This document shows, piece by piece, positions 1 through 64,000 of a stretch of DNA of 64,000 nt. Each line of letters begins with the position of its first letter. Within the stretch, counting starts at the first letter, position 1. The stretch is taken from the NCBI GenBank assembly GCA_964484485.1, contig CAZAGD010000033.1, forward strand, positions 1,238 to 65,237. Direction: 5' to 3'. The notes beneath the pieces are model-generated. The model had not been told where the DNA came from. It saw only the letters and a list, made by a program, of their open reading frames with translations, and did not search any database. This DNA comes from an uncultured Syntrophaceae bacterium (lineage in GTDB: Bacteria > Desulfobacterota > SM23-61). Position numbers and translations under genes: made by a program.

Positions 1-145
1 AAAATGAAGGGAGGATATTCTTATGCAATTCTTGCATTAATGAGTTGGGAACAAGTGAAGAAATATTCTCCCTTATTCCTGGAAAAAGGATTGATCTTTC
101 AAAGAACAAAGTTATGTCTAGGAAGAGGTAAGGGGGGTTAAAAAA

Positions 146-364
146 ATGGGAAGGAAAATGGTTAAATTTTTTCATGATATTAGAGACTGGGAATTAGAAG
201 AAGTGTTGCAGAAATTTTTAGATAAGGGGCACGAGATTATATCTATACATTATGCGGTCTGTTGGGCTGTGCATGCTCCGTTCGAGGTATATAGTGAAGA
301 TGGAAAGGTTTCTGATAGCTATCCTTTTCATAGTATATTGGTTATTTTCGAAGAGAAAAAATGA
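146..364 (+). CDS. hypothetical small protein (72 aa) overlapping by 4 nt with downstream DUF3987-like gene
   Basis: ORF track; GGGG RBS-like run upstream; translationally coupled (ATGA overlap) to 361..1527; no recognisable motif. Confidence 0.35.
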   Translation: MGRKMVKFFHDIRDWELEEVLQKFLDKGHEIISIHYAVCWAVHAPFEVYSEDGKVSDSYPFHSILVIFEEKK

Positions 365-1527
365 GTTTATTACAATTAGCCAACCCTAAAGATGGGTTTA
401 TTAAAGATTTTATAGAGGTGCTAAATAAGAAAACTGATGCTTCGTTAGCATTTAAGCTTTTCTGCGGAATAGTGCTTGTGGGAGTAGCCCTGGGTAGGAG
501 AATCTGGTTTCCCTATGGAGGGAAAAACCTTTATCCTAATCTTTATGTTTGCCTGTTGGGGGAGAGTGGTATTTCCCGGAAGAGCACCTGCATAAATATC
601 GTGAAGAAGGTTATTAGTCATTTTGAAGAGAATTTAATTGTCTCAGATCAATATTCGCCAGAGCGTTTATTTAAAGACTTATCAGAAAGGTCGCAAGCTA
701 TCTTTCTATATTCTGAATTTGCTGCTGTTTTAAAGTATTTTGAAAGGAGTTATATGGTGGGGATGAAAGAGTGTTTAACTGAGCTTTACGACTGTCCTCC
801 AAAATATAGGCGGAGGTTGCAGAAGGAAGAGATAGTTATTAAGGACCCTGTTATTTCTATTCTGGCGGGGAGCACTCCTGAATGGTTATTTGCAAATATG
901 ACAGAAGAAGATATCCTGGGTGGATTCTTTGGCAGGTTTATTTATGTTATGGAGAGGGAGAGAAAAGAGTTTATTGCTTTGCCGCCTGGAATTAAAGATG
1001 GAGAAATTCACGATTTAGCTGGGCAATTGAATGAGATAAGGCAGGTGGAGGGAGAGGTAAAGATTGATAAGGTGGAGTGGGTATTTGAAAGATTTTCCCA
1101 AGAGAATTATGAAGAAATTTTAAAATCCGGGTCCTCTGGGATAAAAAAAGCTTTTTTAGTGCGGCTCCCTGAGTTTCTCCTCAAAATAGCGATGATTTAC
1201 CATTTTTCTAATTCCAGGGTGCTTAATATTTCGCCTGAAGCGATGAATAATGCTTTGGCTTTAGTAGGATATGTTAAAGAGGCATTAAAGAAGTCTTTGG
1301 AAGAGGACCTGGCCTTGACGCCTGAAATGAGGAACAGGATTAAAATACTTAAGCTTATCCAAAAGGAGCCAGGAATAGAACATGGAAAGCTTTTAAGGAA
1401 TAGCAATTTAACTTCTAAGCAGGTTCATGCCATAATTAATCATCTATTGGAGGAAGGGTCTATTCATATTGAAGGAAAGGGGAGAAAGAATGACCCGAAG
1501 AGGTATTTTGCTGTAAATTTTCTATAA
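361..1527 (+). CDS. DUF3987-like P-loop protein (phage/plasmid primase-helicase associated replication protein) with C-terminal winged-helix
   Basis: Motifs LLGESGISRKST (degenerate Walker A), ILAGSTPEW, GGFFGRF typical of DUF3987/VirE-like replication proteins of satellites and plasmids; C-terminal wHTH-like segment; lies in integrase/tRNA-bounded element. Confidence 0.55.
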   Translation: MSLLQLANPKDGFIKDFIEVLNKKTDASLAFKLFCGIVLVGVALGRRIWFPYGGKNLYPNLYVCLLGESGISRKSTCINIVKKVISHFEENLIVSDQYSPERLFKDLSERSQAIFLYSEFAAVLKYFERSYMVGMKECLTELYDCPPKYRRRLQKEEIVIKDPVISILAGSTPEWLFANMTEEDILGGFFGRFIYVMERERKEFIALPPGIKDGEIHDLAGQLNEIRQVEGEVKIDKVEWVFERFSQENYEEILKSGSSGIKKAFLVRLPEFLLKIAMIYHFSNSRVLNISPEAMNNALALVGYVKEALKKSLEEDLALTPEMRNRIKILKLIQKEPGIEHGKLLRNSNLTSKQVHAIINHLLEEGSIHIEGKGRKNDPKRYFAVNFL

Positions 1528-1611
1528 GTAATTGATAATATTATATATTTTAAAAATCGAATTCGCGCGCGATGTATACCCCCTGTAAGTTACTATAAGA
1601 GTAAGGGATTT

Positions 1612-1790
1612 TTATACGAACGAATTTATTGAATATTTTCTTTAATAATTTCAATATGTTATGCGTTCGTAAATGCGTTCGTAAAATATCTTAGTTACGA
1701 ACGCATTTTTCTGAGTAATATCATAGAATTAGGCTAAAAATTCGTTAAAATGAGTTCGTTCACTTCTCCCTCAAACGAATTCAAAGAAAT
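1612..1790. repeat. AT-rich iteron-like repeat block (TGCGTTCGTAA x2 direct plus inverted TTACGAACGCA; AACGAATTT / AAATTCGTT inverted pair)
   Basis: Read directly: 1659-1683 two tandem ATGCGTTCGTAA, 1696-1708 inverted copy, 1615-1626 ACGAACGAATTT vs 1739-1751 AAATTCGTTAAAA; located immediately downstream of the rep-like gene. Confidence 0.5.
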
Positions 1791-1892
1791 GTCAATTTTT
1801 TGACAAATGAAATTATATTCCTTATATCGCGTGCAAAGATCCTATTTTTTTGATTGACTTAAAACATATGGAAAAATAGAATACCTTAAAAG

Positions 1893-2005
1893 GTTTAAAC
1901 CACCCCCTCCCCGGGTATTAATAAATGGAGTCTCGAAAAGTCTTTCGGATAAAAAATAGTCTTTGAATCTGTCTTCATTCTTCCATGGTGGATTTACTCG
2001 AGATT
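1893..2005 (+). pseudogene. truncated duplicate of the 5' end (and upstream leader) of the AbrB-like gene at 3707
   Basis: ~85% nt identity between 1925-2005 and 3707-3790 (ATGGAGTCTCG.AA.GTCTTT..GATAAAAAATAGT.TTTG.AT.TGTCTTC.TTCTTC.ATGGT...GAGATTA.AA); upstream leaders also similar; copy at 1925 hits a stop after 13 codons. Confidence 0.6.
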
Positions 2006-2057
2006 AGAAGATAGATTATGCGTGAGTTAGCATATTACAAGAAAAGAGGAAAAAATA

Positions 2058-2690
2058 ATGTCTACCCGCTTAGCAGAAATATTCGCAGATGATAAACTAA
2101 CTGAGAAGATAAAAAGACGCTTACCTTACTTATTTCAGCTTGCAGAGTTAGAAAGTTCAAGAGCGGGTAAAACTGGAATGGAAGTTGGCTCAATTAGAGA
2201 AAGGATAATAGTGGCTTTGTTGATTTATAAATTCGGAGAAGAAAATGTGGAAACAGAAATACCGATTACTGAATCAGAAATAGATGCAAAATTATTTGGG
2301 GAGCCTATATCAATCAAAACGATCACGGGTAAGAATTTGGGCGGTGTCAAACTTATATGGACTGTGGATGCTCAGAAGGCAAAAGAATTTCGTGAGAACT
2401 ATTATCCCCATTGCGATATTTTACTTGTTCAAATCAACTGGAATGATAAAGGGGGATTTTATTACATCCCATTATCAACTCAGAAAATGCTTTTTAATAG
2501 AATAGGCAGAGAAAACTATATCAAGCTTCCAAAACCTGGAACAAATCCCAGAGGTGTAGAAATTACTAAAGAGGCATTATCCAGTTTAATTGAAGCAGAA
2601 GATTCAAAAAGCATCTCAATAATCTGGCAAAGAACAAAAATTGAGTTCAATTGCTATAAAAGATGGGTGGATCTATGGAGGGAAGAATAA
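2058..2690 (+). CDS. putative type II restriction endonuclease (R subunit of R-M pair)
   Basis: 210-aa ORF whose stop overlaps the RBS of the downstream methyltransferase; no other family recognisable; assignment by genomic context only. Confidence 0.4.
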   Translation: MSTRLAEIFADDKLTEKIKRRLPYLFQLAELESSRAGKTGMEVGSIRERIIVALLIYKFGEENVETEIPITESEIDAKLFGEPISIKTITGKNLGGVKLIWTVDAQKAKEFRENYYPHCDILLVQINWNDKGGFYYIPLSTQKMLFNRIGRENYIKLPKPGTNPRGVEITKEALSSLIEAEDSKSISIIWQRTKIEFNCYKRWVDLWREE

Positions 2691-2691
2691 A

Positions 2692-3636
2692 ATGGGATTT
2701 AATAGAAGAAAATATGGCACAAAAACAAGTGCATTCGGTTCTCCGGGAAGAATTAATCATGATTCCACTCCTTTTTATACAAGCAAATTGTATGAGGAAT
2801 TGCCCAAAGAGGAGGCAGTCGAATATGTAGAAAATGCCGTTCCATCAGAGTTTATAGATAAAATCATTTGTAAATCTAGTGAAAAAATGAATGAATTACC
2901 TGATAATAGCATTCATTTGATGGTTACATCTCCTCCTTACAATGTAGGAAAAGAATATGACGAGAATCTCACTTTAAATGAATACAGGTCATTCTTAAAA
3001 AGAGTTTGGAGTGAAGTTAGAAGAGTGCTCGTTCCTGGCGGGAGAGTATGTATCAATATTGCTAATCTTGGAAGAAAACCATACATCCCGCTTCATGCTT
3101 TTATAATTGATGATATGCTTGATTTAGGTTTTTTAATGAGAGGAGAAATAATTTGGAATAAAGCATCAAGTGGTAGTCCTTCAACTGCTTGGGGTAGCTG
3201 GCTTTCTGCTAAGAACCCAACGCTTAGGGACATTCACGAATACATTTTGGTCTTTTCGAAAGGAATGTTTTCTAGAGGAAGTTATGTCAAAAGAAAAAGC
3301 ACCATTTCTAAGGAAGAATTTCTTGAGTTTACGAAAAGTGTATGGACATTTGCTGCTGAGCCAGCATCGAAAATAGGACATCCAGCGCCTTTTCCAGTTG
3401 AATTACCTTACAGATTAATTCAGCTTTACACTTTTGAAGGTGAAGTTGTTTTAGACCCTTTTGTAGGAAGCGGGCAAGCTGCAATTGCAGCGATAAAAAC
3501 AAGACGCCACTATGTTGGATACGATATAAACCGAGAATATGTAAAATTGGCGGAAAAAAGAATTAAAGAATTTTCATTAGCGTTTAATGCACCTAAATTG
3601 TTTGAATTCAGAGAGAAATCAGGCAATTTGATATAA
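2692..3636 (+). CDS. DNA methyltransferase, beta-class amino-MTase (N4-cytosine or N6-adenine)
   Basis: Motif IV SPPY (MVTSPPYNVGKEY) preceding motif I FVGSGQ (DPFVGSGQAAIA) = beta-class order; GGAGGG RBS 9 nt upstream of ATG 2692 (ORF track start 2641 probably too early). Confidence 0.85.
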   Translation: MGFNRRKYGTKTSAFGSPGRINHDSTPFYTSKLYEELPKEEAVEYVENAVPSEFIDKIICKSSEKMNELPDNSIHLMVTSPPYNVGKEYDENLTLNEYRSFLKRVWSEVRRVLVPGGRVCINIANLGRKPYIPLHAFIIDDMLDLGFLMRGEIIWNKASSGSPSTAWGSWLSAKNPTLRDIHEYILVFSKGMFSRGSYVKRKSTISKEEFLEFTKSVWTFAAEPASKIGHPAPFPVELPYRLIQLYTFEGEVVLDPFVGSGQAAIAAIKTRRHYVGYDINREYVKLAEKRIKEFSLAFNAPKLFEFREKSGNLI

Positions 3637-3706
3637 TAATTTGGCTTTAAAGGCTTAAATCACCTCAGTCCCGAAGGCTAGAGAGACTGAATGAGGAAAG
3701 AGAGGT

Positions 3707-4099
3707 ATGGAGTCTCGGAAGGTCTTTAAGATAAAAAATAGTTTTTGCATTTGTCTTCCTTCTTCGATGGTAGAGATGCTTGAGATTAAAAAAGGTGATA
3801 GGTGTCAGTTTCTCTTGCTTCCTGGTTATGGGCTTTTAGTTAAGAAAGAAGGAATGGCCGATAGCTTTCATGCGCAAATGGAGGCTATTTCTGATTTGAG
3901 GCAGGAAGCTGATAATATTTTTCATGACTTTAGGCGTAAGGCACGGGGTTTGGTTCACCAGTTTGGTTTTAGGTTAGCTGAAGAATATATTAGTGCCTTA
4001 TTGGATAATTTAAAACGTCCTGCCCAAAGTTTTTTGGCAGAAGAGCAAAAGGTTCCCGACCTTCTTCTAAGTGGGGAAGAAGAAAAGAAGAAGAGTTGA
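3707..4099 (+). CDS. AbrB/MazE (SpoVT-AbrB swapped-hairpin) family DNA-binding protein
   Basis: N-terminus VFKIKNSFCICLPSSMVEMLEIKKGDRCQFLL matches swapped-hairpin beta-barrel pattern; helical C-terminal extension. Confidence 0.45.
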   Translation: MESRKVFKIKNSFCICLPSSMVEMLEIKKGDRCQFLLLPGYGLLVKKEGMADSFHAQMEAISDLRQEADNIFHDFRRKARGLVHQFGFRLAEEYISALLDNLKRPAQSFLAEEQKVPDLLLSGEEEKKKS

Positions 4100-4323
4100 G
4101 CTGAATAAAAAAGGATAGAAAAGATGAAATCATCTTTTAAACTAATCTGCGCAGAAGACCCTAAGATATTAGGAATTGAGAAAAAGAATGGAGATTGGGA
4201 TTAAAACGCATTAGCTGAGCACATAAAAAAATGTGCGGCCTGAAGAGTTTATAAAGAGCAATTAAAGAAGGATTTAGCTAAATTACTAAGGATAGGCTCC
4301 CATAAAAAGAAAGGGCGAGTAAA

Positions 4324-4557
4324 ATGAATAAGAAGCAAAGATGGGTTTTGATTATAGGTGGAATAATCATTGCACAAATGTTATTAAATCCGCCTTTTGA
4401 ATATAAAACTTTAAATGGCGTAACTTATAGTGGGGGATATGGTTGTCTTTTCACGGATTATGGGAGTGGAAAAGGTGTTAATTTAAGTTTATTATTTACG
4501 CAATGGATAGGAGTAATTTTAATATGTGCTATTTTATGGATTGTTTTTAAAAATTGA
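4324..4557 (+). CDS. small membrane protein (2 predicted TM helices)
   Basis: 77 aa, two hydrophobic stretches (VLIIGGIIIAQMLL; GVILICAILWIVF). Confidence 0.35.
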   Translation: MNKKQRWVLIIGGIIIAQMLLNPPFEYKTLNGVTYSGGYGCLFTDYGSGKGVNLSLLFTQWIGVILICAILWIVFKN

Positions 4558-4639
4558 GAATAAAGAATTAAAGCAGTAATTTAGGGGAAAAAGCCATGCA
4601 TTTTTAATCTCTTCTCTTTCCCCAACTAATTATAGAAGG

Positions 4640-5360
4640 GGGTTGAGGGGGAAACGAATTTAGCTGGGGTAGGGGGACTCCAGCGTTAAGAATTTGTTTC
4701 CCCTCATAGCTGCCGCCGCTTTCACCAATGAAAATAGAATGAATGCTAAAGCGGCGAGACCCCGTCCGCCATGATTTTGACGGCTTAGCTGAATAATTAA
4801 GAGAAGAGCGAGAATAAAATTAAATTAAGCTAAAACTTTTCCTTCCCGCAAGGCTCAAGGATTGAGCCCATGGAGAAGGGAAAGTTTTCTCCTTTACAAA
4901 ATTTAGAATAAAGAGGCGGTTTAAAATTGTGCTGGGGGTATCAGGGCTTTGCTTAACCCACTTGGGTGGGCAATTTAGGAAGGGGGTTAAGTGGCCTGAT
5001 ACCAGCCAATTTTGCCTCTTTATTTTAAATTTTGTTTTTTTGGGGGTTGGGTGGGAAAAGAAAAAATTAATCGCGGGGCTTGGGTAAGTGAAAAAATACC
5101 TTTGTTCCGCCCAAAGGCGAAAAAAGCAAAAAGGCTTGGTAGGCCGAGGCTCTGGGTTAAGCCCCCTCCCGCTCCCTATCGGGATCCGGATCCTTGAGGG
5201 CTTAACCTTTCGTCGTTACCGACTCAACCACTCGCCCTTGCCTACAATGCTCCCACCTGGTCGCATTGCTTAACGGCAATGGCTCGGGCAGACCCTCGGC
5301 CTACCAAGCCTTTTTGCCGATCAAAAAAACTTTTTTTCTTACCCAAGCCCCGCAAAAGCT
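4640..5360. ncRNA. candidate large structured RNA or origin-like region: chain of hairpins with nested near-perfect long inverted repeats
   Basis: No ORF >60 aa other than two implausible ones. Hairpins 4644-4704, 4713-4757, 4846-4891. Perfect 11-bp IR 4908-4918/5015-5025 with nested 9- and 8-bp stems. Outer 16-23-bp IR 5073-5096/5330-5353 enclosing perfect 24-bp IR 5126-5151/5293-5311. Recurrent GCTTAAC/GTTAAGC motif. Confidence 0.3.
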
Positions 5361-5965
5361 GCGGCGGCCGCGGCCACATTTTTTTTAATTGAAATTAAAA
5401 CTTTTTAAAGAGAAGCAGTGTAGGATGTTATAAAGGTCTCTCCCAAACCGGGAAACCTCCGCTTACCAGAATAAAGGTAAAAAAGCTAAAAATTAAATTT
5501 TTCCTTTTTTAAGAAATAAGCGAAAGAGACTCGGGCTTAAATTATCGGATTAGCGCAAATATATAAATGCTATTCGAAAAAATGAGTGCGCCATTATACC
5601 AAATCAGTCTTAAAAGATTAGAGATTAGGCTTTAAAATTTGATACCTAACTCAATAATGCTTTTCAAAGAAGATATAAGGCATAGTCAAGTTATAAGTTC
5701 AAGGATTACCTTTAAGCGCTGAGATTTTTCCCGGGATGAATTGAGAAAAAAATTTCTTAAAAAAAAGGGTTCTTCCTTAATTTTGGGGGATGCTTTGATA
5801 TTGTCCGCCATAAAAAGTCTCGTCTAATGGGCTATTATTAAGCCGGGTATTCAAAAAAAATTATTTTTCTATCAAAAAATAATGCTTGACAAGAAAAAAT
5901 TAGTAAGTTATGCTTATAAGTAAGATAGGTATTTAAGATTTAGATATTATGGTGGGGGTGGATGA

Positions 5966-6124
5966 ATGAAAAAGGAAGAGAAAAAATCGAAATCAGTAAG
6001 GTTGCAGGTTCAGCTTGACCCAGAGATAATGAGAGCATTAAGAAGAAGGGCAGCCGATGAATTAAAGACAGTCAGGAAATTAATAATTGAATGGGTGCAG
6101 AGCTGGTCTAAAGAAAAGAAATAG
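5966..6124 (+). CDS. small RHH/Arc-like putative DNA-binding protein (52 aa)
   Basis: ATG 5966 preceded by GGTGGGGGTGG; translation MKKEEKKSKSVRLQVQLDPEIMRALRRRAADELKTVRKLIIEWVQSWSKEKK has beta-strand then two helices typical of ribbon-helix-helix; below ORF-track cutoff. Confidence 0.35.
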   Translation: MKKEEKKSKSVRLQVQLDPEIMRALRRRAADELKTVRKLIIEWVQSWSKEKK

Positions 6125-6157
6125 GATTGGCGGGTGGGCCTGGAAAGGAGGTCCATA

Positions 6158-6280
6158 ATGAAAAAAAGAATAAAGAAAATATTAAGGGAAATCAAAGAGC
6201 AATGCCGTATTGTTATGGAGGATCGGCGGATAAAAGAGAACGATTGGATTGTGGCTCGATTGGGGTTGCATAATATTTAG
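6158..6280 (+). CDS. small basic protein (40 aa), possible partner of RHH ORF
   Basis: AAAGGAGG RBS 7 nt upstream of ATG 6158; MKKRIKKILREIKEQCRIVMEDRRIKENDWIVARLGLHNI. Confidence 0.25.
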   Translation: MKKRIKKILREIKEQCRIVMEDRRIKENDWIVARLGLHNI

Positions 6281-6474
6281 AGCTCTGCGATCTTGGGGAA
6301 AAAGAAGTTGAAAAAGATCCTTGAATAAAAAATTAATGGCGCCACCCGGAACCGGCTAAGGAACCAAGGAGCGCCCGGGCAGGCATGCCAATTAACTGGC
6401 CCACCCACCATTTTATTTATAGCACGGATTGATATGGGAGAGCAATAAAAAATGGAAAAAAATGGAGGTAGTCC

Positions 6475-7539
6475 ATGGGTGTTTATAAAAGGGGGAATGT
6501 TTATTACATAGATTATTATTTTGAGGGAAATAGGATTCGGGAGCGAGTGGGTAAGAATAAAAGACAAGCTGAGTTGGCTCTTGCTTCAAGGAAAGGGGAG
6601 ATTGCTCAAGGGAAATTTAATCTTGAGCGAGTAAAAAAGACTCCTTATTTTGAAGAATTTGCCAAGGAATATTTAGATTGGGCCAAAATCAATCATCGCT
6701 CTTGGGAAAGAATGGATGCAGTGCGGATAAAATGTTTATCGAATTTTTTTTCAGGGAGGCGCTTAAATGAAATCACGCCTTGGCTCATAGAGAAATTTAA
6801 ATCAGAGAGGAAAGATAAAGTAAAGCCGGCGACAATTAACCGAGAGTTGGCCGTGCTCTCGGCCATGCTTTCTCGGGCGATAGAATGGGGGAAGCTTAAT
6901 GAGCATCCTATGAAAGGTGGAAAGGTTAAAAAACTAAGAGAAGATGGCCATAAAGAAAAGATATTAACTGAAGAAGAAGAGAGTCGGCTTTTATCTGTGT
7001 GTAGAGGATGGTTTAAAGAAATGGTGGTTATAGCCTTAGATACCGGAATGCGTCTATCAGAGATAATTGAATTAAAAAAAGAGGATATTGACCTTAATAA
7101 TCATTTAATAAAAGTGAAACATACCAAAAGCGGCAGAGAGAGGAAAATTCCCTTAACTGAAAGAGTATTCTCCATACTGGCAGAGAGGATTAAAGAAGTT
7201 AAAGATTCGGAATTTATTTTTGCCAAAGGAAATGGAAATAAGTTATGGGCTGTAAGGAGTGCCTTTCTTAGGGCTTGTAAGAGAGCTGGTTTTGTTGGTT
7301 TGAGGTTTCATGATCTGCGGCATACCTTTGCTACTCGCTTAGTAACTTCCGGAATTGACCTGGCCACGGTGCAAAAATTACTTGGTCATGAAAATATTCA
7401 AATGACCTTGAGATATTCGCATCCAAGGTCTGAGGATATGAAGCGGGCCATAAAAATTCTTGAGAAGAATGCGGAGAGCAGTCACAAAATGGTCACAAAA
7501 GATGAAATGAAATTATTAAATCTTTGTATAACCCCTTGA
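6475..7539 (+). CDS. int: tyrosine site-specific integrase (phage integrase family)
   Basis: C-terminal catalytic motifs [11 protein letters not shown] and [14 protein letters not shown] (R-H-R-Y); N-terminal arm/SAM-like domain; ends 7 nt from tRNA 3' end. Confidence 0.9.
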
Positions 7540-7545
7540 AATTAC

Positions 7546-7622
7546 TGGCGCGCCCAGCCCGACTCGAACGGGCGACCTACGGATTCGTAGTCCGGCGCTC
7601 TATCCAACTGAGCTATGGGCGC
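7546..7622 (-). tRNA. tRNA-Arg (anticodon ACG)
   Basis: Reverse complement GCGCCCATAGCTCAGTTGGATAGAGCGCCGGACTACGAATCCGTAGGTCGCCCGTTCGAGTCGGGCTGGGCGCGCCA folds as cloverleaf: 7-bp acceptor, D-arm GCTC/GAGC, anticodon loop CTACGAA, T-arm GCCCG/CGGGC, encoded CCA. Confidence 0.9.
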
Positions 7623-7752
7623 GCCCTTAAATAATAAAATACCAGTATCTTTTACCCTTGTCAAATATTGGGTAAAACGCATCTCTCTTTTTTGATCAAT
7701 CCTTCTTGATTGTTCAATAAATTTTATTAGTTATGTTTGTCCAAGAATAAGT

Positions 7753-7917
7753 TTAACTTTTCTTGGAGGTCTTGGTTTGAAAAGTCGTCACCTGCTGCTT
7801 TACTTTCTTACTCTTACAGTCCGGACATTGAAAATCTTTTTTTTCATACTCTTTAAAAGAAATGTTTAAAACAAAAGGTTTACAACAATCTTCGCAAATA
7901 AACTCATAAACAGGCAT
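7753..7917 (-). CDS. FmdB-family zinc-ribbon putative regulatory protein (54 aa)
   Basis: Translated by hand: MPVYEFICEDCCKPFVLNISFKEYEKKDFQCPDCKSKKVKQQVTTFQTKTSKKS; CxxC...CxxC with MPxYEFxC start typical of FmdB family; AGGAGG RBS 7 nt upstream; missed by 60-aa ORF cutoff. Confidence 0.5.
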   Translation of the reverse strand: MPVYEFICEDCCKPFVLNISFKEYEKKDFQCPDCKSKKVKQQVTTFQTKTSKKS

Positions 7918-8112
7918 AAATCATCCTCCTTCTTTTTTAAGAGTTTATCCGCTAAAGCAGAATTCCTTTTTAATATAAGCATGATCAAAAGGGCTATCAA
8001 TGCCAAGGCCTCAAAGAGGCTAAAATTTTTTAAAAATTTTATAGCAGGCCCGTTTATTTTTTCTTTCCTCAAATTATATTTATATTAGCTTAAGGTAAGG
8101 TTTTGAGCAAGG

Positions 8113-8805
8113 GTGATGTCCATGCTTTTATCTTCTTTCCTCGAAGATTTAAGCAGGGAAATATTAAGAATATATGGGCAAATTGATCAAAAAGTTGCTG
8201 CTTTCCAGAAGACTACAGGAATAAAATGCCTTTCCGGGTGTGGCCAATGTTGCGCCTCGGGAAAGGTCAAGATTACGCCCCTGGAGTTTATTCCCTTAGC
8301 CCAGCACTTATTCCAGCGCGGAGAAGCAGATGCCTGGTGGTCATATTTAATTGAAAACCAGGAAGGAACTTGTGTCTTTTTCCGGGAAGATCTAACTAAA
8401 TTTGAGAATGGGCATTGTACAGTATATCCCTGGCGGGCTGCTACTTGCCGTTTATATGGGTTTGGAGTAAAACAAAATAAATACGGGAATCTCGAACCAA
8501 TCACCTGCCAATTTTTGAAAAATGATTTTTATAAGGCAATCAAGGACTTGGATAAAACTAATTCAAAAGATCTATGCCCGAGCTATGATTCTTTTATGGT
8601 TCAAATCGCCTCTCTTGACCCCCTCTTAAGTAAAAACCCCCTACCTGTAAATCAGGCAATTGCTAAGGGTTTAGAAAAATACGCCTTAGTTTTTCAAATA
8701 AATTCTTCCAGAGATTATTTCAATCCTCCAGAATCCGTTCCCTATTTCAATGGCCCTGATTTAACTGAAGGAAATATAAAAGGAAATTCAAGAAGCGAAA
8801 ATTAA
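8113..8805 (+). CDS. YkgJ/UPF0153-family Fe-S or zinc-chelating domain protein
   Basis: CLSGCGQCCASGK (CxxCxxCC) plus downstream Cys cluster GHCTVYPWRAATCRLYGF. Confidence 0.5.
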   Translation: MMSMLLSSFLEDLSREILRIYGQIDQKVAAFQKTTGIKCLSGCGQCCASGKVKITPLEFIPLAQHLFQRGEADAWWSYLIENQEGTCVFFREDLTKFENGHCTVYPWRAATCRLYGFGVKQNKYGNLEPITCQFLKNDFYKAIKDLDKTNSKDLCPSYDSFMVQIASLDPLLSKNPLPVNQAIAKGLEKYALVFQINSSRDYFNPPESVPYFNGPDLTEGNIKGNSRSEN

Positions 8806-9654
8806 GATGACCAGCCCCGCCATTAATAAAAGGCATCCTGGCCAAACCTCTTTAACCCATTGGGTTTCTTTAAAGAATAAAGAACCGACGATCAAAGTCA
8901 TGGGAATCTCAATCTGTTTTACAGCCTCTACATAAGCGGCCACGGATTTAATATAGCCAAAACTGCCAAATATGGTAGCAAAGGCGGCAAAAAACCCCAG
9001 GCTTAAAAAGTAAACAAAATAGCGAGGAAGGAGATACAGATGCTTTGCTGATTGGTAAATAACTATGGGAAAACATATCGCTGAAGCAAAAATATAATTG
9101 GTTAGAGTAGAAAAGAAAGGATCGCCTAATTGGGCAGTTTTCTTAAAAAGGAGAATCGTCGGAGTAAGAGTTAAGGCGGCCAGAAGGGCATAGCGCATTC
9201 CTTTGTCCCGGATTAGAAGAAGCAAGGGCTCGAGCAAAGAGACCCGAGCCTGTCTTATATTTAGTAAATAAATACCCAAAAAACTAATAATTATCCCCAG
9301 GCCTCCCCAAAAATTCACGTTTTCATCTAAGAAAATTACGCCGCAGATGGCCAAAAAAATTACTTGCAGCTTCCAAATAGCTACGGTAACGGAGATGGCC
9401 CCATATTTAAAAGACTTAGATAAGAGAAGGGTGGAAAAGACCTGCATCAATCCAGCCAGAAAAGAATAAATCCAATAGTCCCTACCAACCTCAGGGAGGC
9501 CTTTAAGATAACTGGCGGCCAGAGCAAACGGCAGCAGAAAGAAAAACCTTCCCCAAACATTAATATATTCATCTAAACTATGCCCCAATTTTTTCATGGT
9601 AGCATTTCTGCCTACTTGGCATAAGGCAGAGGCTATGGCAAAAATCCACCACAT
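8788..9654 (-). CDS. EamA/DMT-superfamily membrane transporter
   Basis: 288 aa, ~10 hydrophobic helices, duplicated EamA-like halves. Confidence 0.55.
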   Translation of the reverse strand: MWWIFAIASALCQVGRNATMKKLGHSLDEYINVWGRFFFLLPFALAASYLKGLPEVGRDYWIYSFLAGLMQVFSTLLLSKSFKYGAISVTVAIWKLQVIFLAICGVIFLDENVNFWGGLGIIISFLGIYLLNIRQARVSLLEPLLLLIRDKGMRYALLAALTLTPTILLFKKTAQLGDPFFSTLTNYIFASAICFPIVIYQSAKHLYLLPRYFVYFLSLGFFAAFATIFGSFGYIKSVAAYVEAVKQIEIPMTLIVGSLFFKETQWVKEVWPGCLLLMAGLVILIFAS

Positions 9655-9908
9655 AAATTCAATAAGCCCTTCTATATCTTAGCTAAGTTATTTTTTACAC
9701 CATTGGCCAAGAGTCATTCATTATGGCTAAGCCCCTCGGGTTCGCCAAGGCATCTTTTCTAAAATATTTAACCCCCTCATTAATAGCATAGAAGCCAGGA
9801 GTGTTATTGAAATTTTCTATTTCTTTCTTGATTTGGAGCAACAAATAACCTATATTGAGAGCATAAATTTATTCCAGAAAAGATCTTTGCCGAAAGGTTC
9901 ATAAAAAA

Positions 9909-10478
9909 TTGACCTTAGCGGAAAGAATTAAAGAAATCTTGGCCCAACGACCAAAAGTTTGCCTAAATGATCCGCAGCGCAAACGAGCTGCTGTGCTTAT
10001 CCCGCTTTTTCAAAAAGGGACTGCTTACCACCTCTTAGTTACTAAAAGAACTGAGCAATTACTCCATCACAAAGGGCAGATTTCTTTCCCGGGAGGAAGC
10101 CAGAACCCCGGTGAAGACCTCCTCACTACTGCTTTGCGGGAGGCGCAAGAAGAAATAGGCCTGCGGGCGCAAGATGTAAATATTTTAGGTGAACTTGATG
10201 ATACGAGCACTTTTTCTTCTGATTTTTTAATCTCCCCCTTTGTAGGCTTCATCCCTTATCCTTATCCATTTAAAGTAAATTTTCAAGAGATCGCCGAGAT
10301 AATCGAAATTCCCTGGATTGAATTAACTAATCCCCAAAACTGGCGGCAAGAAATAACTAAGAAAGATGACCATTTTCAACCGCTTTATTTCTTTTATTAT
10401 CAAGATTATCTTATTTGGGGGGCGACCGCCAGAATTTTAAAACAGTTAGTTGATTTGCTCTGCCCCACAGAGAAATAG
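9909..10478 (+). CDS. NUDIX hydrolase, CoA pyrophosphatase-like
   Basis: Nudix box GGSQNPGEDLLTTALREAQEEIGL; TTG start as given by ORF track (uncertain). Confidence 0.65.
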   Translation: MTLAERIKEILAQRPKVCLNDPQRKRAAVLIPLFQKGTAYHLLVTKRTEQLLHHKGQISFPGGSQNPGEDLLTTALREAQEEIGLRAQDVNILGELDDTSTFSSDFLISPFVGFIPYPYPFKVNFQEIAEIIEIPWIELTNPQNWRQEITKKDDHFQPLYFFYYQDYLIWGATARILKQLVDLLCPTEK

Positions 10479-10506
10479 TAAATGTTCTTGGGGAGAAGAG
10501 TTAAGT

Positions 10507-11112
10507 TTATATTTGATCGCTATCTTCAGCGGGCTCTACAAAGACCAAGCTTTTTTTGATTTCTTCAGCCGCTTTTACGCCTTCGGCAAAGGCCAGTTTA
10601 TTTAATTCTTCTGTGCCGCGCGGTATGCGCGCTAAAACGGCCGCGGCCATAGAGGCGGGAGAGACAAGGCCATCTCCGCCAGGAGCAATTTGAATAAGCA
10701 GACTTAAGGCGCCTAAAGCTACGATGTTAGCCATCTGTTCCCGGCCACATTTTTCGCGGGCAATCTTGGTGAAGGGGATCTTGATCACCCGCGGATAAGT
10801 TACTTCCGTAACCAATTGGGAATCGGCCACTAAAATCCCTGCAGGCTTCATTTCAGGAGCTGATTCATCATAGGCCATTTGGTTCATCGCTAGTAAAACA
10901 TCTAAGGCCATAGCTTTGGGATAATCGATCTCTTGATCACTGATGACCACATCAGCCCTACTTGTTCCGCCGCGGGCCGCCGGGCCATAGCTCACCGTCT
11001 GCACCACATATCTTCCCTCATAAATGCCCACGGCCTCAGCCAGAATGATCCCCGCCAAGACCAATCCCTGTCCTCCAGACCCACTTAAACGAATTTCAAA
11101 ACGATCGATCAT
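10507..11112 (-). CDS. 2-oxoacid:ferredoxin oxidoreductase gamma subunit (operon 1)
   Basis: GGQG motif (LSGSGGQGLVLAG) of POR/KOR gamma family; operon with delta/alpha/beta. Confidence 0.8.
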   Translation of the reverse strand: MIDRFEIRLSGSGGQGLVLAGIILAEAVGIYEGRYVVQTVSYGPAARGGTSRADVVISDQEIDYPKAMALDVLLAMNQMAYDESAPEMKPAGILVADSQLVTEVTYPRVIKIPFTKIAREKCGREQMANIVALGALSLLIQIAPGGDGLVSPASMAAAVLARIPRGTEELNKLAFAEGVKAAEEIKKSLVFVEPAEDSDQI

Positions 11113-11143
11113 TTTTTAAATCAAGTCCTTTTGGTGAAATTTT

Positions 11144-12046
11144 TTATATCCGATCGGAAATTTCTCGCCGATCGCTCTCTTCCTTCTCCTCTTTTTCTAC
11201 TTTCGCCGTTAATTGATAAGCAGCCGCTTCCTTTGCTTTCTGCCTTACCTTCTGATACTCCTCTATATAACTGGGAGCCTCCCGATCAACCAAGATGCCA
11301 ATTTCAAATTTCCCTTCCATTTCTTGGGGAGTCATTTTTTTAGCTTTTTCAACGGGGACAGCATTATCACGCTGCCACTTCATCATTTCTATATGGTTGC
11401 CCATTTTATTAAGACGGCCGAAATGCGTATGACATTGACTTATTACTTCTACCACCCCAAACCCTTTCTTTAAAAGAGCTTTCTCGATTAATTGATCAAG
11501 CTGACGTACATGGTAAACTGTTCCCCGAGCCGCAAAGACGGCCCCGGCGCAAGCAGCAAGCTGAGCAATGTTGAATGAATTTTCTACCGAACCATAAATA
11601 GCCGTAGTAGCTCGCTGTCCGTAAGGAGTCGTCGGGGAATATTGACCGCCCGTCATACCATAAATGTTGTTGTTGACTATGATTGCGGTGAGCTCTAAAT
11701 TACGCCGAGCAGCATGAATGAGATGATTGCCCCCAATAGCTGTGGCATCACCATCGCCCATGATGACGATTACTTTTAGCTCCGGCTTGGCCAATTTTAT
11801 GCCGGTAGCAAAAGTCAAGGCTCGCCCGTGGGTGGTATGCAAAGTATTAAAATCCACATAAACGGGCAGTCTACCCGAGCACCCAATTCCCGAAACCAAA
11901 ACAATTTCATCTTTAGAGTAACCTAAATGGTCAATAGCCCTAATTAATGATCCTAAAAGAATACCGATTCCACATCCCGGGCACCAGACATGGGGGAATT
12001 TTTTATCGTGACGCAGATATTTATAAATAAGGGGGCGATCTTCCAT
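11144..12046 (-). CDS. 2-oxoacid:ferredoxin oxidoreductase beta subunit, TPP-binding (operon 1)
   Basis: CPGCG..., GDGD TPP motif (IMGDGDATAIGGNHL); Lys/Glu-rich C-terminal tail. Confidence 0.85.
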   Translation of the reverse strand: MEDRPLIYKYLRHDKKFPHVWCPGCGIGILLGSLIRAIDHLGYSKDEIVLVSGIGCSGRLPVYVDFNTLHTTHGRALTFATGIKLAKPELKVIVIMGDGDATAIGGNHLIHAARRNLELTAIIVNNNIYGMTGGQYSPTTPYGQRATTAIYGSVENSFNIAQLAACAGAVFAARGTVYHVRQLDQLIEKALLKKGFGVVEVISQCHTHFGRLNKMGNHIEMMKWQRDNAVPVEKAKKMTPQEMEGKFEIGILVDREAPSYIEEYQKVRQKAKEAAAYQLTAKVEKEEKEESDRREISDRI

Positions 12047-13191
12047 TATTTGCTAACCTCCTGAATCTTTTCGAGGATTTCCTGTGGTTTGATTATCGTG
12101 CCGTCTATTTTATTAAGCGTCAATACTTTGGTCTTCCCTTGATTAACTCTTTTCACTTCTCGAGAAATCTGCCCCATGTTCATCTCCGGCACCAAAAGTA
12201 TTTTCCCGGCATAAGTTAAAGGTTCCACAAACTTGCGCGGAAATGGCCAAAGAGTGATTAATTTTAAAAGGCCTACTTTCCGCCCCTGAGCTCGAGCTTC
12301 CACCATGGCCCGATGCGCTGCCCGGGCGGAACAACCGTAAGCAATGATAACTATTTCCGCATCCTCTATTTGATAGGCTTCTACAAGTTGAATATCATCG
12401 AAATGAGAAGATATTTTGCGAAAAAGACGCAAAATAAAGGGTTCGATTTCATCTTGGCGGAGGGTGGGAAATCCGCGGATATCGTGGGTTAAACCTGTAA
12501 CATGGTATCGATATCCTTCGCCAAAAATACCCATAGGAGGAACACCCGAACTTGTATCTTCATAAGGCAGGTACCACTCGGGAGGAACGGATGGCTTGAT
12601 GCGGTCGATCACTTCGATCTCGCCAGGGGCGGGCAAGACAATCTTTTCACGCATGTGGGCGATAACTTCATCCAGGAGTAAAATTACAGGCGTGCGATAT
12701 TTTTCGGAAAAGTTAAAGGCTTTCACGGTCAGGGTAAAGCATTCCCAGACCGAAGCGGAGGAAAGGACGATTATGGGGTGATCGCCATGAGTCCCCCACC
12801 GGGCCTGCATTACATCCCCTTGGGCGGGATTGGTCGGTAAGCCAGTACTTGGCCCTCCGCGCATCACATTGACCACCACACAGGGAACTTCGGCCATGCA
12901 GGCGAAGCCTAAATTTTCCTGCATCAAAGAAAAACCTGGACCAGAAGTAGCGGTCATGGACTTGACTCCAGCCAGGGATGCTCCGATTATAGCTCCCATA
13001 CTCGCTATTTCATCTTCCATCTGAATGAAAGTACCATCTTCTTGGGGCAGGCGGTAAGAAAGACGCTCCGCAATTTCGGAAGCAGGAGTAATGGGATAGC
13101 CGGCAAAAAAACGACAGCCCGAATATATAGCCCCTTCTGCACAAGCTTCATTTCCCTGCATTAATTGAGCTTTAGCATCTTTTTTATTCAT
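12046..13191 (-). CDS. 2-oxoacid:ferredoxin oxidoreductase alpha subunit (operon 1)
   Basis: Conserved POR/KOR alpha domain (QGNEACAEGAIYSGCRFFAGYPITPASEI). Confidence 0.85.
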   Translation of the reverse strand: MNKKDAKAQLMQGNEACAEGAIYSGCRFFAGYPITPASEIAERLSYRLPQEDGTFIQMEDEIASMGAIIGASLAGVKSMTATSGPGFSLMQENLGFACMAEVPCVVVNVMRGGPSTGLPTNPAQGDVMQARWGTHGDHPIIVLSSASVWECFTLTVKAFNFSEKYRTPVILLLDEVIAHMREKIVLPAPGEIEVIDRIKPSVPPEWYLPYEDTSSGVPPMGIFGEGYRYHVTGLTHDIRGFPTLRQDEIEPFILRLFRKISSHFDDIQLVEAYQIEDAEIVIIAYGCSARAAHRAMVEARAQGRKVGLLKLITLWPFPRKFVEPLTYAGKILLVPEMNMGQISREVKRVNQGKTKVLTLNKIDGTIIKPQEILEKIQEVSK

Positions 13192-13444
13192 TAACTACTT
13201 CCTCGCCAACAATATTTTTTTCTTTATCTTCCTTTTTCTTCCTGGGTGAGCGGAGAGTGATGGCAAAATCAGGACACCTCAATTCACACATCTGGCAACC
13301 GGTGCACTTTTCCGGATTTTTTACAAAGGGAGTCCCAGATTCATCCTGGCCTAAAGCCTCTACGGGACAGAAAGCCACACATATGCCACATTTCTTGCAC
13401 CAACTTTTAAAAATCTCAATGTTATATTTCCCTTTTTTACTCAT
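13184..13444 (-). CDS. 2-oxoacid:ferredoxin oxidoreductase delta subunit (2x[4Fe-4S] ferredoxin)
   Basis: Two CxxCxxCxxxCP motifs. Confidence 0.8.
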   Translation of the reverse strand: MSKKGKYNIEIFKSWCKKCGICVAFCPVEALGQDESGTPFVKNPEKCTGCQMCELRCPDFAITLRSPRKKKEDKEKNIVGEEVVNE

Positions 13445-13454
13445 CTCTTCCTGC

Positions 13455-14336
13455 CTAATTTTTATCGGCCAATACTTTCTTCATGGTCAAGCCCATCTCG
13501 GCCGGATTCTTCACGACCACCACTCCGGCATCTGCCAGAGCTTTCATTTTGGCTTGGGCGGTGCCCTTTCCTCCAGAGATTATCGCACCAGCATGGCCCA
13601 TTCGTCTTCCCGGGGGGGCATTCTGTCCGGCAATGAAGGCCACCACCGGCTTAGGATAATGACTGTTTTTTATATAGGTAGCTGCTTCTTCTTCGGCCTC
13701 GCCGCCAATTTCGCCGATGAGCAACACGGCCTCGGTCTGCGCGTCTTGGGCAAATAACTTTAAAATATCCACAAAATTTAAACCGATGATTGGGTCTCCT
13801 CCTATGCCTACGCAAGTAGATTGACCTAATCCTAATTGAGTAAGTTGATGAACTGCTTCATAAGTAAGGGTGCCACTCCTCGACACTACGCCTATTTTAC
13901 CAGCTCGATGAATATAACCAGGCATAATGCCAATGCGACATTTATCAGGAGTAATAATTCCTGGACAATTAGGCCCTAAAAGGAGGCTTTTCTTCCCCGC
14001 TAAATAACCTTTAGCTACAACCATGTCTAAGACCGGAATTCCTTCTGTTATACAAACTATTATTTCCACTCCTGCTTCGGCTGCTTCCATGATGGCATCG
14101 GCCGCAAAGGGTCCTGGCACAAAGATCATGGAAGCCTGCGCCCCGGTCTCTTGCACTGCCTCAGCAACTGTATCAAAAACAGGAAGGCCATCTATAGTTG
14201 TGCCTCCTTTCCCGGGGGTGACGCCGCCAACCATCCTCGTCCCATAAGCTAATGATTGGCGCGTATGGAAAAGTCCTTGTTTTCCAGTAATTCCTTGACA
14301 AATGACTTTGGTCTGAGCATCAACCAAAATACTCAT
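13455..14336 (-). CDS. sucD: succinyl-CoA synthetase (ADP/GDP-forming) alpha subunit
   Basis: CoA-binding and phospho-His loop motifs (GITGKQG; [14 protein letters not shown]); immediately upstream of OFOR operon 1, suggesting 2-oxoglutarate specificity. Confidence 0.9.
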
Positions 14337-14499
14337 TTTAATCCCTTTTTTTCTAAATTGAGTTGATCTATCTTAATAAATTTGATCGAAGGGCGTCAAG
14401 GGAAAAAGGTTTCTGCCTTTTATTGCATCACTGAATGGTGGATGACATAGTAATCGAATTATTAGCTACTTTTGTTTTGGAAGGTTACGAGGCATTTTA

Positions 14500-14774
14500 T
14501 CTTAAGAGACTGGGTCGTAATTAATAAATGGCTAACTTTTGGTGAAGGAACCGGAGGCAGGCCAGAGGCAGGCCAGAGGCAGGCATTCATTCAGAATCAT
14601 GAGGCAGTGGCTTTTCCATAGGTACAGGCGGATTTAGAAGCTTGCTCAAATTGCTTAGTTTAACGATCCGCCCACTCTTTGCGGAAAATCGTTGACCGAT
14701 TTTGAACAGCTTCTTCTCCCGCCGATGCTTCTTCATTCATGCCTGCCTCTGGCCTGCCTCTGGCCTGCCTCCGG
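14500..14774. repeat. MITE-like element with ~38-bp terminal inverted repeats built from tandem GGCAGGCCAGAG units
   Basis: 14551-14592 CCGGAGGCAGGCCAGAGGCAGGCCAGAGGCAGGCATTCATTC is the reverse complement of 14743-14774; flank 14500-14550 is re-found (reverse complement) next to a solo copy at 39661-39745. Confidence 0.5.
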
Positions 14775-14839
14775 CCCTTTCTCGCCATGGCGACACAGTC
14801 TCTAATTTAAGAAGGAGTTGGGGGAGTTAGAGATTTTTT

Positions 14840-14880
14840 AATTTCTCGTAGGGCATGCCCTTGGGGCTTGCCGAACCCGC
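14840..14880. repeat. ~45-nt conserved intergenic repeat TTAATTTCTCGTAGGGCATGCCCTTGGGGCTTGCCGAACC (second copy at 59570..59612)
   Basis: Near-identical to 59570-59612 (TTAATTCCTCGTAGGGCCAGCCCTTGGGGCTTACCGAACC); both upstream of plus-strand genes. Confidence 0.45.
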
Positions 14881-15017
14881 TGCGCCACATCCCTAACATT
14901 GGCGCGAAAAGGATTAGAAAAAACTTGACTATTAAGCTCCTTATAGCTCATATTATTTTTAGCGAAGAAAAAAATCTTTGGGAGATTTTTCTAAATTGTT
15001 TGTGGGTGCAATCGAAA

Positions 15018-15269
15018 ATGGAAGGAGAAAATTTATTGGTAGAAAAAGAAAAAAAGAAGCAAGTAAAAATTCATATCAACCCCAAATGGTGTAAGGGTTG
15101 CTATATTTGTGTGGAAATATGTCCGCAAAAAGTTTTGGGCAAAGCAGGTGAAATATCAGAAAAAGGTTTTCAACAAGTAGTGGTGGTTTATCCAGAGAAA
15201 TGTACGGGCTGTCTCCAGTGCGAAATGCTTTGCCCTGATCTAGCTATTAATGTGGAAATAAAAAAGTGA
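15018..15269 (+). CDS. 2-oxoacid:ferredoxin oxidoreductase delta subunit (operon 2), start revised
   Basis: 2x CxxCxxCxxxCP; the paralogue at 13184..13444 is 86 aa, so the MEGENLL start at 15018 is preferred over the ORF-track start 14868, which would run through the repeat element. Confidence 0.7.
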   Translation: MEGENLLVEKEKKKQVKIHINPKWCKGCYICVEICPQKVLGKAGEISEKGFQQVVVVYPEKCTGCLQCEMLCPDLAINVEIKK

Positions 15270-15280
15270 GGTCTGATTAT

Positions 15281-16426
15281 ATGCCTTGGAAAAAAACAAA
15301 GAGTCTTTTGGAACCGGGCTGGTATTTTATGCAAGGAGACGAAGCCTGTGCTGAAGGGGCTCTGGCGGCTGGATGTCGCTTTTATGCTGGCTATCCTATT
15401 ACGCCGGCGAGTGAAATTATGATCCGGATGGTTCACCGCCTCCCCGAAGTAAACGGTGTATTTATCCAGATGGAAGATGAGATTGGGTCTATCTCTTCTG
15501 TAATCGGCGCTTCTTGGGCAGGAGCTAAAGCGATGACGGCCACTTCTGGTCCAGGAATCAGCCTGATGACGGAAAGTATAGGTTACGCGGGTATTACCGA
15601 AACACCTTGCGTTATTGTAGATGTGCAAAGGGCCGGGCCGAGTACGGGGCAAGCTACTCGCCCTGCGCAAGGGGATATCATGCAAGTGAAGTGGGGATGC
15701 CATGGCGACGTGGAAATTATTGCTTTCGCCCCTTGGTCCGTGCAAGAAATGTATGATTTAACCATCAAAGCCTTTAATTGCGCCGAGCGCTTCCGGGTAC
15801 CTACTTTCATTTTAGCCGATGAGGCAGTGGGTCATCTGCGCGAGACTCTATTGATCAAGGAAGAGGTAGAAATATTTGACCGCTATAAAGCACCTGGTTT
15901 GCCTCCTTTCGGTACAGATGAACCCAATGGCGTTCCCCCGATGCCAGCTTTTGGGGAAGGAGCTAATTTATTAGTGACCGGTTCAACTCACGATCCCTGG
16001 GGATTTCGCAAGACCGCTGATCCGCAGATCCAGGCTCGACTTACCGAAAGGTTAGTGCGCAAAGTCAAAGATTTTCGCGCGGAGATTTTGCTAACCGAAG
16101 GGCATTTTCTAACTGACGCCGAAATAGGGGTAATAGCTTATGGGTTCACCGCCCGGGCAGCCTTGGCGGCCATAAAGAAGCTGCGTCAGCAGGGAATAAA
16201 AGTTGGCTTATTACGCCTTATTTCTATTTGGCCTTTTGCAGAAGAGGCTGTTGCCGGACTGGGGCAAAATTGCCGGGTTATATTTGTGCCCGAGATGAAT
16301 AGAGGGCAAATTGCTGGGGAAGCCAAAAAATTCACTTCCACCCCGATTATCCCTTTACCCAAAACTAACGGGGAAGTATTTGAACCAGCAGAGATTGTTG
16401 AAGCCATTAGGAGGAACTTAACATGA
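15281..16426 (+). CDS. 2-oxoacid:ferredoxin oxidoreductase alpha subunit (operon 2)
   Basis: QGDEACAEGALAAGCRFYAGYPITPASEI, paralogous to 12046..13191; GTGAGGT RBS before ATG 15281. Confidence 0.85.
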   Translation: MPWKKTKSLLEPGWYFMQGDEACAEGALAAGCRFYAGYPITPASEIMIRMVHRLPEVNGVFIQMEDEIGSISSVIGASWAGAKAMTATSGPGISLMTESIGYAGITETPCVIVDVQRAGPSTGQATRPAQGDIMQVKWGCHGDVEIIAFAPWSVQEMYDLTIKAFNCAERFRVPTFILADEAVGHLRETLLIKEEVEIFDRYKAPGLPPFGTDEPNGVPPMPAFGEGANLLVTGSTHDPWGFRKTADPQIQARLTERLVRKVKDFRAEILLTEGHFLTDAEIGVIAYGFTARAALAAIKKLRQQGIKVGLLRLISIWPFAEEAVAGLGQNCRVIFVPEMNRGQIAGEAKKFTSTPIIPLPKTNGEVFEPAEIVEAIRRNLT

Positions 16427-17175
16427 ACCCTAAGATCATGGAAATGATCAACACCCAAGCCTTCCCCACACCCTTTTGTCCTGGTTGTGGCCATGGAATT
16501 TTGATGAATGCCATTCTTAGAGCCGTGGCGGAGATGGAGTACGACTTACAGAAAATGCTCTTCGTCTCGGGCATCGGCTGCGCGGCCTGGATTCCGAGTC
16601 CCCACTTCAAAGCAGATACTTTACATACCTTACACGGCCGGGCCATTGCTTATGCTACGGGCGCAAAACTATATAACCCTAATTTAAAAGTAGTCGTAGT
16701 AAGTGGAGACGGAGATCTAAGTTCCATCGGCGGCAATCATCTTATTCACGGGGCGAGAAGGAACATAGACTTAACTGTAATTTGCGCTAATAATAGTATC
16801 TACGGAATGACCGGTGGGCAGGTTGCTTCCACTACTCCCCTTGGTTCCTTAACCACTACCACCCCTCAAGGCAACAAAGAACCGCCGTTCGACCTATGCC
16901 GCTTAGTGAAAGCGGCCGGGGCGACTTTTGTAGCTCGGCAATCGGTAGCTACACCAGTACCGCTCGTGCGTACTTTAAAAAAAGCTTTAGCTCACGTGGG
17001 GTTTGCCTTTGTGGAAGTAATCTCTCCTTGCCCCACGCAATATGGGCGCAGAAATGCCTTTCGTTCACCTTATGAGTTAATAAAGTACCTAAGAGAAAAC
17101 TCTCTTTCCGCAGAAAAGGCCCAAGGCCTTTCTCCTGAGCAGTTACAAGGAAAAATCTTGCTCGGCGAATTTTAA
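16423..17175 (+). CDS. 2-oxoacid:ferredoxin oxidoreductase beta subunit (operon 2)
   Basis: CPGCGHG; VVSGDGDLSSIGGNHL TPP motif. Confidence 0.85.
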   Translation: MNPKIMEMINTQAFPTPFCPGCGHGILMNAILRAVAEMEYDLQKMLFVSGIGCAAWIPSPHFKADTLHTLHGRAIAYATGAKLYNPNLKVVVVSGDGDLSSIGGNHLIHGARRNIDLTVICANNSIYGMTGGQVASTTPLGSLTTTTPQGNKEPPFDLCRLVKAAGATFVARQSVATPVPLVRTLKKALAHVGFAFVEVISPCPTQYGRRNAFRSPYELIKYLRENSLSAEKAQGLSPEQLQGKILLGEF

Positions 17176-17198
17176 ACTAAAAGGAGATCTAACGACTT

Positions 17199-17735
17199 AT
17201 GAGTTTGACCCAAATTCGTTTTGCCGGCTTGGGCGGGCAAGGAATTATTCTCATGGGCGAAATATTGGGCGAAGCCGCCGCCTTAGATAAAAAGTACGTC
17301 GGCCAAACTTCTTCTTATGGCTCCGAAGCACGCGGGTCGGCCTGCCGCGCCGATGTGGTTATTTCTGATTCTTGGATTGATTATCCAGAAGTTACCGCAG
17401 CAGATGTCCTGGTTTGTATGGCCCAGGGAGCTTATGATTTAAACATCACTAAGGTAAATCACGAAAGCGGATTAATTTTCTATGACTCCCAATTGGTAAA
17501 GCCTGACCAGGAATCTAAGCTGCGCCATATACCCGTGCCAGCGACGGAAAAAGCTTTGAGCGAGCTGGGCAATAAAATGGTGGCTAATATGCTCCTCTTA
17601 GGAGCAGTGGTCAAGATTATGAATTTAGTAAGCAGAGAGGCTTTACAAAAAGCTCTCCTGAACAGAGTTCCCGCTTCTATTTTAGAATTGAACCAGAAAG
17701 CTTTAGCTTTGGGATTTGAATTAGAAATTATCTAA
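17199..17735 (+). CDS. 2-oxoacid:ferredoxin oxidoreductase gamma subunit (operon 2)
   Basis: FAGLGGQGIILMG motif. Confidence 0.8.
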   Translation: MSLTQIRFAGLGGQGIILMGEILGEAAALDKKYVGQTSSYGSEARGSACRADVVISDSWIDYPEVTAADVLVCMAQGAYDLNITKVNHESGLIFYDSQLVKPDQESKLRHIPVPATEKALSELGNKMVANMLLLGAVVKIMNLVSREALQKALLNRVPASILELNQKALALGFELEII

Positions 17736-17749
17736 AAGAATAGAAAGGT

Positions 17750-19060
17750 TCAGCGGGGTACGGGAGTCATCTGGCTAGGCAAAAAAGTGGCGATTTCCGG
17801 AAAGAGCACAATAAGGACTACGGCGGCCACCATCAGGAGAAAATAAGGCGCTGCTGCCCGAGCTATATAGACAATGGAATGTCCGGTAAGTCCTTGCAAG
17901 ACAAACAAATTGAAGCCTACGGGAGGGGTAATTTGGGCCATCTCGACCACGATAACGATAAAAATCCCGAACCAAATAAGATTAAAACCTGCTTGTTGGA
18001 CCATGGGCAGCAATACCGCCATAGTTAATACCACCATAGAGATGCCGTCGAGGAAGCAGCCCAGGATAATAAAAAAGACGGTTAAGGCAAAGATTAGTTG
18101 GTTGGGCGAGAGCTGCAGTTCACCTATCCACTGGGCTAAATTTCGCGGTAAACCCGTAAAGCCCATGGCCAAGGATAGAAAAGACGATCCGGCTAAGATC
18201 AACATGATCATGGCTGAAGTCTTGGTTGCGCCCAAAAGGCTGTCCACGAAAGTGCGCCAATTCATTGTCCCTTGAAACCAAGACAACAAAAGAGCTCCTA
18301 CTACACCTAAAGCTGCCGATTCCGTCGGGGTAGCATATCCCCCATAAATCGATCCCAAAACGAATAATATAAGCAGCCCCACCGGAATTAATCCTTTGGA
18401 AGCCTTCAATTTTTGCCAAAAGTTCATCCGGATATCATTGGGCGGAACTTTATCCGAATTGAGGAAGGACCAAATTCCTATATAGCCCATGAAGAGCGCG
18501 GCCAACATTATTCCAGGCAAGACGCCGGCAATAAAAAGCTGGGCGATAGATGTATCTGTGGCTACTCCATAAACAATCATAATTATTGAAGGGGGTATTA
18601 ATAATCCCAACGTTCCCGATCCTGCTAAACTACCCACGATCATCATTTCGGGATATTTGCGCTTGCGTAGTTCCGGGATAGACATTTTGCCAATGGTCAC
18701 TGCCGTTGCTGCCGAAGATCCAGATATAGCGGCAAAAATGGCACAGCCTGCAACATTAGTTTGCATCAATCGACCTGGTAAATTTCCCATCCAAGGAGAG
18801 AGTCCATCGAATAAGTCTTCGGACAAGCGCGAGCGAAAAAGGATATCGCCCATCCAGACAAAGAGAGGTAAGGCGGTGAGAGTCCAACTGGAGAGAGAGC
18901 CCCAAACGGTAGTGGCCATGGCATCGCCAGCCGGCCGCGTGGTAAAAAGTGCCATAGAAATCCAAGCCACGCCCATGAGAGATAGACCTACCCACACACC
19001 TGAACCGAGTAAGATAAAGAGGCTGAACAGAAATATAATAGTCAATAAAGCATCAGTCAT
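17750..19060 (-). CDS. dctM: TRAP transporter large permease (DctM family)
   Basis: 436 aa polytopic membrane protein with DctM-like repeats. Confidence 0.85.
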   Translation of the reverse strand: MTDALLTIIFLFSLFILLGSGVWVGLSLMGVAWISMALFTTRPAGDAMATTVWGSLSSWTLTALPLFVWMGDILFRSRLSEDLFDGLSPWMGNLPGRLMQTNVAGCAIFAAISGSSAATAVTIGKMSIPELRKRKYPEMMIVGSLAGSGTLGLLIPPSIIMIVYGVATDTSIAQLFIAGVLPGIMLAALFMGYIGIWSFLNSDKVPPNDIRMNFWQKLKASKGLIPVGLLILFVLGSIYGGYATPTESAALGVVGALLLSWFQGTMNWRTFVDSLLGATKTSAMIMLILAGSSFLSLAMGFTGLPRNLAQWIGELQLSPNQLIFALTVFFIILGCFLDGISMVVLTMAVLLPMVQQAGFNLIWFGIFIVIVVEMAQITPPVGFNLFVLQGLTGHSIVYIARAAAPYFLLMVAAVVLIVLFPEIATFLPSQMTPVPR

Positions 19061-19071
19061 TTATGGCCATC

Positions 19072-19587
19072 TTATTCTTTTGTAACCTCTCCCCCAGCCT
19101 TTAAGAGGATTACCAGTTTATCGATCAAAGCACAGGCCAACACTACTGTACCTATTGCCATGCTTGACTGGGGTATCCAAAGGGGCAGAGGAATAAGGCC
19201 TTGACTCATTTCATTGATCTGCCAAGAAACGATGGTCATCTTGACACTGTACCAAGCAAAAAAGCTGGCTATTATGGACCCCAGAGCGTGACTCCAAATC
19301 TCCATAACTTTTCGCTTGGGGTCGGATAAACGTTCAATAACTAAGCTTACGCGGATGTGCTCTTTGGCATGGAAAGTGTAAGAAAATCCCAAAAAAGATG
19401 CCGCAGCCATAGAGTAACCCGCGAATTCATCCATGCTACGCACAGCAAAGCCAAAAATAGCTCCGGCCAAAGCAGTCAAGATACAAAAAGCTATGCCGAC
19501 CATGAAAATTCCGGCCAAAATTCCACAAATCCAATAAAGAGTATCCAAAAATTTACGCAAAACATTACCCCTGGCGTAATTTTCCAA
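19072..19587 (-). CDS. dctQ: TRAP transporter small permease (DctQ family)
   Basis: 171 aa, 4 TM, between dctP and dctM. Confidence 0.75.
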   Translation of the reverse strand: MENYARGNVLRKFLDTLYWICGILAGIFMVGIAFCILTALAGAIFGFAVRSMDEFAGYSMAAASFLGFSYTFHAKEHIRVSLVIERLSDPKRKVMEIWSHALGSIIASFFAWYSVKMTIVSWQINEMSQGLIPLPLWIPQSSMAIGTVVLACALIDKLVILLKAGGEVTKE

Positions 19588-19689
19588 ATGTTATGGAATA
19601 AATAATAAAGGTATAGCTTATGCAGGTCTTAGAGGGAATTTAGGCCCGCTTTTCGCAGGCCTAAATTTAGCTGCCAAAATTTTATATAA

Positions 19690-20679
19690 CTACATTTTTT
19701 GGTAGGCAGCAAGTAATTTCTTTCCATCTTCTCCTGCTTTTTTCAGCCATTCGTCAATCATAATTTTCCCGGCTTCGCTCAGTCCCTTTTTCAGTTCGGG
19801 GCTAGGTAATTGGACTATCATACCGTTCTTTTTCAAGATTTCCACAGATTCAGTTGTTACCTTTTTGCTAGCTTCCCAGCCCGCAGCTTCTGCTTTCTTG
19901 GCTTCTTCTATTAAAATATCTTGGGTGGCTTTATCAAGCTTGTTAAAGCTGCTTTTATTCACGATGACCATGTTCTTAGGCTGCCAGGCTTGGGTGTCAT
20001 AATAGTACTTCACTTGCTCCCAAACTTTACTGTCCACGCCTGTGGCTCCCGAGGTCATCATGGCGTTAACTTTGCCTGTAGCCAGCGCTTGGCTCAGCTC
20101 GGCCGCCTGAATAGTTACTGGCCGAGCCTTCAATAGTTCAGCGAGGCGCATAGTGGCTGGGTTATAAGCTCGCCAGGCTAAGCCTTCCAGGTCTTTTACT
20201 GTTTTTAACTCTCGGTTACAATACAACCCTTGGGGGGGCCAGGGGACAGCATAAAGTAACATCATGCCATGGGCATCAAGATATTTTTCCACAAAAGGCT
20301 TTTGGGCCATATACAACTTCCATACTTGATCATAGCCAGTAGCCAAGAAGGGAATACCGTCTGCTTCGAATATTGGGTATTCATGGGCTAACAATGACAT
20401 TAAAACCTCCCCGATTTGGGCCTGGCCAGTCTGCACTGCTCTTTTGATTTCGGGGGCTTTAAAAAGGGATGCTCCGGCATGGACTACAATCTGCAATTTT
20501 CCGCCAGTCCGCTGTTTAACCGCATCAGCAAATTTTTGGCCGTTGACGCTATGAAAATTAGTTACAGGATAAGCCATAGGCATATCCCATTTGGTCTGGG
20601 CCCAACTTAAAGAAAGGCCCAGGCAAAGCGTCAAGAAACTTACTAAGGAAATAATAAAAATGTTCTTCTTAAAACCCAT
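19690..20679 (-). CDS. dctP: TRAP transporter solute-binding protein (DctP family), likely C4-dicarboxylate
   Basis: Signal peptide; DctP-family periplasmic binding protein pattern; TCA context. Confidence 0.8.
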   Translation of the reverse strand: MGFKKNIFIISLVSFLTLCLGLSLSWAQTKWDMPMAYPVTNFHSVNGQKFADAVKQRTGGKLQIVVHAGASLFKAPEIKRAVQTGQAQIGEVLMSLLAHEYPIFEADGIPFLATGYDQVWKLYMAQKPFVEKYLDAHGMMLLYAVPWPPQGLYCNRELKTVKDLEGLAWRAYNPATMRLAELLKARPVTIQAAELSQALATGKVNAMMTSGATGVDSKVWEQVKYYYDTQAWQPKNMVIVNKSSFNKLDKATQDILIEEAKKAEAAGWEASKKVTTESVEILKKNGMIVQLPSPELKKGLSEAGKIMIDEWLKKAGEDGKKLLAAYQKM

Positions 20680-20868
20680 AATTTTACCCTCCTATTGGTG
20701 ATTTTTACGTAAATCTTAAAGGTAAAAATCCTTAATTTTTAGAATGATAACTAACTAAAGATAAAAGGTCAACAATTTTTTGCTTGCTATATTCATTTTA
20801 TTGAATATAGGCGAAAGGAAGGGAAGTAAGTTAAATTTAGGGGCTGATTTGGAGGTTAATGAAATAAT

Positions 20869-22044
20869 TTAAAAATCTTTTTTTCCTTTTACCAATTCGA
20901 TAATTTTCTGAGCTGCCTCAGCCATATTGCTGTATGTTTTAATATTTAAACCAGATTCTTCTAATATCTTCCTCCCCAATTCCACGTTCGTCCCTTCCAT
21001 CCGAATCACCAAGGGAACGGGTAAAGGATTTTCGCGGAGGGCTTCGACAATACCTTCCGCATAGCTATCACAGCGGGTTATTCCGCCAAACATATTCACA
21101 AAAATTCCTTTAACTTTAGGATCGGAAGATAGCAGGCTGAAAGCATTGCGAATGACTTCTTTGGAAGCACCGGCGCCAGCATCCAAAAAATTAGCCGGCT
21201 CTCCACCATAACAGCGAAGAAGATCTAAGGTCGCCATCCCTAAACCCGCGCCGTTGACGATGCAACCAATATTCCCGGGAAGGCTAACGAATCTAAGATT
21301 TAGTCTTTCCGCTTCCAAGTCTCGCGGATCTTCTTGTTCAAAATCACGCAGGGCTAAAAGGTCAGGATGGCGAAAGAGAGCATTGTCGTCAATTTCCATT
21401 TTGGCGTCTAAAGCGACTAAATCACCGGCAACGGTCAAAGCCAAAGGATTAATCTCGGTGAGTACACAGTCGTTATCCATGAAAGCTCGGTAAAGAGCCA
21501 AGCTTACGGCTGACCACTTACCTATAGTATTTCCCGCTAAGCCCAACTCAATAGCCAAACGTCTTCCTTGGAAAAGAGTAAGCCCGCAGCCGGGCTCAGC
21601 TATTATTTTCTTTATCTTTTCGGGGGATCTTGAGGCTACTTCTTCAATTTCTACTCCCCCTTCAGCGCAACCGATCATAGCCACTCGGCCTTTTTGTCGA
21701 TCAATGGTTACTCCTATATAAAATTCCTGGGCTATGGGAATACTTTCTTCTACCAACACCCGGCTCACCTTTTTCCCTGCTGGGCCTGTCTGCTGGGTGA
21801 CCAATTTGGAGCCGATTAATTGGCGAGCAACTTGGGCGACTTCTTGATAATTCCTTACTTGGCTAATTCCTCCCCATTTCCCCCTTCCACCGGCATGAAT
21901 TTGGGATTTTACCACAAATGGGCCTGAACCAATTGCTCGGGCAGCGGCCTCGGCCTCGGCGATCGTAAAAGCTACTTGTCCTTTTGGTATTTTAATTCCA
22001 TAGCGAGCCAAAATTTCTTTGGCTTGGTACTCGTGAATGTGCAC
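20869..22044 (-). CDS. sucC: succinyl-CoA synthetase beta subunit
   Basis: ATP-grasp N-terminus MHIHEYQAKEIL, conserved SucC motifs. Confidence 0.9.
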   Translation of the reverse strand: MHIHEYQAKEILARYGIKIPKGQVAFTIAEAEAAARAIGSGPFVVKSQIHAGGRGKWGGISQVRNYQEVAQVARQLIGSKLVTQQTGPAGKKVSRVLVEESIPIAQEFYIGVTIDRQKGRVAMIGCAEGGVEIEEVASRSPEKIKKIIAEPGCGLTLFQGRRLAIELGLAGNTIGKWSAVSLALYRAFMDNDCVLTEINPLALTVAGDLVALDAKMEIDDNALFRHPDLLALRDFEQEDPRDLEAERLNLRFVSLPGNIGCIVNGAGLGMATLDLLRCYGGEPANFLDAGAGASKEVIRNAFSLLSSDPKVKGIFVNMFGGITRCDSYAEGIVEALRENPLPVPLVIRMEGTNVELGRKILEESGLNIKTYSNMAEAAQKIIELVKGKKDF

Positions 22045-22094
22045 AGGCTACTCCTCTTATTAAAAACTCCCCTGCTAAATCTATTTACTAAAAT

Positions 22095-22793
22095 TTAATA
22101 TTTCTCACTGAGCACTTTCTTCTTCAATTCGCCAATTGCCCAAGTGGGATTAAGAGATTTAGGACAGATAGTGCAATTGAATATAGTATGGCATCGCCAA
22201 AGGCCATGGCGATTATCTAAAATCGGTAGGCGCTCAGCAAATCCCTCATCGCGCGAGTCAAAGCAATATCGGTAAGCTTTGAGCAGGGCTGCTGGTCCCA
22301 AAAATTGGGGATCAGCCCAATAGGAAGGACAAGAGGAAGTGCAAGCGCCACAGAGGATGCATTCATAAGAGCCATCGATTTTTTTTCTATCGGTGACGCT
22401 TTGATAACGCTCTTTGTCCGTTGGCGGTGTGCCGGCAATTAAATAGGGTTTGACGGCTTCATATTTTTTATAAAAATCTTCCATATCAACCGCCAGGTCT
22501 TTGATTACGGGAAAATGCCGCAAGGGTTCGATTTCAATCACCCCTTGGCCCAGAGACTTAACCTGAGTCTCGCAGGCCAGCCGATTCAATCCGTTGATCG
22601 TCATGGCGCAAGAACCGCATATGCCATGACGGCAAGAACGGCGGAAGGTAAGACTACCATCTTGTTTCCATTTTATTTCATTCAACACATCTAAGATGGT
22701 CATCCCCTCCTGTACATCTACCTGATAGTTTTTATAATATGGCTTTTGGTCTTCATCTGGATTAAATCTGAAAATTTTAAAGGTCTGGATCAT
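22095..22793 (-). CDS. sdhB: succinate dehydrogenase / fumarate reductase iron-sulfur subunit
   Basis: 2Fe-2S (CRHGICGSC) and 4Fe-4S/3Fe-4S Cys motifs. Confidence 0.9.
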   Translation of the reverse strand: MIQTFKIFRFNPDEDQKPYYKNYQVDVQEGMTILDVLNEIKWKQDGSLTFRRSCRHGICGSCAMTINGLNRLACETQVKSLGQGVIEIEPLRHFPVIKDLAVDMEDFYKKYEAVKPYLIAGTPPTDKERYQSVTDRKKIDGSYECILCGACTSSCPSYWADPQFLGPAALLKAYRYCFDSRDEGFAERLPILDNRHGLWRCHTIFNCTICPKSLNPTWAIGELKKKVLSEKY

Positions 22794-22804
22794 CGCTCTG
22801 CTCC

Positions 22805-24562
22805 TTAAAATTTTCTTTCTTCTGGTTGGAAACGGGTAACGACTACTGGCTTATAATCCAAGCGAATTCCCGCTTCTGTCTTCCAGGCTAAGGTATGTTT
22901 CATCCAGTTAATATCGTCTCGCTTGGGGAAATCAGTCCGGTAATGGGCTCCCCGACTTTCAGTACGCGCTAATCCACCCACCACGATAGTTTCTACAAAA
23001 TCCAGCATATTGCCTAACTCTATGGCGTCTAAAAGTTCGGTATTGAACCTTTGACCTTTATAGCCCACGCTGATCTCCCGATAACGCCCCTGTAAAGACT
23101 TAATAATCTCCAGTTGCTTTTTCAGCAGTTTTTCTTCTCGGAAGATGCCACAGTTGACCATCATTGTTTGTTGTAATTCTTCGCGAATAGCCGCGGGACT
23201 TTCTTTTCCTTGAGCGGCTAACAACCCTTCTATTTTAGCTCGGCTTCTCTCCATAGCATCTTTGGGGAGATCTATTTTTTCTGCTCCGCCATTAATAAAT
23301 TTGCTCATGGCTCGTCCTGTTCTGCGTCCATATACTGCACAGTCCATGGTGGAGTTGCATCCCAGACGATTTGCCCCATGGACGGATACACAAGCACATT
23401 CCCCCGCAGCGTAAAAGCCTATGACTGGAGTATTTTGGGCATCTTTTACCACTTGGCCATGGACATTGGTAGGTATACCACCCATAGCATAATGGGCGGT
23501 GGGCAAAATTGGCACCAAATCAGTGACGGCATCAATTCCAGCGAACTTAAGGATTAATTCATGGATCTGGGGTAATTTCTCTAAAATCGCTGCTCGGCCC
23601 AAGTGCCGAAGGTCCAGGTGCACATAACCTTTCCCGCCAATACCTCGGCCCTCATCAATTTCCCTTTGAATGGACCGGGAAACTACATCTCGGGGAGCGA
23701 GCTCCATTTTGGCGGGAGCGTATTTTTCCATAAAGCGTTTACCTTCGTTATTGATTAGATAGCCGCCTTCGCCACGGGCTCCTTCGGTAACTAAAACCCC
23801 CGAAGGGTAAAGCCCTGTAGGATGGAACTGCACAAATTCCATATCTTCTAAGGGGAGTCCGGCCTGTAAAACTATGGCCATTCCATCTCCTGTATTTGAT
23901 AAAGCATTGGTATTGACTTTCCACGCTCGGGCATACCCTCCGGTGGCGAACATGACTGCTTTAGCATGGAAAATATGCAAACCGCCATGTTGCATATCCC
24001 AAGCGACGACGCCACAGCAAGTATTGTCCTTTAAAATTAAATCTAAAACAAAGAATTCGTTATAAAAACGAACATCATGCTTGAGGCATTGTTCGTAAAG
24101 AGTATGCAACATGGCATGCCCAGTGCGATCTGCGGCATAGCAAGCCCGCCGAATTGGTCCTTTACCAAAATTGCTATAATGACCGCCAAACTCGCGCTGG
24201 GCAATTTTTCCACTCTCCGTGCGGCTAAAAGGGCAGCCCATATGCTCTAATTCATAGGCAACTTCTATGGCCTCGCGCACTAAAATCTCCTGCGCATCTT
24301 GATCACCCAAATAATCTGCGCCCCGGACGGTGTCATAGAGGTGCCATTCCCAGCTATCCTCTTCCATATTTCCTAAGGGAGCAGCCGTTCCTCCTTGCGC
24401 GGAGATAGAATGAGAGCGGGTGGGAAAGACTTTGGAAAGAACAGCCGTATCTATGGAGCGACTCGTCTCCAGCGCGGCATAAAGACCGGCGATTCCCGCC
24501 CCGACAATTACCACATCATGTTCATGAATCATCATCATCCTCCATTTTGTTTCATCCCCCAA
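22805..24562 (-). CDS. sdhA: succinate dehydrogenase / fumarate reductase flavoprotein subunit
   Basis: FAD fold [10 protein letters not shown], covalent-FAD His region [10 protein letters not shown]; true start may be the internal MMMIHEH. Confidence 0.9.
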
Positions 24563-24641
24563 ACGATGAATGGATTTAACTTAAAAAGCTTTTCATTATT
24601 CTCTGCGTTCGCAGGTAGCGACCTCTGCGGTAAAAAAATTT

Positions 24642-24944
24642 TTAACTACCAAAAGGCACTATAGTTACCACCCCTAAAATAAGAAAAGTTATGCCCACTA
24701 TCCAGGTCAAGCCGAAAAGGGAAACGCGCAACCAAGCGGTGTGTACGTAGTCAGCAATTATTATCCAAAAGCCATTCAAAATATGATAAAGAAGGAGAAG
24801 CACAAAGAAAAGGTGAAAGAATTTCCAAAAGGGGCTGCCCAGATCAACAGGTGAGATACCCCAATGAACCGCGCCTAAATGGATAACCAAGATCAGAACA
24901 ATCAAAATCCCGCTAATCCTTTGAAATAGCCAATTAAAAGCCAT
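24642..24944 (-). CDS. succinate dehydrogenase membrane anchor subunit (SdhD-like)
   Basis: 100 aa, 3 TM, adjacent to sdhC/A/B. Confidence 0.6.
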   Translation of the reverse strand: MAFNWLFQRISGILIVLILVIHLGAVHWGISPVDLGSPFWKFFHLFFVLLLLYHILNGFWIIIADYVHTAWLRVSLFGLTWIVGITFLILGVVTIVPFGS

Positions 24945-24953
24945 ATTCCCCTC

Positions 24954-25277
24954 CTATAAAGCAGTCAGAGAGCCTAAGAAAAAGATTACTCCCAAGACGA
25001 TCATCACCCAAAAGAGTTTCTTATGGTAGAGCGCACCCTGCCCAAAATCAATGATTAATACGCGCACCCCATTTAGGGTATGATAGATCAAAAAGGCCAT
25101 GAGTAGCGCGACCATAACCTTATGGGTAAGAAAATCGCTTAGCGCTGCCAAACCTTTCTGATCATATTTCATCCCGAATTGAGCCAATATATGGAGCAGC
25201 AGATAAATTCCTAAAGCTGCGCCAGTGATCCTATGGATCAACCAAGCTATTGCTCCTGTTTGCCAACGATAACGCAT
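24954..25277 (-). CDS. succinate dehydrogenase cytochrome b subunit (SdhC-like)
   Basis: 107 aa, 3 TM with conserved His. Confidence 0.6.
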   Translation of the reverse strand: MRYRWQTGAIAWLIHRITGAALGIYLLLHILAQFGMKYDQKGLAALSDFLTHKVMVALLMAFLIYHTLNGVRVLIIDFGQGALYHKKLFWVMIVLGVIFFLGSLTAL

Positions 25278-25364
25278 ATTCTTCTCCTTTTTTCCAAAAG
25301 AGGACGCCGATTGACCCGCTATCTTTTTCTTCCGGAAAGTCTGAGTTAATCTGCGTCCAAATTT

Positions 25365-25919
25365 CTACCGGGCATATTGGGCCATGCCCTGCTGGTACAA
25401 GTCATTTCCATAAATATCATTGACGACAATTACGGGAAAATTTTCCACCTCCAGCCGGCTTATGGCTTCCGGACCAAGATCCTCGTAAGCTACCACCTCA
25501 GCTTTCTTTATGGCCTTGGCTAAAAGGGCGCCTGCTCCACCCGTGGCCGCGAAATAAACTGCTTTATATTTTTTCATGGCTTCCACTACCTCTTTTTTGC
25601 GCATGCCTTTGCCGATCATGCCTTTTAAGCCTACTTCCATAAGCTTAGGAGAATAGGCGTCCATACGGCCACTAGTAGTAGGACCGGCAGAGCCAATAAC
25701 TTGCCCCGGCTTAGCGGGCGCTGGTCCCACGTAATAGATCACTTGTCCTTTGAGATCTATGGGCAAAGGCTTCCCTTCCTGGAGTAAGTCAAAAAGGCGT
25801 TTGTGGGCCGCATCCCGGCCTGTATAAATAACGCCGCTTAAAAGGACTTTATCACCTGCTTTTAATTTTTCCACATCCGCATCTGTAAGAGGAGTTTTTA
25901 AACGAATTGGGCCACTCAT
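25365..25919 (-). CDS. class I fumarate hydratase, beta (C-terminal domain) subunit
   Basis: Fe-S hydro-lyase beta domain motifs (LSGVIYTGRDAAHKR; AVYFAATGGAGAL). Confidence 0.85.
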   Translation of the reverse strand: MSGPIRLKTPLTDADVEKLKAGDKVLLSGVIYTGRDAAHKRLFDLLQEGKPLPIDLKGQVIYYVGPAPAKPGQVIGSAGPTTSGRMDAYSPKLMEVGLKGMIGKGMRKKEVVEAMKKYKAVYFAATGGAGALLAKAIKKAEVVAYEDLGPEAISRLEVENFPVIVVNDIYGNDLYQQGMAQYAR

Positions 25920-25934
25920 TTTTCATCTCCTTCC

Positions 25935-26798
25935 TTAAATAATTGCTTCCTTATGCCGATGAGCATGGCAATTAAGGTTAATGGCTAAAGGAAAGCTGGC
26001 AATATGGCAAGGGATCATCTCAGCATGGACAGCTAAAGCAGTTATCCGGCCTCCTAACCCCTGGGGGCCGATCCCCAAATTATTTATGCGGGCCAATAGA
26101 TCTTCTTCCAGGGCGGCCAGTTCTGGATCTGGATTCTTCTGCCCTAAGGGGCGTAAAAGAGCTTTTTTAGCAATCAAAGCGGCCTGCTCATAAGTTCCGC
26201 CAATACCAACGCCCACTACTACTGGTGGACAAGGATTGGAACCAGCCTGTTTTACCCACTCCACAACTCTTTTTTTCAACCCTTCTTTTCCTTCAGAAGG
26301 ACTTAACATCATCACCGTAGACATGTTTTCACTCCCCCCACCTTTGGGGGCAACCGTGATCTTGATTTTATCACCCGGGACCATTTCCAGATGAATAATA
26401 GCCGGGGTATTATCTTTCGTATTTACCCGGGAAAAACAATGGCAGGCTGATTTTCTTAGATATCCTTCTTTATACCCCTGGCGGACACCTTCATTAATGG
26501 CCGCATTAAAATCTCCGCCCGTAATATGCACATCCTGTCCCAACTCCACAAAAACAACGGCCAAACCGGTATCCTGGCAGATGGCCACTTGTTCTTCGCG
26601 AGCTATACGGGCATTCTCTTTAAGCTGCTGAAAAACCTCGCGGCCCACAGGCGACTCCTCCATTTTTTCAAATTTATCAAAAGCAGCCAGCACATCCTCT
26701 CCTAAATAAAGATTAGATTCAATACATAGATTTTTGACGACTTCTGTTATCTGACTAGCGTAAACTTCTCTCATCTTCAACCTCCTTACGGCAAGCAT
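25935..26798 (-). CDS. class I fumarate hydratase, alpha (catalytic N-terminal domain) subunit
   Basis: Fe-S hydro-lyase alpha domain (CQDTGLAVVFVELG; Cys ligands). Confidence 0.85.
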   Translation of the reverse strand: MLAVRRLKMREVYASQITEVVKNLCIESNLYLGEDVLAAFDKFEKMEESPVGREVFQQLKENARIAREEQVAICQDTGLAVVFVELGQDVHITGGDFNAAINEGVRQGYKEGYLRKSACHCFSRVNTKDNTPAIIHLEMVPGDKIKITVAPKGGGSENMSTVMMLSPSEGKEGLKKRVVEWVKQAGSNPCPPVVVGVGIGGTYEQAALIAKKALLRPLGQKNPDPELAALEEDLLARINNLGIGPQGLGGRITALAVHAEMIPCHIASFPLAINLNCHAHRHKEAII

Positions 26799-26886
26799 GA
26801 AGGAGGGACCAAATAATTATCTTCGTCCCTCCTTATTTTATTCTGGTAAATCTTTTTCCTCCTTTACCCCGAGGAAAAATTTCTGC

Positions 26887-28224
26887 TTATTTTTCCGTGT
26901 AAGCAGGGATTATTCCTTTTTCCATTAAAACCTGCGTTTCCATTCTGGCTCTGCGGATCGTTTCTGAGGCTTTTTGGAAAAGTTCTTCTTTACTCAATTT
27001 GATGCGGGCCACTCCCTGCTCAATGGCTTTCAAAGCTGTGGCCACGGCCTGCCTGGGGAATACTTCCCATTCCTCCATGGTGGGCAGGATATAGTCTTCT
27101 CTAAGGCCTTTATCTTCCGCACACTTAGCTAATTCGAGAGCGGAGGCAATGCACATTTCATCGGTAATCGTCCGGGCCATAACATCAAGAGTGCCGCGGA
27201 AAATGGCGGGGAAACAGAGACTATTGTTAACCTGGTTGGGAAAATCAGAACGCCCCGTAGCCACAATTTTAGCTCCACCTTCTTTGGCCTCCCAGGGATA
27301 TATTTCCGGGATGGGATTGGCGCAGGCGAAAACGATAGGATCTTTGGCCATTTTCTTTATCCACTCTTTTTTAATCACATCAGGTCCAGGTTTGGCCAAG
27401 GCAATAACTGCATCTGCTCCTTCCATTGCTTCCGCTATCCCACCCTGCCTTTGTTCGGCATTAGTAATCTGGCAGAAGTGCCATTTTTCTTTAAATTCTT
27501 TCTGCGTATCAGTCCGTCCTTTGTGCAAAGTACCTTTTGAATCGACCATAATTATTTTTCCCGGATCAGCCCCGGCCGCAATAAGAATCCGAGCGGTAGC
27601 GATATTAGCCGCACCGGCGCCGATCAAAGTTAAGCGGGCTTTATCTAATTTCTTGCCCACCACTTTTAAGGCATTCACCAAACCCGCTAAAGTTACCGCG
27701 GCTGTCCCCTGCTGGTCATCATGCCAAACGGGAATTTTGGCCTCTTTCCGCAGCGTATCCAAGATGTAGAAACATTTGGGTTGGGATAAATCTTCCAGGT
27801 TGATCCCCCCAAAACAAGGAGAGATTATTTTTACTGTTTTAATAATCTCATCAGGGTCTTTAGTATCCAAAGTAATCGGCCAGGCATCGACCCCACCCAG
27901 ATACTTGAAAAGAATGGCTTTACCCTCCATAACCGGGATAGCCGCCTCAGGACCAATATCTCCCAATCCTAAAACCCGAGTGCCATCGGAAACTACAGCG
28001 ATCATGTTGGCCTTATTAGTATGCTCAAAAACTTTCTCGGGATGAGCTTCAATATCCCGGCAGGCCGCGGCCACGCCCGGAGTATACCAAATGGCAAAAT
28101 CGTCAAATGTACGCACCGGGCATTTGAGAGTAGAAGAAATCTTCCCTTTGTAAAAGGGGTGCATCTTTAAAGCATCCGCCGAAGGCTTTTTGGATCTTGC
28201 TAATAATTCTTCTTTAGTTAACAT
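26887..28224 (-). CDS. NAD(P)-dependent malic enzyme (oxaloacetate-decarboxylating malate dehydrogenase)
   Basis: Short-type malic enzyme; Rossmann GAGAANIATARIL; divalent-cation site. Confidence 0.85.
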   Translation of the reverse strand: MLTKEELLARSKKPSADALKMHPFYKGKISSTLKCPVRTFDDFAIWYTPGVAAACRDIEAHPEKVFEHTNKANMIAVVSDGTRVLGLGDIGPEAAIPVMEGKAILFKYLGGVDAWPITLDTKDPDEIIKTVKIISPCFGGINLEDLSQPKCFYILDTLRKEAKIPVWHDDQQGTAAVTLAGLVNALKVVGKKLDKARLTLIGAGAANIATARILIAAGADPGKIIMVDSKGTLHKGRTDTQKEFKEKWHFCQITNAEQRQGGIAEAMEGADAVIALAKPGPDVIKKEWIKKMAKDPIVFACANPIPEIYPWEAKEGGAKIVATGRSDFPNQVNNSLCFPAIFRGTLDVMARTITDEMCIASALELAKCAEDKGLREDYILPTMEEWEVFPRQAVATALKAIEQGVARIKLSKEELFQKASETIRRARMETQVLMEKGIIPAYTEK

Positions 28225-28302
28225 GTCTTCCTCCTTTTTTTCTGCGCCGTTTTAAATTTTCCTTATTTTTACCTCTTTCTTCCAATAAAGCAAAGACAAA
28301 TT

Positions 28303-29979
28303 TTAAAGTTTAGTTATTGGTTCATATTCCCCGAACACCTCCCGTAAAACATCGCATATTTCCCCCAAGGTGCAGTAAGCCCGCACACAGTCCAAGATAG
28401 GATACATCAAATTGCCATCACCTTGGGCCACTTGGCGTAATTCCTTTAAAGAACTCTTTACTTTTTCGCCATCTCTTTCTCGCCTTAATTCGGCCAATCT
28501 TCTGACCTGTACTTCCCTTACCCGGGGGTCAACCTTCAATAATCCTTTTGGCGGGGGCTCTTTGGTCTGAAACCTGTTTACCCCCACAATAACCCTTTCT
28601 CCACGCTCGATCTCCTTCTGATACCTGTAAGCGCTCTCCTGAATTTCCTGCTGGATATAACCTTTTTCAATCGCCGCTACTGCTCCGCCCAGTTGGTCAA
28701 TCTTGGCTAGGTAAGCGCTGGCCCTTTTCTCTATCTCCTCGGTGAGTTTCTCGATATAAAAAGAACCTCCCAAAGGATCTATGGTTTCGGCCACTCCTGA
28801 TTCATAGGCAATTAATTGCTGGGTGCGCAAGGCGATCTGGACCGATTGCTCTGAAGGTAAAGCCAAAGCCTCATCCATGGAGTTGGTGTGCAAAGACTGG
28901 GTTCCGCCTAAGACGGCAGCCAAAGCCTGCCAAGCAACCCGAATTATATTATTGAAAGGCTGCTGGGCGGTTAGTGTACACCCCGCGGTTTGGGTATGAA
29001 AGCGGAGCATTAAGGAGCGCGGATTGCGAGCATGAAACCTTTCTTTCATGATCTTGGCCCAGAGCCTGCGGGCCGCGCGGAATTTGGCTATTTCTTCTAA
29101 GAAATCAAGGTGAGCGTTGAAGAAAAAGGAAATCCGCGGGCCAAAAACATCCACGTCTAAACCGGCTTTCTGCGCGGCTTCCACATAAGCTATGCCATTG
29201 GCTAAAGTAAAGGCTACTTCCTGCACCGCGGTACACCCGGCCTCCCGCATATGATAGCCACTAATACTAATCGTATTCCAATTGGGGACTTTTTGGGCAC
29301 AATATTCAAAGGTATTCGTAATGATCCGCATGGAATGCTGAGGTGGAAAGATGTAAGTTCCCCGCGAGGAATATTCTTTTAAAATATCATTCTGGATGGT
29401 GCCGTTAAGCTGGTCGGGAGAAACCCCTTGTTTTTCAGCAACCACAATATACATAGCTAAAAGGATGGCTGCTGGAGCGTTGATGGTCATGGAGGTAGAA
29501 ACTTTTTCTAAGGGAATTTGGTCGAAGAGAATCTCCATATCCCGCACGGAATCAATGGCTACGCCCACTTTACCCACTTCTCCTTGGGCTAAAGGATGAT
29601 CCGAGTCATAACCAATTTGCGTCGGCAAATCAAAAGCCACGGAAAGACCTGTTTGCCCTTGATCTAAAAGATAGCGATAGCGTTTGTTCGTATCTTCAGC
29701 GGTGCCGAAGCCGGCGTACTGCCGCATGGTCCAGAAACGACCTCGATACATGGTGGGCTGCACGCCGCGGGTATATGGATATTCTCCAGGTAAGTTTAGA
29801 TTAGCTAGGTAATCCAATTCGGCAATATCCGCGGGGGTATAGATCCTTTGGATAGGTATGCCGGAAGTGGTCTGAAACTCCTTCTTTCTTTCTGGGTTTT
29901 TCACCAAAGACTTCTCCACCGTCTCCGTCCATTTTTTAACATTTTCTTCAATTTCGGCTATTTTTTTGGGGTCGAACAT
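28303..29979 (-). CDS. methylmalonyl-CoA mutase large-subunit catalytic (substrate-binding TIM barrel) domain protein; no B12-binding domain in this ORF
   Basis: Acyl-CoA mutase family N-terminal barrel motifs ([20 protein letters not shown]; [23 protein letters not shown]); 558 aa ends before cobalamin-binding domain. Confidence 0.85.
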
Positions 29980-30008
29980 AGGCTTTCCCTCTCTGAGCTA
30001 AAATTTCT

Positions 30009-31892
30009 TTAAAGTTTACTGCTCATCTTGGGCTTGCTTTTATCTTGGCTTTTCTTTTTAATCAATATTTCTTCTTCTTTTTCGGCCTTGGCTAAATCTT
30101 CGAACTTAATATCTAAGCCACAAACGCCAACAATTTGCCCAATTTTATCTCTAATAGGGGCCGAGACGGTTAAACATAAACGCCCAGTTATCTTCGAAGT
30201 ATACAGTTCACTCACGTGCACCTGTCCATCTTTTAAAGGTTCGATAAACCAGGAACGGTCAGAGTAGTCTTCATGTAAACCGACTATTTCATATTTCGCC
30301 TTATCCACCACTTGGGTAATATTCTTGGTGATCTTCCGTCCTTCTAAATCGGTAACGTAAGCGAATTGAATAAAGGGGTGGTCGGCCACTAATTTCAGCA
30401 AAAGGGGCTCAATTAGCTTCGGTTTCATAGACTTTAAAGGAGCAGCTTCAATAATTTCTTCTATAAGATGAGCAGCCATTTTATGGGCGCGGGTCTTGAT
30501 GCGGTCAAAATCCGAGACGAAAAACTCGGGCAGATGTTTTCGGGCTTGCCGTTCCATCTCGGTATGCGAAATACTGGTGACCCTGCCTTCGTTATACTGG
30601 TCCATCACCCATTTATAAATTTTAGCTATCCCGGGATGTCGTTTGTCTACCCTCTTTTCCGGTGGTAGCTTTAAGTGGGTGTTCACCCAATGGGCAATCC
30701 CTGCCAGGCCTGATTTGTCAGTAATGATAATGGACATTGGTCGTTTGAGAATCTTGGCGGTATTGAAGATATTATATATTTCCGCCGACTTGGCTAAAGC
30801 ATCTATATGGATGCCCGCCCCCGTAGTATTAAAATCCAGTCCTACCAAGGGATAATTGATGGGAATATGCACCCCCATCTCTCTTTCCGCGTATTGCGCG
30901 ATGTCGGTAATCACGGTAGTATCGATACCGTTTGTTTCTCCGCGCAAGGCAATGTACTCAATGATCAAGGCCTCCAAGGGCGTATTCCCCGTTCTTTCTC
31001 CCAACCCCAAGATGGCTCCATTAGCTGCTGCGCAACCATATAGCCAAGCCGTGGTGGCATTTATAAGCACTTTATGGAAGTCGTTATGCCCATGCCATTC
31101 TAAAAGTTCTCCGGGCACTCCTGCCTCATCAATCATGGTACGTACTAATTTGTCTACAGCGCGGGGCAAAGCTGCGCCCGGATAAGTAACTCCATAGCCC
31201 AAGGTATCGCAAAGGCGGATTTTGACCGGCATTCCACTTTTTTCCCGGAGCCTCATCAAGGCTTGGGCAAAAGGGACGCAGAACCCAAAGATGTCGGCCC
31301 GGGTTACATCTTCGAAATGACATCGCGGAATAATACCTGCGTCCAGGGCAGCTTCGACAATGTCCAGATATTCATCAAATACTTGCCTTCTTTTCTTGCC
31401 CAGTTTCAAAAAAATATGGTAATCGGAAACAGAAGTGAGGATACCTGTTTCTTTTAAGCCCATTTCTTTGACTAATTTTAGATCCTTTTTGTTGGCCCGG
31501 ATCCAACCCGTAATTTCTGGGTACGGATAACCTTTCTCTAAACATTTGGTTACCGCTTCTTGGTCGCGCTGGCTGTATAAAAAAAATTCTGTTTGCCTAA
31601 TTACCCCCTGCGGTCCCCCTAACTTGTGCAGCATGTCAAATAAATCTACAATCTGTTTGACGGTGAAAGGAGGTCGGGCTTGTTGCCCATCTCTAAAAGT
31701 AGTATCGGTGATAAAAAATTCTTTTGCCGGACAAAGAGGAATTATTTTGTGATCAAAATCAATCCGGCTTACTTCTTCATAAGGGAAAACTTCCCGTTGC
31801 AAATTTGGTTCGGCCACATCTTGTAAATCTAAGCGCCAAAATTTAGTATGTTCGTGGGTCAGCAACCGGCGTTCTTCATCCCACTTGGCCAT
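30009..31892 (-). CDS. DRE-TIM/HMGL-like 2-oxoacid:acyl-CoA condensing enzyme of long-form LeuA type (isopropylmalate/citramalate/homocitrate/Re-citrate synthase family) with C-terminal Cache/PAS-like domain
   Basis: DTTFRDGQQ, HFEDVTRAD, LCDTLGYG, HGHNDF...LGLGERTGNTPLE motifs; N-terminal PYEEV segment like long-form LeuA. C-terminal ~200 aa FAYVTDLEGRKI...DRSWFIEPLKDGQVHVSELYTSKITGRLCLTVSAPIRDKIGQIVGVCGLDIKFEDL matches Cache/PDC sensor pattern, not the LeuA dimer regulatory domain. Confidence 0.6.
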   Translation of the reverse strand: MAKWDEERRLLTHEHTKFWRLDLQDVAEPNLQREVFPYEEVSRIDFDHKIIPLCPAKEFFITDTTFRDGQQARPPFTVKQIVDLFDMLHKLGGPQGVIRQTEFFLYSQRDQEAVTKCLEKGYPYPEITGWIRANKKDLKLVKEMGLKETGILTSVSDYHIFLKLGKKRRQVFDEYLDIVEAALDAGIIPRCHFEDVTRADIFGFCVPFAQALMRLREKSGMPVKIRLCDTLGYGVTYPGAALPRAVDKLVRTMIDEAGVPGELLEWHGHNDFHKVLINATTAWLYGCAAANGAILGLGERTGNTPLEALIIEYIALRGETNGIDTTVITDIAQYAEREMGVHIPINYPLVGLDFNTTGAGIHIDALAKSAEIYNIFNTAKILKRPMSIIITDKSGLAGIAHWVNTHLKLPPEKRVDKRHPGIAKIYKWVMDQYNEGRVTSISHTEMERQARKHLPEFFVSDFDRIKTRAHKMAAHLIEEIIEAAPLKSMKPKLIEPLLLKLVADHPFIQFAYVTDLEGRKITKNITQVVDKAKYEIVGLHEDYSDRSWFIEPLKDGQVHVSELYTSKITGRLCLTVSAPIRDKIGQIVGVCGLDIKFEDLAKAEKEEEILIKKKSQDKSKPKMSSKL

Positions 31893-32550
31893 AAATTCCC
31901 CTAACTTTGGCGTTTCTTTTCTTGGAAATTCTGCGGGATAAATTATTTATCTGGCTCTGCACCAGAAAGTCAATTATTTCCTCTTTGCGAAAATACGGCT
32001 TTAAGATCCACCGACGCAAAACTCCGAAAACACCGCTGAAGACTAAGAAATTGGCTTCTAAAAAAGGGTCAAACGCCCCTGGCCCCAACTCACTAATCAA
32101 CCTTTGAAAATGATCAACAATTTCGAATTCTTTCTGCAAAATAACCTTTAAATAATCTTTTTTTACGTAACGCGCTTGCGTATAAGAAAGCATTACTTGA
32201 TCTTCCAATTCCATGGCTGCTTCCACAAAAGCTCGGTAATTAATTTTGAGCCGCGCCAAAGGGTCAGCTACCTGACAAGTCCTCGATCTAACTTTAGCAA
32301 AAAAATTAACCACATAATTTTCGAAAAAAAGATAGAGAATATCATCTTTGGAACTAACATAATCATAGATACTGCCCAAACTGAGACCTGCTTCGCGAGC
32401 TATCTCCCGCACGGTTGCTTTATGGAAGCCCTTCCTTTTGAATACTTGGATAGCTCCCGCAATGATTTGCCGCCTTTTTTCATCCACTAATTTGGCATCT
32501 TTAACTTGGGCTTTGATTAGCATAGGCGCCCTTGGCGAACGAATGTTCAT
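31876..32550 (-). CDS. TetR/AcrR-family transcriptional regulator
   Basis: N-terminal HTH VREIAREAGLSLGSIYDYVSSKDDIL; first gene of the long minus-strand array. Confidence 0.8.
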   Translation of the reverse strand: MNIRSPRAPMLIKAQVKDAKLVDEKRRQIIAGAIQVFKRKGFHKATVREIAREAGLSLGSIYDYVSSKDDILYLFFENYVVNFFAKVRSRTCQVADPLARLKINYRAFVEAAMELEDQVMLSYTQARYVKKDYLKVILQKEFEIVDHFQRLISELGPGAFDPFLEANFLVFSGVFGVLRRWILKPYFRKEEIIDFLVQSQINNLSRRISKKRNAKVRGIYGQVG

Positions 32551-32620
32551 TCATAGAGCATTATAAATCCCTGACGTTTTCTGTCAAGTGAAAATTTGGC
32601 TGATGGTCGATAACTTTTTA

Positions 32621-32713
32621 AATTCTAGTCTAATTCAAGGGGGAGGAGAGGCTCAATTTTAAATTCCAGCTTAATTCAGGCGGGAGGAAGATAGGCTCTC
32701 CCCCTCCCGCCTG
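32621..32713. promoter_or_regulatory. direct repeats (AATTC.AGC.TAATTCA.G.GGGAGGA x2) plus 11-bp hairpin CAGGCGGGAGG/CCTCCCGCCTG in tetR-gap divergent intergenic region; candidate operator
   Basis: Read directly at 32621-32654, 32662-32699 and hairpin 32677-32687/32703-32713; TTGACA -35-like hexamer at 32772 before gap. Confidence 0.3.
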
Positions 32714-32792
32714 TTTCCTGATGGTGAGAAACATTAAAACGGTTAGAAGGTAAGCCAGCTCTAAAGGCTTTGACAAATTCCCCCCTTGATGA

Positions 32793-33845
<1,053 letters not shown>

Positions 33846-33946
33846 AATTTTTATTCTCCTCTTGGCTCTTTAAAATGAACTATAGGAATGGTGGCCCAAT
33901 TTAGAAGGCTGATTAATAGACTTTTTTATAATCCGAAAGCCATGCT

Positions 33947-36900
33947 ATGACTGTAAACCGCCAGTTGGAAGAAGTGCAGAAAGAATTAAGAGCCCGGGAA
34001 ATTCCCCAAGAAGTCCTTGAATCGGCCGCCCTCCAAAAGAATCTCCAAGAAACATCTGTGGCCCAGCTCCAAATTGATCCCAAATATGAAGTGCTCATAG
34101 AGACGGTAGAAGGTTATCGGGGCATTCAGAAAGCTGCCGAAACCTTGCTCTTTGAGTTGCATCATCCCTTTAAAAATTGGGAAATAATCTTGCGGGAAAT
34201 GCGCTCTTTTGCCTTAAAGTATTTTACCGCCTACAGCCGTCATCCTCGCGGGTCCCAAGCCATATCCGCCATTATTGATGTCTTTTTTGAGGCTATAAGC
34301 CAGGTTAACTCTGATAGCTTACAAATAAAAGCTATCGATTATTTGCTCAATTATTTGGAAAAGATCGTTAATGAGCTAAACGGCCAAAATCATGGCGAAA
34401 TTTGGCCGATATTGCAACTTACTTGTCAGCGTTTGGCTTCCCTTCCTGACCAGCAATTTTTTTATTTGGCTTCCAGCCATATCCCTTTAAAAAAGATCGG
34501 GCAGGCTTTATTGCTTAAACTCCCCGAAAATTCTTTTTTACCGGAATTTAATAATCTTTTCATGCGCAGCCTGAAAATTACCTACGCTTATTGGCTGCAA
34601 GAAGAAGATCCGCTCTGCTGGTTTGATAAAGCGGGATCTGCGCCAGTTCTGGGCGAGCAATTAAAATATCCAGATGTCCTCCATTTAATTTCTCATCAAC
34701 ACTTAAAGTCTCTGGTTCAAGAGTTAGAAAATTTTTCGGGCCAGGAAGAATTTAAAAGTAATGGCTCTCTGCAGCTTCTCCGTCATCTCTTGACCTTCCC
34801 TTCCTACTTAGACATAGTACGGGCTTACAAAGAAATTCCTCACCTTTGGCCTGCTCCGCAAACGGCGGAAAAAGAAATTCCTCTTTTAGAGAATAAAAAA
34901 ATATTAGCCCTCTTTAAAATAATGGAAATTCCCGGGCTAAAAGATATTCACGAAGAAACTTTAAGGGAAATTAATCATACGCTCGTGGAACTCATCCGCC
35001 AAGAACCGCCGGAACGGATGCGCGAATTTCTAATTAAGACTTTTTCCCTCCTCAAGTCCAGTATGGAAAATTACCCCCATACGGCCTTGCAGTGCATCCA
35101 AACCTTAGGCGCAGAAATTTTTAATCAAGGTTATAGCCCTTTGGTGGAAGTCTTCTTAGAGTTAGTCTTACATTTCGGTTTTCAATACCCTAATGTGCAG
35201 GGGGTGGACACAAATTGGCAGTTAATCTGCAATCCCTGCCATTTGCTCAATGTGCGGGTCTGGTTGGATATTATTGGCCGAAATCCGAAATGGTGTAGTA
35301 CGCTCCTTTCGGCCCTCATAATTAACTTAAAATTAGCAGGCATTTGCATAAGGGATACTGATCTTTTTCAAAAAGAAGTAAGCAAACTGCTCAATGCCGA
35401 AATTGAGCCCGTCTACAATTTAATCAAGCAATTAGCGAAATTATTTCCCGTATATTTCAACGAAATTGGGGCGGAAGGAGAATTACGCGAGGCTACCACC
35501 GAGATAGATGAAATTACTTATCGTAAGGATCTCCTCATTCATTTTCTCCGTAAACAAAGTCATGTGGAGAGTAGTAATCTCATCGAGGATTTCGTTAGGG
35601 AAATAATCCGTTTTTGGCGCTTAAGAGATAAAGAGGGGTTAAAGAATTTTCTACCGGCGGAGATTTGGGGAAAGATAGAGATTACCGGCCCTTTCATCGA
35701 TGAAGTTAATTATATCGTTCAAAAGATCTTTGCCGAGAAAAGGCTCCAGAGCGAAAAGGATCTTTTAGGTCTAACCGATCGTGAACTGTCCGCCTTTATG
35801 GCTGCCTTGCCGGATGTGGCGGAGACGGAAAAGAAACGGGTCTCTTTGTTAATCAAGATTTACCGGCTTATTAATCAGAAGTATAACTTAGGCTTTCAGG
35901 AAATTGCCGCCCATTTGCAGGAAGCTTCCCGCTGGGGCTTCGAGGGCTTGGATGCTCTTTTACGGGTTATCGAGCGCAACGACCCCGAAGAATGTCTGGA
36001 ACATATCTTGTCCTATCTGGAAAATTTGAAGAAAATTATTCTTTCCCCCCAAAAATTCGAAGCCCGGGAAGATATCTACCGCAAACGGCATATAGCAGCT
36101 GACATTCCCTCTCTGTATGGTCGCTATCGCGAGCGGAAATTCGATGCCTTAGGTTTAACTTTTCGTTTAGAAAATTTGGCGAATATCTATTTTGAAAGAC
36201 TCATCGACTCTTTAGATCTTTCCTTTATTACTCGGGCTACCTTTTTTAAAATCATCTCCTGTTTGCGTTATCTCATGCGGGCTATCGAATTAGATGGCAT
36301 CTTTTCGCCGCGGCTTAATACCCAGCTTATGCTCTTAGAAAAATCTTTAGAGATAAAGCGCTTCACTTTTATGCAGTACCTGGACATATTCCGCGGCTTC
36401 TCCGAAGGAGTTAAAGATGTCATTTCCGTTTATTATGTGAATGCCCATAAAAATAACTTGGAGCTTTTAATTTGGCAAATGGGTAAAAAGAATATTCTGC
36501 CCAAATATCTGCCCCCTTCCGCTGAAGAAATTGGCCCCCATGAGTTTGTCCATCAAATAGGTGAAAAATTTATTCGCGATCTGATCGCTAATACTTTTGG
36601 CCTGCAGTACTTGGATATTTTCTTGGCGCGAATTCAACAAACGCTGGCCGAGCAGAGAGAAACTTTGAACGAAGCTGACCTCGATTTGCTGATGACTTAT
36701 GACCCCAAAAAAGTATGTTGTTTAATCCACCATCCCAATCGCTTGACTAATGATCTAATTCATTTGGGGAGTAAAGGGTATAACTTAGTGGTCTTAGCTT
36801 CCGAAGGCATCCCCGTACCTCCCGGCTTTATTCTGACTACGGAAGTATTCCGCTGCCTAAGGATAATTGAACGTTATCGGCACGCCCACGACCATTTGGA

Positions 36901-38242
36901 ACGGGAAGTCCGCTTTGGCCTGCAGCAAATTGAAAAAGCCACCGGACGTGAATTCGGTAATCCGCAACGGCCGTTACTCTTGGCCGTGCGCAGCGGGTCC
37001 ACAATATCTATGCCAGGGATGATGGCCACTTTATTAAATGTGGGTATAAATGAGGAGATCGTAGAAGGGTTGATCCGCTTCACGGGGGAAACTTGGTTTG
37101 CTTGGGATAATTATCGGCGTTTTATCCAATCCTGGGGCATGTCTTATGGGATTGAACGGGAAGTTTTTAACGAGATCATGCGCCACTTCAAAGCTAAGTA
37201 CAGAGTAGAAAAGAAGAGACAATTCTCCGGGGAAGAAATGAAAGAAATAGCTCTAGCCTATCGCCGCGCCGTCGAAGAAAGACATATCACTATCTATGAA
37301 GATCCCTGGGCCCAATTACAAGTAGCCATTAAACAAGTCCTTTCTTCTTGGAATTCCATCAAAGCCAGGCAATACCGAGAAATTATGGGTATTTCCGACT
37401 ATTGGGGAACGGCGGTGATTGTGCAAGCGATGGTCTTTGGTAATCTCAGCCTCTCCTCGGGCAGCGGGGTAGTCTTCACGGCCCATCCCTACCGAAAAAT
37501 TAGACGGGTGGCCCTGTGGGGTGATTTTACTCCCGGCAACCAAGGGGAAGATATTGTCGGGGGCTTAGTCTCTACTTATCCCATCTCCAAAGAACAAAAA
37601 GAATTGGAGGGAAGGGAAGAAGACTTGGAGGAAGCCTTCCCTAAAATATATAAGCGTTTATTTGAGATTGCCAAAACATTAGTCTATGAGAAAAAGTGGA
37701 ACCCCCAAGAAGTGGAGTTTACTTTCGAAAGCCCAGAAGAAAATAGTCTATACATTCTGCAGACCCGCGATATGGTCTCAACTAAAAGGGAAAAATTTGA
37801 GGTATTTACACCCTCGCCCTCTCTGCAAGAGAGTTTTTTGAGTAAGGGAATTGGCGTAAGCGGGGGGGCCCTTTCCGGGCGGGTAGTATTTAACTTAGAA
37901 GAGATTCATCATTGGCGCAGGTTGGAGCCAACGACTCCGCTCATTCTTGTTCGATCCGATACAGTGCCGGAAGATATCCAGGAAATTTCCTTAACCAATG
38001 GGTTGCTCACGGCAAAAGGCGGCCAAACTTCTCACGCGGCGATCGTGGCTTTTGAATTGGATAAGACGGCCGTGGTAGGTTGCCGCGGTTTAATAGTTTT
38101 AGAAAATGAAGGAAGACTTTTTATTAATCACGTGGAAATAAAGAGAGGTGACTTCCTCAGCTTAGACGGTAGAAAGGGTTTAGTTTATTTGGGCAAGCAT
38201 GAAATTAAGGCAGAAGAAGATCTCCCCACTTTTTTAGTTTAA
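33947..38242 (+). CDS. 1431-aa multidomain protein: novel ~920-aa N-terminal region fused to PPDK/PEP-synthase-type ATP-grasp nucleotide-binding domain and phospho-histidine swivel domain; lacks the PEP/pyruvate-binding TIM barrel (putative dikinase-like phosphotransferase)
   Basis: Residues ~930-1230 match PPDK_N (GYNLVVLASEGIPVPPGFILTTEVF; LLLAVRSGSTISMPGMMATLLNVGINEE); residues ~1340-1420 match the PEP-utilising mobile domain (GGQTSHAAIVAFELDKTAVVGC); ORF stops right after the swivel domain. Confidence 0.6.
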   Translation: MTVNRQLEEVQKELRAREIPQEVLESAALQKNLQETSVAQLQIDPKYEVLIETVEGYRGIQKAAETLLFELHHPFKNWEIILREMRSFALKYFTAYSRHPRGSQAISAIIDVFFEAISQVNSDSLQIKAIDYLLNYLEKIVNELNGQNHGEIWPILQLTCQRLASLPDQQFFYLASSHIPLKKIGQALLLKLPENSFLPEFNNLFMRSLKITYAYWLQEEDPLCWFDKAGSAPVLGEQLKYPDVLHLISHQHLKSLVQELENFSGQEEFKSNGSLQLLRHLLTFPSYLDIVRAYKEIPHLWPAPQTAEKEIPLLENKKILALFKIMEIPGLKDIHEETLREINHTLVELIRQEPPERMREFLIKTFSLLKSSMENYPHTALQCIQTLGAEIFNQGYSPLVEVFLELVLHFGFQYPNVQGVDTNWQLICNPCHLLNVRVWLDIIGRNPKWCSTLLSALIINLKLAGICIRDTDLFQKEVSKLLNAEIEPVYNLIKQLAKLFPVYFNEIGAEGELREATTEIDEITYRKDLLIHFLRKQSHVESSNLIEDFVREIIRFWRLRDKEGLKNFLPAEIWGKIEITGPFIDEVNYIVQKIFAEKRLQSEKDLLGLTDRELSAFMAALPDVAETEKKRVSLLIKIYRLINQKYNLGFQEIAAHLQEASRWGFEGLDALLRVIERNDPEECLEHILSYLENLKKIILSPQKFEAREDIYRKRHIAADIPSLYGRYRERKFDALGLTFRLENLANIYFERLIDSLDLSFITRATFFKIISCLRYLMRAIELDGIFSPRLNTQLMLLEKSLEIKRFTFMQYLDIFRGFSEGVKDVISVYYVNAHKNNLELLIWQMGKKNILPKYLPPSAEEIGPHEFVHQIGEKFIRDLIANTFGLQYLDIFLARIQQTLAEQRETLNEADLDLLMTYDPKKVCCLIHHPNRLTNDLIHLGSKGYNLVVLASEGIPVPPGFILTTEVFRCLRIIERYRHAHDHLEREVRFGLQQIEKATGREFGNPQRPLLLAVRSGSTISMPGMMATLLNVGINEEIVEGLIRFTGETWFAWDNYRRFIQSWGMSYGIEREVFNEIMRHFKAKYRVEKKRQFSGEEMKEIALAYRRAVEERHITIYEDPWAQLQVAIKQVLSSWNSIKARQYREIMGISDYWGTAVIVQAMVFGNLSLSSGSGVVFTAHPYRKIRRVALWGDFTPGNQGEDIVGGLVSTYPISKEQKELEGREEDLEEAFPKIYKRLFEIAKTLVYEKKWNPQEVEFTFESPEENSLYILQTRDMVSTKREKFEVFTPSPSLQESFLSKGIGVSGGALSGRVVFNLEEIHHWRRLEPTTPLILVRSDTVPEDIQEISLTNGLLTAKGGQTSHAAIVAFELDKTAVVGCRGLIVLENEGRLFINHVEIKRGDFLSLDGRKGLVYLGKHEIKAEEDLPTFLV

Positions 38243-38318
38243 CCTTTACCCAGAAGGTTTATAGCCATTGAATTTTCCCAGAAAATTTTGGATATAAAAA
38301 TAAACAGGGAGGGTATAG

Positions 38319-39611
38319 ATGAATAGCCAGTTAAAGGTGGAGTTTGTGGAGAAAGAAAATAAAAAGAGTTCTTTGAAGTTGGGCATAAACGGTCTGGGGC
38401 GCATCGGCAAATTAACTCTTTGGCATCACGTAGCGCGGGGATATTTTGCGGAATTGATCGTAAATATAGGGCGGGAGGCTGGAAGAAGTCTCCAGGATGT
38501 AGCAGACTACATAGTTCATGACAGCACTTACGGTCATTTAGCTAACTATCTTTTTGGATATAAGGGTGGGCGAGTTATTGAGAATCTTAATGAGGAACAT
38601 GGCACGATGTTAGTTAATGGAGTGCCCGTGACCATCCTGCGCCGAGATCGTAATCCAAAAGATTTGCCATGGAAACAAATGCAGGTGCCCATAATAGTGG
38701 AGGCTACGGGCAAGTTTTTGGACCCGACCGCTCCACCAGATTTTAAAAATGGTTCTATCAAGGGACACTTAGCTGCCGGCGCTCAAAAAGTGTTGGTTTC
38801 TGCTCCTTTCAAGATCAAAGATAAATCTCTGCCTATGCCTGAAGAAGCAATTACTATGGTCATGGGCATAAACGACCACCAGTATCAAGCGCTCAAGCAT
38901 AATATTATCTCGGCCGCTTCTTGTACAACCACTTGCTTGGCTTTTATGGTTAAACCGCTCCTTGATTATTTTGGGGCGGATAGGATTTTAAGTGCCTCCA
39001 TGGTCACCGTGCACGCCGCCACTGGTTCCCAGGAAGTTTTAGATCGTCTTCCTGATCCCAAAGCGGATGACCTTAGAAAAAACAGGTCTATTATGAACAA
39101 TATAATCCTCACCTCTACTGGAGCAGCTAAAGCCTTGGCTTTAGTCATTCCCGAAATGAAGAAAATCGGGTTTATTGCTGAATCGGTGCGCATTCCTACT
39201 AATACCGGCTCTTTGATAGTCTTGGTGGTAAATATTCAGGATGAAAACTTAGAAAATCCCATAAATCGAGAAAAAATCAATCAAGTTTATCAGCGCGCCG
39301 CGGCCACTTATATGCAGAAATACCTTTGCTTTAGTGAAAGGCAAAACGTATCTTCCGATATAATTGGCACTCCCTTTGCGGCGGCCATTATCGAGGGAGC
39401 GGAAACCCATACACGCACTGCCCATATTTGCGTGGATCTGGCCAAGATTCCTGGACTTCCCAAAGAAATTTCTGCACCAAAAGGCTCTTGCCTCGTTGAA
39501 ATCCCGGTCACTCAAGCTGTCGTTTACGGTTGGTACGATAATGAATTGGGCAGCTATACCAATATGTTGGGAGACTTAACCGTCAAAGTGGCTGAAGAAC
39601 TCCTTCTTTAA
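38319..39611 (+). CDS. divergent GAPDH-family dehydrogenase paralogue (430 aa) with N-terminal extension and large insertions
   Basis: GINGLGRIGK NAD motif, SAASCTTTCLAFMVKPL catalytic Cys, VHAATGSQ, WYDNELGSY; about 95 aa longer than canonical gap. Confidence 0.6.
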   Translation: MNSQLKVEFVEKENKKSSLKLGINGLGRIGKLTLWHHVARGYFAELIVNIGREAGRSLQDVADYIVHDSTYGHLANYLFGYKGGRVIENLNEEHGTMLVNGVPVTILRRDRNPKDLPWKQMQVPIIVEATGKFLDPTAPPDFKNGSIKGHLAAGAQKVLVSAPFKIKDKSLPMPEEAITMVMGINDHQYQALKHNIISAASCTTTCLAFMVKPLLDYFGADRILSASMVTVHAATGSQEVLDRLPDPKADDLRKNRSIMNNIILTSTGAAKALALVIPEMKKIGFIAESVRIPTNTGSLIVLVVNIQDENLENPINREKINQVYQRAAATYMQKYLCFSERQNVSSDIIGTPFAAAIIEGAETHTRTAHICVDLAKIPGLPKEISAPKGSCLVEIPVTQAVVYGWYDNELGSYTNMLGDLTVKVAEELLL

Positions 39612-39660
39612 AATTTCCTTTTAAATCCTCAAGTTAAGAATAAGAAAGCAAAGATTAAAT

Positions 39661-39745
39661 TCTGGCCTGCCTCCGGCCTGCCTTTAGCCCCTTCACTAAA
39701 TGTTAGCTATTTATTAATTATGACCCAGTCCCATAGGAGCAAGGA
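39661..39745. repeat. solo copy of the GGCAGGCC-type repeat plus conserved flank (family of element at 14500..14774)
   Basis: CTGGCCTGCCTCCGGCCTGCC followed by CCTTCACTAAATGTTAGCTATTTATTAATTATGACCCAGTC; matches reverse complement of 14500-14592. Confidence 0.45.
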
Positions 39746-39846
39746 CTCAAAATTTGTTTTTAAATGGCCCTGAATTTTTTGCTTGACATACTACATATAG
39801 TGGATTAAATTATTTCCCATACTAAATATGCTATTTTGTATGGGGG

Positions 39847-42057
39847 TTGGATATGGAACCAGCAAGCCAAAAAATGGGGGCAAAAGGAGCTAATTTGCCA
39901 TTAAATCCTTTTAAGGCGGCGCTAAAAGAAACGACTGATCTCGCCCTCTTCGTGCGCACTTCCAGTGAAACTATTTCCGACTGGAATAGGCAGAGAATTG
40001 TGGATGCTCTCTTAAGAGAGACGAACATTGCCCAAGAGGTGGCCGAAAAAATAAGCCGCGAAGTGGAAGAACAAATCATTTCTTCGAAGATCTCTTTAGT
40101 TACCGCTCCTTTGATTCGCGAACTGGTGGATGCTAAACTAATCGAATATGGCCTGGAAGAAGCACGGAAAAAGCACACCCGTTTGGGAGTCCCGCTTTAT
40201 GATGTTGATCAGCTTATCCTCCATCCCAATCGCGAGAATGCCAACGTTCCCCATGGCCCCGAAGCTACTAATCTTACTTTGGCCGAACGCATAAAAAAAG
40301 AATATGCGCTCCTCAATGTTTTTTCTCAGGAAATTGGCGATGCCCATATGCGGGGAGATATCCACCTCCATGATTTAGGTTTTATTGACCGCCCTTACTG
40401 CTCCGGACAATCTTTAGAATATATTAAAAAATTTGGCCTCAATCTTCCCAACTCTCTTTCTATGGCCAAACCGGCTAAACATCCAGAGGTCTTATTGGCC
40501 CACATGGTTAAGTTTGCGGCCGCTTTGCAAAGTCATTTTGCCGGGGCCATCGGTTGGGATGCAGTCAATCTATTCTTTGCTCCTTATTTAGTAGGGCTCA
40601 GTGATCGGGAGATACATCAATTAGCCCAGATGCTTATTTATGAATTTTCCCAACAGGCCGTGGCCCGGGGAGGCCAAGCCATTTTTACGGACATTAATCT
40701 TTATTGGGAAGTACCTAAACATTTTGAAAAAGTTATGGCCATCGGTCCTGGAGGGGAATTTACGGGAAAAACTTATGCGGAATATGCACCCGAAGCGCAA
40801 AGATTCGTTTGGGCCCTTTTTGATGTTTACCGCGAAGGAGATGCCGTAGGTAGGCCCTTCTTCTTTCCCAAACCTCTGGTGCACATTACGGAAAAATTCT
40901 TCCAGACCCCAGGCCATTTAGACTTCTTAGCCCATATTTGTGAAGTGGCGGCCGAAAAAGGGAATACTTACTTTGTTTTTGACCGGGGGAGCACGGCCAA
41001 GGTTTCCGAATGCTGTCGGTTGAGTTTCAAATTAGAAGAAGCCGACTTAGAAGATGCCCAATATCCTTGGCGGATGCGCTATTGTGCTCTGCAGAATGTT
41101 ACGCTGAACTTACCGCGTCTGGCCTATCAAAGCGGCGGCAGCGATGACCAGCTTTTTAATAAGATTGCCCAAGTTTTTAATATAGCTGTGCAGGCTCATC
41201 TGCAGAAGAAAGCCTTCTTAGAGAGATTATTGGCCTTGGGAGCAGATGGTCCGTTAGCTCTGCTCACCATGAATAAAGATGGCCTCCCTTATTTGCGGCT
41301 GGGGCGAGCCACTTATTTAATCGGCATGGTGGGCCTTAACGAAATGGTGCAAATCCACTTGGGGAAGCAACTCCATGAATCTGACGAAGCCTTGAAATTT
41401 GGGTTGAAGGTAATTGCTTATATGAAACTCTTGGCTGACAAAATGAGTCGGCAATATAATATGCGCTTCGTGTTAGAACAAACACCTGCAGAATCGACGG
41501 CCTACCGTTTTGCTAAGCTTGATCTGCGCGACTTTTCTCCGCGGGCGGGGTATATTGTCAAAGGTGATATTTCGCGGGGCGAAATTTACTATAGCAATTC
41601 TACCTACCTAAATGTCGGCGCCCCCCTGAACCCCATCGAGCGGGTGCGCAAAGAAGGTCTTTTCCACCCCTTGATAGAAGCAGGTGCTCTAACTCACCTT
41701 TGGTTGGGGGAGGCGCGGCCGTCTAAAGATTCCTTGGCCAACTTCATCATTAAAGTTTTCCGCAATTCGCAAAATGACCAAATCGCCTTTTCACCAGAAT
41801 TTACGGCCTGCCCTGATTGCGCCAGAACATCCCGTGGTCTCCAAGCAAAGTGTCCCTACTGCGGTTCGGCAAATGTGGAAGGAATAACGCGGATAACCGG
41901 TTATTTTACCAAGATCTCCAGTTGGAACAAGGGCAAATTAGGAGAATTAAAGGACCGCTTCCGCAATCAAAATTATTTCTTAGAAAAAGATGGGGGAGTA
42001 GCTAAAGATAATCGTCCTTGGTCGTTTCGAGAAGAAACTTCCAGAACCTTCGTCTAA
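39847..42057 (+). CDS. nrdD: anaerobic ribonucleoside-triphosphate reductase (class III RNR)
   Basis: N-terminal ATP-cone (NRQRIVDALLRE), C-terminal Zn ribbon CPDCARTS...CPYCGS and glycyl-radical motif TRITGY. Confidence 0.85.
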   Translation: MDMEPASQKMGAKGANLPLNPFKAALKETTDLALFVRTSSETISDWNRQRIVDALLRETNIAQEVAEKISREVEEQIISSKISLVTAPLIRELVDAKLIEYGLEEARKKHTRLGVPLYDVDQLILHPNRENANVPHGPEATNLTLAERIKKEYALLNVFSQEIGDAHMRGDIHLHDLGFIDRPYCSGQSLEYIKKFGLNLPNSLSMAKPAKHPEVLLAHMVKFAAALQSHFAGAIGWDAVNLFFAPYLVGLSDREIHQLAQMLIYEFSQQAVARGGQAIFTDINLYWEVPKHFEKVMAIGPGGEFTGKTYAEYAPEAQRFVWALFDVYREGDAVGRPFFFPKPLVHITEKFFQTPGHLDFLAHICEVAAEKGNTYFVFDRGSTAKVSECCRLSFKLEEADLEDAQYPWRMRYCALQNVTLNLPRLAYQSGGSDDQLFNKIAQVFNIAVQAHLQKKAFLERLLALGADGPLALLTMNKDGLPYLRLGRATYLIGMVGLNEMVQIHLGKQLHESDEALKFGLKVIAYMKLLADKMSRQYNMRFVLEQTPAESTAYRFAKLDLRDFSPRAGYIVKGDISRGEIYYSNSTYLNVGAPLNPIERVRKEGLFHPLIEAGALTHLWLGEARPSKDSLANFIIKVFRNSQNDQIAFSPEFTACPDCARTSRGLQAKCPYCGSANVEGITRITGYFTKISSWNKGKLGELKDRFRNQNYFLEKDGGVAKDNRPWSFREETSRTFV

Positions 42058-42121
42058 GATGTAAAATGATAACTTATAAACTAAGAGAAAATTTTCATGG
42101 GCCGAAAGGAGGGGAAAAGAA

Positions 42122-42370
42122 ATGACGCTCTTTGTCAAAGAAGGATGCGCTAAGTGTGAATATGTGAAAAAAAGCGTCGATTTGGCTAAGTTAGGAGTCA
42201 AAGTGGAAGTGTTAAGTCCGGACAACCCAGATTCCTTAGCCCATTTGGCCTGGCACGAATTAGTAAAAGTAGCCGAAACCCAAATGCCTATCTTAGTCTT
42301 GGATGACTCTTCTTCTCTTACGGGAGCCATACGCATAAAGAATTATCTCCTTGCGCTGAGTCAAAATTAG
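42122..42370 (+). CDS. glutaredoxin-like small redoxin (CxxC) associated with nrdDG
   Basis: 82 aa, EGCAKCEYVKK CxxC motif, thioredoxin-fold pattern. Confidence 0.55.
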   Translation: MTLFVKEGCAKCEYVKKSVDLAKLGVKVEVLSPDNPDSLAHLAWHELVKVAETQMPILVLDDSSSLTGAIRIKNYLLALSQN

Positions 42371-42407
42371 GAAGAAATTTTTGTCAATTATTTAACTCCA
42401 AGGACAT

Positions 42408-43190
42408 ATGGCATATTCAATCAAAGGGTTTTTAGAAACTTCTTTTTCCGATTGGCCGGGGAAAGTGGCCGCTGTTCTTTTTCTCCCCTATTGTAACTTT
42501 CGTTGTCTTTATTGCCATAATTACGAGCTTATTCTTCATCCGGAAAAATTTCCCGACTTCCCCCTTTTAGAAATCATTAAAAAAATTTCCTTAAACCGCG
42601 ATTGGATTGATGGCGTCTGCCTCACTGGGGGAGAACCAACCATCCATCGCTGGCTCCCCGCGCTCCTCCGTTTTTTAAAAGAAAAATTGGGGCAGGATAT
42701 GCCTATTAAGCTGGACACCAATGGTTCCGCGCCCCAAGTCTTGGAAAAACTTATTCAAGAAAAGTTAGTAGATTATGTGGCCATGGACTTGAAAGCGCCC
42801 TTAATCGTAGAGCGCTACGAAGAGGTGGTGGGTGTGTCTCTGGGTGAAGAGGGCTTAGGCAACATTAAAAAAAGCATAATGACCCTCCTTTCCCAGAAAG
42901 TTGATCATGAATTCCGGACTACTATAGTTCCTGCTCTTCTCCAAGAAAAAGAAATTTATGAAATGGCCCGAACAATTAAGGGCGCGCAACGTTATACTCT
43001 GCAAAATTTTAATCCTCGCCAAACTTTAGCGGAAAATTTGCGAAACTGCAAACCTTTGGATGAACTTACTTTGCAACGGCTGCAGAAGAACGTTACGGAA
43101 ATAATCAGGGCGAATAATTGTCCGGATAAATCCCCAATTAAGCAGGAAGATATCAGTCTAAATAAGTTATTTATCTCTTACGCAAAGTAA
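42408..43190 (+). CDS. nrdG: anaerobic ribonucleotide reductase activating protein (radical SAM)
   Basis: CNFRCLYCHN CxxxCxxC radical-SAM motif; position after nrdD. Confidence 0.8.
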   Translation: MAYSIKGFLETSFSDWPGKVAAVLFLPYCNFRCLYCHNYELILHPEKFPDFPLLEIIKKISLNRDWIDGVCLTGGEPTIHRWLPALLRFLKEKLGQDMPIKLDTNGSAPQVLEKLIQEKLVDYVAMDLKAPLIVERYEEVVGVSLGEEGLGNIKKSIMTLLSQKVDHEFRTTIVPALLQEKEIYEMARTIKGAQRYTLQNFNPRQTLAENLRNCKPLDELTLQRLQKNVTEIIRANNCPDKSPIKQEDISLNKLFISYAK

Positions 43191-43210
43191 TTGGGAAAGG
43201 CAACTTATAT

Positions 43211-43789
43211 ATGAAAGAGGCCATCAGCAGGATAATCCAGGAAAGCGTTGATTTAAAATTGCGCTTTGGGCAAAAATACGGAGAAACGCTGAGCCAAGTA
43301 ATTAAGCTCATCGTGGAAGCTTTTAAAGCTGGTAATAAACTCCTTCTTTTTGGCAATGGAGGGTCGGCTGCGGATGCTCAACACCTGGCCGCCGAGTTTA
43401 TAAATCGTTACCTGATTGAACGTCCCCCTTTACCGGCCATTGCTTTGACTACCGATACTTCAGTACTTACCAGCATTAGCAATGATTATAGTTTTCAAGA
43501 TGTTTTTGTAAAGCAGATCAAAGCTTTGGGAAAAGCTGGAGATGTGGCTATAGGTATTTCCACCAGTGGCGCATCGGTCAATGTGATCAAAGGCATAAAA
43601 TTGGCCAAGGAAATGGGCCTAAAAACGATTGCGTTAGTCGGCGGAGATGGGGGAGAACTGGCCAAGATCGCTGATTTAGCTTTGATCGTGGAGTCGACCA
43701 GCACGCCGCGTATTCAGGAAGTGCATATTACCATCGGCCATATTATCTGCGAAATGGTTGATCTCATGCTTTTCCAAAAACCCCTTTAG
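43211..43789 (+). CDS. gmhA: SIS-domain sedoheptulose-7-phosphate isomerase (GmhA-like)
   Basis: GNGGSAADAQHLAAEF and SIS fold motifs. Confidence 0.75.
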   Translation: MKEAISRIIQESVDLKLRFGQKYGETLSQVIKLIVEAFKAGNKLLLFGNGGSAADAQHLAAEFINRYLIERPPLPAIALTTDTSVLTSISNDYSFQDVFVKQIKALGKAGDVAIGISTSGASVNVIKGIKLAKEMGLKTIALVGGDGGELAKIADLALIVESTSTPRIQEVHITIGHIICEMVDLMLFQKPL

Positions 43790-43800
43790 GGAGGCTGCTT

Positions 43801-44808
43801 ATGGCGGAGCTGAAAAAGGGGTGGTCCATTAAGCCTATTTCTTTAGCCCGTGTGCGTACTTCTTCCCTTAAGGGGAAAAAGAGCCTGGTTAACACGCAGG
43901 ACTTCGCTCATCCTCTGCAGGCGCCAGCCACTTTTAAAGAATTTTTGGCCAATCTTCCCCGCATCTTGGCGGCCCAGGATTTTCGGGAATTAATCGCCCG
44001 CCTTAAGAAAGCCTACCAAAAAAACAGGCCTATTCTCTTAGGCATGGGCGCTCATCCCATCAAAGTAGGCTTAAGTCCTTTAATAATTCAGCTTATGGAA
44101 AAAGGGATCCTCCACGGAGTAGCGATGAATGGGGCGGGCATTATCCATGATTTTGAAATCGCTTTGGCGGGAAAAACATCGGAAGATGTGGCGGCCGAAA
44201 TCAGCAGCGGATCATTCGGCATGACCAAGGAAACTGGGAAATTTCTCAATCAGGCCATAAAAGAAGGATGGGCTAAAAGATGGGGTCTGGGGTACGCGGT
44301 GGGCGAAATGATCAGGCGAGAGAAATTCCCCTTTGGGGAGATGAGTATCACTGCTGCCGGAGTACGGATGGGTATTCCTGTAACTGTCCATGTGGGGATC
44401 GGTACAGATGTTATCCATATGCACCCCGAAGCCCAGGGGGAAGCCATAGGGGGAGCAAGCCACATAGATTTTCGCCTTTTCGCCAAATTAATTTCCCAGC
44501 TGGAAGGAGGAGTTTATTTAAACCTGGGTTCGGCAGTAATTTTGCCTGAAGTCTTCTTGAAAGCCTTGACTTTAGCGCGCAATTTGGGGTACCGGGTAAA
44601 AGATTTTACAACCGCTAATATGGATTTCATTCCTCATTACCGCCCTTTAACTAATGTCGTTCGCCGCCCCACCCTGACTGGTGGAAAGGGGTTTCACTTT
44701 ACCGGACACCATGAAATAATGTTTCCTCTTTTAGTGGCCGCCCTTTTAGAAGAAATCACCCCTATGGAAAAAACTCCGGCGCTTAAAAAATCTCGGCGGG
44801 CTAAATAA
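43801..44808 (+). CDS. conserved hypothetical protein (335 aa)
   Basis: ORF with good coding character; no family confidently recognised from memory. Confidence 0.35.
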   Translation: MAELKKGWSIKPISLARVRTSSLKGKKSLVNTQDFAHPLQAPATFKEFLANLPRILAAQDFRELIARLKKAYQKNRPILLGMGAHPIKVGLSPLIIQLMEKGILHGVAMNGAGIIHDFEIALAGKTSEDVAAEISSGSFGMTKETGKFLNQAIKEGWAKRWGLGYAVGEMIRREKFPFGEMSITAAGVRMGIPVTVHVGIGTDVIHMHPEAQGEAIGGASHIDFRLFAKLISQLEGGVYLNLGSAVILPEVFLKALTLARNLGYRVKDFTTANMDFIPHYRPLTNVVRRPTLTGGKGFHFTGHHEIMFPLLVAALLEEITPMEKTPALKKSRRAK

Positions 44809-45604
44809 ACTTTTTTAAAGCTTGTAAATTGGGGAAGAGGTGTTCTTTTAAGTGGGGCTCGATAGTGAGGATGGGTTGCAATTGGTGAGCCCGCAGCGCC
44901 GAGAAGAGGGCGGCAAAATCTATCAAGCCCTGGCCTAAAGGTAAATGTTCATCTGCTTGCCGATGATTGTCATGAAGATGAATTTCCAGCAGATAGGGGG
45001 CAAGGATTTCTACCCATTTCCCGAGGGCTACCTGAGAGAAGATATGACCGTGCCCCGTGTCCAAACAATAACCGAAAAAGGGCGAGTTTATAGCTTGCAG
45101 AAGTTTATGCAGAATGGAGGGATTTTCTTCAAAAACATTTTCTACAGCTAAGCGCACCGAAAGTTTTTCCGCTATTTTGACTAACGGCCGCCAAGTAAGC
45201 AAGCTTTTTTCTAACCACAAATCCACGTCATCATCATAACGGAAACGATCATATCCCGGATGAAAAATTATTGTGCGCGGAGAGAAAAGGGGAACAAGGT
45301 CCATGACCTGATGAAAGCGCCAGAAGGTAACCTGACGAATTAGCGTATCGACCGCTCCCGGATTTAAATCCATAAAAGGGGCGTGGAAAGTAATAGACAA
45401 ATTTTTTTCCTTTAGCTGCTGAGCAATTTTTTCCGCCTCAGCCCAGCTTAAATGGTCAAGAATTTGGGCACTGAAATATATCTCTGGTTGGATCCCCATT
45501 TCTAAAATCGAGAATACATTCTCCGCCAGCATGGGAAAGGGGATGTTAACCTGGATTTTTTTTAATATCTCTTCCATACTGTTATTGGGTTCGGCCAAAA
45601 TCAA
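44801..45604 (-). CDS. xylose-isomerase-like TIM-barrel sugar-phosphate isomerase/epimerase family protein
   Basis: LEIHLHDN...DEHLPLGQGLIDF metal-binding pattern of AP-endonuclease-2/XylA-like TIM barrel. Confidence 0.55.
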   Translation of the reverse strand: MILAEPNNSMEEILKKIQVNIPFPMLAENVFSILEMGIQPEIYFSAQILDHLSWAEAEKIAQQLKEKNLSITFHAPFMDLNPGAVDTLIRQVTFWRFHQVMDLVPLFSPRTIIFHPGYDRFRYDDDVDLWLEKSLLTWRPLVKIAEKLSVRLAVENVFEENPSILHKLLQAINSPFFGYCLDTGHGHIFSQVALGKWVEILAPYLLEIHLHDNHRQADEHLPLGQGLIDFAALFSALRAHQLQPILTIEPHLKEHLFPNLQALKKFI

Positions 45605-46389
45605 GTTCCTTTCTGCGAACTAACTACTTCTACCTGAAAGTTAGCAATCTTTTTGGCGGAAGCCGCCTCCTCATAAAATTTCGTAAAAACAATCATAAAG
45701 GGAATTGCTTTGCCCGGGGGAATATTTACATTGGCGAAAGTCTCTCCAAATTGGGCGGCCAGACTCTTTTCTATGGCCTCGGGGGGAAAATTTTTAAGAT
45801 CTTCTTCCAGAAGAATATTGCCGCAATAACTCGACCTCTCCTCGATTTTGCCACCCTGAGCATCTAAAAGAGTTCCTTTAACTTTTATAAAACTGCGCGG
45901 CTCACTCCATCGATTCACCGCTTCTCCTTCTACGACAAATATCCTCTGGCGGTGCTTATTTTCTAAATAATAGCCCCTTATTTTCTCCAAAGAGATAAAG
46001 CCCGGCCCGCTTTTCTTAAACCCGAGGTAAGATCTGAGTAGGGAATAATAATAATGACCCCTTTCTTTAAGGAAAGAGTTCGGCCCGACCTGTCCTAATC
46101 CATAGATTAAGCCGGCCAGAATTAAAATTATAATTAAAATTAGCGCGCCTTTTCTGGCCCCCGAAGATTTGGATGTAGCCCAGCCTTTAACTTTTTTTTC
46201 AGCTTGGGTAGAAATTTGCGGGGGAGCTGGCGGGAATTCAGCTTCTCGTGGCTCGGCTGACAGCGCCGGCCCGGGGGAGATGAAAAAGATGTGTTGGCAT
46301 TTAGAACAGCGCGCCTTGGCTCCTCCTTCAGGGATACGCTCCTCAGCCAATTTAAATTTGGTCAAACAACTTGGGCAAGTGATGATCAT
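45601..46389 (-). CDS. MJ0042-type zinc-ribbon protein with TM helix and DUF3426-like C-terminal domain
   Basis: MIITCPSCLTKFKL...RCSKCQHIF zinc ribbon; Pro-rich linker; one TM. Confidence 0.5.
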   Translation of the reverse strand: MIITCPSCLTKFKLAEERIPEGGAKARCSKCQHIFFISPGPALSAEPREAEFPPAPPQISTQAEKKVKGWATSKSSGARKGALILIIILILAGLIYGLGQVGPNSFLKERGHYYYSLLRSYLGFKKSGPGFISLEKIRGYYLENKHRQRIFVVEGEAVNRWSEPRSFIKVKGTLLDAQGGKIEERSSYCGNILLEEDLKNFPPEAIEKSLAAQFGETFANVNIPPGKAIPFMIVFTKFYEEAASAKKIANFQVEVVSSQKGT

Positions 46390-46430
46390 TTTTGTTTTTT
46401 TATCAAAGAATTTTCTCTTTCGGCTCCCAA

Positions 46431-46934
46431 TTAAATAATATAAATGCCGCGCAAGTTGCGGTATTCCTCGGCGCAGTCTAATCCATAGCCGACCACAAAA
46501 TGGTCCGGAATTTTAAAGCCTATGTAATCGGCCTCAAAATTTACTCGGCGCCGCTGCGGCTTGTCTAAAAGGGCAACTACTTTCAAAGAACGCGGCCTGC
46601 GGGCTTTCAAGCAGCGGCATAGGTAACGCAGGGTAATTCCAGTATCTATGATGTCTTCTATTACTAACACATCCTTTCCCTTAATGGGCATTTCCAAATC
46701 CTTGGTTAGTTTTATTTTTCCGGAAGAACATTGCCCTGAACCATAGCTGGCCAAGCGCACAAAATCCATTTTCACAGGAACAGTCATCTTGCGGACTAGA
46801 TCAGCCATAAAAATAAAGGCACCTTTCAAAATGCCCACTAAAAGGACCTCTTTTCCCGCGTAATCTCGGGATATTTGCTGCGCCAGAACACTGACTTTTT
46901 TCTGAACTTCTTTCTCTGATAATAGTAGCTTCAT
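46431..46934 (-). CDS. hpt: hypoxanthine-guanine phosphoribosyltransferase
   Basis: PRPP-binding motif VLVIEDIIDTGITL; start revised to MKLLLSEKE (ATG 46934), ORF-track start 47192 too long. Confidence 0.8.
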   Translation of the reverse strand: MKLLLSEKEVQKKVSVLAQQISRDYAGKEVLLVGILKGAFIFMADLVRKMTVPVKMDFVRLASYGSGQCSSGKIKLTKDLEMPIKGKDVLVIEDIIDTGITLRYLCRCLKARRPRSLKVVALLDKPQRRRVNFEADYIGFKIPDHFVVGYGLDCAEEYRNLRGIYII

Positions 46935-47124
46935 AATGGAATTGAGTATATTTATTTTTAAAAAAAATGTAAAGATAGAATTTGGCTGATTCTCTAACCA
47001 TTTACCTTCTTGACTTACCTTAAAGATAAAAATAATCTTGCCAAAAGGTGAATGATAAGATAAAAATTTTTCAGAACAAAAAAGGAGAAATTCATTCTTC
47101 CGGGAGAAAAAAGAAAGGAGACTT

Positions 47125-47907
47125 ATGGAAGAAAGGCGCATAAAAAAATTGGCCGAGATGTTACTGAAGGCGGAGTGTGAAAAAAAGCCCATTCCTCCTT
47201 TAACTGAGACAGACCCAGATATAGGCGTGGAAGAGGCTTACCAGATTCAGCTCCACCTCATCGAACGCAAAAAAGCAACTGGCCGAGTGGTGGTGGGTAA
47301 AAAGATTGGTTTGACTTCTTTGGCCATGCAGGCCATGTTAGGGGTAAAAGAGCCGGATTATGGGCATATCTTAAATGATATGATAATTATGGAAGGAGAA
47401 AAAATTAAATTGGCTGATCTTATAGCTCCGCGCTTAGAAGGAGAGATCGCTTTTATTTTAAAGGAAGATCTTCAGGGGCCCGGAGTTACTATTTCCGAGG
47501 TGCTCCGCGGCAGCGCCGGGATCATGCCTGCTTTAGAAATAATTGATAGCCGTATCCGCGACTGGAAGATCAAACTCCCGGATACAGTTGCCGATAATGC
47601 TTCCAGCGCCCGGGTTGTCTTAGGCGGAAAACTCACTCCCCTCCTCAATTTAGATTTGCGTACAGTAGGGATGGTCTTGGAGAAGAATGGAGAAATTATA
47701 GCCACCGCCGCTGGCGCAGCCGTGTTAGGGCACCCGGCCCAGGCCGTAGCTTGGTTAGCTAACAAATTGGCCACTTATGGCCTGACCTTGCGCAAAGGAG
47801 AAATTATTCTCTCGGGCTCTTTAACTGCGGCCCTCCCTATTGCTCCGGGAGACTTTTTCCGCGCAGATTTCGGCCACTTGGGAGATGTTAAAATAAAATT
47901 TGCTTAA
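47125..47907 (+). CDS. 2-keto-4-pentenoate hydratase / 2-oxohept-3-enedioate hydratase family (MhpD/HpaH, FAH-fold)
   Basis: Family pattern incl. conserved hydratase core; 260 aa. Confidence 0.65.
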   Translation: MEERRIKKLAEMLLKAECEKKPIPPLTETDPDIGVEEAYQIQLHLIERKKATGRVVVGKKIGLTSLAMQAMLGVKEPDYGHILNDMIIMEGEKIKLADLIAPRLEGEIAFILKEDLQGPGVTISEVLRGSAGIMPALEIIDSRIRDWKIKLPDTVADNASSARVVLGGKLTPLLNLDLRTVGMVLEKNGEIIATAAGAAVLGHPAQAVAWLANKLATYGLTLRKGEIILSGSLTAALPIAPGDFFRADFGHLGDVKIKFA

Positions 47908-47942
47908 AAAAATTTAAATATCACTCAAAAGTGGTACGGCTA

Positions 47943-49043
47943 TTAATTATTAGGCAAATTATTTAAAACCCAAAAAGATTCATCCCGAAGGGCAATTTTT
48001 ACTTTTTTACCTCTCCAAAGTTCTAAATTTCTGAAAGCATAGTTGGGAATGTTGATTTCAAAATTTACTTTTCCTTCTTTAGTTTGGAAATTAATTAGAC
48101 GGTATCCACCTTTATCAATAAAATCTATAATCTCTCCTTCCAAAATATTTTTTTTTAGCGCCTCCTTAACAGGTTTTTCTTCCCTAAGGATCATTACTTC
48201 CTCAGGCCGAATAAAAAGATCGATTTCTTTATCTCCTCCATCATAAAGAGTAGCGGGAATGGAAAGAAGAAGACCATTTAAACTCCAAAAATGTCTCTGT
48301 AGATTTTCATCCCTTTTGAGAAATTCCGCACGGTAAATGTTCCTCAATCCGAGAAATTGGGCTACTTTTTTAGACTTTGGTCTTAAAAATATTTCTTCTT
48401 TGGTTCCTACCTGCTCCACTTTTCCATCGATAAAAACAGTAATTCGATCAGCCAACGAATAGGCTTCTTCAAAATCATGGGTTACGCATAAAATTGTGGG
48501 TCGGAAGGAATCATGAATAGCTTTAAGGAGCTGTTGAATCTCAAATTTAATGCCCGGGTCTAGTCCGGTAAAAGGTTCGTCAAGGAGAAGGAGTTTAGGC
48601 TTTGAGGCCAATCCCCTTAGCAAGGCCACCCGTTTCTTTTCTCCCCCACTAAGACGAGCGGGATAGCGATCAAGAAGCCCTTCAAGTTTCATAATGGAAA
48701 TTAAATTATTAATATAGGATTCATAATCCTTTAAAGGAAGGCTCCGCGCCCTTATTCCATAAAGAATATTCTCTATAACCTTCATATGAGGAAAGAGAGC
48801 CAAGTCTTGAGGCACGTAAGAAATTTCCCTCTTTTCAGGAGAAAGATTTTGAATCTCTTTCCCTTCAATCCAGATCTTCCCCTTTCTGGGCTTATGAAGA
48901 CCAATGATTGATTCGAGGATCAAGGTTTTTCCACTGCCTGTTGGCCCGAGAAGATAGTGGAAATCTCCTTGGTTAATCTCCAGATTAAGATCAAAAAATT
49001 TGAAAGATTTTAAGACGATGGTTAGCCCTTCGACCTTAATCAT
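47943..49043 (-). CDS. modC: molybdate/tungstate ABC transporter ATP-binding protein with C-terminal TOBE domain
   Basis: Walker A GPTGSGKT, LSGGEKKRVALLRGL signature, Walker B LLLDEP; C-terminal TOBE-like domain. Confidence 0.8.
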   Translation of the reverse strand: MIKVEGLTIVLKSFKFFDLNLEINQGDFHYLLGPTGSGKTLILESIIGLHKPRKGKIWIEGKEIQNLSPEKREISYVPQDLALFPHMKVIENILYGIRARSLPLKDYESYINNLISIMKLEGLLDRYPARLSGGEKKRVALLRGLASKPKLLLLDEPFTGLDPGIKFEIQQLLKAIHDSFRPTILCVTHDFEEAYSLADRITVFIDGKVEQVGTKEEIFLRPKSKKVAQFLGLRNIYRAEFLKRDENLQRHFWSLNGLLLSIPATLYDGGDKEIDLFIRPEEVMILREEKPVKEALKKNILEGEIIDFIDKGGYRLINFQTKEGKVNFEINIPNYAFRNLELWRGKKVKIALRDESFWVLNNLPNN

Positions 49044-49812
49044 ATCGAAATTTCTTACCGGTCAAGCGCACGCCATAAAGGGCTAAAATTCCTAAAAGTA
49101 CTAAGACTAAAATCAGAATAACAGACTTTTCAATATTGGCCGAAGCTAAGGCGGTAAATATGGCAATAGGCATAGTTTCAGTTTTTCCTGGCATGGCACC
49201 TGCGAGGGTAACGGTAGCTCCAAATTCACCTACGGCTTTGGCCCAAGAGAGAATAACCGAGGCCAGGAGGCCGCGAAAAGAAAGGGGCAAGGTAATTAGA
49301 TAAAAGGTCTGCCATGGCGAAGAGCCCAGCGATCGAGCGACAGCTTCATACCGGGGAGAGATCTCATCCAGAGAAGCTTTCATTAATCGGGTGGCCAAGC
49401 CGGCGACGGTGGCAAATTGAGCTAAGATAATTCCGGGGACCTCAAAGACGAAAAAAATACCTTTATTTTGGATTAAATTCCCTAAGGGAGTGTTAAAAAA
49501 AACAAGGAAAGAAGCTCCCAGAGCAATAGGGGAAAGGATCAGGGGAATTTCTAAGAAGGCATCAATAAGACTTTTCCCTCTAAAATCAAAACGCGAAAGA
49601 GCATAAGCGGAAGGAAGCGCAATAAGGATAGCCAAGAAGGTAGCCAGCGTGGCGGCCGTTAGACTAAGGCGGATCGAATATAAAGTATAAGGATTTAGCA
49701 ATGCTTCCCAGAAACCTTTTCCGCCAACGAAATAGAAAAGAGAAAAGATTAAAACCAAATAAAAAAGAAAAATGCCAAGTGCTGCCCCAATCATGGCCCC
49801 GCGAAAGCTCAT
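49036..49812 (-). CDS. modB: molybdate/tungstate ABC transporter permease
   Basis: 6 TM; EAA-like loop; overlaps modC and the binding-protein gene. Confidence 0.8.
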   Translation of the reverse strand: MSFRGAMIGAALGIFLFYLVLIFSLFYFVGGKGFWEALLNPYTLYSIRLSLTAATLATFLAILIALPSAYALSRFDFRGKSLIDAFLEIPLILSPIALGASFLVFFNTPLGNLIQNKGIFFVFEVPGIILAQFATVAGLATRLMKASLDEISPRYEAVARSLGSSPWQTFYLITLPLSFRGLLASVILSWAKAVGEFGATVTLAGAMPGKTETMPIAIFTALASANIEKSVILILVLVLLGILALYGVRLTGKKFRYD

Positions 49813-50738
49813 AGCTTCCTTTTACTCCATTCTCTGGGAAGAGCATATTCTCCACCTACTGGTGTATCAGGTTTGGTAAAACGGCGACTTTCTTGCAGGT
49901 CCATTAAATAATTATATTTCCGGAAAATATTTTTTCCTTCAGGTGATAAAAGGAAATTGATAAAATTTTGGGCTCCCGTTTTGTTTTGAGTGAATTTTGA
50001 AATACCGATGGGAATATAGCCAATTCTTGGAATTTCTTCTGGCTTTAAATAGATCGTCTCAATTCTTTTGGGATCCCAATATTGGAAAACCCTCCAACCG
50101 ATCACTGCATCCACCGCTTTAAAGGAGATGGCATTCGCTGTTTTTTCACAACTTTCTGCATAATTAATTAAATTTTTCTTTAAATTCTCTTTCTCAGTGG
50201 GATTTAAATTTTTTTCTATAATTTCTACTGCATAAATTCCCACACAAACATATTCAGGATTAGCAATAGCTACCCGGATTCCTGGTTTAGTTAAATCTTT
50301 AAGAGAATAGATTCTTTTAGGATTCCCCCTTTGCACATTAATAGCAGGAATAAGATAAACCACAATTCTCTCTGTTTCGGAAAAGACCAAGCCTTCTTTT
50401 TTAGCTTGTTCCATAAAATCCGAAGATCCCGGGAAAAAAACATCTCCTTTTTTAGCTAATTTCATCTGTGAAAGGAGGAAGCCTGACCCTCCAAAAGCGC
50501 TGTCGACAGGGATGGCATATTTTCTTTGAAAAAGTTGGACGACTTCTTCGGTAGCAGGCTTGCTGGCTGCTCCTGCCAAAAGAAGTAACCGGGAAGAAGC
50601 AAAGGCTTCTTGGAAAATGCCTATTGATATAAAAAATACCAAAAGAATAAGCCTTGATTGATAATAGATTTTTCTCATCCACATACTTTTTGGAAAAAAA
50701 GAAAAGGGACCGGCTAATTTTGGGAGATAGGGAAGCAT
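49809..50738 (-). CDS. molybdate/tungstate ABC transporter substrate-binding protein (ModA/WtpA-like)
   Basis: Signal/TM then oxyanion-binding protein fold pattern; start possibly at internal MRKIYYQ. Confidence 0.65.
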   Translation of the reverse strand: MLPYLPKLAGPFSFFPKSMWMRKIYYQSRLILLVFFISIGIFQEAFASSRLLLLAGAASKPATEEVVQLFQRKYAIPVDSAFGGSGFLLSQMKLAKKGDVFFPGSSDFMEQAKKEGLVFSETERIVVYLIPAINVQRGNPKRIYSLKDLTKPGIRVAIANPEYVCVGIYAVEIIEKNLNPTEKENLKKNLINYAESCEKTANAISFKAVDAVIGWRVFQYWDPKRIETIYLKPEEIPRIGYIPIGISKFTQNKTGAQNFINFLLSPEGKNIFRKYNYLMDLQESRRFTKPDTPVGGEYALPREWSKRKL

Positions 50739-50857
50739 ATAATTAATTTCTTTGTGGTTGTTTCTGCAATTGGTGGTTAACCGCCAGCTTTCCGTAATAA
50801 CCTCTAAAACATCCCACCAATTTATTTTATTATTATAAGAATTAAAATGGTATTAAT

Positions 50858-51484
50858 TCAACATTTTAGAGCACAGGGTTGGATCACTCCTCTTAAAATA
50901 TGGGCAGCTCCTCTATAAAAATCTTCCTTAGTATTTTCTAAAACCTTGTCCGAAAAGATTGGCACCCATAATCTCATATGCTCTCTAAGGAAATCGTCCC
51001 TTAATTCCAAATTTCGAGAAGCTTCTTGACGCCGCCCTTCTTCAAAATCTTGGATAATTTTTTGAGTCAAATAATATAAAAATTCCAGTTCTATACCAAG
51101 GTAATCATCAGGCATGCTGTAAAGATCTTTCACGGCCATTCCTGCCTCAAGATATCGCTTTCTTACCATAATAGTCTCCTCAGTCATTAATGCTGGTGTC
51201 TCAGACAAATAAAATGAGGCATAAGGAACGGCCGGAGGGTTTTTAGGGCCGATGAATAAACGGGTATATTCGAAAGTAAGGTCTTCTAAGTATTCATTTA
51301 TTCTGTGTAAATTTTTATTTGCTGAAATAGCTAATAATTTTAGTCCATAATCTACCTCATCCTCCACCTCTTCAGGAAGCGTGATCTGGGCAATTTCCAT
51401 GATGAATTCTCTGGTAGGCTCTTTTAAAAATAATAACCTTAAGAGATTGTACAAATAGACTTCTTCTTTTAATTCATCGATCAT
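50858..51484 (-). CDS. TorD/DmsD-family redox-enzyme maturation chaperone
   Basis: 208 aa helical protein with TorD-family pattern, immediately downstream of molybdoenzyme catalytic subunit. Confidence 0.6.
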   Translation of the reverse strand: MIDELKEEVYLYNLLRLLFLKEPTREFIMEIAQITLPEEVEDEVDYGLKLLAISANKNLHRINEYLEDLTFEYTRLFIGPKNPPAVPYASFYLSETPALMTEETIMVRKRYLEAGMAVKDLYSMPDDYLGIELEFLYYLTQKIIQDFEEGRRQEASRNLELRDDFLREHMRLWVPIFSDKVLENTKEDFYRGAAHILRGVIQPCALKC

Positions 51485-51544
51485 TATTACCTCATTTAAG
51501 TCAAAATCGAACTGCCCAAAGGGGAGTTCTCCCCTTTGGGCTAT

Positions 51545-54427
51545 TTATGCCTTTTTAACCCTAACCATCATATCGGCATAGCAGGGCTGTCCCATGATTG
51601 GGCTCAGGGCATCTGGATCACAGAGCATGTTATGGTCCGGCGTATAGTCTTTGCTATTGTAGGCAGGCCCCAGACCTGGACTAAATCTTCCTCCGGCACC
51701 AAAGCCTATTTTTATCACACCGGGTCTTATGCCCCCTGAGACGTATGCTTTGCCCCTCTGTGATTTGCCAATCGGATTTTCTATAATTACAAGATCGCCC
51801 GTCTTAATCCCCAGCTTCTGCGCATCATTATAGTTAATCCAGATTGTTCCCACAGAATAAGTATTTGCTTTGAATTTTAGGCGCAGGGGTTTCATTGGCT
51901 GATCACCTACAGGCATTGCTTCAGGCACGGTAGCTACAAATTCATTGTTCATCGGTAGCCATAAACCCTCGGCCTTTATTTCGCCGAGCCATGGTACCAT
52001 CTGTGTTCCAGTCATAGCGTGGTGGACTCTTCCTGTAATAAGTTGGAAGGGGAAATCTTTCGCATATTTCTTATATTCAGGATTTGTATAAGGGTTCCAC
52101 TTTGTTTCAAACCAATAAAAGGTGGATGGGAATTTGTCAAAACCGATCTGTTTAAGGCCCAATGGAACTTCCCCGCCGGCCTTTTCTATCTTGGCATTAT
52201 GCCCAGCATATCCTCCATAACGCCTATCACCATCTTTCCAATCAAATTTGAACTCAATGAGTCTGGTCGAAGTAGGTGGCCAGACCTTGTGTGGCTCATC
52301 TTTTGTCGACCACTTATACCTATACCAACTCATGGGCCATACGGCGACACCCTTATTTTTTCTGAGCCATGACACCGTAACAGGTTCACCGATTATTTCC
52401 TTTTTCTCATGGTCAATTTTGACATTCCCCTTCTCAAGCGACTCAGGTGTGCCTATGATTTTATATCCTTCGGGATATTGCGGATAGGGGAGGGGCGTGC
52501 CTATATTGGGTTTATCGGGAGTTTTCAGTATAAGGTCATTGGCAAATTCCTCTTCTGTCTTATACTTTTCCCAGAAGTCTCCAGGGTGGATATCCTTATC
52601 GCCCAGTTCATGTAATTTTTTGGCAAGCATATTCATTATATCCGTGGGGTTTTTGCTCTCATGAAGAGGTTTGATAACCGCGTCTCTAACATATCCAAGG
52701 GGCATAGGAGGATAGATGTCTGACCAGCTTATTCTTTCAGCCCCACTCGCCTCGGGAAGAATTACGTCGGCATAAAGGGCACTCTCCAGATTGAGTGTGT
52801 CAATAAATACAAAAAGCTCAAGCTTGTAATTGCCTGCTGCATCTTTTGTGGTTAATGCTGCCTTCCATCTCCAGGTTGCAGAAGCAGTTACTACGGAATT
52901 ACCTGTCCTTAATATATAAGCTTTTATGGGATACTTATGTCCTCTGAATGGGCCATATCTTATCTTTACCTCGTTTCCTTCAAAGAATTCAGGATAATCA
53001 CCCACCACATCATCCCATGCTGATGGATATTTACTTCCGAAGAGGTCTTTATGGAGCTCGCTTACCTTCCCTTCCACCTCTTTTCCATCAATTGTACGTT
53101 TTACTTTTCGGTCAATAAAGCGGCCCTTTTCTACCCATGACATGTGCCTTGCCGTATGTCCGCCACCTTTACCCCACTTCATTATCTCTGTGTCAATGAT
53201 GCCACCAGGGGCGTCAAAGTTTCCGGTAATCACATTAAGGGCCACACCAAGGATGGAAGCACAGTATCCGTTAAAATGGTGACCAGGAGACTGCATGCCC
53301 CAGACTAGGGCTGCTGGTTTAGTTATACCAAAAGTATGGGCAAGGTCTGCAATATCCTCTTTCATAAGGCCTGTTCTATCAGCTGCCCATTCCAGGCTGA
53401 AGTAGCTAAGCCCATTTATGGGGTCCTTTTTGGCCCACCAGGCTTTAAATGCCTCCTCAAACTCATCCCACCCTACGGAATATTTCTTAAAGCTCCAGTC
53501 AATATATTTTCTATTCGGGTCATCCTGTTTGTCATTCTCCAGGATGTATCTGAGTATTGCTCCGAATAAGTCCCCATCAGTCCCAGGACGAGGGGCAAGC
53601 CACTTATCGGCCATTGCTGCCGTATTGCTTAGGGATGGGTCTATGACGATCACTTTACAACCATTCTCTACCATGGCCCCGACCGTGCCTCTGTTTTCAT
53701 AAAATATCCTGGTAGCCACAAATGGATTCCAGCCATTATAGATGATGAGTTTTGTTTTATAAGACATATCCTTTTTCAATGAACCATCCGGCTGTCTCAC
53801 ATAAACTGGCCTCATAATATCAGGCTCCCATCTTTTCCCACCAACCATGAGTTTTGGTCCATGCCTTCTTGGGGTATCACATATGGAGCCATGTTCGACA
53901 CAATTAGGAGTTCCGAAGGCAAAGAAGAGTCTCCAGTACTGGTCTCTGTCTGTTACATCGCCAGTATCCATTATGATAGATTCAGGACCGTATTTATTTT
54001 TAATCGTAATAAGTTTTTTTCCTATATAATCAATTGCCTCATCCCATGATACTCTCTTAAACTTCCCTTCTCCCCTTTCACCAACCCTTATCATTGGGTA
54101 TTTTAGCCGGTAAGGTGAATAAACGAGCTGTCCCAGAGCCGCCGCCTTAGCGCAGGCAATTCCATCATTTAAAGGCACGTGGGAATTACCATAAATCTTG
54201 TGCAACCTTCCGCCTTTTACCCACACCTCCAATCCACATTCACTGGGACACATGACGCAAGCAGTGTATTTTACTTCATATTTACTCATAGCTACTTGCA
54301 TTGCTTCTGCCTCTGCTGGACATATATTTTTTAATGAGATTAGGCCCGTATTATGTAAAGCAGTTATACTTCCCAAAGCTGCCGCATATTTTAAAAATAA
54401 TCTTCTTGATATTTGCATATTCTTCAC
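51545..54427 (-). CDS. TAT-exported molybdopterin (Mo-bisPGD, DMSO-reductase family) oxidoreductase catalytic subunit (Ttr/Psr/Arr/Arx-like)
   Basis: Twin-arginine signal MKNMQISRRLFLKYAAALGSITAL; N-terminal CxxCxxxC...C 4Fe-4S motif; 960 aa. Confidence 0.85.
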   Translation of the reverse strand: MKNMQISRRLFLKYAAALGSITALHNTGLISLKNICPAEAEAMQVAMSKYEVKYTACVMCPSECGLEVWVKGGRLHKIYGNSHVPLNDGIACAKAAALGQLVYSPYRLKYPMIRVGERGEGKFKRVSWDEAIDYIGKKLITIKNKYGPESIIMDTGDVTDRDQYWRLFFAFGTPNCVEHGSICDTPRRHGPKLMVGGKRWEPDIMRPVYVRQPDGSLKKDMSYKTKLIIYNGWNPFVATRIFYENRGTVGAMVENGCKVIVIDPSLSNTAAMADKWLAPRPGTDGDLFGAILRYILENDKQDDPNRKYIDWSFKKYSVGWDEFEEAFKAWWAKKDPINGLSYFSLEWAADRTGLMKEDIADLAHTFGITKPAALVWGMQSPGHHFNGYCASILGVALNVITGNFDAPGGIIDTEIMKWGKGGGHTARHMSWVEKGRFIDRKVKRTIDGKEVEGKVSELHKDLFGSKYPSAWDDVVGDYPEFFEGNEVKIRYGPFRGHKYPIKAYILRTGNSVVTASATWRWKAALTTKDAAGNYKLELFVFIDTLNLESALYADVILPEASGAERISWSDIYPPMPLGYVRDAVIKPLHESKNPTDIMNMLAKKLHELGDKDIHPGDFWEKYKTEEEFANDLILKTPDKPNIGTPLPYPQYPEGYKIIGTPESLEKGNVKIDHEKKEIIGEPVTVSWLRKNKGVAVWPMSWYRYKWSTKDEPHKVWPPTSTRLIEFKFDWKDGDRRYGGYAGHNAKIEKAGGEVPLGLKQIGFDKFPSTFYWFETKWNPYTNPEYKKYAKDFPFQLITGRVHHAMTGTQMVPWLGEIKAEGLWLPMNNEFVATVPEAMPVGDQPMKPLRLKFKANTYSVGTIWINYNDAQKLGIKTGDLVIIENPIGKSQRGKAYVSGGIRPGVIKIGFGAGGRFSPGLGPAYNSKDYTPDHNMLCDPDALSPIMGQPCYADMMVRVKKA

Positions 54428-54431
54428 CCTC

Positions 54432-55097
54432 CTACTGGTTGATTAAGCCATCGGCTATTTTAAATACTTCTTTATCTGGGACAATGAAATATACCCTCGG
54501 CTTCAGTCCATAGTCTGGATTCCAAACCTCTGTTTTCACGGATGCTTTGAGTTTAGAAATCGCACTGTTCGGGTCATTTAAATCTCCGAAGAACCTTGCC
54601 CTCCCTGCACAGTTACGGATACATGTGGGTTCTTCAATACCTGAGGCAAGCCTATGACTGCAAAAGTCGCACTTATCAACGGTTCTTAAATCTTTCGCTC
54701 TCTTCCCCCTAACCTCTTCCACATCCTTGGCGTATTTAGACGGGTCGTTCTTTACAAGAAGATGAGGATGGAGAAATCTCGCTCCATAGGGACATGCCTT
54801 GACACACCGTCCACAGCCAATGCATAAATCCCGGTTTACCATTACCACACCATCTTCCCTTTTATAAGTAGCTCCCTTCACAGGACATGGGAGGACACAT
54901 GCCGGCTCATCACACTGGTTACAGATTTTGGGGAAGAAATACCTTTTTGCCTTTGGATACTCGCCTGCGTCGGCAATATCCACTTTTGACCTAAACTTGC
55001 CCACGGGAACGCCATTCTCCATTTTGCAACTCACCTGGCAAGATGTACAGCCTACGCACTTGCGCAGGTCCACAATTAATGCGTAATTTTTGCCCAT
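54432..55097 (-). CDS. 4Fe-4S ferredoxin-type electron-transfer subunit of the molybdoenzyme (DmsB/PsrB/ArrB-like)
   Basis: Four Cys clusters (CVGCTSCQVSC; CNQCDEPAC; CIGCGRCVKAC; CDFC); start placed at ATG 55097 with GGGGG RBS. Confidence 0.8.
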   Translation of the reverse strand: MGKNYALIVDLRKCVGCTSCQVSCKMENGVPVGKFRSKVDIADAGEYPKAKRYFFPKICNQCDEPACVLPCPVKGATYKREDGVVMVNRDLCIGCGRCVKACPYGARFLHPHLLVKNDPSKYAKDVEEVRGKRAKDLRTVDKCDFCSHRLASGIEEPTCIRNCAGRARFFGDLNDPNSAISKLKASVKTEVWNPDYGLKPRVYFIVPDKEVFKIADGLINQ

Positions 55098-55132
55098 AAT
55101 TACCCCCTTTCCCAAATTTTTTAAAAATTATC

Positions 55133-55148
55133 AGCAATTCTTATGCCA
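55133..55148 (-). promoter_or_regulatory. sigma-54 (-24/-12) promoter TGGCATAAGAATTGCT upstream of the molybdoenzyme operon
   Basis: Minus-strand reading of 55133-55148 gives TGGCAT-N5-TTGCT matching TGGCAC-N5-TTGCW at 15/16 positions with correct spacing; ~25 nt upstream of start codon; sigma-54 activator encoded immediately upstream. Confidence 0.5.
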
Positions 55149-55236
55149 GACTTAAGTATATGGATGGTTTCAGATATTTGTTATGGAGTAGTGCTAAATG
55201 ATTGAGCAGGTGTGCAGAAACTGAACAGATTTTTAT

Positions 55237-56616
55237 TTATTCCTCTTCTAATTTTTTCCGCAAGGTGTTCCGCGATATGCCCAAGAGTTTCGCTGCTTGA
55301 ACTTGATTTCCTTCGGTAGCCTCAAGGGCCTTTCTGATCATCTTCTTCTCGACCTTTTTCAGCACTTCATCAAAAATATATGCGCCTTTACTTTGCAAAG
55401 CCAATTGCGCGAGTTCTTCTGTGATTTTGTCAAAATCATGATTATGACGCTTTTGCTCAGAAAAACTATTAAGGAGCTCAACGGAAAGATAATCACCCTT
55501 GGAAAAAACCACTGCTCTTTGGATTGTATTTTCTAATTCTCTTACATTCCCAGGCCAGGAATATGATTTAAATTTTGCAAGTGTTTCCGAAGTCATGCCT
55601 TTTATCGTCTTACCAAATTTTTGATTATACTTATGAATAAAATAATTAATAAGTTCAGGAATATCCTCTTTTCTTTCCCGCAAAGGTGGCACATTTATAT
55701 TGACTACATTTATCCGATAATAAAGGTCTTCTCGGAAACAGCCCTTTTCTACTAACTCCTCAAGTTTCTTGTTTGTGGCAGTAATAATCCGTACATCTGT
55801 TTTGATTGACTCTGGGCTGCCCAGCCTTTGGATCTCACCATCTTGGAGCACGCGTAATAGCTTTGCCTGTAAAGGAAGAGCCATATCTCCAATTTCATCA
55901 AGGAATAGAGTACCTTTATGGCACTGTTCAAATTTCCCAAGGCGTTTAAAATCCGCACCGGTAAATGCCCCCCGCTCATAACCAAAAAGTTCCGCTTCCA
56001 GGAGCTGCTCTGGTATGGCCGAGCAATTAATCGCCATAAAAGGCTTTTCTGCTCGGCTACTGTAATGGTAAATGGCCCGGGCTATTAATTCTTTGCCTGT
56101 TCCGCTTTCTCCCTTTATAAGAATTGGCGCATCAGTTGGAGCTATCTGACCTATCTGTTTATAAATTTCAAGCATCTGCGGGCTCTTGCCTATAATTTTT
56201 TCCCCTCCTCCAAAATCTTGAAATTCGTTAAAGGTGACGACCTCTTGCATCATTTTTTTTACATTAAGGGCATTCTTAACCCGCATAAGTAATTCATCAT
56301 TATTAAACGGCTTAGGAATATAATCATACGCTCCTAATTTCATGGCCCATATCGCTTTTTCCGTTGTGCTAAAGGCCGTCATCATAATTACTTGAATTTT
56401 AGCATCTACGGCTTTTATTCTTCGTAATACCTCAAGGCCATCCATTTCAGGCATTCTGACATCCATGATTACCAAGTCTGGTTTCATATCATTTAACAAC
56501 ATTAAGGCATCTGTTCCGCTGGCCGCGGTATAAACAATATACCCTTCAGATTGCAGGAATCTTTTAAGCGAATAACAGATTGCTCTTTGATCATCAACCA
56601 CGAGTATTTTATTCAT
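55237..56616 (-). CDS. sigma-54-dependent response regulator (NtrC family: REC + AAA+ + Fis-HTH)
   Basis: Receiver Asp region LVIMDVRMP; Walker A GESGTGKE; GAFTGA motif (ERGAFTGAD); C-terminal HTH QAAKLLGISRNTLRKK. Confidence 0.9.
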   Translation of the reverse strand: MNKILVVDDQRAICYSLKRFLQSEGYIVYTAASGTDALMLLNDMKPDLVIMDVRMPEMDGLEVLRRIKAVDAKIQVIMMTAFSTTEKAIWAMKLGAYDYIPKPFNNDELLMRVKNALNVKKMMQEVVTFNEFQDFGGGEKIIGKSPQMLEIYKQIGQIAPTDAPILIKGESGTGKELIARAIYHYSSRAEKPFMAINCSAIPEQLLEAELFGYERGAFTGADFKRLGKFEQCHKGTLFLDEIGDMALPLQAKLLRVLQDGEIQRLGSPESIKTDVRIITATNKKLEELVEKGCFREDLYYRINVVNINVPPLRERKEDIPELINYFIHKYNQKFGKTIKGMTSETLAKFKSYSWPGNVRELENTIQRAVVFSKGDYLSVELLNSFSEQKRHNHDFDKITEELAQLALQSKGAYIFDEVLKKVEKKMIRKALEATEGNQVQAAKLLGISRNTLRKKLEEE

Positions 56617-57998
56617 ATAATTAAAGGTATTCGTACCGTAAAGGTCGTCCCCGGCCCATTATTTTCGAAACTAATATCCCCATTATGGAAGTTAACAATA
56701 TTATGGTAAGCTATCCAAAGACCGAGTCCTGTGCCTTCAACCTTGGTGGTGAAAAATGGGTCAAATATTTTATTTTTTATCTCTTCGCTAATACCACCCC
56801 CGGAATCTGAAATGGAGATAAAGACGTGGCCGTCATCCGGTCTGCTTGTTACTCTAAGTCTACCTCCATTTGGCATAGCCTCAATAGCATTAAGAACAAT
56901 ATTAAGCAAAGCCTGCTCAAGCAATGTTTTATCACCTTTTATGGGGGGAAGTTTGGATAGTTTTAACTCCGTCTCAATTTTTCGGTCTTTTATCTGAAAT
57001 CGCATTAGCTTTAAGACTTGTTTTATTAGGGAATTAAGATATACATCAGAGACGTTAAATTCATCACTTCGGGCAAACTTGAGAAATCTATTCAAAAGGT
57101 TCTCCATATGTTCGACTTCCACAAGGATTACTTCTATATCTTCTTGCGTTAGCTGGGGATTATTCTTAAACGCCTGAAATAAAACTTTAATAGAGGTAAG
57201 GGGGTTTCTTATTTCATGAGCAAAGCCCGCAGAGAGTCTTCCGAGAGCTGTTAGTTTCTCCGTCCTGAGCATATTTTTATAAGAATCTTCCATTCGCTCC
57301 TTATATAACTTGAGTTCTTGAGATAGATTATTAAAGGCATTTGCTAATTCCCCAATTTCATCCTTAGAATTTATCTCGACCATCCTCCCAAAATGCCCTT
57401 TAGACAGGCTGTGGGAAAAATCTACGAGTCTGTAGAGGGGCTTAGTAATAACTTTGCCCAAACTGCTTGATAAAGCCAAACTGATTATTAAGCCAAATAT
57501 CGTTAGCGTTAGAACAATATTACGGACTCTGGTTAAAGAATGAGTAATTCGCTCTTGCTTCATGCCTATATGCAGCTCTGCCTCCAAACCGTCGAACATC
57601 TTTATGCCAAAGTCTCTTATAAAACCGATCTCCGTCTCTAATAACTTTGCGGAAATATTTTTTGGAGTTGTAGGATTCCATTGCAATAGATCTGCGGGAT
57701 AGCCATCTTTAAAAGTGTGCACAAGAATATATCCTTCTGGGTCTGTAACATATATGTATTCAATATCTCTTTCATTTTTAAGAATATCCTCAAGCGCTTC
57801 CTCTATTTTAAAACGATCATGGAGCAACACATAATCGGCTATTATATTCGACAAATTCCTAACCAAGGATTCACCCTCTTTCAATAATTCTACCTCCATG
57901 GTTTTAGCAACCAAATTTCTGACCGCCATTCCTATGAGCAGTCCCAAAGCTACGACAATAACCGAATTTAATATGACTATCTTGACCCAGAGTTTCAT
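56613..57998 (-). CDS. sensor histidine kinase (TM + HAMP-like + HisKA + HATPase)
   Basis: H-box FAHEIRNPLTSI, N/G boxes (NAIEAM; DSGGGI; GTGLGL); start placed at MKLWVKIV (57998) adjacent to the upstream gene stop. Confidence 0.8.
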   Translation of the reverse strand: MKLWVKIVILNSVIVVALGLLIGMAVRNLVAKTMEVELLKEGESLVRNLSNIIADYVLLHDRFKIEEALEDILKNERDIEYIYVTDPEGYILVHTFKDGYPADLLQWNPTTPKNISAKLLETEIGFIRDFGIKMFDGLEAELHIGMKQERITHSLTRVRNIVLTLTIFGLIISLALSSSLGKVITKPLYRLVDFSHSLSKGHFGRMVEINSKDEIGELANAFNNLSQELKLYKERMEDSYKNMLRTEKLTALGRLSAGFAHEIRNPLTSIKVLFQAFKNNPQLTQEDIEVILVEVEHMENLLNRFLKFARSDEFNVSDVYLNSLIKQVLKLMRFQIKDRKIETELKLSKLPPIKGDKTLLEQALLNIVLNAIEAMPNGGRLRVTSRPDDGHVFISISDSGGGISEEIKNKIFDPFFTTKVEGTGLGLWIAYHNIVNFHNGDISFENNGPGTTFTVRIPLII

Positions 57999-58930
57999 TT
58001 TACGGAGAGGTATTTGTGCACGAGTTCTTTTACCTCGGCTAAGCAACCATCTTTGTACAAAGTAAACCCATTGGGCATCTCTGTCTTATCCCAATCTATA
58101 ACCATTCCGGAATGCTTGTTTTTGGGGTCGAAGGCCATTAAAGCTTCTTTCACTGCCCTTAAAATGATGGGGTCAACATTTTTATTGGCACAAATAAGGC
58201 TGCTCGGATAGGGTTTTGAGATAGCGATAATCTTGAGCTTTCCTTGAGTTGCTAATCTTTGAGCAAGTGTATCTTGCATCCCGCCTGCTTCGTATTCACC
58301 ATTCAAGATGGCTCTGGCAGTATTGGCGTGAGAGCCTGTAAAAATATAACTTTTTAAATCCGCCAATCTCACCCCCGCATCTTCAAGCATCTTTCGGGGG
58401 ATAATATGGCCTTGGGTGGAGAATCTGTCGCCGAAGGCGAATGATCGCCCTTTCAGGTCCTTGATCGATTTAAAAGGGCTATCTATTTGAGTTACAATAG
58501 CAGCATGATATTCTGCCTTCCCTTCGGCATTAAGTCCCATTACTAGACATTTGGTCTCATGTTTCTCCTTGGCCAGAACACAATTAACAGGCCCAAGAGC
58601 AGCAAAATTAGTAACTCCCCGTCCTAAATTTTCCACGGTATCTTCGTATTTTTCGGTAAATCTTAGAGAAAATTTGTATCCCGAATAATTCTCCAAATAA
58701 CGAAGAAAAGGCAAATATATTCGGACTTCCTCTCTGGGACTGAGTCTAAGATCAAAACCAAATTTCAAAATATCCTCGGCAGGTTGCCGGAAAGAATTTT
58801 TAGAAATTATAGGAGTGCGTTGATAAAGGCTTACTTTTTTAGCAACTTCTTCGTCTCCGCAATTTATAATCAGAAGGGGGAAAAGCAAGTAGGCTAATTT
58901 CTTAATAGCCTTAAAATTGTTAACCTTCAT
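57995..58930 (-). CDS. periplasmic PhnD-like (phosphonate-ABC-type) solute-binding protein, probable ligand sensor partnered with the kinase
   Basis: Signal peptide; PhnD/SsuA-like fold pattern; translationally coupled to HK gene. Confidence 0.65.
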   Translation of the reverse strand: MKVNNFKAIKKLAYLLFPLLIINCGDEEVAKKVSLYQRTPIISKNSFRQPAEDILKFGFDLRLSPREEVRIYLPFLRYLENYSGYKFSLRFTEKYEDTVENLGRGVTNFAALGPVNCVLAKEKHETKCLVMGLNAEGKAEYHAAIVTQIDSPFKSIKDLKGRSFAFGDRFSTQGHIIPRKMLEDAGVRLADLKSYIFTGSHANTARAILNGEYEAGGMQDTLAQRLATQGKLKIIAISKPYPSSLICANKNVDPIILRAVKEALMAFDPKNKHSGMVIDWDKTEMPNGFTLYKDGCLAEVKELVHKYLSVK

Positions 58931-59569
58931 TTCTTCTCCCCTTGCTTTCCGCCTATATTATTTTCTTTACTATACTCACAAATTTGGCACCTTAGCCGGA
59001 GACCCGAGAATACAGAAGTGCCTTTCATCATCTTTTTTAATCACCCATAAGGGTAATTTTATCTAATTAAATTAGGAATGTGAAGCATTTTATAAACCCT
59101 TTCTGAAGGGCCAGGAAAACTGCTCAAATAATAAATGGGAAATAAGTGTGGTCATTCTTGCTCCGAAAAAACCTGGTAAATTCAAAATGTTTTTTGGGCT
59201 GCTCCTTGCGCAAGAATTAATTAAGGGCAACGGCTTTTGTAGATTCGCTCATCTCTGTGTGCTCGGGGGGCCTTCGGCGGCTAAGATTAAAATGCTATCT
59301 TCTGCGTCCTCGGCGCTCTTGGCGGTGAAACCCTTCAGCATTTATGGCTTGCCGCATACGGCCAGGGATGAGCCCTGGGCCTACGCCATACTCCGATGCC
59401 TAATGCCTCATATATTAATCGGAGCAATTAAATATTTACAGCTATGACTCTTATCTTACTCCGGGGTCTGGCTTTATCGAGTTTCCCCAATGAAAATTTC
59501 TCGTAATTACCCATAAGAAATAAAACCAAATGCGGCAAGGGACAAGCCCTTGCGCTACATTAAAGATTT

Positions 59570-59612
59570 TATTAATTCCTCGTAGGGCCAGCCCTTGGGG
59601 CTTACCGAACCA
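59570..59612. repeat. second copy of ~45-nt intergenic repeat (see 14840..14880)
   Basis: TTAATTCCTCGTAGGGCCAGCCCTTGGGGCTTACCGAACC. Confidence 0.45.
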
Positions 59613-59827
59613 CCCATGAAGATGGCGCTTATTTTATGCTCCCATTAATAAAACCTTATATAAAAATGGCTACATGTCTCAGAAGTTATTATTTGCGAAT
59701 TTGCATCTTAAAAGCTAAAGCTCCCGCCCTTCAGTGAGGTATGATTAGAGGTCTTCTTTTTTTCTTGACAAGATAAGCCGCTTATATTATTTTGTATACT
59801 AATTATTTTAAAGCCGGAAAAATACGC

Positions 59828-60241
59828 ATGCCTTCCTATGAGGAGTGTTTAGTTTTTCTTTTAGCCAAGGCTTATCAAAAAGCCCATGCAGCTTTTAAGC
59901 AAAAACTCGCTCCCTACGGAATTACTCCCGTCCAACATCTCATTTTAGCCGTCCTGGCCGAAGAAGATTCTCTTGCGCCCGCAGAAATTTCGGACAGGAT
60001 TCTCATGGATGGGGCAACTCTCTCGGGAGTCCTGGACCGAATGGCCGAAGCTGGTCTTATTAGAAAAGAAGAAAATCCGCAGGATCGGCGGTCGTTAAAA
60101 ATATCTTTGACAGCCAAAGCCAAAAAAATGTGTGCTGACCTGGCCACCCAAAGAAAAGCCATAAATGAGGAATTGACGGCTAAATTTACTCTGGAAGAGA
60201 AAATTTTACTCAAAAGATTGCTCAAAGATTTAAAAGAGTAA
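59828..60241 (+). CDS. MarR-family transcriptional regulator
   Basis: wHTH pattern (APAEISDRILMDGATLSGVLDRMAEAGLIRKEENPQDRRS); ATG 59828 preferred to TTG 59792. Confidence 0.8.
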   Translation: MPSYEECLVFLLAKAYQKAHAAFKQKLAPYGITPVQHLILAVLAEEDSLAPAEISDRILMDGATLSGVLDRMAEAGLIRKEENPQDRRSLKISLTAKAKKMCADLATQRKAINEELTAKFTLEEKILLKRLLKDLKE

Positions 60242-60243
60242 TT

Positions 60244-60257
60244 ATTTGTATACAAAT
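60244..60257. promoter_or_regulatory. perfect 14-bp palindrome ATTTGTATACAAAT between marR and the nitroreductase gene; related half-site TTTGTATACTAA at 59789..59801 upstream of marR; candidate MarR operators
   Basis: Read directly; palindrome is self-complementary; second copy lies ~30 nt upstream of marR ATG. Confidence 0.4.
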
Positions 60258-60305
60258 TAATAAACGGGGAATATAAAAAGGCAGGAGCTGGAGAGAAAGG
60301 GGTCC

Positions 60306-61187
60306 ATGATTTACATAAAGGAGGAAAAATGCACTAACTGTGGCTTATGTGTTTCCGTATGCGTGCGCCGAATTCTCCGCCTGGGCGATAAAGGAGCAGA
60401 AATAACTGATTCCAATATGTGTTTTTATTGTGGTCATTGCAAAGCGGTCTGCCCGGCAGATGCTTTTTATTTTAGCGAAGGTAATGACCAATTCTTACCG
60501 GTTATTTCCAAAAGGGAGATTCCTCAGCCGGCTATTTTTTTCCGTTTCTTAAGGCGACGCCGCAGTCTACGGGTTTACGAAGATCGTTTAGTAGAAAAGA
60601 CTAAATTAAAAATGTTAATCGAGGCCGGCCGCTATGCACCTACAGGGTCAAACCGGCAAGCCTGTGAATTTGTGGTAGTTAGTGGGCGGCCAATGGTAGA
60701 CCAGATTTGCGAGTTAGCCATTGCTAACCTCTATGAACAAGGGCAGGAAATTAGAAAGGCAATTAGGGAGTATCAAAATTTACAGCAACCTCTACCTGCG
60801 GAATTCTCAGTAAAACAAAATTTCCCCCCCATTTGGGAACGGATCGCGAAAAAGTGGCAAGAAGGGGAAGACCAGCTCCTCCATCATGCTCCTGCTTTGA
60901 TCATTATCCATATGGATAAAAAGGCTGCTACTACTCCGGAGATAGACGCGGCTATTGCGGCTACTCATATGATCCTCTTGGCCGAAACCTTAGGTTTGGG
61001 AACATGCTTTATTGCCTTTCTCATCTGGGCCATAGAAAACTCTGCAGATTTAAAAAGGCTGCTCCAGATCCCTGATTACCACCAAGCGCTGATTGCTTTT
61101 ACCGTAGGCTATCCTGCTGTTCAATATCTAAGAGTAGTAGCCCGAAACCAGGCGCGCGTTAAATGGCTGGGGGAATACATTGACTAA
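60306..61187 (+). CDS. ferredoxin-nitroreductase fusion protein (N-terminal 2x[4Fe-4S], C-terminal nitroreductase fold)
   Basis: CTNCGLCVSVC and CGHCKAVCP motifs then nitroreductase-family core (RRSLRVYED...APTGSNRQ). Confidence 0.7.
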   Translation: MIYIKEEKCTNCGLCVSVCVRRILRLGDKGAEITDSNMCFYCGHCKAVCPADAFYFSEGNDQFLPVISKREIPQPAIFFRFLRRRRSLRVYEDRLVEKTKLKMLIEAGRYAPTGSNRQACEFVVVSGRPMVDQICELAIANLYEQGQEIRKAIREYQNLQQPLPAEFSVKQNFPPIWERIAKKWQEGEDQLLHHAPALIIIHMDKKAATTPEIDAAIAATHMILLAETLGLGTCFIAFLIWAIENSADLKRLLQIPDYHQALIAFTVGYPAVQYLRVVARNQARVKWLGEYID

Positions 61188-61207
61188 TACGGAAAGGAGG
61201 AAGCAAA

Positions 61208-62281
61208 ATGCCCCACGAGGTTTATAAAAGGTTGTGTCAGGCTATGGCGCAAAGGGGAGGGCCTTACCCAGGACTTGACATTCCTGAATTTTACGATTTA
61301 GCCCAAGAACTTTTCACTTTAGCCGAAGCCGAAGTATCGGCCGCGATGCCCCGTAAACCTGCTCCGGCCTCGATAATTGCCCAGCAGTTGGGCAAAAAGG
61401 AAGAGGAGGTACACCTTATTCTCGAGGCCATGGCGAATAAGGGTCTTTGCAGCACTTTTGTAGCCGACGAACGCCGCTATTATGTGCCCTCTCCCTTCGT
61501 ACCCGGAATCTTTGAATTTCAATTTATGCGGGGCACTAAAACGGAGCGAGATAGAAAAATTGCTAAATTAATTCATGCCTATAAAAATGCTGTGGACCGC
61601 CTTTCCCCTGTTCAACCAATTTCCTTTCCTTTTAACCGAGTTATCCCTGTAGGAGTAACCCTGCGTCCCGATTCGCGCGTCCACACTTTTAATCAAGTTT
61701 ACTCTTATATTGACCGTTACGATCCCATCGCGGTCTCTACTTGCTTTTGCCGCCACGAAGCAAAGCTTTTGGATGAGAAAGATGATTGTGGAAAGCCTGA
61801 TGATGTATGCCTGCAATTTGGCTTGGGAGCAGCTTATGTGATTGAAAGAGGTTTGGGCAAGAAGGTGAGTAAAGAAGAAGCTAAGGAGGTTTTGCAAAAA
61901 GCTGAAAAAGCTGGCTTGGTCCATGCCAGCTTGAATACGCAAGAAATTGATTTTATCTGTAATTGTTGTCCCTGTCATTGCCTCATTCTAAAGCGGGCTT
62001 TAAGCCAGCCCAAACCAGGAAAAGTGCTTTATTCTGGTTACCAGCCGGTTTATCAACCGGAGTTATGTACGGGTTGTGGCACTTGTGCGGAGAGGTGTCC
62101 GGCAAAAGCAGTAAACCTAAAAGATAATATTCCTCAACTCGATACTGACCGCTGTTTTGGCTGCGGAATATGCGCTTCCAGCTGCCCAATTGAGGCTATC
62201 ACCATGGAAGTTAAACCAGAAACTCCCCCGCCGCCCTTGAATCGGAAAGAGTTACGACAGGCTTTAGAAATGAACCGTTAA
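61208..62281 (+). CDS. Fe-S protein with C-terminal 2x[4Fe-4S] ferredoxin domain and Cys-rich central region
   Basis: CTGCGTCAERCP and CFGCGICASSCP motifs; additional CxxC/CNCCPCHC cluster; N-terminal region unassigned. Confidence 0.5.
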   Translation: MPHEVYKRLCQAMAQRGGPYPGLDIPEFYDLAQELFTLAEAEVSAAMPRKPAPASIIAQQLGKKEEEVHLILEAMANKGLCSTFVADERRYYVPSPFVPGIFEFQFMRGTKTERDRKIAKLIHAYKNAVDRLSPVQPISFPFNRVIPVGVTLRPDSRVHTFNQVYSYIDRYDPIAVSTCFCRHEAKLLDEKDDCGKPDDVCLQFGLGAAYVIERGLGKKVSKEEAKEVLQKAEKAGLVHASLNTQEIDFICNCCPCHCLILKRALSQPKPGKVLYSGYQPVYQPELCTGCGTCAERCPAKAVNLKDNIPQLDTDRCFGCGICASSCPIEAITMEVKPETPPPPLNRKELRQALEMNR

Positions 62282-62307
62282 AATTGATCCTTTATAGGGA
62301 GGCCATA

Positions 62308-63180
62308 ATGAAAAATAGTGCAGATCTAAAAAATCTAAGCTCTTGGGTGGAATCTTTAATTAAAGATTTTATAAACCATTCTCCAGAAAATACATTAAAA
62401 AATAAAGCCAATGAAAAAGCTTGGGATGACCCCCTGGTGGGCTTTGCCCCGGGGAGTGATCAATTATTTCAAGATTTCAAAACTTATGTGGGCGAATTTC
62501 ATTGGACTCCTCTGGAAATATTTGTTAAGACTTTTCCCACATGGACAGGCCAGGTTGAAGACCTCACAGTAATTTCTTGGATTTTGCCGCAGACCGAGAG
62601 AACCAAAGCTGATAACCGGCAAGAAACAGCGTTCCCTTCCGAGAGATGGGCCCGCGCGCGGATTTTTGGTGAAGAAGTGAACGTCAAACTTCGCCAACAT
62701 GTGGTGGCTAAATTACAGGAAAGAGGTATCTTAGCCGTAGCCCCTATGCTCTCCCCTTTTTGGGAGCAAAAAATATCTCCTCGTTTTGGATATGCTTCTA
62801 CTTGGTCGGAGAGACATGCCGCTTACGCGGCTGGGTTAGGAACTTTTGGCCTTAGCGATGGCCTAATTACGCCTAAAGGAAAGGCTATGCGCTGTGGCTC
62901 TGTAGTGGCAAATATAAAGCTTCCTCCGACTTCCCGCCCTTACTCTGATCATCAAGCTTATTGTTTATTCTTTTCTAAGGGAATCTGCGGCAAATGTATA
63001 AAAAGGTGCCCGGCTCAAGCTATTAGTGAAAAAGGGCATGACAAAGTTAAATGCCGCAATTATATGCATCCCCTTATAGAAGAATATGTGGAAAAAAACT
63101 TTGGCTTTAAAGGCTACGGATGCGGCCTATGCCAAACAGGGGTTCCTTGCGAATCTGGCATCCCCCTGACTGATGCTTGA
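62308..63180 (+). CDS. QueG/reductive-dehalogenase-like 4Fe-4S protein (short form)
   Basis: AAGLGTFGLSDGLITPKGKAMRCGSV resembles the QueG GLGWIGKN..LLITP..G motif; CGKCIKRCPAQAI cluster; GGGAGG RBS before ATG 62308. Confidence 0.45.
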   Translation: MKNSADLKNLSSWVESLIKDFINHSPENTLKNKANEKAWDDPLVGFAPGSDQLFQDFKTYVGEFHWTPLEIFVKTFPTWTGQVEDLTVISWILPQTERTKADNRQETAFPSERWARARIFGEEVNVKLRQHVVAKLQERGILAVAPMLSPFWEQKISPRFGYASTWSERHAAYAAGLGTFGLSDGLITPKGKAMRCGSVVANIKLPPTSRPYSDHQAYCLFFSKGICGKCIKRCPAQAISEKGHDKVKCRNYMHPLIEEYVEKNFGFKGYGCGLCQTGVPCESGIPLTDA

Positions 63181-63228
63181 AAGCTGTTTAGCAAACATTT
63201 GATCCCTGAAAAAAAGAAAAGGTGACCT

Positions 63229-63954
63229 ATGATTATTTTTGATGCTGCTTTTCGGCAAAAAATGAGAGAAAAATTGGAAGTGGAACTTTTAGGAGTGGCC
63301 TCTATAGATGAAAAAACTCCTCCCGAAATAAAAAATCAAGCCGCGGCCCTTCTTCCGGGAGCAAAATCAGTCATAGTTATGGGCAAAGAGATTTTTAAAG
63401 AAGTGGTCGCCCTTCTTTCCCCAGCTAAACAAGTCGGAGAAGCTGAACCTGGAGAATTATTTGGCCCCCATAGCGATTTTTTAAACAGCCGATTAACCAG
63501 AGCAGTCTACGACTTGGCAAGTTTTTTACACAAAGAAGGCTATCGCTGTCTGCCTCTCCCCGCGGCCGGTTGTCCAACTGATCAAAGATTTTTAAAAGCC
63601 ATTTTTTCTTATAAGCATGCCGCTCAACTGGCAGGTCTGGGAGTAATTGGCCGACATGGACTACTCATTACGCCCCAATACGGACCTCGCGTAAGGCTGG
63701 CATGTTTGCTTACGGACGCCCTTTGGGAACCATCTCCGGCTTTGCCCAAAAATTTCTGTTTAAACTGTGCCGCTTGTATTTCAGCTTGCCCCTCCCAAGC
63801 TTTACAGATGCCTAAAAATGGAGAATTATATACGATGAATAAATTTGCCTGTCGCACTTATCGCCAGGCAGGCTTAACCTGCAGCGTTTGTTTGAAAACA
63901 TGTGCCGAGGTTTTAGAAAAAAAGGATAGAGGGGGAATGGGCAAATCTATTTAA
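63229..63954 (+). CDS. QueG/reductive-dehalogenase-like 4Fe-4S protein, paralogue of 62308..63180
   Basis: LAGLGVIGRHGLLITPQYGPRVRL and CLNCAACISACPSQAL; shares motif order with upstream gene. Confidence 0.45.
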   Translation: MIIFDAAFRQKMREKLEVELLGVASIDEKTPPEIKNQAAALLPGAKSVIVMGKEIFKEVVALLSPAKQVGEAEPGELFGPHSDFLNSRLTRAVYDLASFLHKEGYRCLPLPAAGCPTDQRFLKAIFSYKHAAQLAGLGVIGRHGLLITPQYGPRVRLACLLTDALWEPSPALPKNFCLNCAACISACPSQALQMPKNGELYTMNKFACRTYRQAGLTCSVCLKTCAEVLEKKDRGGMGKSI

Positions 63955-64000
63955 TTTGCGTTTAATATTTTAAAAAGGAGGCCTAAATGTTTCAAACTAA

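Follow-up and report, generated by a model that had tools for sequence, protein, structure and literature searches.

GAPDH is among the best-studied of enzymes, yet a widespread subfamily of long-form GAPDHs has gone unstudied. Among solved structures, the best sequence match of the long form described here is GapB of Bacillus subtilis (8WWZ, 157 bits), an NADP-preferring, gluconeogenic enzyme (PMC9145139). Binding of NADP+ to GAPDH is prohibited by Asp32, the substitutions D32A/G/L/K give rise to dual specificity, and the use of NADP+ is aided by a lysine in the place that corresponds to Thr34 (PMC9145139). Full-text literature searches yielded no paper in which the long form is treated. In the genome paper on Thermosulfurimonas dismutans it is annotated as an ordinary GAPDH (PMC4911364), and the proteomics paper on Dissulfuribacter thermophilus contains nothing specific on it.

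The long-form class-I GAPDH gene occupies positions 38319..39611 (+ strand) of the window, i.e., the complete 64,000-nt stretch of DNA from an uncultured Syntrophaceae bacterium that was analysed. The open reading frame encodes 430 aa without internal stops and is a real gene. Its homologues comprise more than 120 protein clusters with 62–100% identity and lengths of 405–436 aa, which excludes a chance origin. Direct reading of the sequence reveals a Shine-Dalgarno element, GGGAGGG (38307..38313, +), 5 nt 5' of the ATG. This strong site supports the annotated start and hence an N-terminal extension of 16–18 aa, somewhat shorter than the 20 aa given in the initial annotation. The Pfam domains Gp_dh_N (PF00044, 54.7 bits against a cutoff of 31.7) and Gp_dh_C (PF02800, 94 bits against 24.4) are both recognised. 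The AF2 model (pLDDT 81.8, pTM 0.82) displays a confident class-I GAPDH fold, and a Foldseek search of the PDB with this model returns GAPDHs only, with target-normalised TM scores of 0.83–0.90. The top matches are the Synechococcus structures 2D2I and 3B1J (E ~1e-30, target-normalised TM 0.86–0.88). Sequence and fold searches found the insertions of the long form in no solved structure. The original description of the protein as a divergent GAPDH-fold paralogue with intact catalytic Cys and His is borne out by the Pfam domains, the fold and the presence of Cys202 and His232.

A canonical, NAD-type gap gene (32841..33845, +; 334 aa), containing Asp32 and Phe187-Pro188, is located 4.5 kb upstream as the first gene of the cluster, and its product shares 33% identity with the long form. 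The canonical protein scores above the cutoff of TIGR01534 (434.7 bits). The long form, aligned over profile positions 1–329 of 330 but broken up by its insertions, reaches 337.6 bits, approximately 30 bits short of the cutoff of 367.2. Assignments to other curated subfamilies were also rejected, including GapB-like GAPDH (PRK07729, 195.6 bits, with 546 required), cyanobacterial/plastid-like GAPDH (PRK07403, 181 against 616), Epd (TIGR01532, 121 against 530.55; PRK13535, 124.2 against 539), ArsJ-associated GAPDH (NF033735, 180.9 against 450) and the 480-aa PRK08289 GAPDH (NF006139, 124.1 against 431). With the Epd models the canonical gap of the window outscores the long form, and no arsJ-like gene is found among the three upstream and four downstream genes scanned. 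The class-II (archaeal) models TIGR01546/PRK04207 show no match at E ≤ 0.01. GapN can be set aside as well, as Gp_dh_N and Gp_dh_C are the sole domains found and an Aldedh domain is lacking. The protein thus falls in neither the archaeal-type nor the plastid-type clade, the placement that had been named at the outset as speaking against a divergent function. In a neighbour-joining tree based on shared columns, the 30 sequences that carry the insertions fall together in a single clade to the exclusion of all others, and the nearest relatives in reference genomes belong to the Thermodesulfobacteriota throughout. Judged by these profile and tree comparisons, the long form is a distinct subfamily of class-I GAPDH that stays below every curated subfamily threshold.

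Alignment to the canonical gap of the window reveals 94 extra residues in the long form, close to the ∼95 first estimated. They are distributed over nine segments (aa 1–16, 49–52, 77–88, 138–145, 169–177, 225–227, 248–250, 317–325 and 368–397), which affect both the NAD- and the catalytic-domain regions, as had been described; the stretches KFLDPTAPPDFKNGSIKGHLAAG (aa 132–154) and WYDNELGSY (aa 405–413) are also found as quoted. The least conserved segment is the N-terminal extension, with a majority fraction of 0.26 versus 0.82 in the core, and it is absent from some relatives, e.g. P0114. The largest insertion, aa 368–397 (39420..39509, +), is immediately preceded by the conserved motif ETHTRT (aa 362–367). 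In the AF2 model it extends the final two strands of the catalytic-domain sheet, resulting in a long β-hairpin with strands 356–372 and 393–406 and an intervening loop of lower confidence. In addition, the S-loop is 3–4 residues longer than that of canonical GapA. On the basis of the model, the conserved insertions appear to be structural additions, consisting of the long β-hairpin and enlarged surface loops, and we infer that they probably act on the coenzyme pocket and on contacts with other subunits of the oligomer or with partners.

The long-form family is strongly conserved, with a mean column identity of 66% across orders. For comparison of active-site residues the numbering of the Bst GAPDH sequence is used, which matches PDB entry 1GD1 at 333/334 positions. 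The motifs SAASCTTTC (aa 198–206, including Cys202) and HAATGSQ (aa 232–238, including His232), pointed out in the initial annotation, are both present. Residues Ser201-Cys202-Thr203 (38919..38927, +) correspond to S148-C149-T150, which provide the catalytic cysteine and the Pi site, and are invariant in 41 aligned sequences; His232 and Thr235 (39012..39023, +), equivalent to the catalytic base H176 and the Ps-site residue T179, are likewise invariant. The S-loop and anion sites (39075..39191, +) include R253-K254-N255-R256 (positions 194–197), T267-G268 (T208-G209) and R291 (R231). In the family alignment S148, C149, T150, H176, T179, R194, R197, T208, G209, R231, Y311, N313 and E314 are invariant, while K195, a conservative lysine in place of R195 across the long-form family, is nearly so. 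The Ps and Pi sites are therefore complete, comprising S148, T150, T179, R194, K195, R197, T208, G209, R231 and N313. With this set of residues the long form would be catalytically competent and would interconvert glyceraldehyde-3-phosphate and 1,3-bisphosphoglycerate by the standard chemistry, in which a thioester is formed on Cys202, with His232 as the base and attack by phosphate at the conserved Pi site.

The loss of Asp32 from the coenzyme pocket is a real change, which had been overlooked in the initial annotation. Residues Ile50-Gly51-Arg52 (38466..38474, +) are the equivalents of Asp32-Leu33-Thr34 in Geobacillus stearothermophilus (formerly Bacillus) GAPDH and form a remodelled coenzyme-specificity site; from the GxGxxG motif to Ile50 the alignment contains no indel. 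In the long-form clade N49, G51 and R52 are each at least 90% conserved. Aspartate is found at position 32 in 0 of the 30 tabulated clade members; in one degenerate member (P0152) an Asp is shifted by one column to position 31. Most of the canonical representatives, by contrast, possess Asp32. Both NAD-specific features of GapA are lacking, since position 32 is taken by Ile50 and the S-loop, LDRLPDPKADDL, does not contain Leu/Phe187-Pro188. The remodelling of the adenosine pocket, by replacement of Asp32 with Ile, the adjoining Gly-Arg, and insertions near Phe99 and in the S-loop, suggests, by analogy of residues, that the long form accepts, and probably also prefers, NADP(H). Two general observations on GAPDHs run counter to the use of NADP(H): some NADP-dependent enzymes retain Asp32, and single substitutions of D32 lower the activity.

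Taken as a whole, we consider it reasonably likely, at a probability of roughly 60%, that the long form is a phosphorylating class-I GAPDH which takes NADP(H) and is mainly gluconeogenic, beside an NAD-type isoenzyme. It would operate mainly in the gluconeogenic direction alongside PGK and TPI, with the canonical Asp32-type gap of the cluster as the presumed NAD-linked isoenzyme, in a pairing comparable to that of GapA and GapB in Bacillus.

The gene neighbourhoods of the family are of two kinds. At 40 of 72 species-level loci the long gap is preceded by a dikinase-like gene (∼1420 aa). At the other 32 it heads a gap-(GNAT)-pgk-tpi(-secG) arrangement and the dikinase gene is absent within 10 kb; in 28 of these 32, pgk is the immediate downstream neighbour, with tpi and, at the loci checked for it, secG further on. 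In the Desulfobulbales the long form occupies the housekeeping gap-pgk-tpi position; Desulfobulbus propionicus has an orthologue. In the window its downstream neighbour is nrdD, and pgk and tpi are absent from the window. Adjacency to pgk is by itself no proof of function, because epd of E. coli is likewise located upstream of pgk. The cluster of Thermosulfurimonas dismutans (L017) has the order gap-dikinase-long gap-pgk, and its long gap is probably TDIS_2022. This organism is an autotroph that is unable to ferment sugars, the authors of its genome paper infer a gluconeogenic direction of the pathway, and it contains a third GAPDH gene (PMC4911364).

The housekeeping position in the Desulfobulbales and the complete set of catalytic and anion-site residues would equally suit a plain NAD-linked isoenzyme, in which the effect of the insertions is confined to stability or oligomerisation and no physiologically relevant switch to NADP results from losing Asp32. 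Such behaviour has a precedent in single D32 mutants of E. coli GapA, which keep their NAD+ activity and show a weak gain with NADP+ (PMC9145139). However, Asp32 is missing in every clade member examined and is accompanied by a conserved Arg two residues further on, a pattern that looks selected rather than drifting, and in many genomes the cluster also retains a gap of the Asp32 type, which argues for a division of labour. A plain isoenzyme is rather unlikely.

The dikinase-like gene of the window (33947..38242, +; 1431 aa) is situated between the two gap genes. Its product consists of an N-terminal α-solenoid of ∼930 aa, followed by PPDK nucleotide-binding and phospho-His domains, and is devoid of the PEP/pyruvate domain. 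For the N-terminal 930 aa, Pfam gives a sub-threshold match to Xpo1 and nothing else, and Foldseek gives generic HEAT/exportin matches with TM ≤ 0.21; the dikinase-like protein is more novel than the long GAPDH. A consensus scan identified a promoter-like site upstream of the canonical gap, TTGACA-17 nt-TATTCT with an extended −10 TG (32770..32798, +), as a possible promoter of gap-dikinase-gap, and no terminator-like sites were found within the intergenic gaps of 101 nt and 76 nt. As matches in the terminator and promoter scans occur at background frequency, these features hint at an operon structure and do not establish it. An Rfam scan of the window returned one tRNA only and placed no riboswitch in the vicinity of the cluster. 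When neighbours are counted for the dikinase gene, the canonical gap is commoner (48/69) than the long gap (21/56). A GAPDH gene is adjacent at 36 of the 48 dikinase loci that are informative on both flanks, and the order gap-dikinase-long gap is kept over dikinase identities of 40–100%. Elsewhere the dikinase gene is also solitary or accompanied by the canonical gap only.

The conserved gene order, the frequent adjacency of a GAPDH gene, the terminator-free intergenic gaps and a solenoid typical of protein-binding scaffolds, in a protein without a PEP/pyruvate domain, are consistent with a complex of the dikinase-like protein with the long GAPDH and possibly also with the canonical Gap. In such a complex the solenoid would dock GAPDH, the phospho-His domain would exchange phosphate with 3-PG/1,3-BPG or regulate GAPDH, and the insertions would serve as docking surfaces, all of which is compatible with the chemistry proposed above. 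Nevertheless, the insertions are just as conserved where the long gap is not beside a dikinase gene (P0114), and the existence of dikinase genes that stand by themselves or have just the canonical gap beside them also makes this arrangement doubtful. A more specific and still less probable proposal unites the two GAPDHs and the 1431-aa protein in one module, in which GAPDH docks on the solenoid through the insertions of the long form, and phosphate is shuttled by the PPDK-type phospho-His domain between ATP (or AMP + PPi) and 3-phosphoglycerate/1,3-bisphosphoglycerate. If true, Thermodesulfobacteriota with a sulfur metabolism would have, in lower glycolysis and gluconeogenesis, a dikinase-powered route that bypasses phosphoglycerate kinase or works as its partner.

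The position beside the dikinase-like gene had led the initial annotation to suggest an altered substrate, for instance erythrose-4-phosphate, an aldehyde without phosphate or a protein-bound intermediate; the last of these could be carried or produced by the dikinase-like protein. The link to this uncharacterised gene is real at the family level (the 40 loci mentioned above), and the divergence of the paralogue, the insertions bordering its active-site region and the failed TIGR01534 cutoff are in keeping with the idea. The altered substrate itself, however, found no support and is improbable: the suggested alignment of the Pi and Ps phosphate sites, when carried out, showed every site residue to be kept, with Lys at R195, the Epd models give 121–124 bits against cutoffs of 530–539, below the scores of the canonical gap, the long form also occurs in gap-pgk-tpi operons without the dikinase gene (32/72 loci), and the dikinase gene is paired more often with the canonical gap. 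A few distant clade members (P0162, P0166, P0171) lack Cys149 and/or His176, but a non-catalytic or moonlighting pseudoenzyme is scarcely credible here, since no catalytic residue is missing from the window protein or from any of its 40 close relatives.

The long-form subfamily places an uncharacterised GAPDH of 405–436 aa in the housekeeping gap-pgk-tpi position across orders that include sulfate reducers, sulfur disproportionators and relatives of cable bacteria. If the preferred reading of an NADP(H)-using enzyme holds, the redox balance of gluconeogenesis in metabolic models of these autotrophs must change, and the subfamily would represent a natural coenzyme switch, achieved by replacement of Asp32 with a hydrophobic residue together with arginine at position 34. 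That a dikinase-like protein without the pyruvate domain is paired with GAPDH in a conserved manner points to a new step or control in lower glycolysis.

In comparison with known systems, the long form shares with Epd (E. coli GapB) the character of a GAPDH-fold paralogue; unlike Epd it retains the phosphorylating Pi site, and the taxa in which it is found are not those of Epd. PRK08289 (480 aa) also exceeds the canonical GAPDH length, but its extra length is N-terminal, with the match of the window protein starting at profile position 119, and it has no internal insertions. Canonical GapA (Geobacillus stearothermophilus, 1GD1) resembles the long form in fold (target-normalised TM 0.89), catalytic residues and anion sites, whereas identity to 1GD1 and to the window gap is limited to 30–33% and the long form differs by the changes of Asp32 to Ile and Arg195 to Lys. 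The Synechococcus Gap2/GapA enzymes (2D2I, 3B1J) are anabolic and use NADP(H), as is proposed for the long form. Cyanobacterial and plastid Gap2/GapA nevertheless keep Asp32 and bind the 2'-phosphate differently (Thr33, Ser188, Arg77); they do not have the long-form insertions, and there is no CP12 context at the long form. A parallel is offered by Bacillus subtilis GapB (8WWZ), which has the class-I fold, Cys149, His176 and the phosphate sites, similarly lacks Asp32, and coexists with an NAD-type GapA-like paralogue; the anabolic role reported for it (PMC9145139) is the one proposed for the long form. With ∼32% identity, a length of ∼340 aa and none of the nine insertions, GapB is nonetheless distinct from the long form, which fails the PRK07729 cutoff and belongs to a separate clade.

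The long gap gene (38319..39611, + strand) is genuine and encodes 430 aa, and its ATG is preceded, at a distance of 5 nt, by a GGGAGGG Shine-Dalgarno sequence. The product has a GAPDH fold, with both GAPDH Pfam domains above threshold, and all motifs quoted in the initial annotation are found at the positions assigned to them. Alignment with the canonical GAPDH of the window (32841..33845, + strand, 334 aa) reveals 94 extra residues, in agreement with the ~95 proposed earlier, distributed over nine segments (aa 1-16, 49-52, 77-88, 138-145, 169-177, 225-227, 248-250, 317-325 and 368-397). Comparison of 40 family members shows the internal insertions to be almost as conserved as the core (majority fraction 0.53-0.89 versus 0.82), in contrast to the N-terminal extension, which varies (0.26) and is missing from some relatives. 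An AlphaFold2 model, calculated from an input alignment of 41 sequences, is confident (pLDDT 81.8, pTM 0.82), and in this model the final two strands of the sheet in the catalytic domain (356-372 and 393-406) are lengthened by the largest insertion to give a long hairpin. Phe99 of the adenine pocket (aa 134-146), the S-loop and the catalytic sheet's edge all have insertions next to them. A Foldseek search of the PDB with this model retrieves class-I GAPDHs only (target-normalised TM scores 0.83-0.90, 28-33% identity), the top matches including the NADP-dependent Synechococcus enzyme, Thermus GAPDH, wild-type and NADP-engineered mutant GAPDH of C. glutamicum, and B. subtilis GapB (8wwz), which is also the best solved relative by sequence. 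In sequence and fold comparisons none of the solved structures carries the insertions, which probably reshape the coenzyme pocket and subunit or partner contacts.

The long-form family comprises more than 120 clusters (62-100% identity, 405-436 aa), to which an exhaustive representative search adds about 30 further full-length clusters with 29-60% identity and the same insertions. A neighbour-joining tree on shared columns, calculated without support values, places all 30 sequences that bear the insertions in a single clade of their own. The best 80 species-level genome loci all belong to Thermodesulfobacteriota ('Deltaproteobacteria' in older annotation), among them Thermodesulfobacterium, Thermosulfurimonas, Thermodesulfatator, Caldimicrobium, Desulfobulbaceae, Desulfocapsaceae, Desulfurivibrio, Desulfarculaceae and Syntrophaceae, and the closest relative is a Thermodesulfobacteriota MAG (97% identity). 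The proposal of a divergent paralogue, here an uncharacterised one, is borne out, and none of the curated GAPDH subfamily models reaches its cutoff: TIGR01534 (class-I GAPDH) scores 337.6 bits (cutoff 367.2), PRK07729 (GapB-like) 195.6 (546), PRK07403 (cyanobacterial/plastid-like) 181.4 (616), NF033735 (ArsJ-associated) 180.9 (450), PRK08289 (480-aa GAPDH) 124.1 (431), and the Epd models TIGR01532 and PRK13535 121 and 124 (530.55 and 539), while class-II archaeal models give no hit. Database names are generic, and the T. dismutans genome paper lists the long form simply among three GAPDHs; in that genome an unmentioned gene is flanked by TDIS_2022 and TDIS_2024, and pgk is TDIS_2021 (PMC4911364).

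Residues are numbered after the G. stearothermophilus sequence, which agrees with PDB entry 1GD1 at 333 of 334 residues. From the GxGxxG motif to strand βB the long form aligns without indels, and here the coenzyme site is changed: Asp32, Leu33 and Thr34 are replaced by Ile50, Gly51 and Arg52, with Asn49, Gly51 and Arg52 at least 90% conserved in the family alignment. The NAD-specifying Asp32 is absent from all 30 tabulated clade members, whereas most canonical representatives have it; in P0152, a degenerate member of the clade, an Asp occupies the preceding column (position 31). The canonical gap of the window retains Asp32 and Phe187-Pro188. In GAPDHs Asp32 prohibits binding of NADP+, the substitutions D32A/G/L/K/P confer dual specificity, and D35G/L36T/T37K/P192S in C. 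glutamicum, corresponding to positions 32, 33, 34 and 188, permit the use of NADP+ (PMC9145139). The long form would thus be expected to accept, and probably to prefer, NADP(H). Single D32 substitutions yield only weak NADP+ activity, as would suit a plain NAD-linked isoenzyme, but family-wide loss of Asp32 together with a conserved Arg nearby looks selected, and such an isoenzyme is considered unlikely.

In the window the canonical gap is followed, after 101 nt, by the dikinase-like gene (33947..38242, + strand) and, after another 76 nt, by the long gap; a promoter-like site precedes the canonical gap, and no terminator-like site occurs between the three genes. Downstream lie nrdD (with ATP-cone), nrdG, gmhA and a GSU2086-family gene (39847..44808, + strand). 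The closest relatives (loci L002 and L006-L015) also have nrdD next to the long gap, where more distant genomes have pgk-tpi instead; neither pgk nor tpi is present within the window. At family level the long form is associated with pgk-tpi as well as with another gap gene, of NAD type, and two arrangements are seen in the 72 species-level loci whose upstream sequence is long enough. The linkage to the dikinase-like gene noted initially holds in 40 of the 72 (36 directly upstream, 4 overlapping the long gap or fragmented); in these the canonical gap usually precedes the dikinase-like gene (21/31), and pgk-tpi follows downstream in about one third. The other 32 have no dikinase-like gene within 10 kb and show the order long gap-(GNAT)-pgk-tpi(-secG), with pgk directly 3' of the long gap in 28. 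The small GNAT acetyltransferase gene, absent from the window, recurs in the cluster (loci L004 (11202..11654), L016, L017, L019, L022 and others); in Desulfobulbales it separates the long gap from pgk, and in Thermodesulfobacteria it precedes the canonical gap or the dikinase gene. These arrangements are most simply explained by an ancestral cluster (canonical gap, dikinase, long gap, pgk, tpi) that was split in some lineages, leaving the dikinase-like gene beside the canonical gap and the long gap beside pgk-tpi.

Of all parts of the locus, the 1431-aa dikinase-like protein is the most novel. Its match to PPDK spans residues 23-515 of the latter, covering the nucleotide-binding and phospho-His domains, with conserved TSH motif, and in this alignment the PEP/pyruvate domain is missing. 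Its first ~930 residues contain no Pfam domain and are predicted to form an all-alpha solenoid (pLDDT 80.7) with many invariant polar residues and only generic HEAT/exportin-like structural matches. Of 935 homologues, the best 120 carry the annotation PEP synthase or PPDK and, when complete, are ~1410-1450 aa long. Among 80 metagenome loci found with the N-terminal region, the canonical gap lies directly upstream in 48/69 and the long gap directly downstream in 21/56, and in 36 of the 48 loci that can be read on both sides a GAPDH gene, more often the canonical one, adjoins on at least one of them. On one contig labelled Desulfobulbaceae the canonical gap-dikinase pair has no adjoining long gap, and another contig contains the dikinase gene alone. 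In the Desulfobulbaceae contig L087 a glycogen-synthase-like gene (GT5 + GT1, 4294..5901) lies two genes upstream of the pair, which may point to a connection with polyglucose metabolism. The conserved synteny and the solenoid architecture speak for a complex, or substrate channelling, between the long form and the dikinase-like protein, compatible with the main chemistry; overall this appears improbable, and it is weakened by the equal conservation of the insertions in genomes where the two genes lie apart.

The catalytic and anion-site residues S148, C149, T150, H176, T179, R194, R197, T208, G209, R231, Y311, N313 and E314 are present and invariant, and R195 is replaced by Lys. The altered substrate suggested in the initial annotation, such as E4P, finds no evidence and is quite improbable, because the Ps and Pi sites are intact, the Epd scores are very low and the same long form occurs without the dikinase gene; the change lies in the coenzyme site. 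A pseudoenzyme is scarcely credible; only a few distant relatives lacking Cys149 and/or His176 fit that description. Three such clade members outside the window, P0162, P0166 and P0171, keep the family insertions but have lost one or both of these residues along with the phosphate-site residues, and are probably pseudoenzymes derived from long GAPDH.

Elsewhere, positions 1..7622 of the window hold a low-GC (36-39%) integrated element encoding a DUF3987 + HTH protein (361..1527), a ThaI-type restriction endonuclease (2058..2690) overlapping an N4/N6 DNA methylase gene (2641..3636), and a tyrosine integrase (6475..7539) abutting a tRNA gene (7549..7622, - strand). A 627-aa protein (30009..31892, - strand) shows the unusual combination of an HMGL-like domain, a carboxyltransferase/aldolase-type TIM barrel, with a C-terminal Cache/PDC sensor-like domain; its gene adjoins those of methylmalonyl-CoA mutase (28303..29979, - strand) and a TetR regulator (31876..32550, - strand).

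Taken as a whole, the reading of the long form as a phosphorylating GAPDH on G3P that is NADP(H)-preferring and gluconeogenic is given a probability of 0.6. Phosphorylating activity on G3P, with 1,3-BPG as the other substrate, is likely; the NADP(H) preference and the role in gluconeogenesis, in hosts that would grow mostly autotrophically or on organic acids, are favoured only slightly. Another GAPDH isoform is no surprise to a specialist; an experiment would still be justified by how large and conserved the subfamily is, by its housekeeping position and by the pairing of GAPDH and dikinase genes. The long form and the canonical gap may parallel the division of labour between GapA and GapB in Bacillus (PMC9145139; PMC4911364).

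Follow-up and report, generated by a model that had tools for sequence, protein, structure and literature searches.

We consider it likely that the six genes on the minus strand between positions 50858 and 58930 of the 64-kb stretch of DNA analysed here (the window) are the orthologue of anrXSRBAD, the genes assigned to a periplasmic enzyme for antimonate (Sb(V)) respiration in Geobacter sp. SVR and Desulfuribacillus stibiiarsenatis. All six open reading frames (X, S, R, B, A and D) are intact, and they match the genes of the SVR operon one by one, which makes the cluster a further example of a recently described family and not a new kind of system. In SVR (AP024469.1:235908-258754), the same six genes lie in the same order, X-S-R-B-A-D, and in the same orientation as in the window, and the encoded proteins are mutual counterparts with identities of 71% for B, 53% for R, 52% for X, 45% for D and 43% for S. 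The catalytic subunit A aligns end to end with WP_173201954.1, also at 71% identity (over 957 aa), although such a value is no proof of the same substrate range in this enzyme family. We take WP_173201954.1 to be AnrA, and the SVR locus to be anrXSRBAD, the operon described for antimonate respiration; its accession, name and gene order all agree with the data. The evidence for Anr reportedly consists of transcript induction, proteomics and activity staining, and we know of no gene knockouts or purified enzyme from the reference organisms. With regard to D. stibiiarsenatis, OEH84960.1 shares 62% identity with A, and we infer that it is the published BHU72_07145 (Abin & Hollibaugh 2019). The AnrA of this organism is named as Sb(V) reductase in PMC12183865 and PMC11521347, and PMC13284237 cites the title of Kambara et al. 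2024 (Appl Environ Microbiol 90:e0172923).

The reductase genes and their surroundings

Domains were called with Pfam and with curated NCBIfam models at their own cut-offs. The first-pass annotation had described an X-S-R sensory arrangement together with a TAT-exported Mo-bisPGD reductase (A and B) and a TorD-type chaperone, and the genes, domains and motifs bear out this architecture. The gene for the catalytic Mo/W-bisPGD subunit A (anrA-like; 51545-54427, minus strand) encodes 960 aa with Molybdop_Fe4S4, Molybdopterin and Molydop_binding domains. The protein carries a twin-arginine motif (SRRLFLK, residues 7-13) as predicted TAT signal, the FS0 cysteines 57/60/64/92, and Cys183, which aligns with the Mo-ligand cysteine of PsrA and ArrA. 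The Fe-S subunit B (anrB-like; 54432-55115, minus strand) likely starts at ATG 55097, preceded by GGGGG as ribosome-binding site, and then comprises 221 aa; its 16 cysteines are arranged in four ferredoxin-type [4Fe-4S] motifs. B has no signal peptide, and it is therefore presumably exported together with A. The best curated models for B were TtrB, DsrO and ArrB, each of them under its cut-off (ArrB NF041715, 160 bits; cut-off 450). D (anrD-like; 50858-51484, minus strand) belongs to the TorD/DmsD family (Nitrate_red_del/TorD, E=1e-28, Pfam) and is predicted to be a chaperone for cofactor insertion and TAT proofreading. The spacer between A and D holds a strong, G+C-rich hairpin of 12 bp (51514-51541, minus strand; dG -27.6 kcal/mol, z=-3.9). 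Most related loci have a strong hairpin of unrelated sequence at this position, as does SVR, in which it is followed by a U-run, and the structure probably serves as a partial terminator or mRNA stabiliser that would set the BA:D ratio.

No membrane quinol-oxidising subunit is encoded next to the cluster, as the earlier reading had pointed out, nor does one lie elsewhere in the window, and neither NrfD, NapC/NrfH nor multihaem cytochrome c genes were found in the 64 kb. Relatives encode, beside these genes, an NrfD-type anchor or NapC-like or small multihaem cytochromes, and the Firmicute members of the family retain an NrfD/PsrC-type anchor. The 64-kb window also holds no Sb(III)/As(III) efflux gene.

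A Mo/W-type ABC importer (47943-50738, minus strand) lies just outside the cluster. It is composed of a ModA-like binding protein (49809-50738, minus strand), which passes the ModA model TIGR01256 (69.2 bits, cut-off 62.5), and of a ModB-like permease (49036-49812, minus strand) and a WtpC/ModC-like ATPase (47943-49043, minus strand) that both fall below their model cut-offs. The first-pass annotation had placed a Mo/W uptake system under the control of X-S-R. The uptake genes are indeed next door; control by X-S-R is not supported. They have a sigma-70-like promoter of their own at the end of D (50861-50832), and they are retained in naturally occurring variants from which R', B, A and D are missing. 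The importer is missing from most related loci, and a modABC set also lies beside the D. stibiiarsenatis cluster. It probably supplies the cofactor metal, and we regard it as an accessory and not a defining part of the system.

The family of A and its substrate

In sequence comparisons A falls into a tight, isolated clade of the DMSO reductase family. When 1.84 billion representatives at the 50% level were searched, the family formed a single full-length 50% cluster (1624 bits), which includes the SVR and D. stibiiarsenatis homologues. The scores that came after it were 788 bits, from a fused sister group, and 374 bits; the next full-length relative stood at 46%. A scored under the cut-off of every curated NCBIfam model, including those for ArrA (NF041714, 142.9 bits; cut-off 1600), PhsA (NF012032, 225 bits; cut-off 694), TtrA (NF011567, 83.5 bits; cut-off 1750) and DmsA, and its closest solved structure was PsrA (2vpw, E=3e-40). 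The order of nearness by sequence is accordingly Psr/Phs and then ArrA, with TtrA the farthest of these. The earlier view of A as closer to TtrA than to ArrA thus holds for its length but not for its sequence (TtrA 83.5 against ArrA 143 bits).

PsrA and PhsA being the best solved and curated matches, A could be read as a sulfur-compound reductase of the Phs/Psr/Ttr type (acting on thiosulfate, polysulfide or tetrathionate), and some family members have been named 'thiosulfate reductase/polysulfide reductase chain A' by JGI. Moreover, the member from D. hafniense, with the gene order B-NrfD-A-D-arsC-arsR-pump, corresponds by that order to Dhaf_1206-1209, which have been labelled a putative phsABC operon with chaperone (Kim et al. 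2012), a label derived from similarity alone. We nevertheless find a function of this kind very unlikely. The PhsA and TtrA scores lie far under their cut-offs, the Psr/Phs matches are confined mainly to the N-terminal 410 residues of a protein from an isolated clade, and the closest experimentally studied members of the family are the Anr proteins. In addition, the conserved neighbours are arsenic/antimony resistance genes and not genes of sulfur metabolism.

The family extends over a wide range of hosts. About 10 MAG loci from Nitrospirota and Deltaproteobacteria show the X-S-R-B-A-D synteny, and family members occur in MAGs of groundwater Nitrospirota/Thermodesulfovibrionales, Desulfobulbaceae, Beta- and Gammaproteobacteria, Opitutaceae and Methylomirabilis. 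Of 22 loci examined, 6 carry an ACR3-like pump, which in 3 cases sits precisely in the interval from R to B; ArsR is present in 5 loci, and ArsC and ArsA/ArsD in others. One metagenomic locus of the family adjoins aioBA, rhodanese genes adjoin several loci, and the D. hafniense cluster has arsR and a methyltransferase gene at one end and arsC-arsR-ACR3 at the other. Together, the arsenic and antimony genes tie the family independently to these two elements.

ACR3, ArsR, ArsC, ArsAD and AioBA serve arsenic as much as antimony, and the family occurs commonly in MAGs from groundwater and sediment, habitats where antimony is scarce, so that a wider or another natural substrate is conceivable. The host substrate might then be another As/Sb-related or similar oxyanion (arsenate, thioarsenate, thioantimonate, tellurate or selenite), with Sb(V) as one activity of a broader enzyme. 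The rhodanese genes would fit this reading as well, and Shewanella ArrAB, according to a paper citing Wang et al. 2020, also reduces Sb(V), indicating that cross-reactivity exists in this enzyme group. We judge such an alternative unlikely for several reasons. D. hafniense has its own canonical arrABC (Dhaf_1226-1228), so that the family enzyme there is not merely its arsenate reductase, and the presence of canonical ArrA alongside the cluster argues for a non-redundant substrate; D. stibiiarsenatis presumably carries a canonical ArrA likewise. Arsenate in particular is disfavoured by the low ArrA score and by the absence from A of the RGRY segment, as judged by alignment to 6cz7, in which A has MDTGDVTDR(D) where ArrA has LLRGRYSH; (R/K)GRY is said to be a conserved substrate-binding segment before the Cys ligand of ArrA. 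Furthermore, X does not have the cysteine of the arsenic-sensing AioX/ArxX/ArrX proteins (see below), and in SVR Sb(III), but not As(III), reportedly induces anrA.

A related question concerns the Anr family as a whole, whose natural substrate might be not primarily antimonate but, for instance, thiolated As/Sb species or another hydroxylated oxyanion; the two studied isolates would then reduce Sb(V) as a side or secondary activity. To us this seems distinctly improbable. The occurrence in low-antimony lineages, the X signature STQGH / GGxQD without the cysteine, and the recurring rhodanese genes are observations that fit it. The published 'Desul-anrA' qPCR primers matched no locus, D. stibiiarsenatis and SVR included, which most likely reflects on the primers and not on the Anr assignment.

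Returning to the cluster in the window, the first-pass annotation had suggested that its substrate may be new. The tight clustering of A with SVR AnrA and the collinear orthology of all six genes make this improbable, and they point to antimonate as the probable substrate.

The sensor trio and its sigma-54 promoter

X (anrX-like; 57995-58930, minus strand) is a periplasmic binding protein of the PhnD/PtxB superfamily (Phosphonate-bd, E=3.5e-54, Pfam) with a lipoprotein-like signal (Cys24), and it is presumed to be the ligand sensor. Among solved structures PtxB, which binds phosphite, comes closest to it (E=5.5e-22), followed by ArrX (3.3e-11) and, marginally, AioX (about 2e-4). X also passes the cut-off of the broad phosphate/phosphite/phosphonate subfamily model TIGR01098 (121.6 vs 112 bits), and homologues are named 'phosphonate transport system substrate-binding protein' in databases. 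X might accordingly be an ordinary phosphonate/phosphite ABC-transporter binding protein whose position next to the reductase is coincidental, but this is extremely improbable. The PhnD equivalog model TIGR03431 gave 102.9 bits, below its cut-off of 261, there are no adjacent phnC/phnE-type genes, and the only ABC transporter nearby is the ModBC-like one, which has its own ModA-like protein. X is instead translationally coupled to the kinase gene, and the X-S-R trio stays beside B-A-D across phyla and in two gene orders. A genuine phosphonate transporter component, raised earlier as a possible refutation, was rejected, the PhnD model being below its cut-off and X being followed by kinase and regulator genes.

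The binding pocket places X apart from its better known relatives. Orthologues of all lineages, SVR included, share the signature STQG[HY] + GG[IML]QD, which is distinct from PtxB, PhnD, ArrX and AioX. The conserved pocket of AioX/ArxX/ArrX consists of Tyr88, Cys106, Tyr131, Ser161, Ser163, His192 and Asp210 (Badilla et al. 2018), and X was compared at six of these positions, Cys106 to Asp210 in AioX numbering. The equivalents of Tyr131, Ser161, His192 and Asp210 are retained, whereas X of the window has Gly in place of Cys106 and Gln in place of Ser163, and almost all of the 18 orthologues compared from related loci show these two replacements as well. The pocket comparison proposed in the first-pass annotation thus agrees in four positions, but the lack of the hallmark cysteine puts X outside the AioX/ArxX/ArrX subfamily. 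X would appear to work like these proteins while forming a separate branch.

The sensor histidine kinase S (anrS-like; 56613-58046, minus strand) likely starts at ATG 57998, overlapping the stop codon of X, which gives 461 aa, the length also called for orthologues in close relatives. Two TM segments surround a periplasmic domain of ~135 aa and are followed by HAMP, HisKA (His277) and HATPase_c domains (Pfam). Firmicute kinases with another transmitter share the N-terminal sensor half of S, and the TtrS model matched the transmitter region of S only (91 vs 750 bits). The start of R (anrR-like; 55237-56616, minus strand) overlaps the stop of S by 4 nt. R contains Response_reg (Asp52), Sigma54_activat (E=1.9e-72; GAFTGA at residue 216) and a Fis-type HTH (HTH_8), and matches the NtrC model TIGR01818 with E=4.5e-151. 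With a receiver Asp, an AAA+ domain carrying GAFTGA, HTH_8 and a -24/-12 target promoter, R is an NtrC-type sigma-54-dependent response regulator.

This promoter, TGGCATAAGAATTGCT (55133-55148, minus strand; one mismatch), sits inside the 120-nt spacer between R and B; the 64 kb contain only three such sites, this one included, when up to one mismatch is allowed. Nine related loci have this element too, 36-59 nt 5' of the B start, in agreement with the sigma-54 promoter that had been noted before the reductase pair. Further upstream lies a block (55191-55228, minus strand) with the consensus cTGTTCA-N5-CTGCACAyCTG-N..-TTgAaCAC, whose columns are invariant in the nine-locus alignment whatever gene is upstream, and whose core CTGCACACCTG is also present in the R-B spacer of SVR. 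The block is a probable candidate for the activator binding site.

Taken together, these features suggest how the system may operate. In the cytoplasm, AnrD would assist the insertion of the Mo/W-bisPGD cofactor into AnrA, the metal perhaps being supplied as molybdate or tungstate by the adjoining ModABC-like importer. AnrA would then be exported by TAT, carrying the signal-less AnrB, by analogy with ArrAB, PsrAB and DmsAB. In the periplasm, electrons from a quinol-oxidising partner presumably encoded elsewhere would pass through the four [4Fe-4S] clusters of AnrB to FS0 and on to the Cys183-ligated metal centre of AnrA, where Sb(V) would, as orthology suggests, be reduced to Sb(III). AnrX may bind an antimony species and signal through the periplasmic domain of AnrS, which would phosphorylate AnrR; AnrR in turn may bind the upstream block and activate the sigma-54 promoter before anrB.

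Comparison with known systems

PsrABC and PhsABC provide the nearest solved structure and curated model, and share the cofactor set and the Cys ligand with the window. In contrast, A is ~200 residues longer, with residues 411-526 and 593-860 unaligned, the gene order is A-B-C instead of B-A, and the window has X-S-R regulation, no NrfD-type gene and, unlike Psr/Phs, a family context of arsenic and antimony genes. The Ttr system differs in that its PhnD-like domain is fused within TtrS, whereas X is a separate protein.

ArrAB/ArrXSR (Shewanella sp. ANA-3, Chrysiogenes arsenatis) resembles the window in its periplasmic, TAT-exported AB heterodimer with Cys-ligated Mo, in the lack of an anchor (Shewanella), in a TorD-like ArrD and in a PhnD-like sensor protein acting on a two-component system. 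It departs from the window in that A precedes B, ArrR is a non-sigma-54 regulator, the ArrA and ArrB models and the RGRY segment set A and B apart, and X is nearer PtxB than ArrX. AioXSR/ArxXSR likewise combine a binding protein, a kinase and an AtoC/NtrC-type activator on an RpoN promoter before a Mo-enzyme operon, although the regulated enzymes are oxidases of other clades and AioX has Cys106 and Ser163 where X has Gly and Gln. The analogy with AioXSR/ArxXSR/ArrX logic drawn in the first-pass annotation is therefore apt.

D. stibiiarsenatis MLFW-2 shares with the window the B-A-D core, an X with the same pocket motifs, the modABC genes nearby and a kinase whose N-terminal sensor half is homologous to S. 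Its order is, however, cytochrome-B-A-D-FeS-X-kinase-regulator, with a small cytochrome c and a 362-aa Fe-S protein as extras, and its kinase is of the GAF/HisKA_3 type and its regulator of the GerE/LuxR type, without sigma-54. SVR differs from the window in host lineage, in G+C content (52% at the locus, about 41-44% in the window), in its downstream genes (tatA-tatC-tatA-moeA-moaA instead of the ModABC-like importer), in the -12 element (TTGAT, TTGCT in the window) and by 12 residues at the N terminus of the A ORF, which is longer in the window. Common to both are the TAT signal on A alone, the NtrC-type sigma-54 regulator, an operon devoid of an anchor, an R-B spacer with the CTGCACACCTG core and a -24/-12 element, and the A-D hairpin.

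Gene cluster and catalytic subunit

The minus strand carries nine intact genes in tandem at 47943-58930. They were assigned by Pfam and NCBIfam models with domain E-values ranging from 1e-28 to 1e-151, and these values indicate that the assignments are not due to chance. X (57995-58930) is a binding protein of the PhnD/PtxB superfamily with a lipoprotein-like leader; S (56613-58046; likely start the ATG at 57998, which overlaps the X stop) is a kinase whose periplasmic domain, about 135 residues long, is flanked by two TM segments, with HAMP, HisKA and HATPase domains after them; and R (55237-56616), whose start overlaps the S stop, is an NtrC-type activator that carries Asp52, the GAFTGA motif and a Fis-type HTH. 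Next come B (54432-55115; likely start the ATG at 55097), a subunit whose 16 cysteines make up four [4Fe-4S] motifs, A (51545-54427), a Mo/W-bisPGD subunit of 960 residues that bears the TAT motif SRRLFLK and the FS0 cysteines, D (50858-51484), a TorD-like chaperone, and an ABC importer (47943-50738) made up of ModA-, ModB- and WtpC/ModC-like proteins. The gene module proposed at 50858-58930 in the first-pass annotation is thus real, and its reading of the architecture and regulatory logic (X-S-R, a sigma-54 promoter, and AB with TorD) was correct.

None of the curated NCBIfam models accepted A, which scored 225 bits against PhsA (cut-off 694), 215 bits against DmsA (cut-off 778), 143 bits against ArrA (cut-off 1600) and 83.5 bits against TtrA (cut-off 1750). 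Its best solved relatives are PsrA and ArrA, with an alignment that mainly covers the first 410 residues and places Cys183 of A at their metal-ligand Cys. The isolation of the family was judged by a scan of 1.84 billion representatives at 50% identity, in which one full-length cluster stood at 1624 bits, a group of TAT-less B-A fusions came next at 788 bits (46% identity), and after that the score drops to 374 bits. This shows that the catalytic-subunit family is isolated. Subclades inside it share at least about 60% mutual identity. Its members include OEH84960.1 from the antimonate respirer Desulfuribacillus stibiiarsenatis, 62% identical to A, and WP_173201954.1 of Geobacter sp. SVR, which falls inside the protein cluster P0052 and was absent among the best 120 matches of each of two homology searches. 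Since the scan of genome contigs used exact peptide patterns, it recovered close relatives only. In the sister subfamily (representative P0143, 1096 residues; locus L017, 7362-10634; 46% identity) the Fe-S subunit is fused N-terminally to the catalytic subunit; this fused form has no TAT signal, which implies a cytoplasmic enzyme, and no XSR genes were found beside its gene in L017.

Kambara et al. 2024 reportedly used mass spectrometry to identify the protein in a band with Sb(V)-reductase activity and named its operon anrXSRBAD; we take WP_173201954.1 to be this protein. WP_173201954.1 does belong to strain SVR, where it is encoded on the 4,717,360-bp chromosome, and A is 71% identical to it over 957 residues. 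The SVR locus has the gene order X-S-R-B-A-D, and the window products are 52% (X), 43% (S), 53% (R), 71% (B), 71% (A) and 45% (D) identical to their SVR orthologues. Strain, identity, gene order and orthology all agree with this assignment. The SVR chromosome has been described (PMC8032467), and AnrA is named antimonate respiratory reductase in three papers that cite both primary studies (PMC12183865, PMC13284237, PMC11521347). Judged by sequence relationship, the window cluster adds a new member to the Anr family and would encode an antimonate respiratory reductase. The first-pass annotation had suggested that the substrate may be new and had named tight clustering of A within a clade of known specificity as what would refute this; A does cluster tightly with an enzyme whose specificity has been assigned. 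The substrate in this host is inferred, as are the ligand bound by X, the site to which R binds and the donor of electrons.

Sensor protein and regulatory DNA

The protein nearest to X was the phosphite binder PtxB (E=5.5e-22), followed by ArrX (3.3e-11), and AioX was marginal. The pocket of AioX, ArxX and ArrX is formed by Tyr88, Cys106, Tyr131, Ser161, Ser163, His192 and Asp210 (Badilla et al. 2018); in X, and in almost all of the 18 orthologues taken from related loci, Gly stands at the position of Cys106 and Gln at that of Ser163. Two motifs, STQG[HY] and GG[IML]QD, are specific to the family of X, and the SVR and D. stibiiarsenatis proteins have both. Given the altered pocket residues and the family's own motifs, X works like AioX and ArrX but forms a separate branch, presumably tuned to a ligand other than theirs. 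That X might instead be a component of a phosphonate transporter was ruled out, because no phnCE genes are present with it and because its gene is coupled to a kinase gene across phyla, in two different gene orders.

The R-B spacer is 120 nt long and contains TGGCATAAGAATTGCT at 55133-55148; the window has three sites with at most one mismatch to the sigma-54 consensus, this one included. The same element is also present 36-59 nt upstream of B in nine related loci. When the upstream regions of these loci are aligned, a stretch of about 95 nt proves conserved, cTGTTCA-N5-CTGCACAyCTG...TTGAACAC, and this block is kept whether the upstream gene is R, an ACR3 pump or a toxin-antitoxin pair. The window copy occupies 55191-55228 and begins 9 nt past the R stop; the CTGCACACCTG core is also found in Geobacter sp. 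SVR. We regard this block as the putative binding site of the activator R.

The A-D spacer of the window holds a very stable hairpin at 51514-51541. Hairpins with 12-18 perfect base pairs and unrelated sequences occupy this spacer in nearly every family locus (besides the window, L001-L007, L012, L016, L019, L042 and L054), and a U-run resembling that of an intrinsic terminator follows in L007, L042 and Geobacter sp. SVR. The hairpin may attenuate expression of the chaperone or stabilise the B-A message.

Neighbouring genes and natural variants

The neighbours of 22 family loci were clustered, and the clusters were annotated with Pfam. ACR3-type pumps were found in six of the 22 loci, in three of these six exactly between R and B, ArsR in five, LMW-phosphatase-type ArsC in two and ArsA with ArsD in two, and one metagenomic family locus (L045) adjoins aioBA. 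Such neighbours tie the family to arsenic and antimony, not to sulfur. In the 64-kb window itself, a homologue search for ACR3, ArsR, ArsC, ArsA, ArsD and CDF found none. The three loci with an ACR3-type arsenite/antimonite efflux gene between R and the sigma-54 promoter of B (L002 5141-6043, L012 6171-7190 and L014 1931-2914) are from Thermodesulfovibrionales/Nitrospirota. A YnfA/UPF0060 membrane protein recurs near the family genes in five loci. In L045 (1-11566; JGI metagenome 3300045902) the arsenite oxidase pair, a Rieske and a large subunit, is divergent and next to X-S-R, after which come a rhodanese gene, a GerE-type regulator gene and the B-A-D set; the X-S-R module of this locus could serve either the arsenite oxidase or the B-A-D enzyme.

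In D. hafniense DCB-2 the genes are ordered arsR, methyltransferase, X, kinase, regulator, B, NrfD, A, D, arsC, arsR and ACR3. This member (L049 7441-14683) corresponds by gene order to Dhaf_1206-1212, with the reductase part at Dhaf_1206-1209; a match to the Fe(III)-induced Dhaf_1509 operon was rejected on the same gene order. Dhaf_1206-1209 were described in the genome paper as a putative thiosulfate reductase operon, phsABC with a chaperone (Kim et al. 2012), a label that is probably wrong. A canonical arrABC lies 15 genes from the Anr-family cluster, and this coexistence with a true Arr argues against arsenate as the main substrate of the family.

Comparison of the related loci revealed that the Mo/W importer does not belong to the conserved set of Anr genes. 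Genes of similar function lie beside the cluster in D. stibiiarsenatis (modABC and a ModE-like gene) and in SVR (tat, moeA and moaA). The importer is served by a separate sigma-70-like promoter at the end of D and is kept in natural variants without the reductase. Two forms were seen among the metagenomic contigs L051-L053, which are 89-94% identical to the window. The complete X-S-R-B-A-D-modABC is present in L052, and L051 and L053 (91-94% identical) have a 1.28-kb IS3-type element in place of window 50679-56079, a stretch comprising the 3' two-thirds of R together with B, A and D; the X, S and ModABC genes are intact in both. The element, with HTH_Tnp_1 and rve, lies at 12852-14130 in L051 and 11563-12841 in L053. 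The presence or absence of the reductase is a natural polymorphism, and the coexistence of intact and IS-deleted forms indicates that the reductase is a dispensable accessory trait in this lineage. Window 1-7622 is an integrated mobile element. Its genes specify a DUF3987 protein, a DNA methylase and a tyrosine integrase, and the integrase gene (6475-7539) lies directly against tRNA-Arg(ACG) at 7546-7622; the first 8 kb of the window have 36-39% G+C, compared with about 45% elsewhere.

Detection of the family and its electron input

Antimony is a priority pollutant, and an antimonate-respiring enzyme has been identified only recently, in two isolates. The six-gene anr operon in the window genome changes no concept; together with the occurrence of the family in many phyla (Nitrospirota, Desulfobacterota, Proteobacteria, Firmicutes and others), it extends the range of organisms known to carry the trait. 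In practice, what counts most is that this widespread family is not yet in curated annotation resources. Database labels of its members range from 'molybdopterin-dependent oxidoreductase', 'thiosulfate/polysulfide reductase' and 'selenocysteine-containing dehydrogenase' to 'nitrate reductase', with 'phsABC' in D. hafniense. As the curated models miss the family and the labels vary, surveys of antimony cycling are likely to overlook or miscount Anr. The qPCR primers Desul-anrAF and Desul-anrAR, used to quantify anrA (supplementary file 1, PMC13284237), had no match at up to four mismatches in the 54 loci, including the anr loci of D. stibiiarsenatis and SVR, and were set aside as uninformative for checking gene identity. 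The custom HMM of PMC13284237 returned as many as seven 'anrA' genes in a single MAG. Counts of anrA from the environment may refer to something other than this family. The putative activator block with the sigma-54 promoter, the A-D hairpin, the pocket signature of X, the variable electron-input modules and the IS-mediated deletion variants are all open to experiments on regulation and ecology.

With regard to electron input, the first-pass annotation had stated that no quinol-oxidising membrane subunit is encoded beside AB. This held, as a homologue search and a scan for CxxCH-rich ORFs found no NrfD, NapC/NrfH or multihaem cytochrome gene in the window. The electron donor in the window organism must be encoded elsewhere. 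Divergent from X, on the plus strand at 59792-63180, lie a MarR-family regulator gene, a ferredoxin-nitroreductase fusion and two more Fe-S protein genes. The block is syntenic in L051-L053 with or without the reductase and is therefore probably unrelated to Anr; equating its Fe-S genes (60306-63180) with the extra Fe-S protein of D. stibiiarsenatis was rejected, the two having only ferredoxin motifs in common.

The SVR operon likewise contains no NrfD, NapC/NrfH or multihaem cytochrome gene. In the Firmicutes relatives an NrfD anchor is inserted between B and A, two Nitrospirota loci encode a multihaem cytochrome of 490 aa between R and B, and their B subunit bears a TAT signal of its own, and the D. 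stibiiarsenatis cluster includes genes for a small cytochrome c and for an additional Fe-S protein. This variety of donor genes among the relatives shows that a common reductase core is combined with interchangeable electron donors.
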